The position numbers and the translations under genes are program-made. 64,000 bases of DNA from Pedobacter sp. (GTDB lineage: Bacteria; Desulfobacterota; Desulfuromonadia; Desulfuromonadales; Syntrophotaleaceae), in assembly GCA_050253415.1 (NCBI GenBank), contig JBFWJC010000001.1, positions 512,001 to 576,000 on the forward strand, written 5' to 3'. Under the pieces are notes generated by a model. The model saw nothing but the letters and a program-made list of their open reading frames with translations, had not been told where the DNA came from and searched no databases. Numbering within the stretch: the first letter of the stretch is position 1; the number at the start of each line of letters is the position of its first letter. Below are positions 1 through 64,000 of this stretch, in pieces.

Positions 1-279
1 GCGGAGGAGCTCGACTACCTCCATAGCAACCCCCATGAGAAAGAGTTGAGGGCCATTTTTGATCTGGCCCGGATCGAATACGGGCGTATCGATTACGGGC
101 TTTGCAACGGCCGCATCCAGGTCTGGGAAATCAATACCAACCCTTCCGTTCTTACCGGAGACAGTCTGCAGATCGATCTCCGCCGTGTCGTCGCCGAGAC
201 CTTCGCCGGTCCGTTTCGCGCTGCACTGCTGGCTCTCGATGAAGCCCCGGACGTCGTTGCAGAAAGGAGTCCTGTATGA
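1..279 (+). CDS. ATP-grasp fold protein, C-terminal part (truncated by window start)
   Basis: Frame is open from base 1. YGRIDY...QVWEINTNP matches the ATP-grasp C-terminal D..ExN motif. Stop overlaps the next start (ATGA). Confidence 0.7.
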   Translation, partial: AEELDYLHSNPHEKELRAIFDLARIEYGRIDYGLCNGRIQVWEINTNPSVLTGDSLQIDLRRVVAETFAGPFRAALLALDEAPDVVAERSPV

Positions 280-758
280 CATGCCACATTCGCAAGATGC
301 TTCCCGGGGATCTGCCCGAGGCAATGGGGTTGCTCGACCGCTGGTCGATGGCCCCGACCCCGGACATCGCCAATGCCGAACGTAGCGGTATCGAAATCGA
401 TCATGCTTTCGTTGCCGTGGATGACCGGGGGCGTCTGGTAGGGGTGGGCAGTTATTTGCTGCACAGCGAGGAGTTGGCAGAGACGGCCAGCCTGGCCGTC
501 TCTCCGGAGGTAAAGGGGCTCGGCATCGGGGCCCGCCTGCAGGTAGCCCGTCTGCAGGAGATGCTGGAGCGGGGCATTCGCCGGGTTCGCACCGAAACCG
601 ACCGTCCGGAGACCATCGACTGGTATCTGCGTAAATTCGGCTATCGCATCGTCGGCAGAAATCCCAAAAAACACGCTTTCAGCCTGCCGGATGTCGATTG
701 CTGGACGGTACTGGAGCTTGATCTGGTTGCGTGGGCGCGTACCCGGGATAAAGGCTGA
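276..758 (+). CDS. GNAT family N-acetyltransferase
   Basis: SLAVSPEVKGLGIGARL (motif A) and WYLRKFGY (motif B). Confidence 0.85.
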   Translation: MTCHIRKMLPGDLPEAMGLLDRWSMAPTPDIANAERSGIEIDHAFVAVDDRGRLVGVGSYLLHSEELAETASLAVSPEVKGLGIGARLQVARLQEMLERGIRRVRTETDRPETIDWYLRKFGYRIVGRNPKKHAFSLPDVDCWTVLELDLVAWARTRDKG

Positions 759-1765
759 TGACTCCGACAACCCCCTTAGAACAGTCGCATAAAAGAAAGG
801 CCTCTCTCTTCAGCCGGCGGCGGGTCCGCAACCTGGTGCTGGTGGTGCCGCGCAGAAAAAGTCTGAGGGGAATGAAGGGCGATTTTGATCGGATTGCCGA
901 ACACGTTCGCGCCACGGCACCCGACCTGCGTGCCTATGTGGTTAATGACCATCGCTCAGCGGCGATGAAGGCAGGCTTGCTGCTGCGCCCAAGCCTCTAT
1001 TTTTCCACCGTTGCCACGCAAAAGATACGGATTCCGCGCGGTTCTCTTTGCACCGGCTCGTTCATGACGAAAAGCGAGGAATACCTCGCCCTGGAAAGGG
1101 AAGACATCCCTGTTCCGCGCTGGCAATTGCTGACCGAACACCATTCGCCGGATCTTGGCCCGCTGGGGGAATATGTCGTGGTCAAACCCGACTGCGGTGG
1201 CCGGGGAGCCGAAGTAAGGATCAGGCGATCTTCACGGGTCCGCTGGAAACCGCCGATTAACGAACGGGCACAGGCGGAGAATCGCTTTGGCCTTATCGCT
1301 CAGCAGTTCGTCTATACCGGCAAATGGCCGGTCAGTTACCGGGTGACAACTCTGTTCGGCAAGGTGCTCTTTGCCTTTCGGATCGAAGCGGATCGAAGCC
1401 GCCGACCATTGCCCGGGCCGGACCGTTTTGCCGGGGGAAACGACGGCGGCGGGCTCACTATCTGTTCCAGTGGCCGAGGTTGCCATGTTGAGATGTGTCA
1501 CGACAGTGAGATCATCGCCTTCGGCGAGCAGGCCCATCGGGCTTTCCCTAAGCATCCTCTTCTGGGGATAGATGTCGTGCGGGAAGAAACGACCGGGAAG
1601 CTCTATGTCATCGAGGTCAATTCCTGTGGTCAGGTGTGGCATTTCAGTTCCGAACTGGGACGCGGCATACAACAGGACTTTAATCTCGACTTCGAATCCC
1701 AATTCGACGGCATACGCAAGGCGGCCGATATCCTTATCGAACAGACCAGATTGCTTGCCCGTTAA
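758..1765 (+). CDS. ATP-grasp domain protein (RimK-like ligase fold)
   Basis: IPVPRW, VVVKPDCGGRG, IAQQFV and LGIDVV...LYVIEVN motifs. TGATG overlap with the GNAT gene. Confidence 0.8.
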   Translation: MTPTTPLEQSHKRKASLFSRRRVRNLVLVVPRRKSLRGMKGDFDRIAEHVRATAPDLRAYVVNDHRSAAMKAGLLLRPSLYFSTVATQKIRIPRGSLCTGSFMTKSEEYLALEREDIPVPRWQLLTEHHSPDLGPLGEYVVVKPDCGGRGAEVRIRRSSRVRWKPPINERAQAENRFGLIAQQFVYTGKWPVSYRVTTLFGKVLFAFRIEADRSRRPLPGPDRFAGGNDGGGLTICSSGRGCHVEMCHDSEIIAFGEQAHRAFPKHPLLGIDVVREETTGKLYVIEVNSCGQVWHFSSELGRGIQQDFNLDFESQFDGIRKAADILIEQTRLLAR

Positions 1766-1821
1766 CCGTAACCGAACGACTCTGCACAGCATTATACTTC
1801 TTTGCTGTACGAGGTTTCTTT

Positions 1822-2691
1822 ATGTCCACCGACAGCCGTAGCCAATCTTCAGGCTTTATTTTCAACCTCTGCCCAACCGGCATGATGCTTTCCCGCGCGC
1901 AATCGCCGCACGTGCCGCTCACCACGGCGGAGATCGTCGCGGATGTCGACCGCTGCGTGGCCCACGGCGCCAATCTGATTCACCTTCATGCCCGCGACGG
2001 GCAGGGTCATCCTCACTATTCCAGGGATATCTACGCCCGTATCATCGGCGGCATCCGCGATCTGCATCCCGATCTGACCCTGTGCGTATCCCTCAGCGGT
2101 CGCTGCCATCCGGAATTCGATCTGCGCACCGATCCTTTGATGTTGACCGGGGATCTGCGTCCGGATATGGGAAGTCTCACCCTCAGTTCCCTTAATTTCA
2201 ATGGTCAGGTGAGTGTCAACGCACCGGATGATATCCGCCGCATGGCGGAGTTGATGGCTGAAAAGGGGATCAAACCAGAGCTGGAGATATTCGATCTCGG
2301 CATGCTTAATTATGCCAAGTACCTTATCGACAAGGGTGTCTTTCAGCCGCCTTATTATTTCAACTTTTTGCTGGGGAACATTGCCGGTGCCCAGGCAACC
2401 CCCGCACATCTGACCGCCCTGCTCAGCGAATTGCCGCCGGACGCGATCTGTTGCGTTGCCGGGATCGGCCAGCAGCAAACGCAGGCCAATATGCTCGGTC
2501 TGTTATTTTGTGATGGCGCCCGCGTCGGTCTGGAGGATAATCCCTGGTACGACAGCAATCGGCAAACAATGGCCAGAAACGTCGATCTGGTTAAACGGGT
2601 GCGAACGGCAGCCGATCTGCTCGAACTTGTTCCTGCCACGCCGGCAGTGGTCCGTGAAAGACTCGGCATCGTCCCGCTTGCATCCTGCTAG
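1822..2691 (+). CDS. 3-keto-5-aminohexanoate cleavage enzyme family (BKACE/DUF849)
   Basis: PHVPLTTAEI, HLHARD, KPELEIFD and RVGLEDN motifs. Confidence 0.9.
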   Translation: MSTDSRSQSSGFIFNLCPTGMMLSRAQSPHVPLTTAEIVADVDRCVAHGANLIHLHARDGQGHPHYSRDIYARIIGGIRDLHPDLTLCVSLSGRCHPEFDLRTDPLMLTGDLRPDMGSLTLSSLNFNGQVSVNAPDDIRRMAELMAEKGIKPELEIFDLGMLNYAKYLIDKGVFQPPYYFNFLLGNIAGAQATPAHLTALLSELPPDAICCVAGIGQQQTQANMLGLLFCDGARVGLEDNPWYDSNRQTMARNVDLVKRVRTAADLLELVPATPAVVRERLGIVPLASC

Positions 2692-2909
2692 GGCCTCTAT
2701 CTCATCATGAATCTCGTCCCGTTCAACCCAGCTCCGGGGCAGACCCGGGAAGTCTGCTCAAAATTCGAGATGCTCCCCTGTTTTCTTTTTGAACCAATTG
2801 ATTGAAAACGACATATTCCGGGGAAAGTCCCTCATTTCAATCAAAAAAAGGACCACCTGAAGATAGCGTGCCCTCAAGCGGTCCTCAGCGTATCGAAGCT
2901 TTGTCGGCG

Positions 2910-4553
2910 TCACTTCCTGTTCAGGAAAGCTTTAGCCTGTTGCAAATGAGGCAGTTCGCAATCTGTTGCGGCGACCTCGACGAGCTTTTTATAAAAGTGA
3001 GTCGTCAATTCTTGGTCGCCGGCTAGCTGGGCAGATCGTCCTGCTCCGTAGAGGCTGTTGAAACGATTGGGGCTACGGTCCAGCGCGGCCCGGTAGTTTG
3101 CCAGGGCATCCTCATAGCGACCCATTTCGAAATACATGTCGGCCAGCAATTCGTGGGCTGGTAGGACTTCTCCCGGGGTAACGGGATGTTTCTCCGTGGC
3201 GGCTTCCATTGCGGCGGCCTGGATCATATTCTGAAGCGCCTCATCCTTGTTACCTTCCAGATAGGTCAACCAGGCCTTGACCGAACGGCGTTGAATTTCG
3301 ATCTGCATGGCCCAGTATGCAGAGGTTTTGGCGGTCTGGCCTTCGAGTTCTACGAGCTTGTCGATGGCTGTATGGGCTGCTGCTTTGTCGCCGCTGCGGG
3401 CGGCACCTATGCCGTTGGCGAAGTAGGTGATCGCCTCCATGGCCGGGTTGATTTTCCAGGGATAATTATCGGGAGTCTGCGCTTTGAGGGTTGCGGCTGT
3501 GGCCCATTGCTGCCGTTCAAGTGCAAGTCGGGCGGGTATCGCGGCGAAGGTGTATGCGGACGCTACATGGGGCTGGTAGGGGCCCTTGAGCGCATTCAGT
3601 TCATCAAGCACCTGTTTCGCCTTGGCATCTTCACCGCGTTGCAGGTGGGCGTAGGCCAGGTAGTCGAGAGCATGCAGGTAGTGCAGGGATATCTTACCGT
3701 CCGCCGGATGCTTGAGCGCAGCATCCGCCGAGCGACGGTTCATGTCGATCGATTCCGGCCACAGCCCGAGCCGGGTAAAAATATGGGCCGGCATATGCAG
3801 CGCGTGGGGGACTTCCGATGCGATCTTCCCATAGCTGCGCGCTACCTCCAGGGCTTCGGAGGCCAGTGGCGGGTAGTCCAGGGCATGGATGGTGTAGTGG
3901 TGGGCACCGGGATGATCGGGGACGCGTTTGAGAACCTGTTTGGTTATTTCTGCACTGCGTTTCTGTGTGAGGTAGTTCTTGTCGGCCGGATTGGCGGTGG
4001 CCAGGTTGGCAAGTGCATAGAAGCTGGCGGCTTCCATGTCATCCGGATACTGCTCGTATACTTTACGCCATGCCTTGGCGAACGCATCCAGGTTCACCGT
4101 TTCGGTGGGATTGAGGCCTTGCTCATAGTAGGCCTGCACGGCTTCGGCGTAGGCCCGCTCATGCGCATTGCGGGCCAGGCTTTTTGCTTTGGCCGCCAAC
4201 ACCTTACCGCTCTCGAAATTTTCTTTGGTCGGGGGATCGGACCACAGCGGATGGAGGTAGGTCATAGCCTGTCCCCAGTAGCCCATGGCACTGTCCGCAT
4301 CGATATGGGTGGCGGCAACAAAGGCGTTGCGAGCTCCCACATAGGTCATGTGATGCAGAAGAGCGAGTCCGCGCTGTGCGGGTTCTTTTGCTTCTTCATT
4401 GCTGGAGAACGGCAAGGTAACGGTACCTAACTGCTCGCCATAGAAGGAGGCTGGTTCCGACGGAGCCACGTCCGAATTGTCGCCGTGGGCAAATGCCATC
4501 CCGGAAAATAGCCAAACGGGGATCAAAAATCCCCAGACGAGGGTGGTTTTCAT
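2910..4553 (-). CDS. Exported TPR-repeat protein
   Basis: Signal peptide (AFA-H), HPGAHHYTIH and HALHMPAHIF motifs, C-terminal TPRs, GGAG RBS. Confidence 0.8.
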   Translation of the reverse strand: MKTTLVWGFLIPVWLFSGMAFAHGDNSDVAPSEPASFYGEQLGTVTLPFSSNEEAKEPAQRGLALLHHMTYVGARNAFVAATHIDADSAMGYWGQAMTYLHPLWSDPPTKENFESGKVLAAKAKSLARNAHERAYAEAVQAYYEQGLNPTETVNLDAFAKAWRKVYEQYPDDMEAASFYALANLATANPADKNYLTQKRSAEITKQVLKRVPDHPGAHHYTIHALDYPPLASEALEVARSYGKIASEVPHALHMPAHIFTRLGLWPESIDMNRRSADAALKHPADGKISLHYLHALDYLAYAHLQRGEDAKAKQVLDELNALKGPYQPHVASAYTFAAIPARLALERQQWATAATLKAQTPDNYPWKINPAMEAITYFANGIGAARSGDKAAAHTAIDKLVELEGQTAKTSAYWAMQIEIQRRSVKAWLTYLEGNKDEALQNMIQAAAMEAATEKHPVTPGEVLPAHELLADMYFEMGRYEDALANYRAALDRSPNRFNSLYGAGRSAQLAGDQELTTHFYKKLVEVAATDCELPHLQQAKAFLNRK

Positions 4554-4582
4554 GGTGAATCTCCTTAATCCTATTGCAAAAC

Positions 4583-4628
4583 AATAAAAAACCGCCTGTC
4601 GGTATCATGCCGACAAAGCGGTTTTTAT
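4583..4628. terminator. Inverted repeat / bidirectional intrinsic terminator
   Basis: aataaaaaaccgc-ctgtcgg...ccgaca-aagcggtttttatt, with A and T runs on either side. Confidence 0.6.
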
Positions 4629-4939
4629 TGCTTCGTGTCCAGAGAATTTGCTCGCAGGTCAGGTCCATCTCTTGATCCTTTCCGGATTCTGAAAGCCTGC
4701 AAAGGTATGTTGTTAATATAACACTCCTGCCGCTGCGACCACAATCCCGGCAACGGGAGGGTCATGGCATCCAGTACCAATTTTTTCATGATTTTCCCCC
4801 ATCAATTTTTATGCGAGAAGAGTGGTTGGATGGCTGACCGGATCGAAATACGCTATAATTTATGGAACGCGTAAGTCTTGATAAAATAACAAGAAATATT
4901 TCTTATTGTGCGACTTATAAAGAAACGGAGGTAAGCGAG

Positions 4940-6343
4940 ATGGTACAATGGCGACCTGATCAATCGTTTTATCCCTCCCCCAAGATGGCCATGCAGGCTC
5001 CTCCGGAAAGACATGGCTACGTGGCAACCCTTAACTACGGCCCTGTGAAACGCCCCGACGCTCTCGCCGTGGTCGACCTCGATCCCGAATCCCCCACCTA
5101 CAGCCGGATTCTGCATAACCTCGAACTGCCTCATCTGCGGGATGAACTCCACCACTACGGTTGGAACGCCTGCAGTTCGGCTCTCTGTCCCTACGCCCCC
5201 CATCCCCATCTGGAGCGGCGTTACCTGGTGGTGCCGGGCATGCGCAGTTCGCGCATCTACATCATGGATATCCGCCCCGATCCGGCCCGGCCGCGGATCA
5301 TCAAAACCATCGAGCCGGAAGAGATCTTTGCCAAGACCGGCTACAGCCGGCCCCATACCGTGCACTGCGGTCCCGATGCCATCTACATCAGCGCCCTTGG
5401 TTCGGGAGCGGACGGTAACGGCCCCGGCGGTATCTTCATGCTGGATCACTTCAATTTCAATGTCATTGGTCCATGGGAATTGCACCGCGGCGACCAGCAG
5501 TTGGCCTACGATTTCTGGTGGCATCTTGCCGACGATGTCATGATGACCAGCGAATGGGCCAAACCGGCGCAGTTTGAAAACGGCCTGGTGCCCGATCATC
5601 TGCTGAGTAACCGCTACGGACACCGGCTGCATTTCTGGGATCTGCGCAAACGCAAAAACATCCAGACCGTCGATTTTGGCGCCGAGCATCAGATGGTGCT
5701 GGAGCTCAGGCCGGCCCACGATCCGGCCAAGACCTACGGTTTCGTCTGCGTGGTGGTCAGTACCGCCGATCTGTCCGCCTCGATCTGGACCTGGTACAAA
5801 ACGGATGACGGAAGCTGGGATGCCAGGAAGGTGATTACCATCCCCGCCGTGCCGGCCGATGAACAGGATCTGCCCCCTGCGTTGAAGCCCTTCAAGGCGG
5901 TGCCGCCGTTGATTACCGATATAGACCTTTCCCTGGACGACAAGTACCTTTACGTCTCCTGCTGGGGTACCGGTGAATTGCATCAATACGACGTCAGCGA
6001 TCCCTTCGCACCAAAACTGGCGGGCAAGGTCGAAATCGGCGGTATTGTCAACAGAAAGGGGCATCCGAAATACAACGGACCGATTACCGGCGGTCCGCAA
6101 ATGGTGGAGCTGAGCCGCGACGGTCGTCGGGTCTATTTCACCAACTCTCTCTATAGCACCTGGGACGACCAGTTCTATCCCGATCCCAAGATTCGTGGAT
6201 GGATGGTAAAAGTCAACGCGGACCCGGCCGGTGGCATCGCCATCGACCCGGAATTTTTCGTCGATTTCGGCGATATGCGGTCCCATCAGATACGGCTCGA
6301 GGGCGGCGATGCTTCCACTGATACCTTCTGTTATCCTTCCTGA
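4940..6343 (+). CDS. Selenium-binding protein SBP56 / SELENBP1-like (methanethiol oxidase family)
   Basis: FYPSP, DELHHYGWNACSS, SRPHTVHC, GGPQMVELSRDGRR, WDDQFYP and RLEGGDAS motifs. ATG at 4940 follows a GGAGG RBS. Confidence 0.92.
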   Translation: MVQWRPDQSFYPSPKMAMQAPPERHGYVATLNYGPVKRPDALAVVDLDPESPTYSRILHNLELPHLRDELHHYGWNACSSALCPYAPHPHLERRYLVVPGMRSSRIYIMDIRPDPARPRIIKTIEPEEIFAKTGYSRPHTVHCGPDAIYISALGSGADGNGPGGIFMLDHFNFNVIGPWELHRGDQQLAYDFWWHLADDVMMTSEWAKPAQFENGLVPDHLLSNRYGHRLHFWDLRKRKNIQTVDFGAEHQMVLELRPAHDPAKTYGFVCVVVSTADLSASIWTWYKTDDGSWDARKVITIPAVPADEQDLPPALKPFKAVPPLITDIDLSLDDKYLYVSCWGTGELHQYDVSDPFAPKLAGKVEIGGIVNRKGHPKYNGPITGGPQMVELSRDGRRVYFTNSLYSTWDDQFYPDPKIRGWMVKVNADPAGGIAIDPEFFVDFGDMRSHQIRLEGGDASTDTFCYPS

Positions 6344-6971
6344 GAACCTGTGGCCGTGGTTGACGGTCATCGGTTTCGGGGCATTTCATGGCATCAATCC
6401 CGGAATGGGTTGGCTGTTCGCTTTGTCGCTGGGGCTCCAGCGGCAAAGCGTCCGGGCTATCTGGCTGGCTTTGCTGCCTATCGCCGCCGGGCATGCCCTG
6501 TCGGTAGGGACGGTAGCCATGCTGGTATATGCCGGGATGCGCTTTATCTCGCTGCCGGTCCTGCAACTCGCTACCGCCGGGTTGTTGCTGGGTTTTGGCG
6601 TCTATAAACTGTTCAACTATTACCGGCATCCGCGTTGGGTCGGCATGAAGGTCGGACTGTACGACCTGTTCCTGTGGTCATTTCTGATGGCCACCGCCCA
6701 TGGTGCCGGCCTGATGGTCGCCCCGGCTTTTATGGGGGTGACGCAGGCCCACGGCAGCCATCATGCCCTGCACCTTTCAGCCGGGGCCGGACTTTTTATC
6801 GCCGTTCTGGCACATACCTTCGCCATGCTGCTGCTGATGGGACTGGTAGCCTGGATCGTCTACAGCAAGTTTTCCCTGGCCATCCTGCGCCGCAACTGGG
6901 TCAATTTTGACTTGATGTGGGCTGCGGCGTTGCTGGTCGTCGGAGGGGTTGCCCTGGGTGCAGCTCTGTAG
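6309..6971 (+). CDS. Multi-pass membrane protein coupled to SBP56
   Basis: About 6 hydrophobic segments; GAFHGINPGMGWLFA and FLMATAHGAGLM motifs. Overlaps the SBP56 3' end. Start uncertain. Confidence 0.75.
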   Translation: MLPLIPSVILPENLWPWLTVIGFGAFHGINPGMGWLFALSLGLQRQSVRAIWLALLPIAAGHALSVGTVAMLVYAGMRFISLPVLQLATAGLLLGFGVYKLFNYYRHPRWVGMKVGLYDLFLWSFLMATAHGAGLMVAPAFMGVTQAHGSHHALHLSAGAGLFIAVLAHTFAMLLLMGLVAWIVYSKFSLAILRRNWVNFDLMWAAALLVVGGVALGAAL

Positions 6972-7330
6972 GTCGAGAGATCAGCCACCCCATGAATCCA
7001 CCGGGGCCTGACAAGTAGGCTATCCATACCTTTCAAGGAATGCTGAATATACCCCCTGCTGCTCTGATCTGATAACCGCAACTGCGGATCCCGCCCAGGC
7101 CTACCTGAATCTCGTCGACATAAACCCTGCTGAATAACTCCTGCCCTGGCGGCAACTACGGAATGATGACGTTGCCCCCTAGATGTCGAAGTGTCAGGGC
7201 CTGCAGGGCTAAGACCTGGGCCAATCTGGAAGGTTTTTCGTTGACCGGCCAGCTGGAGGGGTGGTAAGTTCTGTTGATTCAAATATCGCAATATCTATAT
7301 AAACCAATAAACTTGTGGAGTAACCGACTT

Positions 7331-8206
7331 ATGCGAAAGATCTTTGCCGGCTTAACCTATTGTTTTTTGTTCAGTGTGCTTGCGGTCACTGCGGTGCATG
7401 CCGAAGACAGTTATTTTCCCTATGTACTGGCATCCCAGGACGCCGCTCAGGTCGCTGACAAAGTAGACGGTGTGAAGCAAGCCTTGAGTGCCGTCGGTTT
7501 GGAGATTGCCGGTGAATATTCCCCCTATGCTGGCGCGCACGTTGTTGTTGTCACCAACGCCGATCTGAAAAAGGTTGCCGCCGCTTCCGATTTCGGCGGT
7601 TACGGAGCGGGTGTTCGGGTCGCTTTGACCCAGGTAAACGACCAGGTGCAAATCGCTTATACCAATCCCCTCTACATGCAGCACATCTATCGCATGAAAG
7701 GTACGTTGTCCGGAGTGGCCGCCGCCTTGCAAAAGGCTCTCGGCAAACAGAAAGACTTCGGGATGGAAAAAGGCATGACCGCCAAGGAGCTGAATAAATA
7801 TCACTATATGTTAGGCATGCCGTATTTCGATGACCATATCGAGCTGGCCGCTTACGCCGATCGTCAAAGTGCTCTCACCCAGGTGGAAAAGGGCCTCGCC
7901 GCCAGCAAGGCGGTGAACAAGGTATACCGTATCGATATTCCGGGCAAAAACGAATCCGTGTTCGGTGTGGCGATTGTCGAAGGCGACGGTTCCGACAAGA
8001 CCGTGATGGCGGCCACCGATACCGGCAATTTGCGCCATACCGCGCACTTGCCTTATGAACTGCTGGTCTCCGGCAACAAAGCTTATATCCTGCATGGCAA
8101 ATTCCGCATCGCGCAAAGCTTCCCGGACCTGGGCATGGGGACTTTCATGAAGATCTCCGGCGCTCCGAACGCCATCGAAGATACCATTAAACAAGCCATT
8201 AAATAA
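7331..8206 (+). CDS. Periplasmic protein of unknown function
   Basis: Signal peptide ending VHA-E; gene-like codon usage; followed by a terminator-like hairpin. Confidence 0.75.
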   Translation: MRKIFAGLTYCFLFSVLAVTAVHAEDSYFPYVLASQDAAQVADKVDGVKQALSAVGLEIAGEYSPYAGAHVVVVTNADLKKVAAASDFGGYGAGVRVALTQVNDQVQIAYTNPLYMQHIYRMKGTLSGVAAALQKALGKQKDFGMEKGMTAKELNKYHYMLGMPYFDDHIELAAYADRQSALTQVEKGLAASKAVNKVYRIDIPGKNESVFGVAIVEGDGSDKTVMAATDTGNLRHTAHLPYELLVSGNKAYILHGKFRIAQSFPDLGMGTFMKISGAPNAIEDTIKQAIK

Positions 8207-8230
8207 ATTTGGACGGCTCAGACTGTAGAC

Positions 8231-8259
8231 AAAACCCCGCCCTTGGGCGGGGTTTTTTT
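8231..8259 (+). terminator. Intrinsic terminator
   Basis: aaaaccccgccc-tt-gggcggggttttttt. Confidence 0.75.
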
Positions 8260-8400
8260 GTTTTGGTGATCGGGGGTTAGCGGGGTGGGCAAGCCATTGA
8301 AATGTATCAACGCATAAGTAAAAAAGTCCTTATCTTAGGGTTTGGAACCAGGTTTGTGCAGGCAAAAAAGGAGTTGTGAACTGTCGCGGGCAATCCCATA

Positions 8401-8432
8401 AAAAACACCCTGGCGGAGAGCCCTCCGGGGTG
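8401..8432 (-). repeat. Terminator-like hairpin, near-identical to 16405-16436
   Basis: aaaaacaccctggcggagagccctccggggtg vs aaaaacaccccggaggagatccctccggggtg. Confidence 0.6.
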
Positions 8433-8828
8433 CACTTGATGTGTTGATGTTTTCATTTACTCGGTTGACCCCCCTCCAATCATCAATAGGTTGGAGGGGT
8501 TTCTTTTGTCCGGAAAATTTCAGGTAGTGATCATCCTCGGGCAAGGTGTCTAAGAATGCAGAGATAGTTGGACAAGCCCATTTTCTCTGTTTATTGCGCC
8601 CCAAACAATTCCGCACAACATTTAAGACAGAAAAAGCCGCCAGTATAAAAGTCTGGTCTTTTACATTCTATCGGGTGTATCAAGCTGGCGACCATTCAAC
8701 CATAAACAATCCGCACTGAGGATGCGGCCGTCTATCATTCGGATTTTTTGTGGATAAACCGAGTTTCGCTGTCACTAATTTCTATTGCTTCATCATCACT
8801 AAAAATGCGCCCGCACGACAAGCTTTCG

Positions 8829-9938
8829 TTATCTTCGGGGAGTACCTCCCTGAACATAAGCCTCCCCGATTGTGAGGGCGATCTCAGCTCTGCCGAGCTC
8901 CTTGCCAATATAAGCCGCGTGATCGAGGCGTGAAACGAGTTGTTCCTGGATAACTCGGTGATAGATTTCTACAGCAGAATGCCCCTCGATGATTGCACTC
9001 AAGGTACCGTCGTTTCGGTAGTGTTCCAGATGGAGGAGTCTCCGCCGGAAGTCTACGTCGATGACAAAGAAGCCGGCCGGATCAGGGGTCATGTGCTCTG
9101 GGAATGTGCCTGCCATGGGAAGGATGCTTATATTTTCCTCCAAGGTTGGAGCTGGTCCAGGTGAGCGTTCGGCACAAGCCTTAACTTCCCTTCTTATTTT
9201 CGCCAGATCGTCCAAGCCGATCAGATCGAGGACTTCTACATGATTGCGGAAGTGCTGTTCTACCTTTTCGGAGAGGTTGTGCAAGAAAGGGCGTTGTCCG
9301 CGGGCATTGATAATCCGGTTTTTGCTGTCGCGTCCGTACCTGTGCAGGGCAATAAGGGACTGGCCGGGAAGGTGGCCCACAGCCTGACGGGAATCCGTAC
9401 CACAGACAATGAGAAAACGCAGGTGCGGATTAGAGCAGATGTTTTTTAGTAACCGTTCAATGCCAAGGTTCTCGGTCTGCATTGTACCGATCAAGGAAAT
9501 TTCCAACGGTCTATCAGCCGCAAGGCGTTCGGTCAAGTTGGCATCTGTTAATGTACAGACGGCCACCGGGCCTTGATAGCGTAATAAGGTATATGTGCCA
9601 GGATATGGCGGCCAGTTCTTGCGCAGGGGACTCTCGTCAGGAAAGCAGGTCGATTCATCCCCCCCAGAAAGGAGATTTGCCTCAGTCAAGATTCGGAGGG
9701 CTGCAGGAGGATGGCAGGTTTGACATCCCCGGCAATCGGTTTCCACCTCAAGGGTGTGAGTCCGGGCTTCGGCTAGCAAGGGGGTCAAAAGCTCTCTGCC
9801 TTCATCGAGGCCGCTTTCAAGCCTTTTTAGAGTATTATGAAAACAGCCGCACGTGCGGCATTTGGGATCATTGAAAGCCCGTTCCATATGCTTACAGGCT
9901 TTTTCCAGTGCAGCTAATTTGTTTGGGGAAAGGCTCAT
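8829..9938 (-). CDS. MtrA-like (tetrahydromethanopterin S-methyltransferase subunit A) domain + DUF4346 domain protein with Cys-rich N-terminus
   Basis: MtrA-like: VAVCTL, TENLGIERLLKNICSNPHLRFLIVCG, GHLPGQSL. DUF4346: DPAGFFVI, SRLDHAAYIGKEL. N-terminal CxxCGC and CxxCxxCHP. Confidence 0.8.
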   Translation of the reverse strand: MSLSPNKLAALEKACKHMERAFNDPKCRTCGCFHNTLKRLESGLDEGRELLTPLLAEARTHTLEVETDCRGCQTCHPPAALRILTEANLLSGGDESTCFPDESPLRKNWPPYPGTYTLLRYQGPVAVCTLTDANLTERLAADRPLEISLIGTMQTENLGIERLLKNICSNPHLRFLIVCGTDSRQAVGHLPGQSLIALHRYGRDSKNRIINARGQRPFLHNLSEKVEQHFRNHVEVLDLIGLDDLAKIRREVKACAERSPGPAPTLEENISILPMAGTFPEHMTPDPAGFFVIDVDFRRRLLHLEHYRNDGTLSAIIEGHSAVEIYHRVIQEQLVSRLDHAAYIGKELGRAEIALTIGEAYVQGGTPRR

Positions 9939-10157
9939 CTTCTTTCCTTTCTGCCAATGGAATCCAACTGTAGGCAACCCGTATCCCCAGCACCACTGCA
10001 GCGGCAATAGACAGGTTATGTTCTTCCACCACGATTGAAAACATAACCCAGCCCAGACTTTCCTTCCGTGGCCAAGGAAACATTTTCTTGTGCAGACGTT
10101 GCTTTATATTCAGAGAAAGGGGCTGTTATGTACAAAAGATTACCACCTTTTGAATAT

Positions 10158-10191
10158 GAAAAGCCCGCTTGGCGAACCTAGCGGGCTTTTC
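10158..10191. terminator. Bidirectional terminator-like hairpin
   Basis: gaaaagcccgct...agcgggcttttc. Confidence 0.65.
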
Positions 10192-10340
10192 GTACATGTC
10201 AGGGAATCCAGGAACAGCGAAAATACTCTGACATAACTTTTGAGACACCTCAACAGAGTGTTTAGGCGATTCAATGACTTGTGTTATGATCCGCCGGATC
10301 ATTCACTCATTCAGGTTCTAATAAAAAAATCCGGCATGGT

Positions 10341-11360
10341 GTGCTTCAATTGAGCGAAAAACGAATTTTCATTACGGGTATAGCAGGTTTTTTGGGGAGT
10401 CATATCGCGGACAGGTGTCTGGCTGAAGGGTACAGGGTTTCGGGATGCGACAACCTGAAGGGTGGCTACCTTGACAATGTTTCGAGTGGCGCTGCGTTTC
10501 ATCAGATCGACTGCAACGATTTTGCGGCACTGGCCGCATTGATGAAAGAGGTCGATATTGTCTACCATTGCGCTGCCACAGCCTATGAAGGCCTCTCCGT
10601 ATTCAGCCCGCATATGGTCACCCGGAATGTTGTCACGGCGACCAGTGGCGTTGTTGCCGCGGCAGCGGCCGGAGGAGTCAAGCGCTTCGTTCTCTGTTCG
10701 TCCATGGCCAGGTACGGTACAAATAAGGTTCCGTTTACCGAGGATATGGTGCCGGCTCCCCAGGACCCCTACGGCATCGCCAAATGGTGTGCGGAACGGC
10801 TGCTTGCCAATATTGCCGAAACCCACGGTATGGAGTGGGTGGTGGCGGTTCCTCACAATATCATCGGGCCCCGGCAGCGGTACGACGATCCTTATCGCAA
10901 CGTGGCATCTATTTTCATCAACCTGATGTTGCAAGGCCGTCAACCCTATATCTACGGGGACGGCAATCAGAGACGCTGCTTCAGCTTTGTCTCCGATGTG
11001 GTCGATCCGCTTCTGCGTATGGCCACAGACGACCGCTGTGTCCATGAAGTTATCAATATCGGCCCCGACGATGAGTTTGTGACCATCAACGAGCTTGCGG
11101 CCATGATCGCTCGGCTACTCGATTTTGATTTGCAGCCGAACCGGATCGATAGCCGTCCTCAGGAGGTTTTCTTTGCCAACTGCAGCGCCGATAAGGCCCG
11201 GCGACTGCTTGATTACCAGCCGAAGGTGAAACTCGAAGAGGGCCTGGCCGTTATGATCGACTGGATAAAATCTCGCGGACCTCGCCCCTTTTTACACAAT
11301 GTAGAGTTGGAAATAGACGGACCGCTCGCACCGAAGACCTGGTCGAAAAAGTTACTGTGA
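10341..11360 (+). CDS. NAD-dependent epimerase/dehydratase (extended SDR)
   Basis: ITGIAGFLGS, SSMARYG and PYGIAK (YxxxK). Confidence 0.9.
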   Translation: MLQLSEKRIFITGIAGFLGSHIADRCLAEGYRVSGCDNLKGGYLDNVSSGAAFHQIDCNDFAALAALMKEVDIVYHCAATAYEGLSVFSPHMVTRNVVTATSGVVAAAAAGGVKRFVLCSSMARYGTNKVPFTEDMVPAPQDPYGIAKWCAERLLANIAETHGMEWVVAVPHNIIGPRQRYDDPYRNVASIFINLMLQGRQPYIYGDGNQRRCFSFVSDVVDPLLRMATDDRCVHEVINIGPDDEFVTINELAAMIARLLDFDLQPNRIDSRPQEVFFANCSADKARRLLDYQPKVKLEEGLAVMIDWIKSRGPRPFLHNVELEIDGPLAPKTWSKKLL

Positions 11361-12667
11361 CAAGACTTCTCCATAACGAAACGGAAGGCGCAGGGCTCAC
11401 ACCAAAGGCCACCACCCTGCTGGCAGAGGCTACGGCATTGGAGGGATCGCTGCATCGGCCCGGAGTGCGCGATGACTATCGATCCCGGCTGGAGCACGTT
11501 GTACAGTTGGCCGCAAGGGCGCTGGACAGCGCGGTGGAAAATCGAGAGGTTGCGTTGCTCCAATGGGTGTTACTACGGGCTCAAGCGGCCCGGGCAGAGG
11601 ATGCGCGCTATGGCGCCGGGCAGCTCTCGCGCGGATCTCAGCGGGCGCCCACATGGTCAGATTGCGAGGACGGCTGGCAGCGCGTTGAGCAGATCGTTTG
11701 CAATGCAGAAGAGGCGGCATCGGAGGCCGCACGTTTTGCTGAGCTCCTTAATACGGCCAAAGCGAGAGCGATAGCCCGCAGGGCTGAAATTGCCGGAAAC
11801 GCCGCGAGGAAAATCGTCCTGGAGCGGAACCGCGCCTACACGTTTCATGCAGATCCCGGCTTTTCGTTCGGCGAAGGCTGGTACCTTGCTGCCGCGGCGC
11901 TGCTTGCCGGTGTTCCCATCCAGATCAGACCTGGCGCTGTTCAGGAATTGCAGGCCAAACATTTTCTGCGCGCTGCCGGGTTAGCAGGATCCCTTCGCCC
12001 CTATCGGTCCCGTCCGGCGAGTCCCAAGCATCTGACGCATATCATCGCTGAGGCTTTTCACGCTGACGCGCCAGGAGCACAGTGTACCCTTCGCGCAGCG
12101 TTTCTGGGAGAGGAATCGCCATCGGCTTCCTTAAGATCATGGATCGATGGCAATGTGGGAGGGAATTCAGAGCAGAAGGTGCTGCTTTGGGTACGAACGG
12201 GTGACCACGATGCCGAGCGCAACACCTGTTTCGATGAGTTGCGGCAGCTTTTTGACCTGGTATTGAATGCCGGGCTCACTCCCATCTTTTTCGGCGATGC
12301 TGTTCCCGCGGACCTTGTTCCGACGAGGGGAGTAGACCTGACCCTTTGCTGGAAAGAGCCGCTCTTCCAGGGGCCGGACATGCGCCTGGCTCAACTGCAA
12401 CTGTTTGAGGAGTTGAAATGCCGACACAACCTGGTGGGCCAGATCGGTGTTACCACTGCCGGCATGGACGGACCGGCGCTTATGGGATTGCCCACTCTTT
12501 ATCTCACACAGGAACGCAACGTCCGACTCGGCAAGTGGGTGGGAGCCGTTCCGGGATATCAAGAAGTCGTGCGGGCGCCGGGCTATTTCGAAATCATTCG
12601 TACCACCTTGCATCAGTGGAAGCAGCACCCTCCGGGATTTGCTGACCAACCAGAAGAGGACATTTAA
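11357..12667 (+). CDS. Hypothetical protein; helical N-terminus, possible GT-B-like C-terminal domain
   Basis: 436-aa ORF overlapping the epimerase stop (GTGA). IGVTTAGMDGPALMGLPTLYL resembles the GT-B nucleotide-sugar-binding segment. Confidence 0.6.
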   Translation: MTRLLHNETEGAGLTPKATTLLAEATALEGSLHRPGVRDDYRSRLEHVVQLAARALDSAVENREVALLQWVLLRAQAARAEDARYGAGQLSRGSQRAPTWSDCEDGWQRVEQIVCNAEEAASEAARFAELLNTAKARAIARRAEIAGNAARKIVLERNRAYTFHADPGFSFGEGWYLAAAALLAGVPIQIRPGAVQELQAKHFLRAAGLAGSLRPYRSRPASPKHLTHIIAEAFHADAPGAQCTLRAAFLGEESPSASLRSWIDGNVGGNSEQKVLLWVRTGDHDAERNTCFDELRQLFDLVLNAGLTPIFFGDAVPADLVPTRGVDLTLCWKEPLFQGPDMRLAQLQLFEELKCRHNLVGQIGVTTAGMDGPALMGLPTLYLTQERNVRLGKWVGAVPGYQEVVRAPGYFEIIRTTLHQWKQHPPGFADQPEEDI

Positions 12668-12756
12668 CATCAGTTGTGTAAATGGTTTTCCTCTAAGTCA
12701 CGACTTATGAGACTGAACGTGGCCTAAAAACCAGATGGATTATAGGCACCGTTCTC

Positions 12757-13344
12757 TTAAGCCAGCGGAGGCCATGGAAGCCAGGGAAGACCAGTTCGTA
12801 ATCCTTCATGCATGCGTTTCGCCGAACCCTGTTGATAGCCGTAAACTCTAACACCAAAAATATGCAACATTATACTGGTCGCCCGCAGGCGGCTTAAATC
12901 AGGATCGAACTCTCTTTCAAGATAGCTGCGATACAAGTCTTCAATACTATTCAGCTTGGCGGCGGCGATTTGGTGCAGTTCATTCCCTTCGGCGGCTAGT
13001 TCAAGTTGGGTTTTGATGAGGAAGCAACTGCAATAATCCTTTCTGGTCGACTCTTCTACGTACCTCGTCAAGATTTTGCAAATCCCTTCCCCAATGCTTT
13101 TTTCATTATCCAAGACCTCACTAATGCTCTCAATGGATCGTTGGGCATAGGCCCCTAATGCCTCACGGAACAAACCCTCCTTGCTGCCAAATGCTAGATA
13201 AATGGACCCAGGCTTCAGCCCGGTGCTTTTGACGACTTGCTGCATGGACGAGGCGCTGAAGCCGCGCTTCCAAAACAGCTTGATCGATTTTTTAATGACC
13301 TTATCGCGATCGAATTGTGCCCTTGTCACTGTAAAACCTCGCAT
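12757..13344 (-). CDS. TetR/AcrR family transcriptional regulator
   Basis: LFWKRGFSASSM...GSIYLAFGSKEGLF helix-turn-helix. Alternative GTG start at 13329. Confidence 0.9.
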   Translation of the reverse strand: MRGFTVTRAQFDRDKVIKKSIKLFWKRGFSASSMQQVVKSTGLKPGSIYLAFGSKEGLFREALGAYAQRSIESISEVLDNEKSIGEGICKILTRYVEESTRKDYCSCFLIKTQLELAAEGNELHQIAAAKLNSIEDLYRSYLEREFDPDLSRLRATSIMLHIFGVRVYGYQQGSAKRMHEGLRTGLPWLPWPPLA

Positions 13345-13380
13345 TTCCCTTCTCTTGAAGATAGTCCCATTATACACAAC

Positions 13381-13450
13381 TTGAACGATCACTCAAAATA
13401 ATTATTGACAGAATAGTCAGCCTGGTACATCTTGAACGAACGTTCAAGAT
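13381..13450. promoter_or_regulatory. Putative TetR operators around a sigma70 -35 box
   Basis: Palindrome ATCTTGAACG-aa-CGTTCAAGAT (13429-13450); degenerate copy TTGAACGATCACTCAA (13381-13396); TTGACA at 13405. Confidence 0.7.
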
Positions 13451-13507
13451 AATTTATTGAACGTTGAAGTCCTAACCCAAAATCTTTAGCAGAAGAGGGA
13501 GCCCACC

Positions 13508-14062
13508 ATGAAAAACTTCACAAAATACGATTTGAATTCCAGTCCAGAAAAAAGCAAAGCTCTCCTGGAAAACTCTTTGAAAACATACGGACGAATCCCC
13601 GGCCTTCACGCAATCATGGCTGAGGCTCCAGGTTTGCTTGAGGGATATCAAGTGTTGCACAAGTTGTTTCAAGAGACCTCGTTCAACGCTGAAGAAATCA
13701 CCGTAGTGTGGCAAACCATCAACGTCGAGCACGAGTGCACCTACTGCGTACCTGCCCACACCGGGATCGCGAACATGATGAAAGTGGATCCGGCGCTGAC
13801 CGAAGCGCTCAGGAACCGCGGGTCGATGCCTACGGCGAAACTCCAAACGTTGCACGATACCACACTGGCTGTAGTTCGAAAACGAGGCAACCTGTCAGAC
13901 GAGGAAATGGAGACGTTTTTCGCGGCAGGGTATGAACGACGACAACTGCTTGAAATTATATTGGGACTTGCACAAAAGGTAATGAGCAACTACGTCAACC
14001 ATATCGCCCATACTCCTGTCGATGAGGCTTTTAAAAAGTTTACTTGGCAACCCCCTGCGTAA
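13508..14062 (+). CDS. Carboxymuconolactone decarboxylase / AhpD-like protein
   Basis: EHECTYCVPAH (ExxCxYCxxxH) motif. Confidence 0.88.
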   Translation: MKNFTKYDLNSSPEKSKALLENSLKTYGRIPGLHAIMAEAPGLLEGYQVLHKLFQETSFNAEEITVVWQTINVEHECTYCVPAHTGIANMMKVDPALTEALRNRGSMPTAKLQTLHDTTLAVVRKRGNLSDEEMETFFAAGYERRQLLEIILGLAQKVMSNYVNHIAHTPVDEAFKKFTWQPPA

Positions 14063-14141
14063 GTTCAGAAAAGAGTTTCCACTGAGTCCTCGATTTGTGG
14101 AGGGCTGCATGAAACTGGTCGGGCAGAAACAGGAGAAGAAA

Positions 14142-14858
14142 ATGACAACAATTGCTTTTGACGTTTACGGAACACTGATTGACACGAGTGGGGTGCTTGA
14201 CGCCTTAGGAAATTTGGTTGGAGAAAAAGCTAGCGCCTTTTCAGATATCTGGCGCAACAAACAGCTGGAGTATTCCTTTCGTCGAGGGCTGATGCAGAAC
14301 TACCAACCCTTTTCCGTATGCACACATCAGGCCCTCAATTATACCTGCGCCTTTTTGGGAACAAACTTGGGACTGGCGCAGAAAAAAGAGCTGATGGATG
14401 TCTACCGGGTTCTTCCGGCATTTCCCGACGTTCCCAAAGGTCTGGCGCAATTGCAGAATGGCGGTTTTCGTTTGTTTGCTTTTTCGAATGGAGAGCCAGA
14501 AGCTCTTGAAGCGCTTCTGACCCACGCGGGAATTCGCGACTTGTTCCTAGGTGTCATAAGCGTAGATCCCATACGATCCTTCAAGCCTAACCCTGCGGCA
14601 TACAGTTATTTTTTCCGACAAACCTACTCAAGTGAAAATGCCGTGTGGTTGGTTTCGAGCAACCCATTTGATGTGATCGGCGCAATTTCGGCGGGGATGA
14701 ATGCAGCTTGGATTCGCCGCTCCCCAAGCGCCGTATTCGACCCGTGGGGGATCGAGCCTACGCTGACCGTAAGTGACCTGAATCAACTGAGCCCAAAGAT
14801 CCTTCAAGAAGTGGATCACCTCAAAGGTAGAGGTGATCCCGATCTAGCATGTCAATGA
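14142..14858 (+). CDS. Haloacid dehalogenase, type II
   Basis: FDVYGTL, WRNKQLEY, FSNG, FKP and VSSNPFDVIGA. AGGAG RBS. Confidence 0.9.
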   Translation: MTTIAFDVYGTLIDTSGVLDALGNLVGEKASAFSDIWRNKQLEYSFRRGLMQNYQPFSVCTHQALNYTCAFLGTNLGLAQKKELMDVYRVLPAFPDVPKGLAQLQNGGFRLFAFSNGEPEALEALLTHAGIRDLFLGVISVDPIRSFKPNPAAYSYFFRQTYSSENAVWLVSSNPFDVIGAISAGMNAAWIRRSPSAVFDPWGIEPTLTVSDLNQLSPKILQEVDHLKGRGDPDLACQ

Positions 14859-15020
14859 GGCTTACGAAAGATTGATTAAATCGGATGTGAAGTATCGCTT
14901 CTCAATCGATATGGCGTCACTCAAGCAAGACAAGTATTTTCCACCCAGTGGCCGTAACAATAGGGTTCAGGGAGGCTTGCAAGCCTCGAACAAACTCAAT
15001 ATTCACGAACTATAAAACGC

Positions 15021-15053
15021 GAAAGCCCCGATCTTCAGATCGGGAGCTTTTTC
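15021..15053 (+). terminator. Intrinsic terminator
   Basis: gaaagccccgatc-ttca-gatcgggagcttttt. Confidence 0.6.
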
Positions 15054-15190
15054 CTGGATTGCAGGAATTGCAGGGCCAATACACATGGAGCTGTTTGTGA
15101 ACTACAAAAAATCGAAACACAAAATTCAGGACACCCTCCACCGCTCTCAATCTATTTATCAAATCCGTTTTTGGAAGGAAGGAGTAAGGA

Positions 15191-16078
15191 ATGGAATCTA
15201 CCCACACTAAAACCATTGTTGTCACCGGTGCAAGTCGTGGCATTGGAGAGTTAACCGTAAAATCTCTTGCGAAAGGCGGGCATAAGGTCTTCGCTACGAT
15301 GCGAGATATTGCCGGTCGCAATGCTGAGACAGCCCGTATTCTTCAGGAATGGGCAAACCAAAATGAGTTGTCTATTTCTGTTATTGAGCTGGATGTAACG
15401 TCACGTGAGAGCATTATCAATGCAATCGATACAATCGAATATCAGGGTCCAATAGATGTACTTGTAAACAATGCTGGCATTATGCCTGCCGGTATCACTG
15501 AAGCCTTCTCGATCGATCAGGTAAAAGCAACATTCGACGTCAATATGTTTGGATTGGCAGAGGTCAGTCAGGCTGTGCTGCCCGGAATGAGAAAACGCCG
15601 GCAGGGGCTGATCATTCATATCAGCTCCGCAGCAGGACGTCTCGCCATCCCCTATTTTGGCGTCTATTGTGCTTCGAAGTGGGCGATGGAAGCCTACGCC
15701 GAATGTCTGAACTATGAACTCGTGCCCTTTAATATCCAGTCTATATTGGTCGAGCCTAGCGGGCACGCCACTGATCTGGTGAATAGTGCCCCTGCCCCTG
15801 AATTGAGCGCCGTTCTTGAGGAATATGGGCCGCACTCAAAGGGCCGCGAAAAATTACTAGGAATGTTTTTGGATCTGTTTGCACAAAAACAGGCAGCCAA
15901 TGATGCTCAGAATGTGGCTGATAAAATTGTCGAGCTTGTTGAAAAAAAGGGTCAACTACCCCTTCGCACACAGGTTGGAGATGATATGGGAGTTTCGGCA
16001 ATCAATCACGCGACTGCGCCGATTCAGGATAAATTGATCGATCAGCTTTCTCCAATATACGCGGCCCAGTCACAGTGA
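15191..16078 (+). CDS. Short-chain dehydrogenase/reductase
   Basis: TGASRGIG, NNAG and YCASK. Confidence 0.92.
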   Translation: MESTHTKTIVVTGASRGIGELTVKSLAKGGHKVFATMRDIAGRNAETARILQEWANQNELSISVIELDVTSRESIINAIDTIEYQGPIDVLVNNAGIMPAGITEAFSIDQVKATFDVNMFGLAEVSQAVLPGMRKRRQGLIIHISSAAGRLAIPYFGVYCASKWAMEAYAECLNYELVPFNIQSILVEPSGHATDLVNSAPAPELSAVLEEYGPHSKGREKLLGMFLDLFAQKQAANDAQNVADKIVELVEKKGQLPLRTQVGDDMGVSAINHATAPIQDKLIDQLSPIYAAQSQ

Positions 16079-16342
16079 TAGTCATGACATTTTTGGTGTT
16101 TACTTGGGAACTTGTCAGCCACGCCGCTGAAGTGTCAGGGCAATTATACAATTACAGGTGGTCGGGTTTCATTTAACAACGGGAGGATGGGTTTGGCCAT
16201 TAGGGCCGTCTTATATTTTGTCCCAAATTGGTTATCGGATTATCCGGGAATTATCAGTCACCAGAGAGGGGCAATGGATTCGTTCCCGGCTGCAATAAAA
16301 CTAAGCAAACCATAAAATGTAGAACCGATGACGCGCGCACAG

Positions 16343-16386
16343 AAAAGAGCCTCCCCTGAAAACAAGGGAGGCTCTTTTGTTTTTTT
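16343..16386. terminator. Bidirectional terminator-like hairpin
   Basis: aaaagagcctccc...gggaggctctttt followed by a T run. Confidence 0.65.
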
Positions 16387-16404
16387 GATTTCGGCCAACA
16401 TGTT

Positions 16405-16436
16405 AAAAACACCCCGGAGGAGATCCCTCCGGGGTG
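16405..16436 (-). terminator. Intrinsic terminator on the minus strand
   Basis: 11-bp stem caccccggagg/cctccggggtg, followed by a U run on the minus strand. Confidence 0.7.
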
Positions 16437-16452
16437 CTGAACTATAAAAATT

Positions 16453-16575
16453 GCGGCCCGATGTACAGTAGCGATTGTGAAACTGCTTTAAAGATAAGAG
16501 GCATAGAGGCTGAAGACTCTATTGTCGTAAAAGCTCACAAGGGAGGAAGCGCTACGCTACCGCTTACCGGGCCGC
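16453..16575 (-). ncRNA. Candidate rod-shaped structured RNA
   Basis: Five nested complementary segments. G-U pairs extend the stems only on the minus strand. A minus-strand terminator follows within ~17 nt. Confidence 0.45.
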
Positions 16576-16933
16576 CAGGGAAACAATGACTTATTTGTTG
16601 TGAATGAGGTTCCTGGCTTCAAGAATAAGGTTGAATAAATGGCTCAAAGGCCAATCCAAAGCTTCTTATCCGCCAATCAATATTGGGGGATATCCAGTCC
16701 TTTTTATTTTCGCTACGCCGCCTCTTTGTCATCAGAGGCGTGATCAAGTATTTAAAAAACTATATATAGTGAATACTATATAAATATGAATTGAGCAAGT
16801 ACTTTTTCGGTTCGGGGAAAAGGCCTACCGCTAAGGCTGCTATGAAAAGGCAACGGGATTTGGCGTCAGGCGCCCAGTCATTCACTTTCGTTTGCTTCGG
16901 GGCGCCTTGTTCCTTAGGCGGGATGAGCGGAAT

Positions 16934-18946
16934 TCAGAGCTCGATACGGAATTCGAGCCCGTCACCGGTATTGCTTGCGCTGATGGAGCCCTGCAGGCGT
17001 TTTTCGATAATGATTTTAGAGATATACAGACCGATGCCGGTGCCGGTTTCCTTGGTGGTGAAATAGGACTCGAACAGCTTCTCGCGGATCGACTCCGGGA
17101 CGCCGCCGGCATTGTCCCGGACGGTGATGACCTTATTTTCCCCCTCCCGGAACAAGTGAATACGGATGCGCGGAGCGGCAATATCCTTATGAATCAAAGC
17201 TTCTTTGGCATTGTTGAGAAGGTTGAGCAGCACATGGGAAAATTCGTTGCCGTAGCCGGTTACGTACAGGCTCTGCTCGGCATCGAAAGCGGTGTCGATT
17301 CCATGGATGTCCAGGTCCGTTGCGACCAGGTCCAGAATTTTGCGGATCGACTGCTGCAGGTCAAAGGGCACCAGTCCCTGATCGGTGCGGAAAAAATCCC
17401 GGAAATCGTCGATGGTCGCGGCCATGTGCAGGAGAAGGTCATCGATCTGTGCCACCATCTGCTGGCGCTGCTCGTCGAGATGCCCGCCATCCTCTGAAAG
17501 TGCCAGGTTGTGTACAAGCAGGTTAAGTAAATTCAGCGGCTGTCGCCATTGGTGGGCGATGTAGCTGATCATCTCGCCCATGGCTGCCATGCGGCTTTGC
17601 TGTAACAGCAGTAAATCTTTTTCCCGCAATTCCTCTGTCAGCCGAACCTGCTCGGTGACGTCCTGGATGGTGCCGACCATGTACCTTGGCTGGCCGTCTT
17701 CGCCGAAAACCAGTTCTCGCTGATCATGAATCACCAATTCTTCTCCGCCGGCTTGTCGCAGGCGGTATTCCACTGCACGGGGTTGACGATCACGCAATAG
17801 ATCGACGAGTGCTGTGTGTAGCTGCTCGCGGTCTTCATTGCGGACCATCTCCAACAGTGCTTCTTCGCTGCCGGCAAAATCCCCGGCCGGTATCCCCAAT
17901 AGGCGCCAGCATTCCGCAGAGGCCGACTGCAGCCGACCGGAAAGGTCCCAAGTCCAGTTGCCGATGCGGGCGATGCGCTGGGCTTCGACCAGATTATGCT
18001 CACGCTCTCTGAGCTCGGCTTGCATCGCCTTGCGCTCGCTGATGTCGTGGAAATTGCCGGCTATAAGCGGCCGCCCCTCGTATTCAAGGTAGCTGGCCAT
18101 CACTTCTACGGGGATCAGCGCTCCCGAAGCGACCCGGTGCAGCGTCTCGAAACGGGCCTGGTCACCCTGTTTCAGTTGCTGGTGCAGGTCGGACAAACGA
18201 GCCATGTCAAATTCGGGATCCCAATCGGGAACGCGCATCTGCAAAATAGTTTTCTGATCCCAACCGAAATGGGTACAGGCTGCGGCGTTGACATAAAACA
18301 TGCGATAACCGTCGGTTGGATCGAGCACGTAAATGGGGTTGCGGGTATTTTCCACCAGGTAGCGGAAAAGGGAGGCTTCTTCTTCGGACTTTCTGCGCTG
18401 CCGTACTTCCCGATCGAGACGCAGGTTTTTCAGCCCCATCTCGGCGATCATTTCCACCAGCGAACGAAGGTAGGTCATGACGTCGCGGATATGGCTGCGG
18501 CTCAGGATCGGTACCTGCTCCAGGGCCGCCAGATATTCCTTTTCGTCGAAACCGAAGCGGGCGGCCTGATCGCGAAAGAATTCGCGGTCGGGGGTCTCAT
18601 CGGTGTAGAAGAACTGGCCGGTGAAAAAGGTCGCAAGGTGCCTTCCTTCGACGAAAATCGGCATGGCGACATCCCACAGGCCGTTCTGGCAGCGGTAGTC
18701 GACATATCCATCCGGGCAGTTATCGAGATGAGCCTTGATGTAGGCGTCACTTTCCCGGCAACGGGCGACGGTCTGGGGATGGCAGCGATGAAAGCGCGCG
18801 CAGATCTCCTGCCAACCGACGGAAGCGAGCAATCGTTCTTCGTTGTCGAGAATGGCTCCGGGCACCCCGGTCAACCGAAATTGGGTTTCCAGCAGCTGTT
18901 GCAGCTGGCTAACCGACATAATTTGTGAAAAAACAAGATCGGTCAT
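16934..18946 (-). CDS. Sensor histidine kinase with PocR and two PAS domains
   Basis: PocR: GWQEICARFHR...YRCQNGLWDVAMPI...TGQF. PAS/PAC domains. H-box IAHQWRQPL, N-box NLLNNAKEA, GTGIGLY. Confidence 0.92.
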   Translation of the reverse strand: MTDLVFSQIMSVSQLQQLLETQFRLTGVPGAILDNEERLLASVGWQEICARFHRCHPQTVARCRESDAYIKAHLDNCPDGYVDYRCQNGLWDVAMPIFVEGRHLATFFTGQFFYTDETPDREFFRDQAARFGFDEKEYLAALEQVPILSRSHIRDVMTYLRSLVEMIAEMGLKNLRLDREVRQRRKSEEEASLFRYLVENTRNPIYVLDPTDGYRMFYVNAAACTHFGWDQKTILQMRVPDWDPEFDMARLSDLHQQLKQGDQARFETLHRVASGALIPVEVMASYLEYEGRPLIAGNFHDISERKAMQAELREREHNLVEAQRIARIGNWTWDLSGRLQSASAECWRLLGIPAGDFAGSEEALLEMVRNEDREQLHTALVDLLRDRQPRAVEYRLRQAGGEELVIHDQRELVFGEDGQPRYMVGTIQDVTEQVRLTEELREKDLLLLQQSRMAAMGEMISYIAHQWRQPLNLLNLLVHNLALSEDGGHLDEQRQQMVAQIDDLLLHMAATIDDFRDFFRTDQGLVPFDLQQSIRKILDLVATDLDIHGIDTAFDAEQSLYVTGYGNEFSHVLLNLLNNAKEALIHKDIAAPRIRIHLFREGENKVITVRDNAGGVPESIREKLFESYFTTKETGTGIGLYISKIIIEKRLQGSISASNTGDGLEFRIEL

Positions 18947-19404
18947 CGTTTCCTTCCGGCCGTTCAACATAGGGGGGGGACGTGATGAGAAGAATTTTTT
19001 CCCGTTTCTCCAGGTTTTTCCGGGAAAAGGCAAAGGGTGGGACTTGCCGGCAAGGTGCGGTAAACTTTTGCAGCATGTGTTTATATTTTACCCAAGTATC
19101 TTGCTCGGGAAACAGTATGTTTAGCAACTTGCATCGGAATCTATCTTCCCGGGGGGAGATCCATTCATATTCCATGCCTACGGTCAGGCAGGGGCCCCGG
19201 AAAATTACGAGGATGTCGTACTTCGGGGTGAGTGGTCGCGGAGAAGGGTGTTGAATGATAATTCTGCGAAGGGCGGTCGCAATGATGCCGCATTTTTTAT
19301 AAAATGAAATGAGACAAAAACTTCCAGCGGATGGCAACCGGGCGCGATCAGGCTGCTTTGTATGGAACCCATAAAACCCGGGACGGGTTGAGAGGAATAG
19401 ACGA

Positions 19405-19866
19405 ATGACTCCAAAATTACCGGAAACACCCGCAGATCGCAGCGATCGATTTAACCTTGCGCGATTCGTCTCGGCTCAGGAGAGTTCGTATGACGTTGCC
19501 TTGTCGGAGGTGACCGGGGGGAGCAAGTATTCTCACTGGATGTGGTTCATTTTTCCGCAACTGCGTGGTCTGGGGCGGAGTTCAACGGCGCAGTTTTACG
19601 GCATCACCGGTCTCGAAGAAGCCCGTGCCTACCTTTCCCACGAGATCCTGGGGCCGCGATTGATCGCCGTATGCGAGGCCGCGCTGGCCGTTGAAGATCG
19701 TTCGGCGACCGAAATATTCGGTACGCCCGATGATATGAAGCTGTGTTCGTGCGCCACGCTGTTTGCCCGGGCCTCAAATCAGGGTTCCGTCTTCCATAAG
19801 ATTCTCGATAAATACTTCGGCGGAAAACCCGACCCGCGTACCCTCGAGTTGCTTGCCGAAAGTTGA
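19405..19866 (+). CDS. DUF1810 family protein
   Basis: SHWMWFIFPQLRGLGRS and IFGTPDDMKL. Confidence 0.9.
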   Translation: MTPKLPETPADRSDRFNLARFVSAQESSYDVALSEVTGGSKYSHWMWFIFPQLRGLGRSSTAQFYGITGLEEARAYLSHEILGPRLIAVCEAALAVEDRSATEIFGTPDDMKLCSCATLFARASNQGSVFHKILDKYFGGKPDPRTLELLAES

Positions 19867-20261
19867 GCCGGGTCCGGGCTGGCCTTACGCATGAGCAGGG
19901 AAGGGCAAGAGGGTAATGGTTTGCTTCGGAGGGTGTTTCATCCGGAGACAAGCCGGGGACGCTAGCCCGCAATCGTGCCTGTCGCTCTTTTACCTTTGGA
20001 GGGGGAATTTCCGAGCGGCAGATTTTTGGATGAGTTATAAATAGGGACATTCAACGTTGCCGGTATATGTGCCCTGTAGCCGGCACTGTTTTTTATGCTA
20101 ATGTTGCAGACCTTGAAAGGTGGTGTCATTCCGCCGTAATGATTTGATCCCGGGGAAATGCATAAGATGTCCTTGGTATATGAATTTCGGAGGTTTCTTA
20201 ATCATCGGGGAAGACAGGCAGCACCCTCATTATTCGATCCAACAATCCTGCAGGAGACTCC

Positions 20262-21008
20262 ATGCTGGTCGACGCCCACGCCCACATCGATTGGTACACC
20301 GACGCTTTAAACGAAGCACTCGAGCAAATAGAGCGGCATCGCATTGTGACCATGGCTGTTGCCATGGATGTGCCGGCCTATCTGAAAACCAAGGAAATCG
20401 CAAAATCCTGCTCCTATATCATCCCGACCTTCGGCATCCATCCCTGGGAAGCGGCGCGTTATACGGACAGATTGTCTGAACTGGACGACTACCTGCGGGA
20501 AACCCCGGTAATTGGTGAAGCGGGGCTCGATTTTCGTTATGTAAAGGATGAAAGCCTTTATCCTGGGCAGGTGACGGTTTTTGAGTATCAATGCGCCTGG
20601 GCCCAGCGGCTGTCAAAGCCGATGAACCTGCACACGCGGGGCGCCGAGGTGGAGGTTCTGGAGATGTTGCGGCGCTACCAGATCGTCACGCCGATTATCC
20701 ACTGGTATGGCGGGCCGGTAGAGCTGATCGAGGCGTATCTGGCGGAGGGCGGCTACTTCACGGTCGGCGTCGATGTGCTGAATCCGCGCATAGCGCACAA
20801 TATCGCCGAGGTCCTGCCGCTGGATCGCATCCTGCTGGAGACGGACAATCCCGAGGGCTACCTCTGGCAGGCCAAGGAGATCGGCATGCCCGATCTGTTG
20901 CTGAAAATCATGCAGAAGCTGGCCGAGATCAAGCAGATGAGCGTCGCCGAACTTGAAGGCAAACTGTGGCAGAACTGGCAGGAGTTTGGCCGCAGCATCA
21001 AACAGTAG
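20262..21008 (+). CDS. TatD family hydrolase
   Basis: DAHAH, GIHPW, IGEAGLD, LHTR and LETD. Confidence 0.9.
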   Translation: MLVDAHAHIDWYTDALNEALEQIERHRIVTMAVAMDVPAYLKTKEIAKSCSYIIPTFGIHPWEAARYTDRLSELDDYLRETPVIGEAGLDFRYVKDESLYPGQVTVFEYQCAWAQRLSKPMNLHTRGAEVEVLEMLRRYQIVTPIIHWYGGPVELIEAYLAEGGYFTVGVDVLNPRIAHNIAEVLPLDRILLETDNPEGYLWQAKEIGMPDLLLKIMQKLAEIKQMSVAELEGKLWQNWQEFGRSIKQ

Positions 21009-21323
21009 TCCTGAAAACCTTAGGTTCCTTATTGCATCAAGAATTGCAAGCAACATACATGGGACACCCTTATCTGTGGCATGCCCCACCATTCCGAGTT
21101 TTTCTTCCGGGATCCTTTACACCCATTATTTACAGCTTTTGCACGAATATCCGGGTTTGGGCAGGCTTGTGAGCTAATAAACGGGACAGTCCTCCGGTGG
21201 TCTGTGTTTTGCACAGGGTGGAGTCGGCGTTTCGATTTTTTTCTCGTCCGTCAATCTCCCAGGCTGGGCAGGCTTACAGCCCGGATATTTGGTTTTTCCA
21301 GGGATGATTGTCTTTAGCGACTT

Positions 21324-22586
21324 TTGGAGCAGTTAGGTGTGAAAAAGGATAGGGCTTACAATTTTTGGACTTTGAGGTTCTTCGATAAGGCTCTGGAAGA
21401 GGCTTACCGCGAAGACGATTTTTTCAAAAGTCTGAAAAAATTTCGCAGTACTTGTCTTGAAACCGCTTTTCTTTATGCCATCTTCGGGATTCTCGACGGG
21501 GTCATTCTCCCTGACCAAAAGGAAATTTGCTGGATCATACGCTTCTGTTTCGTCTGCCCGTTGCTCATCGGGTCGTATTTTTTCTCGTTTTCGAAGCAGT
21601 ATCGAAAGTTCAAGGTGGCGAATACCCTTTTGGTCGGGTCGTTTATCAGCGTAGGTATTATCGCGATGATTTCGATTGCCCCGTCGCCCGGTGATTATCT
21701 TTATTATGCCGGCCTGCTTTTGTGTTCGATGTTTTTCTATGGACGGATTCCCGACCATATTATTTCCAACTGTCTATCCTGGGGCACTTTCGGTCTTTAT
21801 CTGATCGCCGCCGTACTGTTTACCGATACCCCGACAAAAGTCCTTTTCAGCAATACGTTTATCTATTTTTTCTTCAATATCGCAGGAATGTTTGTCTGTT
21901 ACTCCCTCGAATTATCCAGGCGCCTGGATTACCTGCAGCGGCTTACCATCGAACGGCAAGCCGGGCAGCTGGAGCGAGCCTTGCGGGAAAAGGAGCAGGA
22001 GCGGCAGCGGGCCGAAGAGCTTTCGCTCCAGGATCCCTTGACCGGTCTGGCCAATCGGCGTCATTTTTTTTATGTCGCGGACAAAGCGTATGAACGTAAG
22101 CTCCGTTACCGGCATAGCCTGTCCATCATGCTGTTGGACATCGACCATTTTAAAGGCGTCAACGACACCTTCGGCCATGGCGTCGGCGACCAGGTATTGC
22201 AGAAGGTAGCGGTCATTATCGCCGGTTCTATCCGCAAATCCGATCTGGCCTGTCGCTATGGCGGCGAAGAGTTCGCCGTATTGTTGCCGGATACGGATGT
22301 CCATACGGCCCGGCAACTTGGGCATCGGTTGCTACGAAGTATCGAACAGACGACCATCACCCTTGAAAGTGGACAGGTATTCATTTCGGCCAGCATGGGG
22401 ATAGCCGGTCTCACCGAGAGGGAATCTGCGCCACCATCTGTTCTGCTTGAACGTGCGGATCAGGTACTCTATCAGGCAAAAAATGCCGGGCGAAACCAAC
22501 TGCGGCTATGGGAACGGCTACCCGATGAGGCTGACCCGTTCAGGGCGCAGGGCCCGGTTGATGTTGTCGGGACTCCCGGAAGATAA
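21324..22586 (+). CDS. Membrane-bound diguanylate cyclase (GGDEF)
   Basis: N-terminal TM helices; DPLTGL, DIDHFKGVND, RKSD I-site and GGEEF. Start may be GTG at 21339. Confidence 0.92.
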   Translation: MEQLGVKKDRAYNFWTLRFFDKALEEAYREDDFFKSLKKFRSTCLETAFLYAIFGILDGVILPDQKEICWIIRFCFVCPLLIGSYFFSFSKQYRKFKVANTLLVGSFISVGIIAMISIAPSPGDYLYYAGLLLCSMFFYGRIPDHIISNCLSWGTFGLYLIAAVLFTDTPTKVLFSNTFIYFFFNIAGMFVCYSLELSRRLDYLQRLTIERQAGQLERALREKEQERQRAEELSLQDPLTGLANRRHFFYVADKAYERKLRYRHSLSIMLLDIDHFKGVNDTFGHGVGDQVLQKVAVIIAGSIRKSDLACRYGGEEFAVLLPDTDVHTARQLGHRLLRSIEQTTITLESGQVFISASMGIAGLTERESAPPSVLLERADQVLYQAKNAGRNQLRLWERLPDEADPFRAQGPVDVVGTPGR

Positions 22587-22606
22587 CCGAACGGCACGGA
22601 GCATAA

Positions 22607-22659
22607 AAAGGGGGCGCATCACCATATTTCATTGGGTAGTAAGTGGTGATGCGCCCCTT
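22607..22659. terminator. Bidirectional terminator between convergent genes
   Basis: aagggggcgcatcacca...tggtgatgcgcccctt. Confidence 0.65.
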
Positions 22660-22666
22660 CTGCACC

Positions 22667-22957
22667 TTACTCCAGTCTGAACCCGTCGCCAGCGTACTGG
22701 ATATTGGCGGCATCGAAGGCGCGCGGCGGGGAGACCGCGTGGACGCCGCCGCATGTAGGGCAACTGCCTACATGGGTGACCAATACAAAGGGCGCGCTAC
22801 ACCCTTGGCAAAAGGTGGCCAGACCGCCGTCGGGAATCGGTCGATTTCGCACGGCGCCGCCATGAGCTTGTGCCACAAATTCTACCAGTTCCCGCCCTTC
22901 GGCAAACGGACCGCCAGCTCCATGCCCCTGTGCGCAGCTTCCTCCACATCCTGCCAT
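22667..22957 (-). CDS. Small Cys-rich (zinc-ribbon-like) protein
   Basis: AAGGAG RBS; CQGC...CPTC pairs; N-terminal GCGGSC. Confidence 0.7.
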   Translation of the reverse strand: MAGCGGSCAQGHGAGGPFAEGRELVEFVAQAHGGAVRNRPIPDGGLATFCQGCSAPFVLVTHVGSCPTCGGVHAVSPPRAFDAANIQYAGDGFRLE

Positions 22958-23272
22958 ATCGTATGCTCCTTTAAATGAGTGGTTGTGTTTTGTTTTGTTG
23001 CGACAACCCTATCAAGCCTCTCCGGGAAAATCCCTGATCGAAATCAAGAAAATGCAGATTGAAACCGGGATGGACCTCCCAGAAGGCCTGGGGGCGGATA
23101 GTCACACTGTCTCGATGGAACCTTTAAGCAAGCTGCCCGGTGAGACAAGTTGTTGCAAAACTTGCTAAATTACGCTGCAATGTCTTAGGATGTTGTCTGC
23201 GCCATCGCCATAGCTGGCAACGACGCCTATGCCGGATCATCCCCATTCGTACCGTTGAAGGAACTGTTTGCA

Positions 23273-24364
23273 GTGAATATAAAGCAGCTGGGCTGGAACG
23301 CCCATTTTGAAAGCCATTTTGAACTCTATAGGGGCCAGGACCTCGTGCCCGCGCGGGTAGTTCGTGCGGGGGGCGGGTTTTATACCCTGCTCAACGCTGA
23401 TGGCGAACAGACCGCCACCCTCGCCGGACAAGTGCGCCATGGCTCTACCCAGGATGCCCTGCCGGCCGTGGGGGATTGGGTGGCCATCGATTCGCCGCAG
23501 GAGGGCAGCATCCGCATCCATGCCATCCTGCCGCGCCAGACCGCCCTGAAACGGGCGACCGTCGCCAACCGCAAAGGTTTGGCTGAAAAGCCGGGTGTCC
23601 CCCAGGTGCTGGCGGCTAACGTGGATATCGCCATGATCGTCAGCGGGCTGAATAATGATTACAATCCAAGGCGTATCGAGCGTTACCTGACCCTGGTGCA
23701 CGAAAGCGGCGCCGTTCCGATCATCGTTCTCAACAAGTCCGACCTCTGCCCCGAGACGCAGGCGCTGCGTGCCGAAATCGAGGCGATCGCCTACGGAACC
23801 CCGGTTCTGGTCACCAGTGCGCAACGCGGTGAAGGTCTCGCCGAACTGGCGCCCCACCTGCAACCCGGCAGGACACTGGTGCTGATCGGGTCTTCGGGAG
23901 CGGGTAAATCCACATTGCTCAACCGGCTTGCCTGCTCCGATCATCAGCGGACCTCCGAGATCAGTGCCGCTGTGGGCAAGGGGATGCACACCACCACGCA
24001 CCGGGAGCTTTTTCCCCTTCCCGGTGGCGCTCTCGTCATCGACACTCCGGGGTTGCGCGAACTGCATCTGTGGGGAGAAAGCGAGGCGGGGCTGGCAAGC
24101 ACCTTTCCGGAGGTTGTCGGTTTTGCCGCGCAATGCCGCTTCAGCGATTGTCAGCATGAGCAGGAACCGGGCTGCGGTATCCGGCAAGCGTTGCTCGAGG
24201 GGACACTCGATCCCGTTCGTCTGGAAAGCTATCTGAAGCAGCGCGCGGAAATCGCTTCCGCCACTTTGCAGCAAGAGTTGGCGGCGCAGGTTGCCCAAAA
24301 GCGCAAAAGGAAAACCACTCCCCGGCAGAGCAAGCACTGGCGACGGGAACATGGGGACGGATAG
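23273..24364 (+). CDS. rsgA: Ribosome small subunit-dependent GTPase A
   Basis: Circularly permuted NKSD / GSSGAGKS / HTTT / DTPG; zinc finger CRFSDCQHEQEPGC. Start GTG 23273 or TTG 23255. Confidence 0.92.
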   Translation: MNIKQLGWNAHFESHFELYRGQDLVPARVVRAGGGFYTLLNADGEQTATLAGQVRHGSTQDALPAVGDWVAIDSPQEGSIRIHAILPRQTALKRATVANRKGLAEKPGVPQVLAANVDIAMIVSGLNNDYNPRRIERYLTLVHESGAVPIIVLNKSDLCPETQALRAEIEAIAYGTPVLVTSAQRGEGLAELAPHLQPGRTLVLIGSSGAGKSTLLNRLACSDHQRTSEISAAVGKGMHTTTHRELFPLPGGALVIDTPGLRELHLWGESEAGLASTFPEVVGFAAQCRFSDCQHEQEPGCGIRQALLEGTLDPVRLESYLKQRAEIASATLQQELAAQVAQKRKRKTTPRQSKHWRREHGDG

Positions 24365-24462
24365 TATTGGAGCCTTTTCGCAGGAATGGAAAAGGCTTGA
24401 ACGTTAACAAGTTCGCGCAAAACATGGATTAGCAGACACACAAACTGGACGAATTCACTACG

Positions 24463-24498
24463 AAAAAAGGTTCTGCCTCCCGGGTAGAGCCTTTTTTG
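24463..24498. terminator. Terminator-like hairpin
   Basis: aaaaaaggttctgcc...ggtagagcctttttt. Confidence 0.55.
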
Positions 24499-24573
24499 TT
24501 GTTTTCCCGCTGGCTGACCACGTACATTATGGCCGATGTGGTATCAATCCATGTTTCCAAGGAGATAAGAAAG

Positions 24574-25410
24574 ATGTTCGAGGATTTGGTAGATAAACTC
24601 AAAGGGTGTAGCCGGCGACTCGTCTCTCTTTTTAATGAATCCCCCGGCGCTATGCCTGAAAAGCAAACGTTTAAATTGCTCGTTTGCATGACGACTCTTC
24701 CTGAGCGCATGACCTCCAACTTTTTGTACCGCGTGCTCGATTCCATTTTGTCCCAAAAAAAGGCCTGCCCTTTCAAACTTGTCCTTTTCGTACCCCATCG
24801 AAGCCTGCGCACAGGTTCGCCCTATCCCGACCCAACCTTTCTCTGGGAGAAATACAGCCCGGAACAGCTGGATATCCACCGTTGCGACGACATGGGGCCG
24901 GCGACGAAATTTACCGGTCTGCTGACCTATCTTTCGTCAGTCGCTACAGACGTCACCCACATTTACATTGCCGACGACGATATCATCCTTCGCGATCATG
25001 TCTTTCAGAAAATGCAGAAACGGCTTCGGGTGCGAAGTGCCGTGCACGACTATCGCCGCCTTGTCCTGGCTAACGATGCCGGTTCGCTTGATGGCATGCC
25101 AACGGTGGCCGGGTATGCAGGCATTCTGGTGCCGATAGGGTTCTTCAGGGAGTTGGCCGCCGACTCCAAACTGGCAACCGTGTGGGCAGATCTGGCAGAA
25201 AAGCGGCATCCCTGTTTTAACGTCGACGATATGCTCTTGTCGAAGCTGCTTCAACGGTTCAAATATGAGGTCGAGGGGACGGAACTGAACCCGTTCAAGG
25301 ACGTTATGGACCGTTCCCTGACGGATGAGCATCCGGACTGGTTTGAACTCTGTAAGCATACGGCCCGGGACAGCGATACAACGCAATGCATGAATGTCAT
25401 TTTGCCTTAG
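24574..25410 (+). CDS. Putative GT-A fold glycosyltransferase-like protein
   Basis: MTTLPER...SILSQ, DMGPATKF, IADDD (DxD) and VDD. Start uncertain. Confidence 0.6.
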   Translation: MFEDLVDKLKGCSRRLVSLFNESPGAMPEKQTFKLLVCMTTLPERMTSNFLYRVLDSILSQKKACPFKLVLFVPHRSLRTGSPYPDPTFLWEKYSPEQLDIHRCDDMGPATKFTGLLTYLSSVATDVTHIYIADDDIILRDHVFQKMQKRLRVRSAVHDYRRLVLANDAGSLDGMPTVAGYAGILVPIGFFRELAADSKLATVWADLAEKRHPCFNVDDMLLSKLLQRFKYEVEGTELNPFKDVMDRSLTDEHPDWFELCKHTARDSDTTQCMNVILP

Positions 25411-25574
25411 GCAGGGTGGCATGGTGAGAACTATTTATTTTGGATGAAAGTAACCCTTCGCAGCTTTTTCAGGAGTCGTAAAAACGATTCGCCTCCAAAA
25501 GTGCCAGCACATGATAGGATGTAGGAGCAGCCTTTCCCCGTGTCTGACAACACTTCGGTTTTTTTGGAGGTATC

Positions 25575-26177
25575 ATGAAATACACAGGTGTAAACCATCT
25601 GGCCATGGCTACCGGCGATATGGATGCAACCATCCGATTTTGGCGTGATCTTCTGGGTATGCGCATGGTCGCAGGATTGGGCGAACCGGGATTCAGGCAT
25701 TATTTCTTCGAGATTGCTCCTAATGACATGATCGCATTTTTCGAATGGTCGGATGTCGAAGCAGTGTCTCCCAAGGTGCATGGATCACCGGTAAAGGGGC
25801 CCTTTATCTTCGATCATGTTTCTTTCGGAGTCGAAAAAAGCGAAGACCTGTGGGCTCTCAAAGACAAGCTCGATGCGGCCGGGTTTCCCTGCACAGGGCT
25901 GAGAGACCACGGCTTTATCCATTCGATTTATGCACACGATCCCAACGGTATACCCATCGAGTTCAGCTGGCAGGTGGAGGGGATCGATGTTCACAAGAAT
26001 CCGATGATGGCCGATACCGTTCCCAGTGCCGTGGCCAAGGAGGGGGCCGAACCGGTAGCTGGCCGTTGGCCGGAAGTTACCAAACCAACCCTGGAGAAGG
26101 ACAAACAGATTGTCAAAGCAGCAGGCAGCGAACTTTATCACTGTTTGAAGTCAGGTGACGAGCAGAAGCAGCCTTGA
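25575..26177 (+). CDS. VOC / glyoxalase family protein
   Basis: GVNHLAM, FDHVSF and SIYAHDPNGIPIEF. Confidence 0.88.
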   Translation: MKYTGVNHLAMATGDMDATIRFWRDLLGMRMVAGLGEPGFRHYFFEIAPNDMIAFFEWSDVEAVSPKVHGSPVKGPFIFDHVSFGVEKSEDLWALKDKLDAAGFPCTGLRDHGFIHSIYAHDPNGIPIEFSWQVEGIDVHKNPMMADTVPSAVAKEGAEPVAGRWPEVTKPTLEKDKQIVKAAGSELYHCLKSGDEQKQP

Positions 26178-26229
26178 CAGTTCGGTGTGCGCATTTGTTC
26201 TTTTCGTATCCAAAATGGAGAACAGCTAT

Positions 26230-26261
26230 AAAGTGGCCGGGGTATTTATCCGGCCACTTTT
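26230..26261. terminator. Terminator
   Basis: aaagtggccgg...ccggccacttt. Confidence 0.6.
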
Positions 26262-26459
26262 GTTGTTTAGGGGCCAGAATTATATAGGGCCGGACAATTC
26301 CAAGATCTAGAGTGGATACCAGGATGGCCTTATGTTTCGGAATGTAATTGAATGTTTCTTGACAGGGGTTCACGCGTTCCTGTAGAAAAAATGTTATACA
26401 GCGCTTTGTATTCTGAATAACTGAGAACAGATGCGATCACTTTTTTGGATTTTGACAAT

Positions 26460-27362
26460 ATGTTTGAAACCGATAAGTTGCATGGCTGGTTGCCGAAAAT
26501 AATCCATCAAACTTATCCTGATCGTCAATTACCTTCGTTTTATCAGCAGAATATTACCCGCATCAAGCAGTTAAATCCTGGTTGGGACTACCGCCTTTAC
26601 GATGACAAGGATATCCAGGATTATATCGCCCTGCATTTTCCAGGGCTGCTGAATTATTACAATCGTATCGATGCACGCTATGGTGCAGCGAGGGCCGACC
26701 TGTTCCGATATCTGGTGGTCTATAACGAAGGTGGTATCTATCTCGATATTAAAAGCACCGTTACACGGCCGTTAAATGAGGTGCTTCCTGCGAAAGAAAC
26801 CTATTTGCTGTCTCATTGGGACAATGGCCCTGACGACAGATATGCGGGTTTCGGTTTATGGGATTGTGCAGAGGACAGGCCGGGATCCTGGCCTGAACGG
26901 GGTGAATTTCAGCAATGGTTTATTGTGTCGCCGCCCAGGCACCCCTTTTTGCGAAAAACGATCGAACAGGTGTGCCATAACATCGATACCTATTGCCCGT
27001 TGAAGGGCGAAGTGGGGCGGTTGGGCGTGCTCAAGCTGACCGGCCCGATAGCCTATACCCAGGCTGTTTTATCGTTGATGGATACGGTTGCTTACACTAT
27101 CGTTGATGTGAAAGTTGATCTGGGGTTTCGCTATTCGTGCCTGCAAGCGCCTCAATCGCACAAAAGGAGCTTTCGGCATAAACACTATTCCCGTCTAAAA
27201 AGCCCGATTATAAAGCCTGTGGGAATGCAGAAATTCGTATATTTCTTTCAGGCACTCACGCGATACGTGATTGCTCCGTTTAAGCGGATCAGGAGAAGTC
27301 TCGCCAAGCGCCTGAAAAGGCGGATAGATCCAGGGTGGAGTTTCGGGGATGGGGCAAGATAA
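26460..27362 (+). CDS. Glycosyltransferase family 32 (OCH1-like, DxD sugar-binding)
   Basis: PKIIHQT, ADLFRYLVVYNEGGIYLDIK and TGP. Confidence 0.85.
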   Translation: MFETDKLHGWLPKIIHQTYPDRQLPSFYQQNITRIKQLNPGWDYRLYDDKDIQDYIALHFPGLLNYYNRIDARYGAARADLFRYLVVYNEGGIYLDIKSTVTRPLNEVLPAKETYLLSHWDNGPDDRYAGFGLWDCAEDRPGSWPERGEFQQWFIVSPPRHPFLRKTIEQVCHNIDTYCPLKGEVGRLGVLKLTGPIAYTQAVLSLMDTVAYTIVDVKVDLGFRYSCLQAPQSHKRSFRHKHYSRLKSPIIKPVGMQKFVYFFQALTRYVIAPFKRIRRSLAKRLKRRIDPGWSFGDGAR

Positions 27363-27438
27363 GAATTCGCGGCTTTAAAATTAAATCGGGCAGGCGCCTG
27401 CAGCGCCTGCCCGATTTTTTCATTACGGACGGAATCGT

Positions 27439-27921
27439 TTATTTCCCGCAGCATTTCTTGTACTTCTTGCCGCTGCCGCAACTGCAGGGATCGTTACGAC
27501 CGATCTTGGTGACGCTGAGCGGCTGCGCCTTGACCATGATCCCCTCGACAAACCCCCACTTTTTATTTTTGCGTTTGAACTGACCGCGTTCGTGGTGGCT
27601 GTGTATACCGGTTTTATCGCGAAAGCGGGCGATAAATTCGACCTCGCCTTCGTCGTCCTTCGGGCCGCCGTCGGTGGTGCCGACAATCTGCAGGCCGTGC
27701 CATTCGGATTCCTCGGCCCAGGTCTTGGTCGCCTTGTGATCGTACCCCTCGCGGTGGTCGGGGTGGGTGCTGTCATAAAGAAAATCGACATCGACCTTTA
27801 CGTGGGCAGAGTAGCGCGCACGCATCAGTTGTTCCGCCGTTTCGGCTGATTTCTTACCGGTGATGATCGGTTCGCAGCAGGCAGCGTAGTCGTTGCCGCT
27901 GCCGCAGGGACAGCTGTTCAT
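27439..27921 (-). CDS. YchJ family protein with SEC-C motifs
   Basis: [18 protein letters not shown] and [18 protein letters not shown]. Confidence 0.92.
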
Positions 27922-28087
27922 GGTGATTCTCCTTCGCGGATCGGATTCTGAAATTTGCTGAAGTCTATTCATCCGCGGGCAGAGTGTCAAGACAGTCTTG
28001 AGCAAGTGCGCATTGTAGTTGTTCTATAAAATCCGATGCCATAAAGGGTGAAGTCGTCACTGCAAGGCCTTGTGGCACCGCTGACAT

Positions 28088-28981
28088 TTAATAAACCCCG
28101 GAATAGACCAACTCGATCCAGCGATCTCCGGTGAAGAGCCCATGACCCCAGGTTTCTTCCAGATCGGCCAGAGGTTTTGCGGCAACCGCTTCCTGGACGG
28201 TTTTGCCTGCCATTTGCAGGTTTTTCAACCGGTCATAGGCGGTTTTCAGCATCTGATGGTAGTTTGCCAGCTGTGCTTTGCCCGCCAGTGGGCCATGCCC
28301 CGGGATAATCCGGGTTTGGTCATTCGCCAGTGAAAGAAGCTGTTCTACCGCCTTGATCATTCCTTTGACCGAACCGCCATGGCTGACATCGATAAACGGA
28401 TAGAAACCGTTGAAGAAAATATCGCCGGTATGGATGACATTGGCGGATTTGAAATGGATAAAGCTGTCGCCATCGGTATGGGCGTGGGGCACATGGATGG
28501 CGTGGACGGTTTCACCGTTGAGATGAAAATTGAGATCCGTGGAAAAGGTTACCACAGGCAGGCCCTCAGGGGTTGCAGCCGCACTTTTCATCTTGAACGG
28601 GGCGAGATACGAGCCGGTTCGTAAACGCTCACGGACATTGTCGTGTGAAAAAATCAGGCTGCCGCTGTGCCCCAGATGCTCGTTTCCGCCAGTGTGGTCG
28701 GCATGATAGTGGGTGTTGATAAGAAACTTCGGTTCCTCGCCACCGGCCGATTTGATCGCAGCAACGATCTTCTCCGTGAGGGGGGCATACTGGTCGTCGA
28801 TCAGAAAGGTGCCATCCTCGCCGATAAACAGGCCTATATTGCCACCCTCGCCGGTTAGCATGTAAATGTTTCCGGTGACCGGCACGGTGCTGATTGCCGC
28901 TTCGTCAGCCGCTGCGCCGGTAGCGAGAAGCGTCAGTCCTGTCGCCATAACCGTTAATGTGGTGAATAATTTGCTGATCAT
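28088..28981 (-). CDS. Exported MBL-fold metallo-hydrolase (cyclase-like)
   Basis: Signal peptide; THYHADHTGGN, HTDGD, TGD and PGHG. Confidence 0.9.
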   Translation of the reverse strand: MISKLFTTLTVMATGLTLLATGAAADEAAISTVPVTGNIYMLTGEGGNIGLFIGEDGTFLIDDQYAPLTEKIVAAIKSAGGEEPKFLINTHYHADHTGGNEHLGHSGSLIFSHDNVRERLRTGSYLAPFKMKSAAATPEGLPVVTFSTDLNFHLNGETVHAIHVPHAHTDGDSFIHFKSANVIHTGDIFFNGFYPFIDVSHGGSVKGMIKAVEQLLSLANDQTRIIPGHGPLAGKAQLANYHQMLKTAYDRLKNLQMAGKTVQEAVAAKPLADLEETWGHGLFTGDRWIELVYSGVY

Positions 28982-29181
28982 GGTTTTTCTCCCTTGTTTC
29001 AGATGTATCTGTTACCCGGGGTTCCAGGTATTGGCCTGATTCCCGGCAGGTTTATAGACGCCAGTATAACCCAAGTCCCGGGTGAGGATGTATTGAAATT
29101 AGAATAAATACAAAAACAGAAGGCGGTCTGGAAGAATGAACAGGGGCGGGAATGAACAAGCAGCACGTGTCGAGCAGCCAT

Positions 29182-29217
29182 AAAAAACGGCTCTCCTTTT
29201 GGGAAGAGCCGTTTTTA
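29182..29217. terminator. Bidirectional terminator
   Basis: aaaaaacggctct...agagccgttttt. Confidence 0.65.
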
Positions 29218-29244
29218 AAGTTTAACGGTTGCCGGTCTGTAAAG

Positions 29245-30588
29245 TTAATGCAGGCATTGAAACAGGCCCATGGCCCACTGGCACGCACCGCAGGGTTCCG
29301 GGTGGGTATAGCAGTCAAACTCGAAGTCTTCATCCTGCAGCAGATCACAGGGGGCTACACCGCAATTGCTGCAGTAAGGATAATCGAAGGCATGGACGTT
29401 CTCGCGGAAGCTGCGAAACGCCTCGTCGTTCCAGATATCCAGCAACGGCCGTTCGCTGACGTTGCCGAAGATCTTGGGTTTTACCAGCCGATCCCAGTCG
29501 TTGATGAAACAACGGAATTGGTGCCAGAGAAAATAACAGGGGTGCACCGCGCCGTCCCAGGAGATGAAGGCTCCGCCATCTTCCACGAAGTCGCATTTGC
29601 GTTCGTGGCGGGGAACCGCCGCCGGCAAACTCAGTTCGATGCCCAGGTCTTTGGCTAATTGCTCCGCCTCATCAAACAAGGCCTGCAACTGTTCCGCCTT
29701 TTCGGCTCCGCGCTCCAGCAGGCGAGGAACGTCGAGAAAAACATCTTTTTTCCGTGCGTCGGCCCGCATCTGATCGACCAGTTCCATCATGCGGGCAAGC
29801 TTGGGATCCAGGCCCGGTAAAAACCGACCCATTTCCCAGCGGGAATTATAATCGCGCACATCGAGCCCCATTTCGGCGATTTTATCCCGCCAATAGGTGA
29901 AGATCTTCACGGCCTCGTCGGTCGAATTGTCGTAGGCGAGTTGGTCCATAGCGGAAGTATCGTAAGCCGAGGCCTGGGTGACGAGCATGAAATCGGCGCC
30001 CCGGTCCGCGACCCAGCGCAGGGTGTCCAACAGCTGTTGTTTGTTTTCCTCCATCAGAACGAATTCGACGCCGATCTTCAGCCGGGTATCGGGCTGGCGT
30101 TTACGGGCGTTGGCCAAAAAGGCAAAGGCTTTCTCCATGTCGCTGAGATCTTCCCCTTCGCGTACTTTGCTGAACGTGTCGGGTTTGACCCCGTCCACCG
30201 ACAGGCAGAGGCGGTCAAGGCCGGAGGCCACCAGATCCCGTGCCCAATCTGCGTCGAGCAGCAGGCCGTTGGACTGAAAACCGATCCAGGATTTTTCCGG
30301 CATGGCGCGCCGGGCCCGATGGATAAAATCGAGCAAATGGGGGTGCATCAGCGACTCACCGATACCGTTGAGCAGCAGGGCTTCGAGGTGAGGAAAGACC
30401 GGTTCCAGAGCGCTGAAGGTCTCTTCGGTCATATCGCCATCGATGATATTGCTGTCGGCGGACTGTTTGACGCACATCGGGCAACGCAGGTTACAGAAAG
30501 TCGTGGTTTCAACGAACAGTTTGCTCGGATAAGGCCTTAAAGGCGCTGGTAACGCGTCTGAAGGCTGCGAGGAGGTTTGCGGACTCAT
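29245..30588 (-). CDS. Radical SAM/SPASM domain protein (Geobacter-type putative metalloenzyme maturase)
   Basis: CNLRCPMC; SPASM region CDFV...VHPCYFLWH...CSNCGVAPC...CGACQW...QC. Confidence 0.85.
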   Translation of the reverse strand: MSPQTSSQPSDALPAPLRPYPSKLFVETTTFCNLRCPMCVKQSADSNIIDGDMTEETFSALEPVFPHLEALLLNGIGESLMHPHLLDFIHRARRAMPEKSWIGFQSNGLLLDADWARDLVASGLDRLCLSVDGVKPDTFSKVREGEDLSDMEKAFAFLANARKRQPDTRLKIGVEFVLMEENKQQLLDTLRWVADRGADFMLVTQASAYDTSAMDQLAYDNSTDEAVKIFTYWRDKIAEMGLDVRDYNSRWEMGRFLPGLDPKLARMMELVDQMRADARKKDVFLDVPRLLERGAEKAEQLQALFDEAEQLAKDLGIELSLPAAVPRHERKCDFVEDGGAFISWDGAVHPCYFLWHQFRCFINDWDRLVKPKIFGNVSERPLLDIWNDEAFRSFRENVHAFDYPYCSNCGVAPCDLLQDEDFEFDCYTHPEPCGACQWAMGLFQCLH

Positions 30589-30902
30589 GATTGCTCCGGA
30601 TATGTCGGGGATTTTATGGTGAGTTGAATTCGGGGGCATTTTACAGCGACTCCATGCATAACAAGGGCGCACCCTAACACAAAATCGGAGGTCCTGACAC
30701 CCCCCAATCGGGCCGACATGCGTATACATGAGGGTTGCCGGGGTGATCGGGAGAAATGACCTGTAACAACTGATACGTTAGTTCAGAAAAGATGATAAAG
30801 GGTGGATAGCGAAGACAAGCCGTGTGCTTAGAGTGATGAAAAATGTAGCTGGAAGGCTCCTCGATATCCGAGGGCGCTTTTCCGTTTTTATGCTTGTTAT
30901 TT

Positions 30903-31148
30903 TTACCTATTATTGATGGAAGCCAGCCCCATATCCTCGGTAAACGGAACCTCATTTGTGCCGTATCTGGCCATGGACGAACAAAGAACGAAGCGCTTGA
31001 CGCCACCGGCCGTTGCCGCGGACACAACTCCAGTGGTAGCTGTGACAACATTGCGGGTGACCAGATGTGGGCTGAATACGAAGAGCCCCTCCGCCATCTG
31101 AGATCGGCAGGAATTGTGGGTACTCAAAAATAGCACTCTGGTCTTCAT
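30903..31148 (-). pseudogene. Chimeric remnant: arsC/LMW-PTP N-terminus fused to an epimerase fragment
   Basis: VLFLSTHNSCRSQMAEG (P-loop with Cys to Ser), then FSPHLVTRNVV...VPFTEDM, matching 10586-10749. Confidence 0.75.
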
Positions 31149-31588
31149 ACAAATAATTCTTTCGGTAATTTAGACTCTTTTGGGTAAAGGGTTTGCTTGG
31201 TTTAATATGCGTGACATAAGACATACTGTAGCTTTCTGAAACAAAGCCCAAGGAGCCCAAGCAATTTCCGAGCGGTCTTTTATGCAGAGCAAGACAGCAA
31301 AATATCCCGAAATTTCAATAAAAAGAGTCGGATCGGTGAAGAAAAATCTACACGTCAACCGATTCATCCATGCGCTGAAGATGTTCAATTCCAAGTTGAT
31401 TGCCGCCATAAGAAAAGCCGCCAGGCATGCTGGCAATGTCATCTCGATTTTTGTCTTAAAATGGTTTCTAATCGTTGGTTAGTTTTTTTATAAGTCAAAA
31501 ATTCCTAGATAATCTAATACTGAAACTTGGGGTAAGAGCACGGAATAAAACACGGATTGTTGGTTCAATGCCGGCGAGTATTTGAAGT

Positions 31589-31620
31589 AAAAAAGGGTGC
31601 CCCTTCCGCAAGGGGCACCC
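31589..31620 (-). terminator. Intrinsic terminator
   Basis: aaaaaagggtgcccctt-ccgc-aaggggcaccc. Confidence 0.7.
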
Positions 31621-31739
31621 CGATACGGGAAACGCTCATTTTTAGGCATGGGAGGAATAGAGGCGCTTCCCTGTATAATGCTGATGTTGTGTAACCCTCG
31701 ACTTGTCCGTGTCGAGTAGGTTTTTTCCAGTTATTGTGG

Positions 31740-32117
31740 CTAACACTCGCAGGTTTTTGCAGGGAGGAGGCGTTCTGCCGCATACTCGGTGATGTCATCG
31801 ATGAAGTGTAAGAAGAGGTCATTTGAACCTGCCAACGGAATCCAATTCACTTCCCCGACTATACCCGCGTGCTCTATGTAAGCGACCGCACGCACCGCTG
31901 CCCCCTCCTGCAGCGCCTTGTCCGCTGCACAACCTTCGTGGTGTTTTTTCTCTCCGAGGTCGATGCATCTCACTCCAACAGGGTAGCCAGCAGCTTGGCC
32001 GGCTTTGTTGACTTCGAGGATGGTTTTGTCCTTCTGTATCAACATGACCGGTGCCGGGTAGTTGCCCCAGAAAAGGTGAAAGTTTTTGCGAATTTCCTCG
32101 TTGATTTGGATGTTCAT
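31740..32117 (-). CDS. Small stand-alone PAS-like, Cys-containing protein
   Basis: AAGGAG RBS; PAPVMLI...ILEVNKA PAS-like start; three Cys-bearing segments. Confidence 0.7.
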   Translation of the reverse strand: MNIQINEEIRKNFHLFWGNYPAPVMLIQKDKTILEVNKAGQAAGYPVGVRCIDLGEKKHHEGCAADKALQEGAAVRAVAYIEHAGIVGEVNWIPLAGSNDLFLHFIDDITEYAAERLLPAKTCEC

Positions 32118-32198
32118 GTCTAATTCTCCTTGTGATTGTTATTTGCTTTGCGTTGGAATATCAAAACGCTACCTTGGCAATGAGGCTAATTTTACGTG

Positions 32199-32861
32199 CT
32201 AAACAAGCAGGTCTTCGTAAAATGCACCAATAGTATTCTCGGAATTGCGGATATGGACTTCTACGATCCAGATATTGGCTGAGGGGTGAAATGCGATTTC
32301 GTGCAAAGGTCCCTCGTAGTGTTCAGCGCTGGAGTAGTCCCCCAAGCGATGACCGCCGAGATCGAGGTTCAGCTCCCACCCAAGATCCTTCGCCATTTTC
32401 TGTGCGAAATCGTACAATTCGACACCGGTCGTTTTATGCATTTTCCACTTTGCCGCAACGGCTTCGAAAATCTTTTTGGCGTCAACCGCGCAACGTTTCA
32501 TTTCCGGATTGCTCCCGGTGACAAATGTGTCGCCTGCGTCGCCTTCATACCCATCCCAGACGGGGGCGATATCAATGAAGAAGATATCATTCTCGCCTAA
32601 ACGAACTCCCGGAACGGAATCAGCGCCAAAGGTGATGGTGGTGTTGCTGCCAAAACGGATGTAAGGCTAGTGAAAAGCTTTCTTTGCCCCCATGTCCAGC
32701 AATGTTTCCACAACCATTTTGTTGGCATCCTCTTCGAGCATCCCAACCTTGACCTGGGCGGCGATCCGCTCAACCGCCTGCTGTGCCCTTGCTCTGATTT
32801 CGAGCATTTTCTCCACTGAAAAGTCGCCCTTGGTCCTTTCAACTACCGCCTTCTCATGCAT
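32199..32861 (-). pseudogene. M24 family metallopeptidase-like gene interrupted by an in-frame TAG
   Basis: One frame over 221 codons, with TAG at 32667-32669 (KAFH*PYIRFG). DIAP..EGDAGDT, GHRL, EVH and YEDLL metal-ligand motifs lie downstream. Confidence 0.8.
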
Positions 32862-33013
32862 AGTCAGAATCTCCCCTTTAAGTGGTTTGCCTCGTTCCTA
32901 ATGCCATCGTCGATCGATTTGAAGGTTTTTCGGCAGTGAATGACGTCAGCCGGTCAGGTGTGAGGTATGCGAGTAGACTATTGTGTGAATATGGGGCAGG
33001 CAATACACCGCTT

Positions 33014-33043
33014 GTCAACGGTCAGTATAGGCAGGTGAACGGT
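33014..33043 (-). promoter_or_regulatory. Putative LytTR binding site
   Basis: Minus strand ACCGTTCAC-N12-ACCGTTGAC; the second repeat overlaps TTGACA. Confidence 0.7.
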
Positions 33044-33063
33044 AATTCGAGGGGTACAGGGGA

Positions 33064-33768
33064 TTATTTGAGTCTGACTCGGGTGAGAAATTCCCGAGTC
33101 CGTTGCCGGCTCACGGGGAGGAGGCGGTCACTGCCAACCATCTGGAGGCTGACCGTGTTACCGCTCCGCACCACCTTCTGCACCTTTTCAAGGTTGACCA
33201 GGTAACTTCGATGAATGCGGAAAAAGCGCTCTCGGCTCAGCCCCGCCTCCAACACGCCGAGGGACAGGTCGCAGAAGAACTCACCGTCAACGGTTAATAC
33301 CTGAGAATAGATGTTTTCCGCCTTGATAAAAACGATTTCCTCGGGGGCGATCAGTAGAATTTCGCCGCCGGCGCTGACAGGGACTTTGATGAAGCCATGT
33401 TGGGGGGTAGAGATTAACGCAGTGATATCATAGATCAGGCAGCAGTGGAGTGATTTTGCCAGCTTTTGGTCGAGGAGCGGTATCATCTTTAGCATCACAA
33501 AGATTTCGCGGGAGCCACTCATGCGTCTGACAGACATGGATGCCTGGCGGGAAGGGTCGAGTGCCATCGCCACCAACTCCTGTAGTTTCTCGCCGGCCGG
33601 CCCACGGTGCATTTCCAGCAGATTCTGTTCAAGGATTTGCTCGTGCGGCGTTTCGGCAAAGATACGCATCAATGCCCAGTTAATATGGCTCACCTGGAAA
33701 TTGTTGTCGAACAGAATTATCCCCGGTTCCGTGCGCTTCAGCAGGTTTTGTATGTTGTGTTGGTCCAT
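33064..33768 (-). CDS. PAS-like + LytTR one-component transcriptional regulator
   Basis: IVFIKAE, FFRIHRSYLVN and PVSR. N-terminal PAS-like region; no receiver domain. Confidence 0.88.
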   Translation of the reverse strand: MDQHNIQNLLKRTEPGIILFDNNFQVSHINWALMRIFAETPHEQILEQNLLEMHRGPAGEKLQELVAMALDPSRQASMSVRRMSGSREIFVMLKMIPLLDQKLAKSLHCCLIYDITALISTPQHGFIKVPVSAGGEILLIAPEEIVFIKAENIYSQVLTVDGEFFCDLSLGVLEAGLSRERFFRIHRSYLVNLEKVQKVVRSGNTVSLQMVGSDRLLPVSRQRTREFLTRVRLK

Positions 33769-33839
33769 GATGCCTCACAATTCGTGATATCTTGGAAGGT
33801 CCTTGAAATCACGCTGGAAAATTACTTTCGTAGTAAACT

Positions 33840-33933
33840 TAACAGAAACCGGCTGCGTTGGCCAGCGCATTGCCGACGTTTTGCCGTCTCCCCCGGTTTC
33901 CACGTAGTTATACACCGCTCGGCATCTATCCAT
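33840..33933 (-). pseudogene. Second degraded copy of a transposase-like C-terminus
   Basis: Translates to RAVYNYVETGGDGKTSAMR, similar to RVNYNYLKVGADKKTPAKR in the adjacent remnant. Confidence 0.45.
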
Positions 33934-33987
33934 TCCTCGGAAGTTGTTCTGGATAGTGTTGCCTCCGAGCTTTAAGCCTTTCGGGGG

Positions 33988-34401
33988 TCACGTTATTAAC
34001 CCCCTATCTTCATTCGCAGTGTTATTGCTGAAGTTCACGATATCCCCAAGACGGATGTTGCTCTTTGCTAGGCCCAAACGCTTCGCAGGGGTTTTCTTAT
34101 CCGCACCTACCTTTAGGTAATTGTAGTTGACACGATAGATATCGAGAAGCATGGCAGCAATCTCGGGTTTGTAAGGATTTTTCTGATACCATTTTCGGCC
34201 TGTATTGCTGGATGAGCTGGGCGCTCTGGCCAGCAAGGAGATGCTGTTTCTGACCTGTGCAAAAAACCGGTCAATTCCATGCAGACTTGCTTTATCGAAG
34301 AGCGTTGCCAAGTGTTCTTCTTCGTAATCATTAAAGTCAGGTAGGTGGCAAACTTGTTTTTCCGGTTCCCTCTTGATGCGGTTCGGCACCTCAACCCACA
34401 T
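33988..34401 (-). mobile_element. Truncated transposase / insertion-element-like protein (C-terminal part)
   Basis: IDRFF..VR, YNY...KKTPAKRLGLA tail typical of DDE transposases; N-terminus missing. Confidence 0.55.
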
Positions 34402-34420
34402 GCTCTGGCCTTTGCTTCAA

Positions 34421-34932
34421 CCTCCTCCCGACCTTCCTCACTGAAAAATCTGTGATCCAGCGTTGCGTCCACGGAAGTGCTGACGCTGCCGCTGTAGAGA
34501 GTTTTATTCAGGGCTTCGGTATCACGGTTGAGGCGGTCCAGGTCATCGGAGTGCTCCAGATCTCCGATTTGCACATCGCCTTTTCCCAGGGTAGCCAAGA
34601 CCTTGGAGCTGGAATACCCCATGGCGTTACCCAGCGAAAGTGATGACGAATTTACTTTTGGAATCGAATCGGTGACGATTGGTCGGGGATCTTTGGCCGT
34701 TCCAAACCCTATGTTGGTGCCTATATTGAAATGAGTATTTGAGCTATAGGTAGAGTCGGTACTGTTGGCAAAGGTCAGGGTGCCGGTTTCAAGCGTTAAT
34801 TGTTCATTGTCGATAAAGGCACCTTTTCCGTCCATTTGTCCCGCAGCAAGTAATGCGCCTTTTATGTGGGTGTTGCCGCCGACTTCGACATGGACGTTCT
34901 CGCCTGTCAAGGACGTCAGTAGGGTCTGTTTG
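34421..34932 (-). repeat. Orphan duplicate of the tpsA/cdiA pre-toxin region (other copy ~41300-41812)
   Basis: QTLLTSLTGENVHVEVGGNTH...SVSTSVDATLDHRFFSEEGR aligns directly with tpsA at the DNA and protein level. Confidence 0.9.
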
Positions 34933-34986
34933 CCAGTGTGTGGGGTTGGGGAGCAAGTTAACTTGCTCCGACTCCAATTGCCCACC

Positions 34987-35790
34987 TTACCATTTGGGAA
35001 TCTCATATTCCTTATCGTACAACAGCCCTTTTTGTTTCATCATGGGGGCGTTGAAGTGGATGATTTTTAGCGACCGCAACATAAACGCCAGGGACTGTTT
35101 AAACTCCTGCTCGACATCGGCTTGAGACTGTCGAATGCCGAATTTTTCGCCATCGATGACGGTCTCCTCGCTGGAACCCGGATGGTAGAAATAAAAAGCG
35201 CTGCTACGGAAAACCCGCGGGTTTTCCTGCAGGTCATAATAGGCACAATAGGTCTTATAAAACTTTGTGATTCCGCCGGGTAGCCAAGTGCCGCCTACGC
35301 CTCTTGAATAGCTCACGCTGGTGCATTTCATCCCATGCACATAATCAACCCAACATTTGCGGCCGAACGTACGGGTTTCCAGGTCGTTTTCGATCTGCCA
35401 TGCATTGGGCAGTTTTTTCTGGTCCTCTTCCAGTGATGCCAGGGCGGTTGGGTCAAGCATGGTTTCGCCCTTTGGGTTGCGGGACGGGTAGTCGAAAAAA
35501 TCAATATCCAGTTTTGAGTGTGACAAGAACTTTATTACGGATATGTTTGCCACTATATCATGTGCGTAATGATAAGAAAGATCGTATAAATGGGGTTCGC
35601 TAACGGCTTCGTCAACAGCAATAACCGCGTCCTGGAGGACGGTCCAGCCTTTTTGCTCGGGCAGTTGTATGGAAATGGACTTGTCGGCATTCAGGAGGAC
35701 TTCATGGGGGTTTCCTTCCCTGTAGAACGATTTGAGGCTGCAACCCACAACCAATGTCACGGCAAAAATGCCAACGAGGATATATCTCAT
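34987..35790 (-). CDS. Lipoprotein, candidate immunity protein (paralog of 36961-37764)
   Basis: Lipobox LVVGC; ATGA overlap with the upstream toxin-tip ORF. Confidence 0.8.
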   Translation of the reverse strand: MRYILVGIFAVTLVVGCSLKSFYREGNPHEVLLNADKSISIQLPEQKGWTVLQDAVIAVDEAVSEPHLYDLSYHYAHDIVANISVIKFLSHSKLDIDFFDYPSRNPKGETMLDPTALASLEEDQKKLPNAWQIENDLETRTFGRKCWVDYVHGMKCTSVSYSRGVGGTWLPGGITKFYKTYCAYYDLQENPRVFRSSAFYFYHPGSSEETVIDGEKFGIRQSQADVEQEFKQSLAFMLRSLKIIHFNAPMMKQKGLLYDKEYEIPKW

Positions 35791-36341
35791 GGTTTGTCTC
35801 CGCAAACCGCCGGGGGCTTGCATTCGTAGTTGCTGTGCGGGGAGCTGCTTGTCATAAGTTTGTAGAAATTAAAAAGATTGAAGCGATCGATGATGGAAGC
35901 TTGACCATCGAGGCCTTTATTTCCCCCCAGCCCTTCTCCTACAAAATCGTCTTCGTTGGTGAAGGTGGCTGAAAGTTTAATGCCTGCTTTCTTTAATGCT
36001 CTTTGCAGATCTACAACATTGACCGGCGAGCCATAGGCGCTGGCGGTGTGATCTTCAATTGCATACTCAGAGCTCGGCATCGCCCCGGTCTTTTGTAATT
36101 CGGCAATATATTTTGCTCCCGACGTAGCCAAAAGTGCCCCCTGAGAGTGAATGGCAGTATTTGCCCCCTCCTTTCCTCGTGCAGTTTTCACTTCCTCATT
36201 GAATAGGCCTGTTTGCTTTGCCATGCCGGTTGTTCCTCCAAGTTTATCAACGCCACATTCAAGAAGATTGGCAAAAACCCCGTAGGTTGGATTGTAATTG
36301 AGTGTGAATTCTGTGGGTTTGAATTGGCAATGGCCTGCCAA
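35787..36341 (-). pseudogene. Orphan toxin C-terminal module, alpha/beta-hydrolase-like
   Basis: LNYNPT.G, AIHSQGA, AYGSP, DDFVG and SSPH. No TPS body and no convincing start. Confidence 0.6.
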
Positions 36342-36402
36342 AGAGGATTATTTATGCCATTTTATATGCCTTGAAAGGATGCCTTATCTTTAGATATACA
36401 GG

Positions 36403-36870
36403 CTACTTAATCGTATTAAAGCAATTTTCATTGCCATAGAAATATGCTTTTGTATAGTTTGTTTCTGTATTGTGTCTAACGACAACAGATATCCCAGAAG
36501 TTTTATCCAATCTTTTAGAGTTTGGGTCATTGAAAACCCATACTTCATACCATACCGGTGGATCATGCTTTACAATTCTAAATTCCTTCAATGAATCTTT
36601 TTCAAACCCACAGTTAGAGCTAAAAGCTTCAAAAATAGTATCTTTAAACTGATCATGAAATGCGGATTCCCCAACAGTGCCAGCCCAAACAGGGAACTCC
36701 ATGCTGGTTTTGCCATCACCATGATCAGTAAATTTTGTTCTTATTGGAGAGTATTTGGCTTCTTGTTCTGCATTAATTTCTTCAACGTACTTTTTTAAAT
36801 CTGACGTGGTTGAGCAGCCAGATAGTGCAAAAACCGTGAGAAAGCTTGCAATAAATATCAATTTCCTCAT
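36403..36870 (-). CDS. Lipoprotein, candidate immunity protein (paralog of 39291-39725)
   Basis: AGGAGG RBS; lipobox ALSGC; shared VWAG, WYEVW and DKTSG motifs. Confidence 0.8.
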   Translation of the reverse strand: MRKLIFIASFLTVFALSGCSTTSDLKKYVEEINAEQEAKYSPIRTKFTDHGDGKTSMEFPVWAGTVGESAFHDQFKDTIFEAFSSNCGFEKDSLKEFRIVKHDPPVWYEVWVFNDPNSKRLDKTSGISVVVRHNTETNYTKAYFYGNENCFNTIK

Positions 36871-36960
36871 AACGCCTCCTATAACAAAAGCATGGTTATC
36901 AGGGCGGGGGGGCAGTCATGGTTTCGCCGGATTGCGCTCATGCTGAATGTCCGCTCAGAT

Positions 36961-37764
36961 TTACCATTTGGGAATCTCATAGTCCTTGTCGTACAACAGC
37001 CCCTTTTGTTTCATCATGGGGGAGTTGAAGTTTATGATTTTCAGCGACCGCAACATAAACGCCAGGGACTGTTTAAATTCACGCTCGACATCGGCTTGAG
37101 ACAGTCGAATGCCGAATTTTTCGCTATCGATGACAGTCTCCGCGCTGGAGCCCGGATGGTAAAAATAAAAGGCGCTGGCACTAAAAACCCGCGGTTTTGC
37201 CTGCAGGTCGTAATAGGCACAATAGGTATCATAAAATTTTACTTTCCCGCCGGGCAGCCAGGTGCCGCCCTCTCCTCGTGAAAAGCTCACGCTGGTGCAT
37301 TTCATCCCATGGACATAATCAACCCAATATTTGCGGCCGAACGTGCGGGTTTCCAGGTCGTTTTTTATCTGCCACGCATTGGGCAGTTTCTTCTGCTCCT
37401 CTTCCAGAGCCTCCAGGACACCCCTGTCAAGCATGGTTTCGCCGTCTGGTTTACGGGACGGATAATCGTAAAAATCAATACTTATTTTTGATTGCGACAG
37501 ATACCTAGTGATAGATATTCTGGCTATGATGTCCGGCGCATAGCGGTACGCAGGATCGTATAAATAGGGGCGGCTGGGGGCCTCTTCTTCGGCAATCACC
37601 GAATCCTGGAAGATCGTCCAGCTGTTTTGCTCGGGCAGCTGGATGGCGATGGACCGGTCGGAATTCAAAAGGACTTCTTGGGGTTTGCTGTCCCTGTAGA
37701 AATATCTGGTACTGCAACCGGCTACCAATGCCACGGCAAAAATGCCAACGAGGATATATCTCAT
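36961..37764 (-). CDS. Lipoprotein, candidate immunity protein (paralog of 34987-35790)
   Basis: Lipobox LVAGC; preceded by the remnant toxin tail NYECKPPAVCGDKP*. Confidence 0.8.
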   Translation of the reverse strand: MRYILVGIFAVALVAGCSTRYFYRDSKPQEVLLNSDRSIAIQLPEQNSWTIFQDSVIAEEEAPSRPYLYDPAYRYAPDIIARISITRYLSQSKISIDFYDYPSRKPDGETMLDRGVLEALEEEQKKLPNAWQIKNDLETRTFGRKYWVDYVHGMKCTSVSFSRGEGGTWLPGGKVKFYDTYCAYYDLQAKPRVFSASAFYFYHPGSSAETVIDSEKFGIRLSQADVEREFKQSLAFMLRSLKIINFNSPMMKQKGLLYDKDYEIPKW

Positions 37765-37855
37765 GGTTTGTCTCCGCAAACCGCCGGGGGCTTGCACTCG
37801 TAGTTGTGCAAGCTTCTCTGTCGAACCGATATTTCCGATATCATCGCTGGATGGG

Positions 37856-38299
37856 TTATTCTACAAATTCTATAATTGCGCCAACCCTGTTTGCCTCGTT
37901 TCTGAGCGTGTCCGCGTATCGATCCGATAGTGAAACCACGCATAGCCTTATACCCTCCAATATGTTGTCCTCGTAGTGAGAAAAAGTATTGCTGATAAGG
38001 GCGGCTAGTTTTTGGCTGCTTTGGCAGTAGAGAGTAAAATCAGTGTGACCTTGTGAAATCGCGGTTGAAAAATTCTGATAAAATCCTTCATCATTACCGG
38101 TGTTTTTTATCGAGAGGGTCATGAGAGCGTCGCTCGCTATTCCATAGGACGGGATGATCATAACGAGGCCCAGCGCTTTACATGAACATTGCGTTGATTT
38201 TTCGATGACTCCATCAATGCGTAAGGTCGGTTCCGAGCATCCTTGTAGACATACGAACAGGAAGATGAAATAGCTGTACCGTTTGATATTATGTTTCAT
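37856..38299 (-). CDS. Small lipoprotein, candidate immunity protein
   Basis: Lipobox CLQGC. Confidence 0.65.
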   Translation of the reverse strand: MKHNIKRYSYFIFLFVCLQGCSEPTLRIDGVIEKSTQCSCKALGLVMIIPSYGIASDALMTLSIKNTGNDEGFYQNFSTAISQGHTDFTLYCQSSQKLAALISNTFSHYEDNILEGIRLCVVSLSDRYADTLRNEANRVGAIIEFVE

Positions 38300-38399
38300 A
38301 TTATTTCCGCTTAAATAGTGTCACTTTGAGATTTGTGGATGTATCGGGGGGGCATGTACTGCTGTTTGATCAATTGGTGTAATTGTGAGTTGAAAATGC

Positions 38400-39206
38400 C
38401 TATTTTGGTTCGACATCAGATTTACTTTGTTTTGTTGTTAATGATTGATTTAATTTTTTTGTCCAAAAATCAACTTGTTTTTGGTCTTCTATTATTTTAT
38501 ACATTTTAATCAGTTCAATTATTGCTTGTTGGTTGCCAAAATTTGCTGATTTCGTGTACAAATGCATTGCTGCAGGGATATTAACGGGTACACCTTCGCC
38601 ATTTCGATACATTGCCCCTAAATCATAGAGAGCCGGGGGGTAATTTGCTCCCGCTGCTCTTGCAAACCAGTAAAATGCTTTTTTGTAATCCTTTTCAACC
38701 CCGTCACCATTAATATACATAAGACCTAAATAATGTTGGCCCTCAGAAGAATGACCTTCCGCTCCTTTTAAAATAATCGGGTATGCTTCAGAAAATTTCT
38801 GTTCACCTAAAAGTTTGCATGCCGTGTACATTCTAGAATCTATCTCTTTGTCAGACACGGAAAGCCCTGTTAGTAAAAGATCTTTAGAATTTATGTCTTT
38901 TTCCTTTTTAAACGTAGCTACAATTTTTCCACAATCTCTGCAGCCAGAGGAATAATCACCTTTAATCATCAAGCCGATATCAACAAAAGCATTAGGCATG
39001 TTGTAATAATATATATATGAAACATGATCAACGAAGTTCATATGACTTATTGCAGGGTCTCCCAATATGGATACAACATCCGAACGGGTGCTTTTGTTGG
39101 GTGTAAGCGTTTCTGTATTGGGTTTACTGCTGATGTACCCAGGATTCACAAGAGAGCATCCTGAGAGCGAAAAAAAAAGGAACGACAATACAACGAAAAT
39201 TTTCAT
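38400..39206 (-). CDS. Lipoprotein with Sel1-like repeats, candidate immunity protein
   Basis: Lipobox SLSGC; BamE/SmpA-like TRSDVVSILGDP; Sel1 repeats LGLMYINGDGVEKDYKKAFYWF and LGAMYRNGEGV. Confidence 0.82.
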   Translation of the reverse strand: MKIFVVLSFLFFSLSGCSLVNPGYISSKPNTETLTPNKSTRSDVVSILGDPAISHMNFVDHVSYIYYYNMPNAFVDIGLMIKGDYSSGCRDCGKIVATFKKEKDINSKDLLLTGLSVSDKEIDSRMYTACKLLGEQKFSEAYPIILKGAEGHSSEGQHYLGLMYINGDGVEKDYKKAFYWFARAAGANYPPALYDLGAMYRNGEGVPVNIPAAMHLYTKSANFGNQQAIIELIKMYKIIEDQKQVDFWTKKLNQSLTTKQSKSDVEPK

Positions 39207-39290
39207 CACATCTCCCTGTAGATTTATATTTATTTCAGGAATCATGCGGGACACTCCACACAATATGGTGCGAAACGAGAATGCACAAAA

Positions 39291-39725
39291 TCATTCAACG
39301 AAAAAAACGTCCGTAGCGTTTTCTTCAGGGATATAACGCATGATAACTGATCTTCCCGATGTTTTATCGGGACGTATGGACTTTTCATCGCTAAAGATCC
39401 ATACTTCATACCAGATTGGCTTATTGTGACTTACGACTCTCACTTCTTTCAGGTCCGACTTTTTTAATCCACATTTTGTTTCAAAATAATTAAATATAAA
39501 ATCTTGATATTGCTTGTTCGCTACGGTAGTTCCTGGCTGCCCAGCCCAAACACCATAGTCTATGTTTCCGACCCCGCCTGGCTGCTTTGTATAGGCCACA
39601 CGCACAGGCCTCCCTGCCCTTTCCAGATCCTTGTTTTGAGTCGCGACAATAGCATCTATTTCATTTTTTAAGGCACAACCCGATAGAGTACAAAATAAAA
39701 TAAGAAAAATGACTATTTTTTTCAT
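39291..39725 (-). CDS. Lipoprotein, candidate immunity protein (paralog of 36403-36870)
   Basis: GGGAG RBS; lipobox TLSGC. Confidence 0.8.
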   Translation of the reverse strand: MKKIVIFLILFCTLSGCALKNEIDAIVATQNKDLERAGRPVRVAYTKQPGGVGNIDYGVWAGQPGTTVANKQYQDFIFNYFETKCGLKKSDLKEVRVVSHNKPIWYEVWIFSDEKSIRPDKTSGRSVIMRYIPEENATDVFFVE

Positions 39726-39838
39726 TGAAACTCCCTAAGATTTAGAGAAATCGCATGTGGAAAACAGCCGGATTGGACCGCGGGCTGGCTACCCATGGTT
39801 TTTGCTGACGAACCTACTGCTTTTTTAGCCCCACTTCT

Positions 39839-40372
39839 TCAACGGTGCACCTTGATCTGCCTACCTTCCAAGGTCCTAAATTCGGCTACAGCTTCATCCT
39901 CCCATGGCGCTCTTGTGATTTTTTTAATATCATCCCAATAATACATAAAATCAGCACCATCTTTTAAAGTATTGACATATATCTTCCCATAAACGACCAG
40001 AACCGTTGGGCCGTTATATATTTTTTCAAGCCGAACTCTTTGTATTTTCACATTGGCTCCACCCTTAATAACGCTTATATCACTGCTTTTTGTATAGCGG
40101 TTCACTTCTATTGATTTCGCAAAACTTTTACTGTTTAAATCCTCCAGAATATAGTAACTAATCAAATGCTCTTTAATTATACCAACATCCCTAAGCAAGA
40201 CATGGTCAGACTCAAAATAGCCCTCGAATAAATCACAGTCACTTACATCCATCTCATATTGCCTATTTGTGATAGAGCACCCACAAAGCACAATCGACAA
40301 GAACAAAATAAATAGTGATTTGTTAAAAATACCGGCGCACAAACGCCTAATATCATTTTTCAAGAAAATCAT
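39839..40372 (-). CDS. Lipoprotein, candidate cognate immunity protein (CdiI position)
   Basis: Overlaps the tpsA 3' end; AGGAG RBS; lipobox VLCGC. Confidence 0.75.
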   Translation of the reverse strand: MIFLKNDIRRLCAGIFNKSLFILFLSIVLCGCSITNRQYEMDVSDCDLFEGYFESDHVLLRDVGIIKEHLISYYILEDLNSKSFAKSIEVNRYTKSSDISVIKGGANVKIQRVRLEKIYNGPTVLVVYGKIYVNTLKDGADFMYYWDDIKKITRAPWEDEAVAEFRTLEGRQIKVHR

Positions 40373-43300
40373 AAGTAATCCTCCTATATTCGTTCCCTAT
40401 CTCAAGGCTATATGCATCAAGGTTTTTGGGATTACCCAATTGTCTGTGTGCGTCACCGAGAATCGTACCCCCAAATCCTTTTCTCCCTTCGCCAAAGTAC
40501 ATATGGTCATTATTTCCTGTCGACCAATATCCAAATGATAAAAGAGCGCCGAGGTTGCTCGTTGGTTCTTGCAGGCCAACTGAATACGTTGCTTGCAAAG
40601 AGTCAATGTTATTATACAAACCAAAACCTGGACCTTGATCAGCAGCCAATTTTTTTACGCCAATGCCGTAAATCGCAGTATAGTTACTCGCCAGGGAAGC
40701 TCGTGAAACACCACCACTATGCGAATACATTAGCACCGTACTATTTTCAGGAGTGCCACTAACTACATAATCTGCCATCTCCAGTCCTCTGCTTTTATAC
40801 CCGAGAAAGAGCGACATTGCGACACGAGTAGCTGAATCCCCGACATTCGACGCGTAGTTATAATCAGAGCCATTAATATTTAAAGCGCCTTCTGTGTACG
40901 CATCACGTTTAATTGAAATTTTTTCAGAATTTGCATTTATGCCGCCCGTGATCCATCTTGTGACTTCGCCATCCATATTCCCTTTAACGCTTGGCACAAA
41001 GTTCCCAATCAGCGGCACCTCTTGCCCAAGCATAAGCGAAGAAGCCGCCAGATCTGCTTTTCTTGAAAAACTCCATCTCCTCTCAAATCCTTTAGCCGGA
41101 ACTTCGATATGTTTTGCCATATAATCAAGCAAGGTTTCAAAGTCGTGAAAGACAGAAAGACGTTCAACCACCAATAATGGCAATGATGCTACAGAGAGCA
41201 CCATATCCTTGGCCCCACCCGCAGCTGTGATGGCTACATCAACCGTGCCGTCCAGCATTATTTCCCCTTCCTCCAAGGCAATTTCGTACTCCTGGGCGAT
41301 TTCTCCCCGCCCCTCTTCACTGAGCAGCCGATGATCCAGCGTTGCGTCCACGGAAGTGCTGACGCTGCCGCTGTAGAGATTTTTATTCAGGGCCTCGGTA
41401 TCACGGTTGAGACGGTCCAGGTCATCGGAGTACTCCAGATTTCCGATTTGCACATCGCCTTTTCCCAGGGTGGCCAAGACTTTGGAGCTGGAATACCCCA
41501 TGTCGTTACCCAGCGAAAGGGTTGACGAATTTACCTTGGGGGTGGTCTCGTTGGTGTCCGGTTGGGGGTCCTTGGTGGAGCCGAACCCGATGTTGGTGCC
41601 TGCGTTGAAACTATTGCTTGAGCTGTAGCTGGAGTTCGTACTGTTGCCGAAGGTGAGGGTCTCGGTTTTGAAGGCCAAGTTTTCATTATCGATGAAGATT
41701 CCCTCTTCGTTTACTTCTCCGGCCGCGAGCAAGGCTCCTTTCAGGTGGGTGTTGCCGCCGACTTCGACATGGACATTTTCACCGGTCAAGGAAGTCAGGA
41801 CCGTTTGCTTGACCTGGGTTGTGCCGGCGCTGGCGCCGAAGCTGGCGCCGACACTTCCCAACCCGTCACCCACTCTGGCGCCGATGGCTTGGTTCAATTT
41901 ACCCTGGGCCGCTTTATGCTCTTGTTCATTGGCATAATCCCCCCTGTCGGCGGTGTATTCTTGATCATTGCCCAAAGAGAAACTTGCTCCAACATTAAAC
42001 CCTTTCGAGTTCGAGGAAGAGCTGTCCCGCAGGGAGATGATGTCCAGATCGTTTCCTACCTCCAGATTGAGGGTGTCGTCTGCCCGTACCGTAGCTCCTT
42101 CGAACAGGGCATCGTTGGCGACGGTGAGGTTGATATTCTTGGCCAGAAGTTCCGAGTTGGTGTGCGAGGTGCTCTCCTGGCTGGCGTGATTTCCCCCGTA
42201 GCCCATACTGCCGGCCATGCCGCTGCCACCGCCGTACATGGTCATGGAAAGACTGCCGGAAAGGTCTTTGGAGTCCTGTTTGGCCTGGTATGTATCTGTG
42301 GAAGCGCTGACATTTAAATCGTGTGTGGCTATCTCCAGATTGTCTTTAGCGGCAAGGGTCGCGCCGCGGATAGCAACCTGGGTGCTCTCGAGGGGGTTGG
42401 TGGTGATCGTGATGTCCTTGCCGGTGATGATTGCGTTGAGGCTTCGGGTCGTGTCCGCGCGGCTATTTGTTTTAGAGCCGTGGAGATCAAGCGCCAGTCC
42501 CGCTGAAAAGCCCCAGGTGTATGAACTGGAGGCCGCGGTGGCGACTTGCGTCGCGATGGCAACCGTCTTGCTGGCAAGATCCGCTGTTGCCGCCGCGACG
42601 GCAGCGACATAATATTTCTCGTTGTCGCTGACATGGTCGATCAACTCTTCCAGGTCTTCAATGTCCTCGTAGTCAACTCCTGCTTCTTTGTTCCGGTATG
42701 CCTTCTTGGTATCCGAGAGGGCGGATTGGAGGGAGCTCAACTGGTCCTTGAATTGCAAGTAATCGTCTTTTACCTGCAGGAGTTGTTTTGCGGCTTCTGC
42801 GGCGGCTTTCACGGCACTTCCTATTTCCACGTATTCGTTTTGTACGGTGAGGCTTATTTCCGCGCTGGCATGTTTGTCTTTACTGTTCTCCGAGAAGGTG
42901 TCTATGGCTTCCTTGATGGTCACATCGCCGGTTTGGGCCAGGAGCTCGACGCTTTTCCCCGCGGCCACCGTAGAACCTTCAATGAGGATGTTTTGGTGCG
43001 CATTCAGGAGAATATCGCCATCTTCTCCGGTCAGGTTTGAACTTTTGTGCGTGAGTGCCTGGCTGGAGTGGTCCGTATCGTCATAGGTCGCATTTGCGAG
43101 TGCTATTTTCAGTTGGGTCTCGCCCTGTTTTGGAGTAAACGCTTTTGTTGCATCCATAATGTTGGCGAGACTTACTTCCATTTTCCTTGTCGAGCTATGG
43201 GAATCCCTTTTTTCTTCGGCAGAGAGGATGTTTATGTCGCCTGTGCTGGTTGTGGCGCGAAGGGTGTTTTGGGCGGTAAGGTCTGAGCCTATGACCGTAG

Positions 43301-46300
43301 CGTTGGGGGCCTCCAGCACGATGTCGTTGCCACTGTTCAGGGTTGAGGATTTCGCTTTAATATCGGTCGTTTGGTCTTTATGGTACTCCATTTCGTAGAT
43401 GGGGCCTGTGTTGAGCATACCCATTGTTGCCAGCGAGGTGATCAAGTTGCCGAGATTGAAACTGCTTTTTTTGCTCCATTGCTCATCCTGCCGCAATTCT
43501 TGTGCCGCGGCGATAAGGATGTCGTTGGCAGCCTGGAGGTGAAGATCAGACGCGGCATCAACATTGGAGCCGATGATGCGGATGTCGTTGCCGGATTTGA
43601 GGATGATGTTCAGCGCTTCGGTTCTGAGCTCGGCTTCTTTGACATTGAGAGCGTCGGTTCTTTTTAATTGCGCACTTTGGCTTAGCCCACCCCATGAGGA
43701 TTTGGTGGTGGTGTGCAGGGAGCCCTCCCGGTACTGCTTGGCCAGAACGTTGATGTCTTTTTTGGCATCGAGAACAATGTTTTCTCCGGCTATGAGGTTG
43801 GCCGATTCAAGGGTGATGCCTTCGTTTTGGGCTTGGATGAGAATGTTGCGCGCTTGGAGGTTGCTTTGCACTACGCTTTCCTGGTGGCTCATGTCTCTTT
43901 CAATTTCTCCCCCTAAAAAGCCATCATCCAATTCTATCTGGGTGTCCTGGTGGGTAAGGTCGTTTGCAGCCAGGATCGAGATTCCCTGCGTTGCCTGCAA
44001 GGCGATGGTTTCCCCGGCATTGAGAGATGAGGCCGTGATGTCGATTTGGTTGGCTGCAATGGCGATGTTTTTGCCTTCCAGGGAAGAAACCGCGTTAGTC
44101 AGGGACCCGCCTCTGTTGTAGCCATTGGCAAGGTCAAAGTCATACTCCTCATTGAGTTCAAGTGCGTTAATTCGGACATCCCCTTCGTGGGAAGCGAGCA
44201 ACAGGGTTTCACCGGAGTGCGCAGTCGTGTTGGACAGGGTGATGTTGTCGGGCGCTTCCATGGTGAGGTTTCCACCTGCGATGAAGCGGGTTTCGTTTCC
44301 TTTGAGTGTAGATGTTTGGGAGCCCCTGGCATAATTGTAGATTTTTTCTTCGGTTATGGCGCTGCCGGTGATGGTGTTTGCCACGAGACGCATGTCCCCT
44401 CCCGAGGCGATGGTTCCGCTGAGGTTTTGAAGCTCACCGCCGACCAGAAGGTTCATCGCGTTTTCTGAAACAAGAGCGCCGTTTTTGTTGGTGAGTTTAT
44501 CGGCGGTGATGTCCATCCGCGAGCGGGCGACAATGGTCCCCTCATTTAACAGGGTTTCCTCCACGTTGAGGTCGATTGTGTTGGCTGCTATTTGTGGCCC
44601 GTAGGTGGCGATGTTATTTGCTGCCAGGTAAAGTTGCGGCACGAGCACTTTTTCGCCGTCAACGATGCGGTCTTCCAACCAGACAATGTTTTTATCCAAC
44701 TGCGCGACTTGTTCTTTGGTAAGGGTGATGCCAAAAGCAAGTTGCAGCTTTTCTTGAAGTGCCAACGCGTTGTCCATGAGCCCTTTGTACTGTTCCAGGT
44801 CGGATGCGTATCCTTCGAGATAGCGTTTACCGCTTTGTGCGATGACGCTGTTGCGGACAAAGTCGGTTTCATACATCCCATCGCCCAGGCGTTTGATGAT
44901 AGTCTCCGGGCGATGGTTGAGTTTTTCAAGCATGTAATCAGAGCTGATAAAGGTCTTGTAATTGGTGAAAAGCGGATTGGCTTCGATGAGATATGGATGG
45001 TTACTGGCTTTATTGAGTAGAAAAAGACCGAAGTTCCCCTTGGGGAGGGTGAGGTTGTCGATGATGATATCACCATTGGATGTATGTTGAATATCAGGAG
45101 ACTGCAGCAGGGCATGGTGCGTGTCGGTTTGGTACAAACCTTCTGCGCCGGTATTATTGAGGGTGATGACATTACCGGTGATGCTTTGTCTGGCCTGAAT
45201 CCCATGCCCCGGCAGGGGTGTTTTTTGTGTGTCGGTAGAGGTAAAGGTTCCTCTATAGCCTGCCCGATGTTTATGATTTACACATGCGCCAAAGACACGA
45301 CTGGAACAATATCTTTCCTTTCGATATTTTTTGGTTACTGTGGTGATTGTGTCAACCAGGATATTGCCTACATTGTTGGCAATATTGGCGTATAAATCGA
45401 TATCCTCATCGGCTGCAATGAGCGAATAGTGATTGTCGAGTGTGTCCAGGTCTATGCTGATATCGCCAGCAGCTAAAATGAGTGCGGGATCCGATGGAAC
45501 CGCCACGACCTGTTGTTGCGTTGTTGTTGTGACCACATCATAATCATACTTGCCTCCTCGTGAGATTTTCTGTGTTTTGGTGGAAGTCAATTGTTTCATG
45601 GTTGGCGCATCGGCGATGTTGCTGAGTGTTTTGGCTGTGATGCCTATATTGCCCCCGGATTGCATCAGCCCGAGGTTGGTGACATGGTTTATTTTATCGT
45701 TTGCACGATTGGCGGCTATGGTTAAGTCGCAGTCACTGTCGATGACACCCTCCTTTTGGTTGGTCAGGGTGTCTTCCACCAACAGGCTGATGGCGTTGTT
45801 GCTACGGATCACGCCTGTGTTGTCAAGGTTTCGGGCGGAGATTTCAAGATTGTTTATTGAATACAGAGCCCCCGTGTTATCGATATCCGTGGCGAAGATG
45901 GCAAGATCTGCTCCTCCGATGAGCCCTTGGTTGTTGAGTTTTTGGGCAACACTGACGGTGTTGCTGCCCGTTTCTTCCAGTGCCGTGAGTTCGCCTTTGT
46001 TATCAAGGAATTCTGCAAAAACTTGTAGGGAATGCGTGGCAGAGGTAACGGCGATTTCCGCCATGGAAATGTTTTTTTGCGCCGAGATGGTTACGTCGTT
46101 GGCAGTGATGTCGTTGGTGAGTTGAATACCTGCATTATGAGAATAGACCTCCAGATGTGAACCTGCGACGGCTTTTGAGAGGACGATGTCTCCATCGGCT
46201 GTTAATGCAAAGGAATTTTGAGCAAACACTTCAGGTGGCAGGTGAACGCCGATGCCTTTGTCGCTGCTATGAAGGGTGATCGTGTTGGCGTAGATGCCTC

Positions 46301-47024
46301 CAAGTAATGAAGAGTCGATGGCCATACCGGTTCCCGCTCGGTTTTTATCAGAGATGGCACCATCCAGGGCGATGGTGTTTTCTCCAGCAACGACATTGAG
46401 TTTATCCGCGTACAGTTTGGCATTGAGTTGTAAAGCTTTGGCATAGAGATTTACTCTTGCGATGTTGTTGGCATTGAATCCATCCCCCTCGATCACAATA
46501 TCTCCGCTGCTCACATCAAATCCCTGCAACATGGTTCCGTTCATGATGGGTGAGCCTGTGGTGAGAGTGGCGCTTGGGGTGTTGATGAATCCTCCACCGT
46601 TGACGCTGATGCCGTTAGGGTTGGCGATGATAACATCGGCGGGTTTTCCAGCGACTTCGGTGTAGCCTTGCAGGAGTGTTTTGCTCGTGCCTGTAACTTC
46701 GTTCAAGATCAGCCGTGCTTGCTTGACGGAGAGGTTGGGATTGTAGGGAATGTAGCCGGCGAGTTGCGTGTTGGCTATGACATTGGCATTGTTGAGAATC
46801 AGCCCTTGTTTTTGGACATTGTAGGTGTTGAATTTATTGTGAGAGATCCCCTGGGCATTGGGGGTTGTGATATTGACGACAGGTACGCCATTGGGGGCTT
46901 GTCCAAGATAGGCCTGGTTGGCTTTTGATGCAGAGGTATCTACCTGAATTTCAGCTGCTGAGAGGGTTTGACTGAAAATCAAAAGCAAACTCAGGGTAAG
47001 GCAGATGGTTCGATTTCCTTTCAT
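40353..47024 (-). CDS. TpsA / CdiA-like filamentous hemagglutinin family exoprotein with C-terminal hydrolase-like toxin domain
   Basis: Signal peptide; TPS domain (NPNL, ILNEV, ANPNGI); FHA repeats; YLIE.NP...SSDY...RLGDG.YE segment; variable C-terminus containing YSHSGG. Confidence 0.9.
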   Translation of the reverse strand: MKGNRTICLTLSLLLIFSQTLSAAEIQVDTSASKANQAYLGQAPNGVPVVNITTPNAQGISHNKFNTYNVQKQGLILNNANVIANTQLAGYIPYNPNLSVKQARLILNEVTGTSKTLLQGYTEVAGKPADVIIANPNGISVNGGGFINTPSATLTTGSPIMNGTMLQGFDVSSGDIVIEGDGFNANNIARVNLYAKALQLNAKLYADKLNVVAGENTIALDGAISDKNRAGTGMAIDSSLLGGIYANTITLHSSDKGIGVHLPPEVFAQNSFALTADGDIVLSKAVAGSHLEVYSHNAGIQLTNDITANDVTISAQKNISMAEIAVTSATHSLQVFAEFLDNKGELTALEETGSNTVSVAQKLNNQGLIGGADLAIFATDIDNTGALYSINNLEISARNLDNTGVIRSNNAISLLVEDTLTNQKEGVIDSDCDLTIAANRANDKINHVTNLGLMQSGGNIGITAKTLSNIADAPTMKQLTSTKTQKISRGGKYDYDVVTTTTQQQVVAVPSDPALILAAGDISIDLDTLDNHYSLIAADEDIDLYANIANNVGNILVDTITTVTKKYRKERYCSSRVFGACVNHKHRAGYRGTFTSTDTQKTPLPGHGIQARQSITGNVITLNNTGAEGLYQTDTHHALLQSPDIQHTSNGDIIIDNLTLPKGNFGLFLLNKASNHPYLIEANPLFTNYKTFISSDYMLEKLNHRPETIIKRLGDGMYETDFVRNSVIAQSGKRYLEGYASDLEQYKGLMDNALALQEKLQLAFGITLTKEQVAQLDKNIVWLEDRIVDGEKVLVPQLYLAANNIATYGPQIAANTIDLNVEETLLNEGTIVARSRMDITADKLTNKNGALVSENAMNLLVGGELQNLSGTIASGGDMRLVANTITGSAITEEKIYNYARGSQTSTLKGNETRFIAGGNLTMEAPDNITLSNTTAHSGETLLLASHEGDVRINALELNEEYDFDLANGYNRGGSLTNAVSSLEGKNIAIAANQIDITASSLNAGETIALQATQGISILAANDLTHQDTQIELDDGFLGGEIERDMSHQESVVQSNLQARNILIQAQNEGITLESANLIAGENIVLDAKKDINVLAKQYREGSLHTTTKSSWGGLSQSAQLKRTDALNVKEAELRTEALNIILKSGNDIRIIGSNVDAASDLHLQAANDILIAAAQELRQDEQWSKKSSFNLGNLITSLATMGMLNTGPIYEMEYHKDQTTDIKAKSSTLNSGNDIVLEAPNATVIGSDLTAQNTLRATTSTGDINILSAEEKRDSHSSTRKMEVSLANIMDATKAFTPKQGETQLKIALANATYDDTDHSSQALTHKSSNLTGEDGDILLNAHQNILIEGSTVAAGKSVELLAQTGDVTIKEAIDTFSENSKDKHASAEISLTVQNEYVEIGSAVKAAAEAAKQLLQVKDDYLQFKDQLSSLQSALSDTKKAYRNKEAGVDYEDIEDLEELIDHVSDNEKYYVAAVAAATADLASKTVAIATQVATAASSSYTWGFSAGLALDLHGSKTNSRADTTRSLNAIITGKDITITTNPLESTQVAIRGATLAAKDNLEIATHDLNVSASTDTYQAKQDSKDLSGSLSMTMYGGGSGMAGSMGYGGNHASQESTSHTNSELLAKNINLTVANDALFEGATVRADDTLNLEVGNDLDIISLRDSSSSNSKGFNVGASFSLGNDQEYTADRGDYANEQEHKAAQGKLNQAIGARVGDGLGSVGASFGASAGTTQVKQTVLTSLTGENVHVEVGGNTHLKGALLAAGEVNEEGIFIDNENLAFKTETLTFGNSTNSSYSSSNSFNAGTNIGFGSTKDPQPDTNETTPKVNSSTLSLGNDMGYSSSKVLATLGKGDVQIGNLEYSDDLDRLNRDTEALNKNLYSGSVSTSVDATLDHRLLSEEGRGEIAQEYEIALEEGEIMLDGTVDVAITAAGGAKDMVLSVASLPLLVVERLSVFHDFETLLDYMAKHIEVPAKGFERRWSFSRKADLAASSLMLGQEVPLIGNFVPSVKGNMDGEVTRWITGGINANSEKISIKRDAYTEGALNINGSDYNYASNVGDSATRVAMSLFLGYKSRGLEMADYVVSGTPENSTVLMYSHSGGVSRASLASNYTAIYGIGVKKLAADQGPGFGLYNNIDSLQATYSVGLQEPTSNLGALLSFGYWSTGNNDHMYFGEGRKGFGGTILGDAHRQLGNPKNLDAYSLEIGNEYRRITYDFLEK

Positions 47025-47093
47025 ACTATTTCCTTTATGAAAGAAGCTTTGTTTAGGTTGATAACAGCAGAGGCGGCGGAGAGATGCCGCATG

Positions 47094-48725
47094 TTAAAAC
47101 CGGTAATTTACCCAAAACCCAAGGAAGTTTTGAGTGGCACTGACGTCCTTTTTGTACAGCGGCATTGCATAGTAGATAGCAAGGTCAACAGCATCCGCTG
47201 TAAGCTTGATCCCGATGGTATCGCTTAAAAGGGTTCCACCCTTTGAATCTTCTTCTTTTTTGATCCTTCCTCCATCCAAGGCAACAAAACAGGTCGGGAA
47301 AAAAACGCCTGCAAACCTGTGACTGGATGTGTAGGAAGCCTCGTTTCGGACATAGAAGCCACTGTTTCCGTTCAATCCTTCCTTCGCATAGCCCCTTACG
47401 CTGTATGGACCGCCGATGCTGATTTGATTGGTGCTGAAGAGACGATCCTCGGAGTGCTGATAATGTGCGTCGAGGGTGTATTGAAAGGCTGCGATTCGTT
47501 TTGCGAGGGAGAGGTCAACCGTACAAAGTGAATATTTTTCATCGAGGTTTGTTGGATTGTGTGCGTTAAACCAATCAACTCCCTGGGTGTATTGCAGTTC
47601 AAGAAATGCGTAAAACCCAACCGTTTGATAGAGATAATCCAGCCTAGCCCCAGTTTTTGAAAGGGTATAGCTGGACGTTTCTATGAGGGTGTCACTTATG
47701 AAATTGCTGCTTTTGTACCGAGAGACGAAGGAGCCAAGGTTTATTCGATTGTGTTGATCATGGTAGAGTTTATAGGCCAGATCCAGAGTGAATGTGTAGG
47801 TGCTTCCGTGGGATTTATAGATTGAAATGCCTGCAGGAATGTCTTGTTCGTACTTTGTTTTGTTGTAACTTAGCGTGGTTAATAATCGTCTGATGGGGAA
47901 GGAGTACGCGTAGGAATCGCCTGTAGAATTTTCACCATCGAAGTGTTTGTTGGTACTATTGAGATGAATGGATAGCTGATCGTTAATTTTCAGGGGATTA
48001 TCCAGAAACAGTCTAAGCGTTCCTTGAAATTTTCCTGTGTTATGTGTACCGAAATTATTTAGTCCCAAGATGCCGTGAATTCGGCGTGATGGTTGATTTT
48101 GGATAGTGACGTGTGTTTGTCCCACCTCGGATCCTGGCGCAAGTTCCATCGTTGCATGATTGCTTGGCAGTCGGTTGATTGTTTCGATGGATCTTTCAAG
48201 GTCTCGGAGATTTAAATGGCGGTTATTTTGTCCCCAAAAAGCGCTGTTTATGTAGAGTTTGTCAGGAGTGATGCTTTCGATATTGCCCTCAACGGCATGA
48301 AGTGTAACCTCTCCGTGGACGATGTTTTGCGGTTTGAGATACACTTGTGAGGTAATGTACCCTTTTTCGATGTAGAGTGCGGTAAATTGGCGTGCCAAGT
48401 TAGACAAATCTGTGAGTGTATTGCAACGCCCGATGTAGGCATCAAATAGGGCTTTTTTTTCTTTCTGAGAGAGAAGAGTAATGGTGGTTTCATGGATGGA
48501 CTTTATTTCAAAGCACTGTTCGTCTTGGCTGGGCAGTAAAACAGGTTTGTCAACATCCACATAGGGAATGGTTTCATGGCGATGTTGTTCCAGTCGCTCA
48601 AACACCTCTTTTTGTCTTTTAAGCTGCTCGGTTTTTTGAATGACGTCTAGTGCCTCGTCCGAAAATACCGGGCCAGGCACGAGCAAAAGCAAAAAAAGGG
48701 ATAAGGCACTTAGCCTTGTATACAT
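47094..48725 (-). CDS. TpsB / ShlB-FhaC-HecB family outer-membrane transporter
   Basis: POTRA (YIEKGYITS...VEG, LNLRDLE), IGGPYSVRGY motif, C-terminal Phe. Confidence 0.92.
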   Translation of the reverse strand: MYTRLSALSLFLLLLVPGPVFSDEALDVIQKTEQLKRQKEVFERLEQHRHETIPYVDVDKPVLLPSQDEQCFEIKSIHETTITLLSQKEKKALFDAYIGRCNTLTDLSNLARQFTALYIEKGYITSQVYLKPQNIVHGEVTLHAVEGNIESITPDKLYINSAFWGQNNRHLNLRDLERSIETINRLPSNHATMELAPGSEVGQTHVTIQNQPSRRIHGILGLNNFGTHNTGKFQGTLRLFLDNPLKINDQLSIHLNSTNKHFDGENSTGDSYAYSFPIRRLLTTLSYNKTKYEQDIPAGISIYKSHGSTYTFTLDLAYKLYHDQHNRINLGSFVSRYKSSNFISDTLIETSSYTLSKTGARLDYLYQTVGFYAFLELQYTQGVDWFNAHNPTNLDEKYSLCTVDLSLAKRIAAFQYTLDAHYQHSEDRLFSTNQISIGGPYSVRGYAKEGLNGNSGFYVRNEASYTSSHRFAGVFFPTCFVALDGGRIKKEEDSKGGTLLSDTIGIKLTADAVDLAIYYAMPLYKKDVSATQNFLGFWVNYRF

Positions 48726-48981
48726 GGATTTCCTCTTGATTTCAGTATCCCAAGCTGTTGAGTCCGGCCACCGTTCTAATTTCCCAAATTAGGATCCAAG
48801 TAAGCGTCTCGCTACATTATGCGTTTTTAATTTATCAACATCGCAAACACGTCACATTTTGTCAATGTTTTTTAATTTAAGAACATCAATCATATGCTCT
48901 GTAAACGGATATTGGATTCCAAGGGTTTAAGTTTTCCCTTTGCTCTAGCCATCCTCCCACCATTCTGCAATAATCCCCGCC

Positions 48982-49926
48982 ATGCAAATCATTCACGAAG
49001 AAATCATGCGGCACCTGCCGAGAAACGGCGAAACGCGGCGTCTGTTTCACGGACGCGGCCAATGTTTTGCCGGGTATGAAGACCTGGTGATCGACTATTT
49101 CCCGCCGGTGGTCATGGTGATCCTTTATCGTCAACGGCCGCAGGCCTGGTTGGACGAACTGACCCGGTTGCTGGTTAGCGTTTTGCCGGACCAGCCCAGT
49201 GCGATCGTTCTGCAGGAGCGTTTTTTGCCCAACGGTCCGAGCCGCTTGCTGCAAGGGGCTTTGCCTGAAAACCTGGAGGCCAGAGAGGCGGGATTGTCGT
49301 TCCGGTTGCGCCTCGGTGAAGCGCAGAATGTCGGGTTTTTCCCGGACATGGCGGTGGGGCGCAAGTTGGTGCGCGAACGGGCGGCGGGCAAGCGCGTGCT
49401 GAATCTGTTTGCCTACAGTTGCAGCTTTTCCGTTGCAGCGCTGGCCGGCGGGGCGACCCAGGTGGTTAATCTCGACATGAATCGCGGCGCGCTGGAACTC
49501 GGCAGACTCAATCATCAAATCAACGGCATCGACCTGCGCCGGGCCAGTTTCCTGTCGGTGGAGTTTTTCCGCAGCCTCGGTAAAGTGCGGAAACTGGGTC
49601 CGTTTGATCTGGTGATCTGCGACCCGCCCGCATCGCAGGGCAAAAGTTTTACCGCAGAGCGACACTGGCCCAAGCTGGTACGCAGCCTGCCGGATCTGCT
49701 CGCCCCCGGCGGGGAGATCGTGGCCTGCCTCAATGCGCCCAATCTGGGGCCGGACTACCTTGATCGGTTGCTGACGGAGACTTTTCCATTGGCGGAAAAT
49801 CTCGGTTTGTATCGCCCCGGCGAAGATTTCCCCGAAGCCCATCCCGACTGCAGCGTTTCCTTGCACCATTACCGCTTACCCGAGGTTTCCAACGGGCAGG
49901 CTGCGCATCGCAAGACGGGACCTTGA
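48982..49926 (+). CDS. Class I SAM-dependent methyltransferase (RlmI/RlmK-like)
   Basis: RRLFHGRG, GFFPDM, VLNLFAYSCSFS and ICDPP. Confidence 0.85.
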   Translation: MQIIHEEIMRHLPRNGETRRLFHGRGQCFAGYEDLVIDYFPPVVMVILYRQRPQAWLDELTRLLVSVLPDQPSAIVLQERFLPNGPSRLLQGALPENLEAREAGLSFRLRLGEAQNVGFFPDMAVGRKLVRERAAGKRVLNLFAYSCSFSVAALAGGATQVVNLDMNRGALELGRLNHQINGIDLRRASFLSVEFFRSLGKVRKLGPFDLVICDPPASQGKSFTAERHWPKLVRSLPDLLAPGGEIVACLNAPNLGPDYLDRLLTETFPLAENLGLYRPGEDFPEAHPDCSVSLHHYRLPEVSNGQAAHRKTGP

Positions 49927-50112
49927 TTTAGTCCCGGGTCACTTGTTTGGTGGCAGGCTACTTCGCTTAGATGAACGTCTCCGACATGCTGAGATCGTTC
50001 GACTCAACCCCGACAGAAAAAGGTCCCCCGAAGAGGACCTTTGTCGTGACGCAGCATAATGAAAATGAGGCGACAACTAGCTTGTCGCCGCCCCATGCGA
50101 TATTGAGAATTT

Positions 50113-51420
50113 TTATTCACTGTCTCTTCTTTCGATCTTAACCCTCCTGATCGCTGTACCGGTGACTTTGACGCATGTCAGTAGATAGTCTCCCCAGTAT
50201 ACTCGCTCCCCTTCCGAGGGGATGTGCCCCAGTTCAAAGAGAATCAGTCCGGCCAGGGTTTCATAGGGGCGCCCTTTGGCAAAACGAACCTCGAGCAGTT
50301 CCTGCAGGTCGATGAGGGGAATCAGGGCGTCGACGAGATATCCGCCGTCTTTGAGATGCTGAATGCGCTTTGGTTCAACGATATCGTGTTCATCCTCAAT
50401 TTCCCCGACCAGCTCTTCCAACAGGTCTTCGGTGGTGGCCAGTCCTGTGATGCTGCCGTACTCGTCCACCACCAAAGCCATGTGGAGGCGATTGCGCTGC
50501 ATTTCCCGCAAAAGATCACTTATTTTCTTTGATTCGGGAACAAAAAAGGCAGGCCGGATGAATTTTTCAGGGTCAAAATCGAGATCTTGCACCGCCTGTC
50601 CCAGAAGGTCCTTACTATGGATGAATCCCACCACGTTATCGATTTCTCCGCGATAGGCCGGAAACCTCGAATATTGGCCTTTCAAAACCAGCTTCAGAAT
50701 CTCCTCCCGGCTCTGCGCCAGATCCAGCCCAAGGATACGGGGACGTGAGACCATGACCTCGTGCACCTGCGTCTGAGAAAAATCGAACACGTTTTGAATG
50801 AATTTCTGTTCTCCGGATGTGACCTCCCCGGTTTCCCTGCCCTCGGCCAGGAGGTGCTGAATCTCCTCTTTGGTGACGAAGGCTCGCTCCCCTGTTCCCC
50901 TAATCCCCAGGAGGGCTAGAACCGCCCGGCTTGATATGGTGAGGATGAAAACCGCTACCCCTGCGATGCGGGCGAGAAAGTGGATCGGCTTGGCCACGGC
51001 GAGCACGATTTTTTCCGAATGCTCCAGAGCGAGGGCCTTGGGCACCAACTCGCCGAGGATCAGGGAGAGGTAGGCGATAAAGCCGACCACCAGAAAGAGA
51101 GCAATAGGTTCGGCGGCATCGCTGATCATGGGAAACGGTGCCCTTTGCAGAAGCGGCATGATCACTTCGATGGCGGTGATACCGCCGACGGCGGAGGCCA
51201 TGGTCCCGACCAGGGTGACGCCGATCTGTACCGTAGCCAAAAAGCGGTGCGGATCGGCGTGCAGCTGCTCGACGATTTTAGCCCGCTTGTTCCCCTCTGC
51301 AACCAATTGGGCAATGCGGCCGCGGCGCACCGAGACGATGGCGAGTTCTGCGCCGGCAAAAAATCCGTTGGCCAGAATGAGAAGTAAAACGATGACGAGT
51401 TCGAGCCAGAATGATTCCAT
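50113..51420 (-). CDS. Hemolysin-family / CNNM protein (DUF21-CBS-CorC_HlyC)
   Basis: ANGFFAGAE, GELVPK, CBS pair, VVDEYG...EDLLEELVGEIEDEHD and TLAGL. Confidence 0.92.
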   Translation of the reverse strand: MESFWLELVIVLLLILANGFFAGAELAIVSVRRGRIAQLVAEGNKRAKIVEQLHADPHRFLATVQIGVTLVGTMASAVGGITAIEVIMPLLQRAPFPMISDAAEPIALFLVVGFIAYLSLILGELVPKALALEHSEKIVLAVAKPIHFLARIAGVAVFILTISSRAVLALLGIRGTGERAFVTKEEIQHLLAEGRETGEVTSGEQKFIQNVFDFSQTQVHEVMVSRPRILGLDLAQSREEILKLVLKGQYSRFPAYRGEIDNVVGFIHSKDLLGQAVQDLDFDPEKFIRPAFFVPESKKISDLLREMQRNRLHMALVVDEYGSITGLATTEDLLEELVGEIEDEHDIVEPKRIQHLKDGGYLVDALIPLIDLQELLEVRFAKGRPYETLAGLILFELGHIPSEGERVYWGDYLLTCVKVTGTAIRRVKIERRDSE

Positions 51421-51720
51421 ACAAAGTCCTTCAATTCCTTATTTTGACCCGGGGGGAGACTTTCTCACGCATACTTCGCCTTTGCCAGGGCAGTCCAGGC
51501 CGTGCTTGAGGAAGGGAAACCGGTAGGTGATGCCAACCAAAGCGAAGTAGAGTTCCCATGGACTGAGATTGGCCAAGGCGATAAAAGTATAGACGATTAA
51601 CGGGGCGATGGTGATGGCAAAAATGACCGAGTTAAAATCGAGCACAAACATTACCTCGGTATCTTTCCCCGGGATGCGGACGATCAGTCCCCGTATCTGG
51701 GTGCCCGGTTTACTTGGCTT

Positions 51721-51880
51721 TTATTGAGCCAGCAAAGCCGCGGTTTCGGCCAACGCTTTGTCCTTGCGCCTGAGTTCCTTGTTCAACTTCTGGATACGCT
51801 TGCCATCGATATGCTTAACCGGTTGGATTCAAGGCTAACCAGCATCTGGTCGCGCTACTGCTGAAGTTGGGCGTTATGCA
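51721..51880 (-). mobile_element. IS3-family OrfA remnant
   Basis: Minus-strand translation KRIQKLNKELRRKDKALAETAALL; upstream QLQQ*RDQ; stops and deletions. Confidence 0.65.
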
Positions 51881-52003
51881 ATTCCCGCATGACGAAAAAA
51901 TCCCACGAAATATATTAAGCGGGATTTTTGTGTCTAATAGAAGATGTTTGTGGGATGGTTATCAAGTTCGGTTAGTGAAGGCTTTGAAGCCTGAGATGAA
52001 ATG

Positions 52004-52492
52004 CTATTTTGTGTTTTCCTCAATGGGTTGAGAAGGACTGATAAAGGCGCGTCCTTGGCTTCCAACCATTACACATTCAATGATAGGTATATTAACAGGT
52101 TTGGCGGCATTCCAGCGAATAAGGAAGTTTGCACCGACTCCTCCTTCTTGATCACGTTCGGAAAGATAAAGATAGACTGTTTCCAAAGGGGCCAGTTTCA
52201 CAGGTTTTGTATAAAAACTTTTTATAAGGACTCCCTTCGTATTATAGTAGTCCGCTACCGAAACTCGAATTTCATTGTGCAGGTCTGTATTTCTGATTAT
52301 CAGCGTGTTGGAGAGATGGACAGGGACTTTTCTGGGACCGGCAATAACATTAGAATAAACCGGAACATAAACGGTCTGTCCTTTAGCCAAGAGGATCTCT
52401 GCTGCCTCAAGAAAGCTTGGATAAAAATTGACCAAGAAAACGGCTGAGATAATGAAGAAAATCCATTTAATCGAATGCTTTTTGACACCCAT
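52004..52492 (-). CDS. DUF3124 domain protein
   Basis: GQTVYVPVYS, IRNTD, GGVGANF and PIIECVM. Confidence 0.88.
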   Translation of the reverse strand: MGVKKHSIKWIFFIISAVFLVNFYPSFLEAAEILLAKGQTVYVPVYSNVIAGPRKVPVHLSNTLIIRNTDLHNEIRVSVADYYNTKGVLIKSFYTKPVKLAPLETVYLYLSERDQEGGVGANFLIRWNAAKPVNIPIIECVMVGSQGRAFISPSQPIEENTK

Positions 52493-52913
52493 ATATCACC
52501 CCTGCATTTTATCCAGATGCTATGCTCATAAATTAAAATCACTCGTTTCTCGAGGAGCAGTTTAACACAGGGACCATTTTTTGCTATCGCACTATTTATA
52601 AAGAGAATAGTTAAAAACCAGCCTTCTCGGCTGAGTTGAAGCATAAGTTAAGGTGTCCACCGTTGGTTATGTTGCAGAAGAAAAATCGCTCTTTAATCCA
52701 AAATTCCTTCATAGCCTGGTTTATAGGCCTCCCCGATTCAGGGATCGAAGGTTTTTCTTGTCCGTTGGGTGGTAAATCAAAAGACCGAAAGTCCAAATTG
52801 CGCGAGAGAAACAGCCTGCTCAGTCGTCTAAGCCAACCTTAGCAGGATAAGGCTTTACTCAGGCAGGGCTGTTAAATAGGTGGTAACGTTTTGATGGAAG
52901 TTTATGAGGTCTT

Positions 52914-53351
52914 TTGTTTTTGAATATTCAGCCTGTACCGTTAGAGAAAAGGGATTCTCTTGATCTATCGCTCTGCCGCGAATGTGGCGGCCGTTGCTGT
53001 CAGGGAAGTCCCGGAATATGGGTTGATCCGGAGCGATTTTTCGCTCTGTTTTTTGCGGGGCAACGTTTGACGCTTGCGCAACTGCGCGGACAACTGTCCG
53101 ACCTGGGCTTGGTGTTGTGGGGCAACAGCGGTGTGCCGATCCCTGCCCCCCGGTCATTGAATTCGGGGTGCGCGTTTCTCGGGGTTGACGGTTGTCGTTT
53201 GTCGGTCGCTGAGAGGCCTTGCCAATGTCTGGCATTGATTCCCGTCAAAGAGACCCTCGATCAACAACGGGGCTGTCTGTGCAAGTTGCCGGAGGCTTTC
53301 AGTCGGGATGCAGGCCGGGAGCGCTGGCGGAAATACTGGCAGACGGTTTAA
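52914..53351 (+). CDS. Cys-cluster protein (CxxCxxxCC, YkgJ-like)
   Basis: CRECGGRCC, CAFL...GC...RPCQC. Start uncertain. Confidence 0.7.
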   Translation: MFLNIQPVPLEKRDSLDLSLCRECGGRCCQGSPGIWVDPERFFALFFAGQRLTLAQLRGQLSDLGLVLWGNSGVPIPAPRSLNSGCAFLGVDGCRLSVAERPCQCLALIPVKETLDQQRGCLCKLPEAFSRDAGRERWRKYWQTV

Positions 53352-53503
53352 CGTCTGGTCGCCCGGTACGATACTCTCGCCGCAGTAGGCATCCCTGCTT
53401 ACCCATCCCTGAACTTTTGCGATAGTATCAAGATTGGACAAGAGACTGTAGATTGGGTAACAATAGGTTTTTTCATATTTGAAGTCATACAAGGAGATTT
53501 ATC

Positions 53504-53785
53504 ATGGCGAGAGCACGTGCCCGGCACATCCTGGTGCCTACCGAGGAAGAATGCATTACCCTGAAGAATAAGATCGAAGCTGGTGAAGATTTTGCCGATA
53601 TCGCCAAAAAGTACTCCAAGTGCCCCTCCGGCAGAAAAGGTGGCGCTCTTGGTGAATTTTTCCCCGGTCAGATGGTCAAAGAATTTGACGAAGTGGTTTT
53701 TTCCGGTGAAGTCGGCAAGGTTCTCGGCCCGGTGAAAACTCAGTTCGGCTACCATTTGATTGAAATCACCGGCCGCGTAGACTGA
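53504..53785 (+). CDS. ppiC: Parvulin-type peptidyl-prolyl isomerase
   Basis: ARHILV, SKCPSG..GG.LG, MVKEFD and TQFGYHLI. Confidence 0.92.
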   Translation: MARARARHILVPTEEECITLKNKIEAGEDFADIAKKYSKCPSGRKGGALGEFFPGQMVKEFDEVVFSGEVGKVLGPVKTQFGYHLIEITGRVD

Positions 53786-53887
53786 GAATTACCATGACAG
53801 CCCTGTGGGGCGGGCAGTGCCCGCCTCACACCCTGAAAGGCCTCTTGGTTTGTCCCGCCTGACACATCTCATCCTCCCGTCCAGCAA

Positions 53888-54568
53888 GTGACTGAAATGA
53901 TTTTACAACTAATGGAAATGCTCGATGCGGTGCAAGGCGAGGTGGTTTTCTTCGTCGAAGACGGACCGCTTAAAACCAAACTGGTCGATCGCTACCTGGA
54001 GGAAGACGACGCGCATGCCGAGATCTTCGACTTTGAACTCCACGCGTCGGTTCGCATCAGGCGGGACGAGGGCGGGGCTGTCCCGGTCTTTGAATGCCGA
54101 TTGGAGACAGGCGATTTCCAGTACCAGACCGTTTTGGCGGTCGGGGATTTGGATGCGGATCAAATAACCGAACTGATGGATCGGCTGCGGCCGCTTTGTC
54201 CGGTTTTGCCCAAAAAAGACGGTCGCCCCCGCAGGAACATTCTCAGGAAGAAAAATGGCCGCGGCTTGCTCAACCTCTCCGACGCTTCAAAGGCCCTTGG
54301 CCTCTCCCCCAGGGGCTTGAAGTCGCTGATTCCCTGCAGTGAAATACGGGTCGCGGAGGAACATGGCGAGAAGACCATCGAGGAATACTACTGGGAAAAG
54401 GATTTGGTCGGCAGGTTCCAAACCTTGTGGGCGGAGCATAAACAGGGTCGCGGTTATAAGCGCGAGGATGTGACCTTCATCGCGCAATGGTGCTGTGATG
54501 GCGACATGCAATGGGCCCGGGACCCGATTGCTGAATTTGTGGAACAGCGCACCCTGTGTGGGGACTGA
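53888..54568 (+). CDS. Hypothetical protein, possible C-terminal HTH
   Basis: 226-aa ORF; LLNLSDASKALGLSPRGL is HTH-like. Confidence 0.55.
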   Translation: MTEMILQLMEMLDAVQGEVVFFVEDGPLKTKLVDRYLEEDDAHAEIFDFELHASVRIRRDEGGAVPVFECRLETGDFQYQTVLAVGDLDADQITELMDRLRPLCPVLPKKDGRPRRNILRKKNGRGLLNLSDASKALGLSPRGLKSLIPCSEIRVAEEHGEKTIEEYYWEKDLVGRFQTLWAEHKQGRGYKREDVTFIAQWCCDGDMQWARDPIAEFVEQRTLCGD

Positions 54569-54681
54569 ACCTTTCAAATCTGGCGGGTATGTGATTACCC
54601 CGACCCGACCGGACCGCGATGCTCCCATTCAACAGAGGTACCGGAATCGGGCCTCGCGTGTAAATATTCATGGTGCAGGTT

Positions 54682-55197
54682 TCATAATCGCAGTTCGATA
54701 CGTGGAAACTCGCCGCGATCCTCATGCAGACAGCGTTGCACTTCCGTAATCAATGGCGCAACCTCGATGCCGAGATAGGTCCCCTTGACCAGGGAGAGTT
54801 TTTCTATGCCGGCCCGGGTGAGGGACTGCGCCCCTTGCGGTTCACCGATGAAGCGCTTTAGCTGGGCAGCCGCCAGCTGGATCAACCCCTGCACGAATCG
54901 ACCGCATACGGTCGATCTTTGCCCCGCCGCCAGCCACACCATTTCAAACACCTCATGCGCCTCCCACCAGTAACCGTGATTGAACAGGTCGATGCCGTAC
55001 AGATAGGGCTCGCAATTGCGCCAGTCGTCAGGACGAAAGTGTGGCAGGTCGTCCTGCGCTTTCAGACGGGGGTGTCCTGTCGCAGTGCTACGTGGATGGG
55101 CGCCGGGGGCCCCGGCCAGGTGGGGAAGGTAGCGGATAGGTGGGAACGGGCGTTGCGTATAACGCGGTAGCTCGGGTTTGGTGAAGAGCGGCTCCAT
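54682..55197 (-). CDS. DUF309 domain protein
   Basis: GIDLFNHGYWWEAHEVFE.VW and QGLIQLAAA. Confidence 0.88.
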   Translation of the reverse strand: MEPLFTKPELPRYTQRPFPPIRYLPHLAGAPGAHPRSTATGHPRLKAQDDLPHFRPDDWRNCEPYLYGIDLFNHGYWWEAHEVFEMVWLAAGQRSTVCGRFVQGLIQLAAAQLKRFIGEPQGAQSLTRAGIEKLSLVKGTYLGIEVAPLITEVQRCLHEDRGEFPRIELRL

Positions 55198-55330
55198 GCG
55201 TGGGTTCCCGTTTGTTTTGACCTAACCCTGTGACATTGCCGCAGGTGATCGCGGAGTCGGGGGGGCGACCCCGCGATCTTGATGTCGAAGGTTTAAATGT
55301 TTGTTTCTGATTTTTTCGGCACCGTCCGGT

Positions 55331-56200
55331 TCAGCGTGGCTGGTAATAGCCCATCGCCTCGGGCAGCAGAGCGTTGAGTTGCTGGATGCGGGTCTGGTCG
55401 GTCGGGTGCGTGCTGAGAAATTCGGGCACCCCGGCTCCGCCCTGCTGGGCCATGCGCTGCCACACTTCGATGGCCGCATGGGGGTCGTAACCGGCCATGG
55501 CCATAAAGATGAGACCGAGGTGGTCGGCTTCGCTTTCCTGCAGGCGACTATAGGGGAGCACGACGCCAAGGGTCGCTCCCACTCCGAACACCTTCATCCA
55601 CAGGGCCTGACTCGCCTCGGGTTGGCTGGCCAGCACCGCCGAAAGGGCCTGCCCTCCCATCTGAGTCAGCAGTTCCTGACTCATTCGTTCATTACCGTGC
55701 CGGGCGATGACGTGTGCGACCTCGTGCGCCATGACCGCAGCCAGGCCGGCTTCATCGCGGGTGATAGGCAAAATTCCGCTGTAAACGGTGACTTTCCCCC
55801 CCGGCATGGCCCAGGCGTTAACCTCCGGACTATTCACCAGGCTGAATTCCCACTGGTAGCCGGACAGTTGGCTGAGCTGGTTGCGGTTGGTTAAAAACTG
55901 CTCGACCGCGCTGCGGATGCGCTCGCCGACCCTCTGCACCATGGCGCTTTCCCGGGTGTTGCGGATCACCTCGTGGCTGGTGAGGAATTCATCGTATTGT
56001 TGTTGGCTGGCAGCGGTCAGGGTGCCTTCGGATACCAGGTTGAGCTGCTGGCGCTGGGTAAAGGGGACGGTGCTGCAGCCCCCGACCAGAAGGACCAATG
56101 CGCACAGGAGGATATGCCGATATCTGCTGCATCGTGCAGGTTGTCTTATGGCGGGGGCAGTACCCCGAGAGCCGATTACCGTTGGTCTGAATTGATTCAT
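55331..56200 (-). CDS. M48 family metallopeptidase (lipoprotein)
   Basis: Lipobox LVGGC; NAWAMPGG, HEVAH, ESEAD and LSTHP. Confidence 0.92.
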   Translation of the reverse strand: MNQFRPTVIGSRGTAPAIRQPARCSRYRHILLCALVLLVGGCSTVPFTQRQQLNLVSEGTLTAASQQQYDEFLTSHEVIRNTRESAMVQRVGERIRSAVEQFLTNRNQLSQLSGYQWEFSLVNSPEVNAWAMPGGKVTVYSGILPITRDEAGLAAVMAHEVAHVIARHGNERMSQELLTQMGGQALSAVLASQPEASQALWMKVFGVGATLGVVLPYSRLQESEADHLGLIFMAMAGYDPHAAIEVWQRMAQQGGAGVPEFLSTHPTDQTRIQQLNALLPEAMGYYQPR

Positions 56201-56366
56201 GGCCACTCTCCTTGATGAGCATGACTACTGACACCATCAAGTGTTCCAGAATTCTGCGTACAGTCAACAGCCTGGTCCAACGATTTGGCAACAGGGTTAA
56301 AAGCCGGGGGCTATCAATGGAATGAACAGGTAACCGATATTTGTTTAACTTTTTGCAGGGGTAGAC

Positions 56367-56882
56367 TCAGCGTCCTTTTTTACCCTGCACTTTGGGCGCC
56401 TTTGCCGCCGTTTTAAACTCTGGCTCATAGCCGATCACGAAACTGCTGGCGGTTTCGTTGCGCATACTCAGGAAATGAGCATTGTTTTTATCAAACGGAC
56501 AAACGGGTACTTTACAGGGTTCGAAACCGAACTTTTTATAAAAACGCGGTTGCCCCAGCACGAACAGCGGCTGATTCTTGATCGGCTCCTGCCGTAATGC
56601 AAATCGGAGCAGTTCCGATCCCACCCCCTGTTTTTGAAACTCGGGGGTCACCGCCATGGGCGCCAGGTGCAAGCCGCAAATCTCACTGCCATGGTAGGCC
56701 TGGGTGAAGGCGATGTAGGCGATGGCCTTGTTGGTCTGGATGCACACCCATTCATGCACCAGGGTGCCGTTTTCATGGAGCTTTTGAACCAGATCGGCTT
56801 CGTATTCGCTGCGGGGAAAGGCACGGCGCAACAGGGCGTAGACCTTGGCGCGGTTTTGTTCCGTCAATTTCTGTATCTTCAT
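56367..56882 (-). CDS. GNAT family acetyltransferase (YhbS-like)
   Basis: LAPMAVTPEFQKQGVGSEL and VLGQPRFYKKFGF. Confidence 0.88.
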   Translation of the reverse strand: MKIQKLTEQNRAKVYALLRRAFPRSEYEADLVQKLHENGTLVHEWVCIQTNKAIAYIAFTQAYHGSEICGLHLAPMAVTPEFQKQGVGSELLRFALRQEPIKNQPLFVLGQPRFYKKFGFEPCKVPVCPFDKNNAHFLSMRNETASSFVIGYEPEFKTAAKAPKVQGKKGR

Positions 56883-56980
56883 ATCAGGCTCCCAGTGTCC
56901 CGTTTGGGTCGTCGTGTCAAATAATTCTGAGGCATTTTGGGTCTTGCCAAGGCAGGTTAACGCTGGCGCAACGCTCCTCG

Positions 56981-58423
56981 TCAGCACAGCCTCAGCTGGC
57001 CGTCCTCCTCGACATCGAATTCTGCTTCTTCCCTGACCGGAACCGGGGCCGGTTTGGCCGGCACGACCTGCACAGGGGGAAGTTCCTGTTCTGTTTCGAT
57101 GATCTCGGGCTGCCGGGTTGCGTCGTCGATCTGCAAGCCTTGTTCTACGGCCCGTTTGGCGAGCTTGTCGCAGCGTTCGTTAAAGGGATGCCCGGCGTGG
57201 CCTCGCACCCATTCCCAGCTCACCTGATGCTGGCTGGCTAGAGCCGCGAGTTGCCGCCAGAGATCCTGGTTCGCGAGAGCATCCGGAGTGTCGAGCCGCC
57301 CGTTGCGGATCCAGCCCTGCAACCATTCGCTCATTCCCCGAACCAGATACTGGGAATCGCTGAAAACCCGTACCGTCTGTGGCTTGTGCAGGGCCTCCAG
57401 ACCCCGGATGGCCGCCAGCAGTTCCATGCGCTGCGAGGTGGCCACGGGCTCGAAACCGCTCAGTTCCTTTTCGTGCTCCCCGTAGCGCAGGATTACGCCA
57501 TAGCCTCCCGGCCCCGAGTCTCTGCCGGAGCCGTCGCTGTAGATCTCGACCACGCCCGGCGGTGGCGGGGTGAAAGCGATCTCCAGGGCTTCGAATTCCA
57601 GTTCGCGCAACAGGGGTATCAGATCCGCAAGGTTCGGACTCTGTCGCTGCAGATCGGCCAGGCAAATCTCCAGGACCACGTCATCCCTTAAGGTGGCCAG
57701 GGTTTTCGACAGCCGGGCCTGCTCTGCATGGGCTTCCAGATTGCTGCGGCGCTTCTTTCCGTTCACCAGGCTGGTCCATTTGAGGACGCCTTCCAGTGAA
57801 CCGAAGCGCTGTATCAGCTCGGAGGCGGTTTTCTCGCCGATCCCGGGAACGCCGGGGATATTGTCCGAGGTGTCGCCGGCCAGCCCAAGCACATCAGCCA
57901 CCAGTTCCGGGGCGACGCCGAAGCGCTCGAAGACCTGTTGCGGTCCGGAGCGCGTGTCCTTCATGGTGTCGAGCAGGCAGATCTCGTTGCTGACAATCTG
58001 CATCAGATCCTTGTCGCCGGTGACCACCGTGACCTGCAGGCCTTCGGCGGCATAGCGGCGCGCCAGGGTGGCAATGACATCGTCCGCCTCGTACCCGGGC
58101 GCTTCCAATGCCGGAATATTGAGGGCCTGCAGGATCTGCCTGATATAGGGTATCTGAGGTGCCAGATCCTCGGGCATGGCGTCCCGATGCGCCTTGTATT
58201 CGGGATAGATGTCCCGGCGGAAGGTCTCTTCCCTTGGACGGTCGAAGACCACGGCCAGATAATCGGGGTTGTGCTCCTGCATAAGTCCCAGCAACATCCT
58301 GGTGAAACCATATACGGCGTTGGTCGGCATGCCGCCGGTGGTGGCGACGTCGCGGATGCCGTAGTAGGCGCGGTAGATGTAACTGGAGCCGTCGAGTAAA
58401 AACAGCTGTGGGGATAACTTCAC
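56981..58423 (-). CDS. rnhA: 5'-3' exonuclease (PolI N-terminal/FEN-like) fused to ribonuclease HI
   Basis: Exonuclease: LDGSSYIYRAY, EADD, TGDKD, GDTSDNIPGVPGIG. RNase H: YSDGS, RMEL, SDSQY, WVRGHAG...NERCD. Confidence 0.88.
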   Translation of the reverse strand: MKLSPQLFLLDGSSYIYRAYYGIRDVATTGGMPTNAVYGFTRMLLGLMQEHNPDYLAVVFDRPREETFRRDIYPEYKAHRDAMPEDLAPQIPYIRQILQALNIPALEAPGYEADDVIATLARRYAAEGLQVTVVTGDKDLMQIVSNEICLLDTMKDTRSGPQQVFERFGVAPELVADVLGLAGDTSDNIPGVPGIGEKTASELIQRFGSLEGVLKWTSLVNGKKRRSNLEAHAEQARLSKTLATLRDDVVLEICLADLQRQSPNLADLIPLLRELEFEALEIAFTPPPPGVVEIYSDGSGRDSGPGGYGVILRYGEHEKELSGFEPVATSQRMELLAAIRGLEALHKPQTVRVFSDSQYLVRGMSEWLQGWIRNGRLDTPDALANQDLWRQLAALASQHQVSWEWVRGHAGHPFNERCDKLAKRAVEQGLQIDDATRQPEIIETEQELPPVQVVPAKPAPVPVREEAEFDVEEDGQLRLC

Positions 58424-58597
58424 ATTCTCTCCCGGTGTGTGCCTTGGTGTCTGGGTTGCTACGGTTTTCAGATCGCGGTCAGAATCGCACATCCTGGAAA
58501 CTGTGCAAAATATTTTCTATTTATGCGCATCCTGCTGGGTGATGAGAGATCAAAGTGGAGACGGTGGATAGCTGATATCCTTAAAACCTCTAAACAG

Positions 58598-58679
58598 ACA
58601 GGGATAGACAGGATATTCAGGATGAAATCGTAAAGTCCAATCTTTTGGTTTTAATCCTGTGCATCCTGTATATCCCTGT
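58598..58679. repeat. REP/MITE-like inverted repeat built from periodic GGAT/ATCC units
   Basis: acagggat-agac-aggat-attc-aggat ... atcctg-tgc-atcctg-tat-atccctgt. Confidence 0.65.
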
Positions 58680-58690
58680 TATCCCCTGAC

Positions 58691-60073
58691 TTAACTGAAT
58701 TTGCGGATTTTGAAAAACCGCCCCTTGATTTTATTCGCCCTCAAGCGAGCAAGGGCAAGATTTGCGCTGGTCTGGCGAATGGCGACGTAGGTGTGGAAAT
58801 CGAAGACATTGATTTTCCCGACCTCGCCGGCGGGGATGCCCGCATCGCCGGTCAGGGCGCCGAGGATATCGCCGGGGCGCATCTTGTTCTTACGACCGCC
58901 GTCGATGCAGAGGGTCACCATCGGCGCTTGGAGGGTGACCGTCGACGGCATGGCCAGCGTATCCAACTCGACACGGGGGACGGTGTCGCCGAGATAATCT
59001 TCAATGGCCGCCGCCCGTCGATTGTCCGCCGGGGTCACCAGACTCAGCGCCAGTCCCTGCTCCCCGGCCCGGCCGGTGCGGCCGATACGGTGGACATGCA
59101 CCTCCGGATCGCGGGTCAACTCGTAGTTGATAACGGCGGTCAGCTCCTTGATGTCGATGCCGCGCGCCGCGACGTCGGTGGCAACCAGGATGGACACGCT
59201 TTTGTTGGCAAACCGCGCCAGCACCTGGTCGCGTTCGCGCTGTTCCAGGTCGCCATGAATCGCCAGGGCGGAGAAGCCGCGCTCCGCCAGGGCATCGGCC
59301 ACTTCCTGGCAATCCTTTTTGGTGTTGCAAAATATCAGGGTCGATTCCGGATGATAATGGCCGAGTATCCGGGCCACTGCGGCAATCCGCTCGCGGTTTT
59401 CCACCAAAAAGAAGAGCTGCTGGATCTGCCCGCCATCATGAACCGATTCCACCTTAACCGTAACGGGTTGGCGCTGTACCGTTGCACTCATGGCGGCGAT
59501 CGATTCGGGGTAGGTGGCCGAGAACAGCAGTGTCTGGCGGCGGTTCGGAGTGGCCTCGACGATGGCGGCGAGATCTTCCTGGAAGCCCATGTCGAGCATG
59601 CGATCGGCTTCATCGAGGACCAGCATGCGCAAGGATCTGAGGTTAAGGCTGCCGCGCCGCAGGTGGTCAAGAATCCGGCCGGGGGTGCCGACCACGATAT
59701 GAGCGCCGTGCTCCAGGGAACCGAGCTGCGGCCCGAAGGGGACGCCGCCGCACAGGGTCAGGATCTTGATGTTGTCGGTAAAGCGGGCGAGACGTCGCAA
59801 TTCCTTGCCGACCTGGTCGGCGAGTTCGCGGGTTGGACATAAGACCAGCCCCTGTACCCTGAAGCTGGTCACATCCAGCCGCGACAGAAGGCCGATGCCA
59901 AACGCGGCGGTCTTGCCGCTGCCGGTCTTCGCCTGGGCAATCACGTCGGACCCCGCCAGAATCGGCGGCAGACTGTGGGCCTGTATCGGGGTCATCTCGC
60001 TGTAGCCGAGGGAGTCCAGGTTTTGCAGCATCGATTTGTTCAAGGGGAGGGTGGAAAACGCGGTCGGTATCAT
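58691..60073 (-). CDS. dbpA: ATP-dependent RNA helicase DbpA
   Basis: Q motif, GSGKT, PTRELA, DEAD, SAT, HRIGRTGR; C-terminal DbpA RNA-binding domain (RPGDILGALT). Confidence 0.95.
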   Translation of the reverse strand: MIPTAFSTLPLNKSMLQNLDSLGYSEMTPIQAHSLPPILAGSDVIAQAKTGSGKTAAFGIGLLSRLDVTSFRVQGLVLCPTRELADQVGKELRRLARFTDNIKILTLCGGVPFGPQLGSLEHGAHIVVGTPGRILDHLRRGSLNLRSLRMLVLDEADRMLDMGFQEDLAAIVEATPNRRQTLLFSATYPESIAAMSATVQRQPVTVKVESVHDGGQIQQLFFLVENRERIAAVARILGHYHPESTLIFCNTKKDCQEVADALAERGFSALAIHGDLEQRERDQVLARFANKSVSILVATDVAARGIDIKELTAVINYELTRDPEVHVHRIGRTGRAGEQGLALSLVTPADNRRAAAIEDYLGDTVPRVELDTLAMPSTVTLQAPMVTLCIDGGRKNKMRPGDILGALTGDAGIPAGEVGKINVFDFHTYVAIRQTSANLALARLRANKIKGRFFKIRKFS

Positions 60074-60200
60074 GGGCTGCTCTCTTGTTGAGGATTAATA
60101 ACTTGAGGAGCCCTGCAGGGAAGGTCTCAACTCTTTACTCTGTTTTACTTCTTTTCGGCGTTTTGAACAAGGCACAGAGGCGGTTACCCGGCTGCGCAGT

Positions 60201-60548
60201 TCACCTTTTGCAAAGGTCTGTAATCAGGTTTTCCTCGCTGTGTCGACCGAGAACCTGCAGAGCCTCAATGGCGCTGTCGGCGTATTCCTTGGCGTCGCCC
60301 GTCAGGTAGGCGAAAACAAAAGAAGCGAGTTCGGCTTGCGCTGTGGCGCGCCGTTCTTCAGCCGTTCGTTTTTTGCCTGCCTGCAGCCAAAGGGTTTCGG
60401 CGCGCTCCCGATGGATGTTTATGGCTTTGCCGATCAGGGCCAGACGCTCGTCCGGAGCGTCCTTGTCGGTGACCTTGAAGGCCTCCACGATATTTTCGGG
60501 GAACTCATCCTGGATGAGCTCCGCAAGACGTATAAGTTTATTTTTCAC
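60201..60548 (-). CDS. Hypothetical helical protein
   Basis: GAGG RBS, GTG start, co-oriented with neighbours. Confidence 0.65.
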   Translation of the reverse strand: MKNKLIRLAELIQDEFPENIVEAFKVTDKDAPDERLALIGKAINIHRERAETLWLQAGKKRTAEERRATAQAELASFVFAYLTGDAKEYADSAIEALQVLGRHSEENLITDLCKR

Positions 60549-60569
60549 CAGAACCTCGGATTGATGTTT

Positions 60570-60809
60570 TCAGGGACAGGACACTAAATTGGCCGTTTGC
60601 GATGCGAGATCGAAAACGACTTTGACTTTTTTGCTTCTCAGTTGCCGAAGAACCTGCGCGACCTTGTCCTCAAGGGCGCAACCGACCTCTGCCCAATCCG
60701 CCCCGTCACGCGTGACAAATTCTTCGATCATCCGTCGCAGCGTATCGGGGTTGAGTTGATCGTAGGGGATATCCAGTCCTTCTTCGCGGTGCTCGGTATG
60801 GTTTGTCAT
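60570..60809 (-). CDS. YheU family protein
   Basis: IPYDQL.PDTL..MIEEFVTRDG.D. Confidence 0.88.
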   Translation of the reverse strand: MTNHTEHREEGLDIPYDQLNPDTLRRMIEEFVTRDGADWAEVGCALEDKVAQVLRQLRSKKVKVVFDLASQTANLVSCP

Positions 60810-61188
60810 AGGTTGAACCTTTGTTTGGTCACTCGGCAATATAGAGTCCGATTATGGTATGTCTGTTTCGTTTTTAAAATTAAGCAGCGCCGGTGCCTGC
60901 AACAGCTGCGTGGCGAACTGTGCGAATCGACAGGGTTGGCCAATGAATCCGCACGCAGACGCGCCGACTGTCTATCGCAGCTATGGTGAGTCAACTCAAG
61001 CTCTTTCGCGACAGACATAGCGGCGAAGCCAGACGTTACGTCCTTTCTTTGCTTACTTTCTATAGACGGGTAAAGAAAGTAAGCCGGCTGCCGGCCGGGA
61101 CCGGCGGTGTTGAAGTTAAAGATTCAAGATTTCAAACTATCAACATTAAGCCCGCGGGGACGCGTCCCCACCTAGCGACGCTTACGGC

Positions 61189-61902
61189 TTACAACTGAAC
61201 CAACCTACCGTTATCCACCCGATAAACCTTGTCCGCCAGGCGTTTGACCTGGTCGAGATAGTGGGATACCAGCACCAGGGTGCAGTCCTGTTTGAGGGCG
61301 AGCAGCAAATCTTCGATACCGGCGCTGGCTGCTACATCAAGGGCCGAGGTCGGTTCATCCAGCAGCAGAACTTCCGGTTCCAGAACCAGGCTTCGGGCGA
61401 TGCAGAGCCGCTGTTGCTGGCCTCCGGACAGCTGGCGGGCGTCTTTTTTCAGCAGATCCTTCACCTCATCCCACAGCAGGGTGCGCCGCAGGGCGCTTTC
61501 GACCCGCGTGGCGACCTGTTGGCGGTCCCGACAGCCGGAGAGCTTGAGGGGAAAGGCGACGTTGCGATAAATGCTCATGGGCAGAGGGTTGGGCGTCTGG
61601 AACACCATGCCGACTTTACGGCGCAGGTGTTGTGCCGGCAGCCGCTTGTCACACAGATCGTGCAGTTGCCCGCCCAGACGAATGTGCGCCTTGCCTTGAA
61701 GATGCACGCCGGCTATTTCGGTCCACATGCGATTCAATACCGATAAAAAGCTCGATTTTCCGCTGCCGGACGGTCCGGTGATAGCGGTAATGCGGCGTTC
61801 CTCCAGTTCGACGGAAATATCCTGCAGAACCGGCGTCTTGCCGTAATAAAAGGTCAACCCGTCGGTGCGGATTTTGGTGGTCGGTTGCATGGGTGCTCTC
61901 AT
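61189..61902 (-). CDS. pstB: Phosphate-type ABC transporter ATP-binding protein
   Basis: GPSGSGKS, VGMVFQTPNP.PMSIY, LSGGQQQRLCIAR and DEPTSALD. Confidence 0.85.
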   Translation of the reverse strand: MRAPMQPTTKIRTDGLTFYYGKTPVLQDISVELEERRITAITGPSGSGKSSFLSVLNRMWTEIAGVHLQGKAHIRLGGQLHDLCDKRLPAQHLRRKVGMVFQTPNPLPMSIYRNVAFPLKLSGCRDRQQVATRVESALRRTLLWDEVKDLLKKDARQLSGGQQQRLCIARSLVLEPEVLLLDEPTSALDVAASAGIEDLLLALKQDCTLVLVSHYLDQVKRLADKVYRVDNGRLVQL

Positions 61903-62777
61903 CGGTATAAAAGCCAGCTCTTCAGGCGGCGCTGGGCCACAAACGCCAGGACGAAAAGCAGCGAGCAGATCATCATCAGCAAGATGGCGGCGGCATAGCC
62001 CTTTTGCAGCTCCTCCGGTCCGGTGTATTGGGAGGACATATAGTAGACGTAAAACGGCAGTGCTTCATACTGCCTCAGCATCGAATCCGGTACCCCGGCC
62101 GATGCCACCACGCCTGTCAGCATGATCACGGCGGTATCTTCGGCACAGCGCCCCACTGCCAGGATGATGCCGCCGGTCAGGTCGGCAAGGCGATTGGGCA
62201 GCAGCACCAGAAAGATATTCTGCAGTTTCGATGCCCCGAGGGTCAAGGCTGTATGCCGCAATAGAGGGTCGACCCCCTCCAGAGCGGTCTGGGTGGAACG
62301 CACCAGGTAGGGCAATACCAGGAACGCCAGCGCCAGGGCCGACAGCAACAGGCAGGGTCCGAGCCGGCCATCAAAGCTGCGATGCAGCACGATGGCCAGG
62401 GCAAATCCCGACAGGCCGATGACGATGGAGGGGATGCCGGCCAACAGGTCGAACACCAGGCTCAGCAGTCCTTTGCTCCAGTCTCCGGCGTATTCCGCCA
62501 TGTAGATACCGGCCGCCACGCCGACCGGCACCGCCAGGGACACGGCCAGCAGCACCAGTGCCACGGTGCCGAACAGGGCTGGAAACAGCCCATCGAACAC
62601 CTGCCGGCGCAGCATCAGTGCATCCATCGCCCGGGTGCCTCCGAACAGCAGCTCTGTGTTGAAGGCTGGCAGCCCGCCGCGCAGCAGAAACCACACCAGG
62701 GTCGCTACGGCAACTGTCAAAGCGAGTGCGCAACACCAGGAAAATCCCGGCAACAATCTTGCCAGCAGGCGCCCCAT
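61899..62777 (-). CDS. pstA: PstA-like ABC permease
   Basis: LAGIPSIVIGL and EAA-loop equivalent ALTLGASK. Confidence 0.8.
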   Translation of the reverse strand: MGRLLARLLPGFSWCCALALTVAVATLVWFLLRGGLPAFNTELLFGGTRAMDALMLRRQVFDGLFPALFGTVALVLLAVSLAVPVGVAAGIYMAEYAGDWSKGLLSLVFDLLAGIPSIVIGLSGFALAIVLHRSFDGRLGPCLLLSALALAFLVLPYLVRSTQTALEGVDPLLRHTALTLGASKLQNIFLVLLPNRLADLTGGIILAVGRCAEDTAVIMLTGVVASAGVPDSMLRQYEALPFYVYYMSSQYTGPEELQKGYAAAILLMMICSLLFVLAFVAQRRLKSWLLYR

Positions 62778-63634
62778 TATAGCCTCCGTGGCGACAGGCG
62801 CCCGACCAGTCGCAGGGCCACGATCAACAGCGCCGTGAACAGGTAAAGGAAGATGCCGCAGGCGAAGATCGACTGAAACTCCATGCTGGCGAAATCCGCC
62901 GCCATCACCAGTGCGATATGCGCGGTGAGGGTGCGAGCCGCTTGGGTCAGGGCGGTCGGTACCGCGACGGCATTGCCGGCCAGCATCAGGCTGATGAGGG
63001 TGTCACCCATAGCTCGCCCCAGTCCTAGCAGCAGGCCGTTGAGGATGCCGGGCCAGGCCATCGGCAGCACCACATACAGGAGTTGCTGCGCCGGGCTGCC
63101 ACCCAGGGCATCGACCGCCTGTCGATAGGACAGGGGCACCCTTTGCAGACTGTCGACAAAGAAGATGATCATGGTCGGGGCGATGAGTATGGCCAGCACC
63201 ACCGAGGCTGTGAGGATATTCAGACCGCTGCCGCCGGTCAGGTATTCGCGCATGAACGGCACCAGCAGGAACAATGCGACGAAACCGTAGACTACCGTCG
63301 GGATGCTGGTCATGAAGCGCACCAGATTGAGGAGCTTGCGCCGCAGAGCGAGGGGGCCGAAATGAGTAATGAAAAAAGCGCAGCCGAGACTGAACGGAAA
63401 ACTGATAAGCACGCTGAGAAAGGCGATGGATAAACTGCCGACGATCATCGGATAGATGCCGTACTGTCCATGCCCGGGGTTCCAGGGGGAGCAAAGCAGG
63501 GTTCCCAGCCCACCGTGTTGAAACAACGGTCTGGCCAGTCGGCACAACAGCAGAAAAACGGCGGCAGTCAACAGCGCGCTGCCGACTGCCGCCAGAAAAA
63601 ACAGGCGCTCAAGGGTGCGGGCCAGCATCGGCAT
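62777..63634 (-). CDS. pstC: PstC-like ABC permease
   Basis: W.P...YGI.PMIVGS, IPTVVYG and LGRAMGDT. Confidence 0.8.
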   Translation of the reverse strand: MPMLARTLERLFFLAAVGSALLTAAVFLLLCRLARPLFQHGGLGTLLCSPWNPGHGQYGIYPMIVGSLSIAFLSVLISFPFSLGCAFFITHFGPLALRRKLLNLVRFMTSIPTVVYGFVALFLLVPFMREYLTGGSGLNILTASVVLAILIAPTMIIFFVDSLQRVPLSYRQAVDALGGSPAQQLLYVVLPMAWPGILNGLLLGLGRAMGDTLISLMLAGNAVAVPTALTQAARTLTAHIALVMAADFASMEFQSIFACGIFLYLFTALLIVALRLVGRLSPRRL

Positions 63635-64000
63635 CAGCGAACCGGAATAAACCCTTTGGCTGCCGCAATCTGCTGACCACTGGGCGAAAACAGGAAGTCG
63701 ATAAAGGCTTTCACCACACCCTGGGGCTGGCCGCAAGTAATGCTGTAAAGCCCACGGGCTACAGGGTAGCTGCCGTCTTTGACGGTTTCATTGTTCGGCA
63801 TCACGCCATCGAGAGTCACCGGTTGTACCGAGGCATCGATATGGCCGACGGATACGTAACCGATGGCATAGGGATCGTTGGCCACAGCGGTCTTCATGGC
63901 CCCGTTGGAGACCACGACGTTGGCGCTGGCGGTGATATCGCCTTTGTTGAGAGCCTTTTTCCAGAAAACCTCGCGGGTGCCGCTGGCCTCGTCGCGGGTA
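63634..64000 (-). CDS. pstS: PstS-like substrate-binding protein, C-terminal part (truncated by window end)
   Basis: RDEASGTRE, AIGYVS, GSYPVARGL and FLFSPSGQ. Confidence 0.8.
   Translation of the reverse strand, partial: TRDEASGTREVFWKKALNKGDITASANVVVSNGAMKTAVANDPYAIGYVSVGHIDASVQPVTLDGVMPNNETVKDGSYPVARGLYSITCGQPQGVVKAFIDFLFSPSGQQIAAAKGFIPVR

Follow-up and report, generated by a model that had tools for sequence, protein, structure and literature searches.

Does a two-partner secretion (TPS) locus whose exoprotein gene is followed by a row of small lipobox genes encode an interbacterial weapon, and if so, what would its tip attack and which genes would protect the producer? The locus lies in the window, a stretch of 64,000 nucleotides of contig JBFWJC010000001.1. 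The initial annotation had described it as a CDI-like polymorphic toxin system with hydrolase-type tips and an all-lipoprotein immunity array, and as far as fold and gene linkage are concerned, most of this reading is supported. All elements it had listed were confirmed on the minus strand: distal to tpsB-tpsA follow seven lipobox ORFs, an orphan tip (which is N-truncated), a toxin-tail relic of ~44 nt and a second pre-toxin handle. The latter is cut by a transposase remnant.

The gene tpsB (47094..48725) encodes an Omp85-type TpsB transporter of 543 aa (Pfam ShlB, E = 1.2e-73; POTRA_2, 4.2e-21; POTRA_3, 2.9e-12). The 2223-aa exoprotein TpsA (40353..47024) comprises a signal peptide, a TPS domain (residues 25-281, 4.4e-46), haemagglutinin repeats, a pre-toxin handle and the toxin tip CT1; Fil_haemagg_2 (7.2e-48) matches in four stretches, the best being residues 1517-1675. 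Pfam gave no match to PT-VENN in TpsA at E-values up to 0.01; consequently, TpsA stands outside E. coli-type CDI with respect to this feature. A comparison with the near-identical protein P0003 showed 80-100% identity over residues ~235-1908 and, after residue ~1908, a drop from 70-90% to 10-23%; this variable C-terminus is what the claim of a polymorphic toxin had predicted. In the homologous locus L016, the body is more diverged (50-95%) and the tip is alike (75-97%). The handle (residues ~1729-1908; 41301..41840), which was recognised by the identity drop and by a direct repeat with positions 34427-34726, ends with LNRD-x20-LDHRLLSEEGR and is, judging from these alignments, the likely recombination point for tip exchange. 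Among 29 relatives scanned, nine contain the pair LN[RT][DE] and LDxR[LF][LF][ST]xxG[RQ] with starts 24 residues apart. The second handle copy (34404..34961), the head of an orphan module, ends with LDHRFFSEEGREEVEAKA and is then cut by the transposase remnant. The two copies are 85% identical at the nucleotide level (34427-34726 versus 41306-41605) and 78% identical over 171 residues at the protein level.

CT1 consists of two parts. In the AlphaFold model (pLDDT 89.6, pTM 0.87 for the whole tip), the N-terminal part (query residues 1-120; 40971..41330) forms helices 5-48, 50-60, 67-91 and 94-103, with a block-mean pLDDT of 83 for residues 21-30 and of 91-98 for residues 31-120. The α/β-hydrolase core (residues 121-325; 40356..40970) was assigned by VIA structural matches and conserved columns. 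Its putative triad is Ser205, Glu255 and His295 (TpsA 2103, 2153 and 2193); the serine is located between strand 198-204 and helix 206-221. Among 18 aligned sequences, Ser and Asp/Glu are kept in all and His in 17; H-S-G-G of the elbow SHSGG is invariant (18/18). The best 50 rows of the CT1 VIA search are all α/β hydrolases (Z 10.9-13.7), and the core superimposes on the lipase 6nkc_B (Z 13.7, rmsd 2.8, 157 residues aligned) and on TesA (6fw5_A, Z 14.0). The best whole-domain match is B. subtilis LipA (1i6w_A), the 'minimal α/β hydrolase' (Z 13.6, rmsd 2.7, 156/179 residues). Like LipA, CT1 has a small lidless core; in contrast, identity is only 12-14%, CT1 carries an additional helical N-terminal part of ~110 residues, and it is the end of a 2223-aa exoprotein. 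According to the model, CT1 thus looks like a minimal Ser-Asp/Glu-His α/β hydrolase of lipase/esterase type that lies behind ~110 helical residues.

The orphan tip (35787..36347) represents the C-terminal ~185 aa of another family and shares 83-84% identity with P0002 and P0003 at their C-termini. It aligns from residue ~216 of P0002 on, i.e. only with the C-terminal half of full-length relatives, and lacks both a handle and the first part of the fold. Around the elbow HSQG, the family conserves Ser in 30/30, Asp in 27/30 and His in 27/30 sequences. The family model (pLDDT 75.3) matches Obc1 (5ikz_A, Z 11.5), cutinases (Z 9.4 and 9.2) and phospholipase A1 (Z 8.5); only four chains reach Z 8 or above, and Tle3 (8boz, Z 6.3) is the only Tle structure among the matches listed. 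On the basis of this model, we regard it as a second α/β-hydrolase toxin family, unrelated to CT1. A further trace of it is a 3'-end relic of ~44 nt (37765..37808), which was detected by a DNA alignment of the regions upstream of I5 and I7 and matches the orphan-tip gene at its final codons.

For both tips, sequence searches gave no match in Pfam, NCBIfam or PDB, and Foldseek found no PDB match for either model at E up to 0.001 (best values 2.9e-3 and 1e-2). The elbows S-H-S-G-G and x-H-S-Q-G depart from the canonical GxSxG. The two tips agree with what had been noticed initially, namely an HSxG motif in both (SHSGG and HSQG, each with an invariant Ser) and a hydrolase-type nature: both model as α/β hydrolases with the conserved Ser at the nucleophile elbow. 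The fold alone leaves the substrate unfixed, as thioesterases and carboxylesterases score level with lipases. The same delivery could bring in hydrolases that cut an envelope substrate other than membrane lipid, for instance the acyl groups that lipoproteins or lipid A bear, peptidoglycan at its O-acetyl groups or its peptide bonds, or a thioester intermediate. We consider this rather unlikely. It is in line with the top matches, which for CT1 include, besides lipases, the TesA thioesterase, acyl-protein thioesterases and feruloyl/carboxyl esterases and for the orphan family Obc1, cutinases and acetylxylan esterase; the available text of Zhang et al. 2012 (PMC3482391) does not settle on a substrate for Tox-ABhydrolase-2. 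However, the small enzymes nearest to the whole CT1 core are true lipases (LipA, Lip_vut1), the orphan family matches phospholipase A1, and the type VI precedent, a periplasmic α/β-hydrolase toxin with lipoprotein immunity, is a phospholipase.

The seven co-oriented ORFs I1 to I7 have an N-terminal hydrophobic stretch with a Cys at its end. Their predicted status as lipoproteins derives from a self-written PROSITE-type pattern rule; six of the seven pass it, and I4 fails solely due to a Cys at -4. Genome-wide, 116 of 3316 greedy ORFs with at least 100 aa (3.5%) pass as background, versus 6-7 of 7 at the locus. I1 (39839..40372; 177 aa, LCGC) passes the rule, gave no family match, and its start overlaps the tpsA stop by 20 nt. 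L016 contains at the same position an I1 homolog of 84% identity, which follows a CT1 of 87% identity. I1 is thus a candidate for the cognate immunity protein of CT1, the linkage being seen in this one close relative only. I2 (39291..39725; 144 aa, LSGC) is a paralog of I6 (36403..36870; 155 aa, LSGC), with 39% identity (E = 6e-40); I6 was assigned by this alignment and by foreign loci. I3 (38400..39206, LSGC) contains two stretches of Sel1 repeats (Pfam 2.2e-19); its BamE match (1.5e-4) is below the cut-off, and none of the fetched loci contains a homolog. I4 (37856..38299) is a 147-aa ORF with signal peptide and LQGC, and has homologs in L001 (E = 3.5e-20), L008 (5.6e-23) and L016 (54% identity). 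I5 (36961..37764, VAGC) and I7 (34987..35790, VVGC), both of 267 aa, are 77% identical. I7 overlaps the orphan tip by ATGA and is its predicted cognate partner; the toxin-tail relic is joined to I5 by the same stop/start overlap, and I5 is presumably an orphan immunity protein of the I5/I7 family.

Other genomes allow these pairings to be followed. Behind orphan-family toxins, an I5/I7 homolog is the next ORF in 10 of 15 foreign loci. Two of the 15 (L010, L011) stop at the toxin; of the 13 whose DNA continues downstream, 12 have a signal-peptide-Cys ORF next. Over 11 loci, toxin and partner distances are correlated (Mantel r 0.918); partner identity is 20-30% versus 42-50% for toxins, i.e. the partners co-diverge with the toxins and do so faster. 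The order CT1-I1-I2 is preserved in L016, where the I2 homolog (83%) follows I1. In L017, a Rhs-borne CT1 relative precedes a different signal-peptide-Cys ORF. These arrangements agree with the proposal that lipoproteins are the partners of the toxins.

The notion of an all-lipoprotein immunity array is to be taken with caution: I2/I6 and I4 may be accessory, and I3 has no homolog among the fetched loci. It is a real possibility, though short of probable, that immunity is conferred solely by the gene directly behind each toxin (I1, I5/I7), and that I2/I6, I4 and perhaps I3 are accessory, in the manner of BcpO, or unrelated. In L012, L013 and L016, a homolog of I2/I6 takes the second place behind the toxin; those of I4 are the second or third, past an I5/I7-type gene, in L001, L008 and L016; and a third I2/I6 paralog on contig C3 has a housekeeping-like context with no toxin nearby. 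BcpO, a predicted outer-membrane lipoprotein, is required for full CDI according to the available part of PMC3415462. On the other hand, the likeness to BcpO drawn here is one of position and description, and I3 and I4, which have no preceding toxin gene in the window, would also fit orphan immunity genes left after a deletion.

Haemolysins and adhesins are further cargoes of TPS systems, which would suit TpsA as a secreted cytolysin, exolipase or adhesin for non-bacterial targets or nutrient release, with lipoproteins that shield the producer; moreover, the parts recognised in TpsA include none for contact dependence or receptor binding. We nevertheless hold such a non-weapon role to be highly improbable. 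The tip is swapped between near-identical TpsA bodies, a spare handle and modules of orphan tip plus partner lie behind the main gene, the same tips ride on Rhs carriers, and partners and toxins co-diverge, all of which is characteristic of polymorphic toxin-immunity systems. For the CT1 family, RHS_repeat was found in 3 of 18 sequences, which indicates a portable toxin module.

The locus resembles an imported island in a Syntrophotalea-like Desulfuromonadales genome. The GC content of CT1 and I1-I4 is 38-41%, that of the tpsA body 52-56%. The distal edge is marked by a remnant of the C-terminal part of a transposase (33988..34401); contig C5 of this genome carries a broken IS-like ORF set, with part of which the remnant shares 48% identity. 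A search of 60 relatives with the tpsA handle query gave no convincing match (one at E 4.2e-4 over 83 residues), in accordance with the remark that little CDI characterisation is known from this lineage. This result, the truncated distal modules and the terminal transposase remnant would also suit an imported system in decay that has lost its function; we judge this improbable, since the reading frames of tpsB, tpsA, I1 and I2 are open and intact and the same block occurs at 83-87% protein identity in L016.

With E. coli cdiBAI the locus shares the B-A-I order and the TpsB/TpsA pair, a long conserved exoprotein with a variable tip of ~315 aa behind a conserved motif, a small gene overlapping the toxin-gene end, and downstream orphan tip/immunity modules (available text of PMC3415462, PMC9086364). 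It differs by the boundary, which is LNRD-x20-LDxRLL(S/T)xxGR instead of VENN/PT-VENN. In the available text of the 2022 review (PMC9086364), the characterised CdiA tips, paired with CdiI, are nucleases apart from one pore former, and the words lipase, phospholipase and hydrolase are absent, whereas the tips of our locus are predicted α/β hydrolases and their partners predicted lipoproteins. As for Burkholderia bcpAIOB, the NxxLY stretch of the handle (LNKNLYSGS) recalls Nx(E/Q)LYN (available part of PMC3415462), and the small lipoprotein gene I2/I6 comes next after the immunity position, which makes it a counterpart of bcpO by position only. However, the order is B-A-I versus A-I-O-B, the motif ends in another residue, and divergence sets in ~28 residues further on.

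Among the Tle phospholipases of type VI secretion systems (T6SS), Tle1-4 are GxSxG α/β hydrolases, and the Tli immunity proteins are periplasmic or lipoproteins. Our locus has one Sel1-repeat lipoprotein (I3) in its array, and the CT1 family is also found on Rhs carriers; in contrast, delivery is by TPS, not T6SS, and the tips match no Pfam family of any kind. As far as the available texts go, the common principle is a serine α/β-hydrolase toxin with exported or lipid-anchored immunity (10.1101/2023.03.28.534661, PMC13133936). The accessible text of Zhang et al. 2012 (PMC3482391) describes in silico α/β-hydrolase tips on classical polymorphic toxins, which may attack membranes. Tox-ABhydrolase-1/2/3 resemble our tips in being predicted α/β-hydrolase tips of polymorphic toxins, the comparison having been made by description; their listed partners are SUKH, Imm66 and Imm69, whereas ours are predicted lipoproteins, and Imm65 is given there as the only lipoprotein immunity of that collection. 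Because the CDI architecture is known, such tips had been predicted in the part of that study available and the Tle/Tli principle is familiar from T6SS, the designation 'new system' was overstated: the architecture is of the known CDI/polymorphic-toxin type.

We consider it probable, with some reserve, that a CDI-type two-partner secretion locus resides here on an imported island, with a hydrolase tip, lipoprotein protection and decayed spare modules. TpsB would export TpsA, which would carry the exchangeable CT1 behind the conserved handle (LNRD ... LDHRLLSxxGR). CT1 may act in the target cell's periplasm, where its substrate would be an ester-linked component of the envelope, with membrane phospholipid as the most likely one; I1, presumably a periplasmic lipoprotein anchored in the outer membrane, would protect the producer and its kin. 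Of this picture, domain content, polymorphism, fold, conserved catalytic columns and toxin-lipoprotein linkage were observed; contact dependence and neutralisation by binding, like site of action and substrate, are what we infer. The type of weapon is thus known, with toxin and protector families that await description. The partly decayed spare modules of the orphan family, i.e. tail relic plus I5, truncated tip plus I7 and the spare handle, may provide the organism with extra immunity genes and with substrates for recombinational tip exchange.

The locus occupies positions 33840-48725 on the minus strand and opens with tpsB (47094-48725, minus strand, 543 aa), whose product matched the Pfam models ShlB/FhaC (1.2e-73), POTRA_2 (4.2e-21) and POTRA_3 (2.9e-12); the Omp85 barrel and two POTRA domains mark TpsB as the transporter of two-partner secretion (TPS, type Vb). 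The adjoining, co-oriented gene tpsA (40353-47024, minus strand, 2223 aa) is separated from it by 69 nt. As is typical of the exported partner in type Vb secretion, TpsA contains a TPS domain (residues 25-281, 4.4e-46) after a signal peptide, the latter judged by eye only; haemagglutinin repeats follow in four stretches (7.2e-48). Downstream of tpsA lie seven minus-strand ORFs (I1-I7), each with an N-terminal hydrophobic stretch followed by a cysteine. Between I6 and I7, an orphan toxin tip is encoded in a frame of 184 codons (35787-36341, minus strand), which begins right after an in-frame stop. Upstream of I5, on the same strand, a stretch of about 44 nt matches the 3'-terminal codons of the orphan tip and includes the same ATGA stop/start overlap; it constitutes a toxin-tail relic. 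After I7, again on the minus strand, there is a spare handle, in which the final ~180 residues of the TpsA body are duplicated (85% nucleotide identity over 300 nt, 78% at the amino acid level). This copy stops after ...LDHRFFSEEGREEVEAKA and adjoins a 137-codon frame (33988-34401, minus strand), a transposase remnant that shares 48% identity with the C-terminal part of a disrupted IS-like transposase encoded at another site of the genome. The latter (C5:67251-70625, locus L024) has a zinc-finger-like N-terminus and is distributed over three frames. Both flanks carry ordinary genes: a LytTR/PAS regulator (33064-33768) and a plus-strand frame (48982-49926) which, by eye, resembles a SAM-dependent methyltransferase. 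The GC content is 38-41% over the TpsA tip and I1-I4, compared with 52-56% in the tpsA body. A scan for promoters and terminators gave counts equal to those of shuffled sequences, and none of the sequencing runs listed as containing the sequence is an RNA run.

The initial annotation had proposed that the C-terminus of TpsA is polymorphic, and an invariant C-terminus was indeed not seen among the homologs compared. P0003, a metagenome protein of 1989 aa found by a search with the orphan tip, is 80-100% identical to TpsA from residue ~235 to ~1908 in 40-residue windows, apart from two lower windows (47% and 62%) near residues 1669-1748. Past residue ~1908, identity falls to 10-23%, and the tip of P0003 belongs to the orphan-tip family, being 84% identical to the orphan fragment. 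Locus L016 is the converse: its body is more diverged (50-95%), yet the tip, which corresponds to the native TpsA tip (CT1), is conserved at 75-97%. Because one homolog combines a near-identical body with the other tip and the second a diverged body with CT1, the alignments indicate that the toxin tip is swapped at the handle. A variable toxin C-terminus, exchanged between close homologs behind a conserved body, is a hallmark of contact-dependent inhibition (CDI) systems.

The handle is characterised by the motif pair LN[RT][DE] and LDxR[LF][LF][ST]xxG[RQ], whose starts are 24 residues apart; it reads LNRD...NKNLYS...LDHRLLSEEGR in TpsA and is present in 9 of 29 scanned relatives. The pre-toxin signatures of classical CDI proteins, VENN/PT-VENN of the E. 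coli type or Nx(E/Q)LYN of the Burkholderia type, were not found, and PT-VENN gave no Pfam match at E up to 0.01 in either TpsA or the spare handle. The handle sequence LNKNLYSGS recalls the Burkholderia motif described in PMC3415462; the last residue and the point of divergence differ. On a Sulfurospirillaceae contig (L008:4553-5376), a toxin gene is followed by three lipoprotein genes and then by a spare handle (…LDHRLLTEDGRK) that is fused to another short tip; the layout of these orphan modules is as in the window. The repeats of the locus, i.e. the handle copies and the toxin-tail relic, are long and specific. Single low-depth contigs from three other metagenomes (X2-X4; compared over 33800-42500) contain joints between the handle copies or between I5 and I7: the handle copies are joined in X2 (41473 to 34593), and joints of I5 to I7 occur in X2 and X4. 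These joints are compatible with recombination at the repeats, yet too thin and assembly-prone to serve as evidence for it; they may be recombinants that arose in nature or chimeras of the assembly.

CT1, the last 325 residues of TpsA, had no match in sequence searches of Pfam, NCBIfam, PADLOC and the PDB. A HMMER search of 1.84 billion cluster representatives gave 24 hits at an E-value threshold of 0.001, of which 16 remained at 1e-10 and 5 at 1e-30. After omission of seven fragments of 91-204 aa, 17 of the 24 were aligned with CT1. Among the carriers are Rhs and TpsA-type proteins (RHS_repeat in 3, Fil_haemagg_2 in 2 and TPS in 1 of the 18 members). One metagenome contig (L017:4491-10356) contains an array in which a 452-aa Rhs-tip gene is repeated with a near-identical N-terminal part; one of these genes ends in a CT1-family hydrolase and precedes an ORF with a signal peptide ending in cysteine, the next carries another tip and precedes a 99-aa ORF. 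The AlphaFold model of CT1, which is of high confidence (pLDDT 89.6, pTM 0.87), consists of long helices (residues 1-110) and an alpha/beta core (residues 121-325), in which Ser205 sits between strand 198-204 and helix 206-221. With VIA-align, 341 chains were found at Z >= 8, among them the lipase Lip_vut1 (Z 13.7, rmsd 2.8, 157 residues aligned); a second look added TesA (Z 14.0) and B. subtilis LipA (Z 13.6, rmsd 2.7, 156 of 179 residues). Foldseek against the PDB gave no match at E up to 0.001; its weak rows (best 2.9e-3) are all alpha/beta hydrolases. On the basis of the model, we regard the assignment of CT1 to the alpha/beta-hydrolase fold as firm, that of a substrate as not firm.

The orphan tip likewise matched nothing in sequence searches of Pfam, NCBIfam, PADLOC and the PDB. 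A profile search yielded 36 proteins, the named ones from Sulfurimonas, Arcobacteraceae, Campylobacterales, Vibrio and Mariprofundaceae; 29 of these were aligned with the window fragment, leaving aside six short pieces and a protein with a TpsB annotation. The model of the relative P0002 is of moderate quality (pLDDT 75.3, handle part disordered). VIA related it to the hydrolase domain of Obc1 (Z 11.5), cutinases (Z 9.4 and 9.2) and venom phospholipase A1 (Z 8.5), only 4 chains reaching Z >= 8; Foldseek listed nothing from the PDB at E up to 0.001 (best 1e-2). The window fragment begins at about residue 216 of P0002 and thus has neither handle nor N-terminal part nor the initial strands of the fold; therefore, as judged from its sequence, it cannot function alone. 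A kinship of CT1 and the orphan family was considered and rejected: BLASTP gave E 1.3 and hhalign a probability of 0.3%, with the elbow alone aligned. The two are treated as separate families with no detectable sequence kinship.

The initial annotation had proposed hydrolase- or lipase-type tips and had noted an HSxG nucleophile-elbow motif in both; VIA supports an alpha/beta-hydrolase fold for both, and the alignments confirm the motif. The elbow reads S-H-S-G-G in CT1, with H-S-G-G invariant in the alignment, and x-H-S-Q-G in the orphan family, its serine being conserved. Ser275 of the latter (HSQG) is kept in 30 of 30 members, Asp346 in 27 and His383 also in 27, the three others having gaps at the position of His383. 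In the CT1 family, all 18 members have Asp or Glu in the column of Glu255, and 17 of 18 keep His295. These conserved columns suggest a putative Ser-acid-His triad in both tips. Models, VIA scores and columns together display the features of a serine hydrolase, namely an alpha/beta fold, a nucleophilic serine at a strand-turn-helix elbow, and a conserved acid and histidine. The canonical pentapeptide GxSxG is absent from both families; in the elbow of Bacillus LipA, A-H-S-M-G, a small residue also replaces the first glycine. Models of the type VI effectors Tle1-4 (such as DUF2235, Tle1) matched 0 of 18 CT1-family and 0 of 30 orphan-family members (Pfam, E up to 0.1), and DUF676 matched 3 of the 30 weakly (best E 0.03).

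The seven downstream genes had been described as a lipobox array. By a lipobox rule modelled on PROSITE PS51257, 6 of the 7 products pass, compared with 116 of 3316 greedy ORFs of at least 100 aa (3.5%) in the same genome. I4 (LQGC) fails solely through a cysteine at position -4; its homologs in L001, L008 and L016 have FQAC and LQGC. With signal peptide, lipobox and a cysteine at +1, I1-I7 are predicted bacterial lipoproteins. I3 contains Sel1 repeats and had no homolog in any fetched locus. The other six gave nothing in sequence searches of Pfam, NCBIfam, PADLOC and the PDB; in the ESM Atlas, I1 hit unnamed clusters only, and I7 hit clusters named "Lipoprotein" (Campylobacterota commonest) and DUF769 (0.92), which are leads only. 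A third paralog of I2 and I6 (38-41% identity) is located on another contig of the same genome (C3:106527-107000), surrounded by housekeeping-like genes and without a toxin gene near it. The I2/I6 family may have a general envelope role.

The coupling of lipoproteins and toxins was analysed in 15 orphan-family loci drawn from species genomes. In 10 of these (L001-5, L007-9, L012, L013), a homolog of the paralogs I5 and I7 overlaps or abuts the toxin stop (E 1e-8 to 1e-18). In L006 and L014 this position is taken by another ORF whose signal peptide ends in cysteine; its membership in the I5/I7 family was not demonstrable (hhalign 1.2%, and 55.6% confined to the signal-peptide region). The contigs of L010 and L011 end at the toxin, and L015 has a weak partial match followed by a non-lipobox signal peptide. 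Behind the I5/I7 partner, L012 and L013 carry an I2/I6 homolog, and L001 and L008 an I4 homolog. In the window, I1 overlaps the tpsA stop. In L016, CT1 is followed by I1 (84% identity, the same 20-nt overlap), I2 (83%), an I5-like gene, another lipoprotein gene and an I4-like gene; the Rhs-borne CT1 relative of L017 precedes a 204-aa ORF that is unrelated and whose signal peptide ends in LLSFGC. Over 11 loci, the distances among toxins correlate with those among partners (Mantel r 0.918, reached by 0 of 5000 permutations), and partners are more diverged than toxins (20-30% versus 42-50% identity); since linked genes share their history, this correlation reflects co-inheritance and faster change, not binding. 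Linkage and co-divergence thus place right downstream of the toxin a gene that varies with it, as is typical of CDI immunity genes, the neutralisation itself being putative.

The host is, as its sequence identities suggest, a Syntrophotalea-like member of the Desulfuromonadales, because a housekeeping protein encoded in the window shares 85% identity with its counterpart in Syntrophotalea carbinolica; the values for S. acetylenivorans, Trichloromonas and Desulfuromonas are 77-79%. A query with the tpsA handle against 60 relatives at genus, family and order level gave none but one match (E 4.2e-4 over 83 residues), and the host genome has no second copy of either tip, I1, I3, I4 or I5/I7. The near-absence in relatives, the drop in GC content and the Campylobacterota-rich relatives of the modules together point to an imported island. 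Two further observations were made in the window. On the minus strand (29245-32501), five small ORFs (85-125 aa), all without a Pfam match, lie behind the gene of a 494-aa radical SAM/SPASM protein; the group could be a peptide-maturation cluster. At 56981-58492 (minus strand), a single 503-aa protein links the N and C domains of a 5'-3' exonuclease to an RNase H domain, a fusion common to Desulfuromonadales relatives.

How such a system might act can be outlined as follows. As is usual in the family, TpsB would export TpsA, and, by analogy with CdiA, the C-terminal part of TpsA would cross the outer membrane of the target on contact. Fold and lipoprotein partners suggest that the tip stays in the target periplasm and hydrolyses an ester-linked envelope lipid. 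I1, anchored in the outer membrane and facing the periplasm, would block the tip in the producer and its kin, as its linkage suggests; the spare I5 and I7 might protect against neighbours carrying the other tip, and the spare handle would permit tip exchange. According to the accepted model of CdiA, its C-terminal half is kept waiting in the periplasm of the producer; a periplasm-acting tip would therefore be active in the compartment of its own maker. If true, this would explain why all partners are outer-membrane lipoproteins, and also the modules with two or three lipoprotein genes (I5/I7-type plus I2/I6- or I4-type). Multiple lipoprotein genes per module are perhaps a two-part immunity or include a BcpO-like helper. 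A tentative reading, which we consider possible rather than probable, is that these loci form an uncharacterised branch of CDI-type TPS systems killing from the periplasm, with lipoprotein partners and two unmodelled alpha/beta-hydrolase families: a rare one (24 cluster representatives among 1.84 billion), which is also borne by Rhs carriers, and one spread through Campylobacterota, Vibrio and relatives.

The initial annotation had gone further in naming the locus the best candidate for a new system in the window. In the available part of a 2022 review of CDI effectors (PMC9086364), the characterised tips are nucleases and one pore former, and the words lipase, phospholipase and hydrolase do not occur; experimentally characterised CDI toxins are, according to the same text, almost all nucleases, which need passage through both membranes. 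In Zhang et al. 2012 (PMC3482391), three alpha/beta-hydrolase toxin families were predicted on polymorphic toxins, with SUKH, Imm66 and Imm69 as partners, and Imm65 is called the sole lipoprotein immunity of that set. These Tox-ABhydrolase families and ours could be identical; in the literature searched, the name Tox-ABhydrolase-2/3 appears in a single paper. A literature search, in which subscription journals were thinly covered so that such work may exist, gave no paper, experimental or other, on an alpha/beta-hydrolase CdiA tip with lipoprotein immunity. The kind of system is already known, and what is new is the toxin chemistry for the TPS secretion route.

The handle motif and the spare modules provide a clear case of tip swapping across phyla. 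Of the families described, two enzyme families and at least one immunity family (I5/I7, 13 aligned members) are new and would be easily testable in E. coli. An esterase or lipase delivered by TPS and halting in the periplasm would represent a simpler delivery route than that of nucleases crossing both membranes, and would be the direct counterpart of the type VI Tle/Tli pairs.
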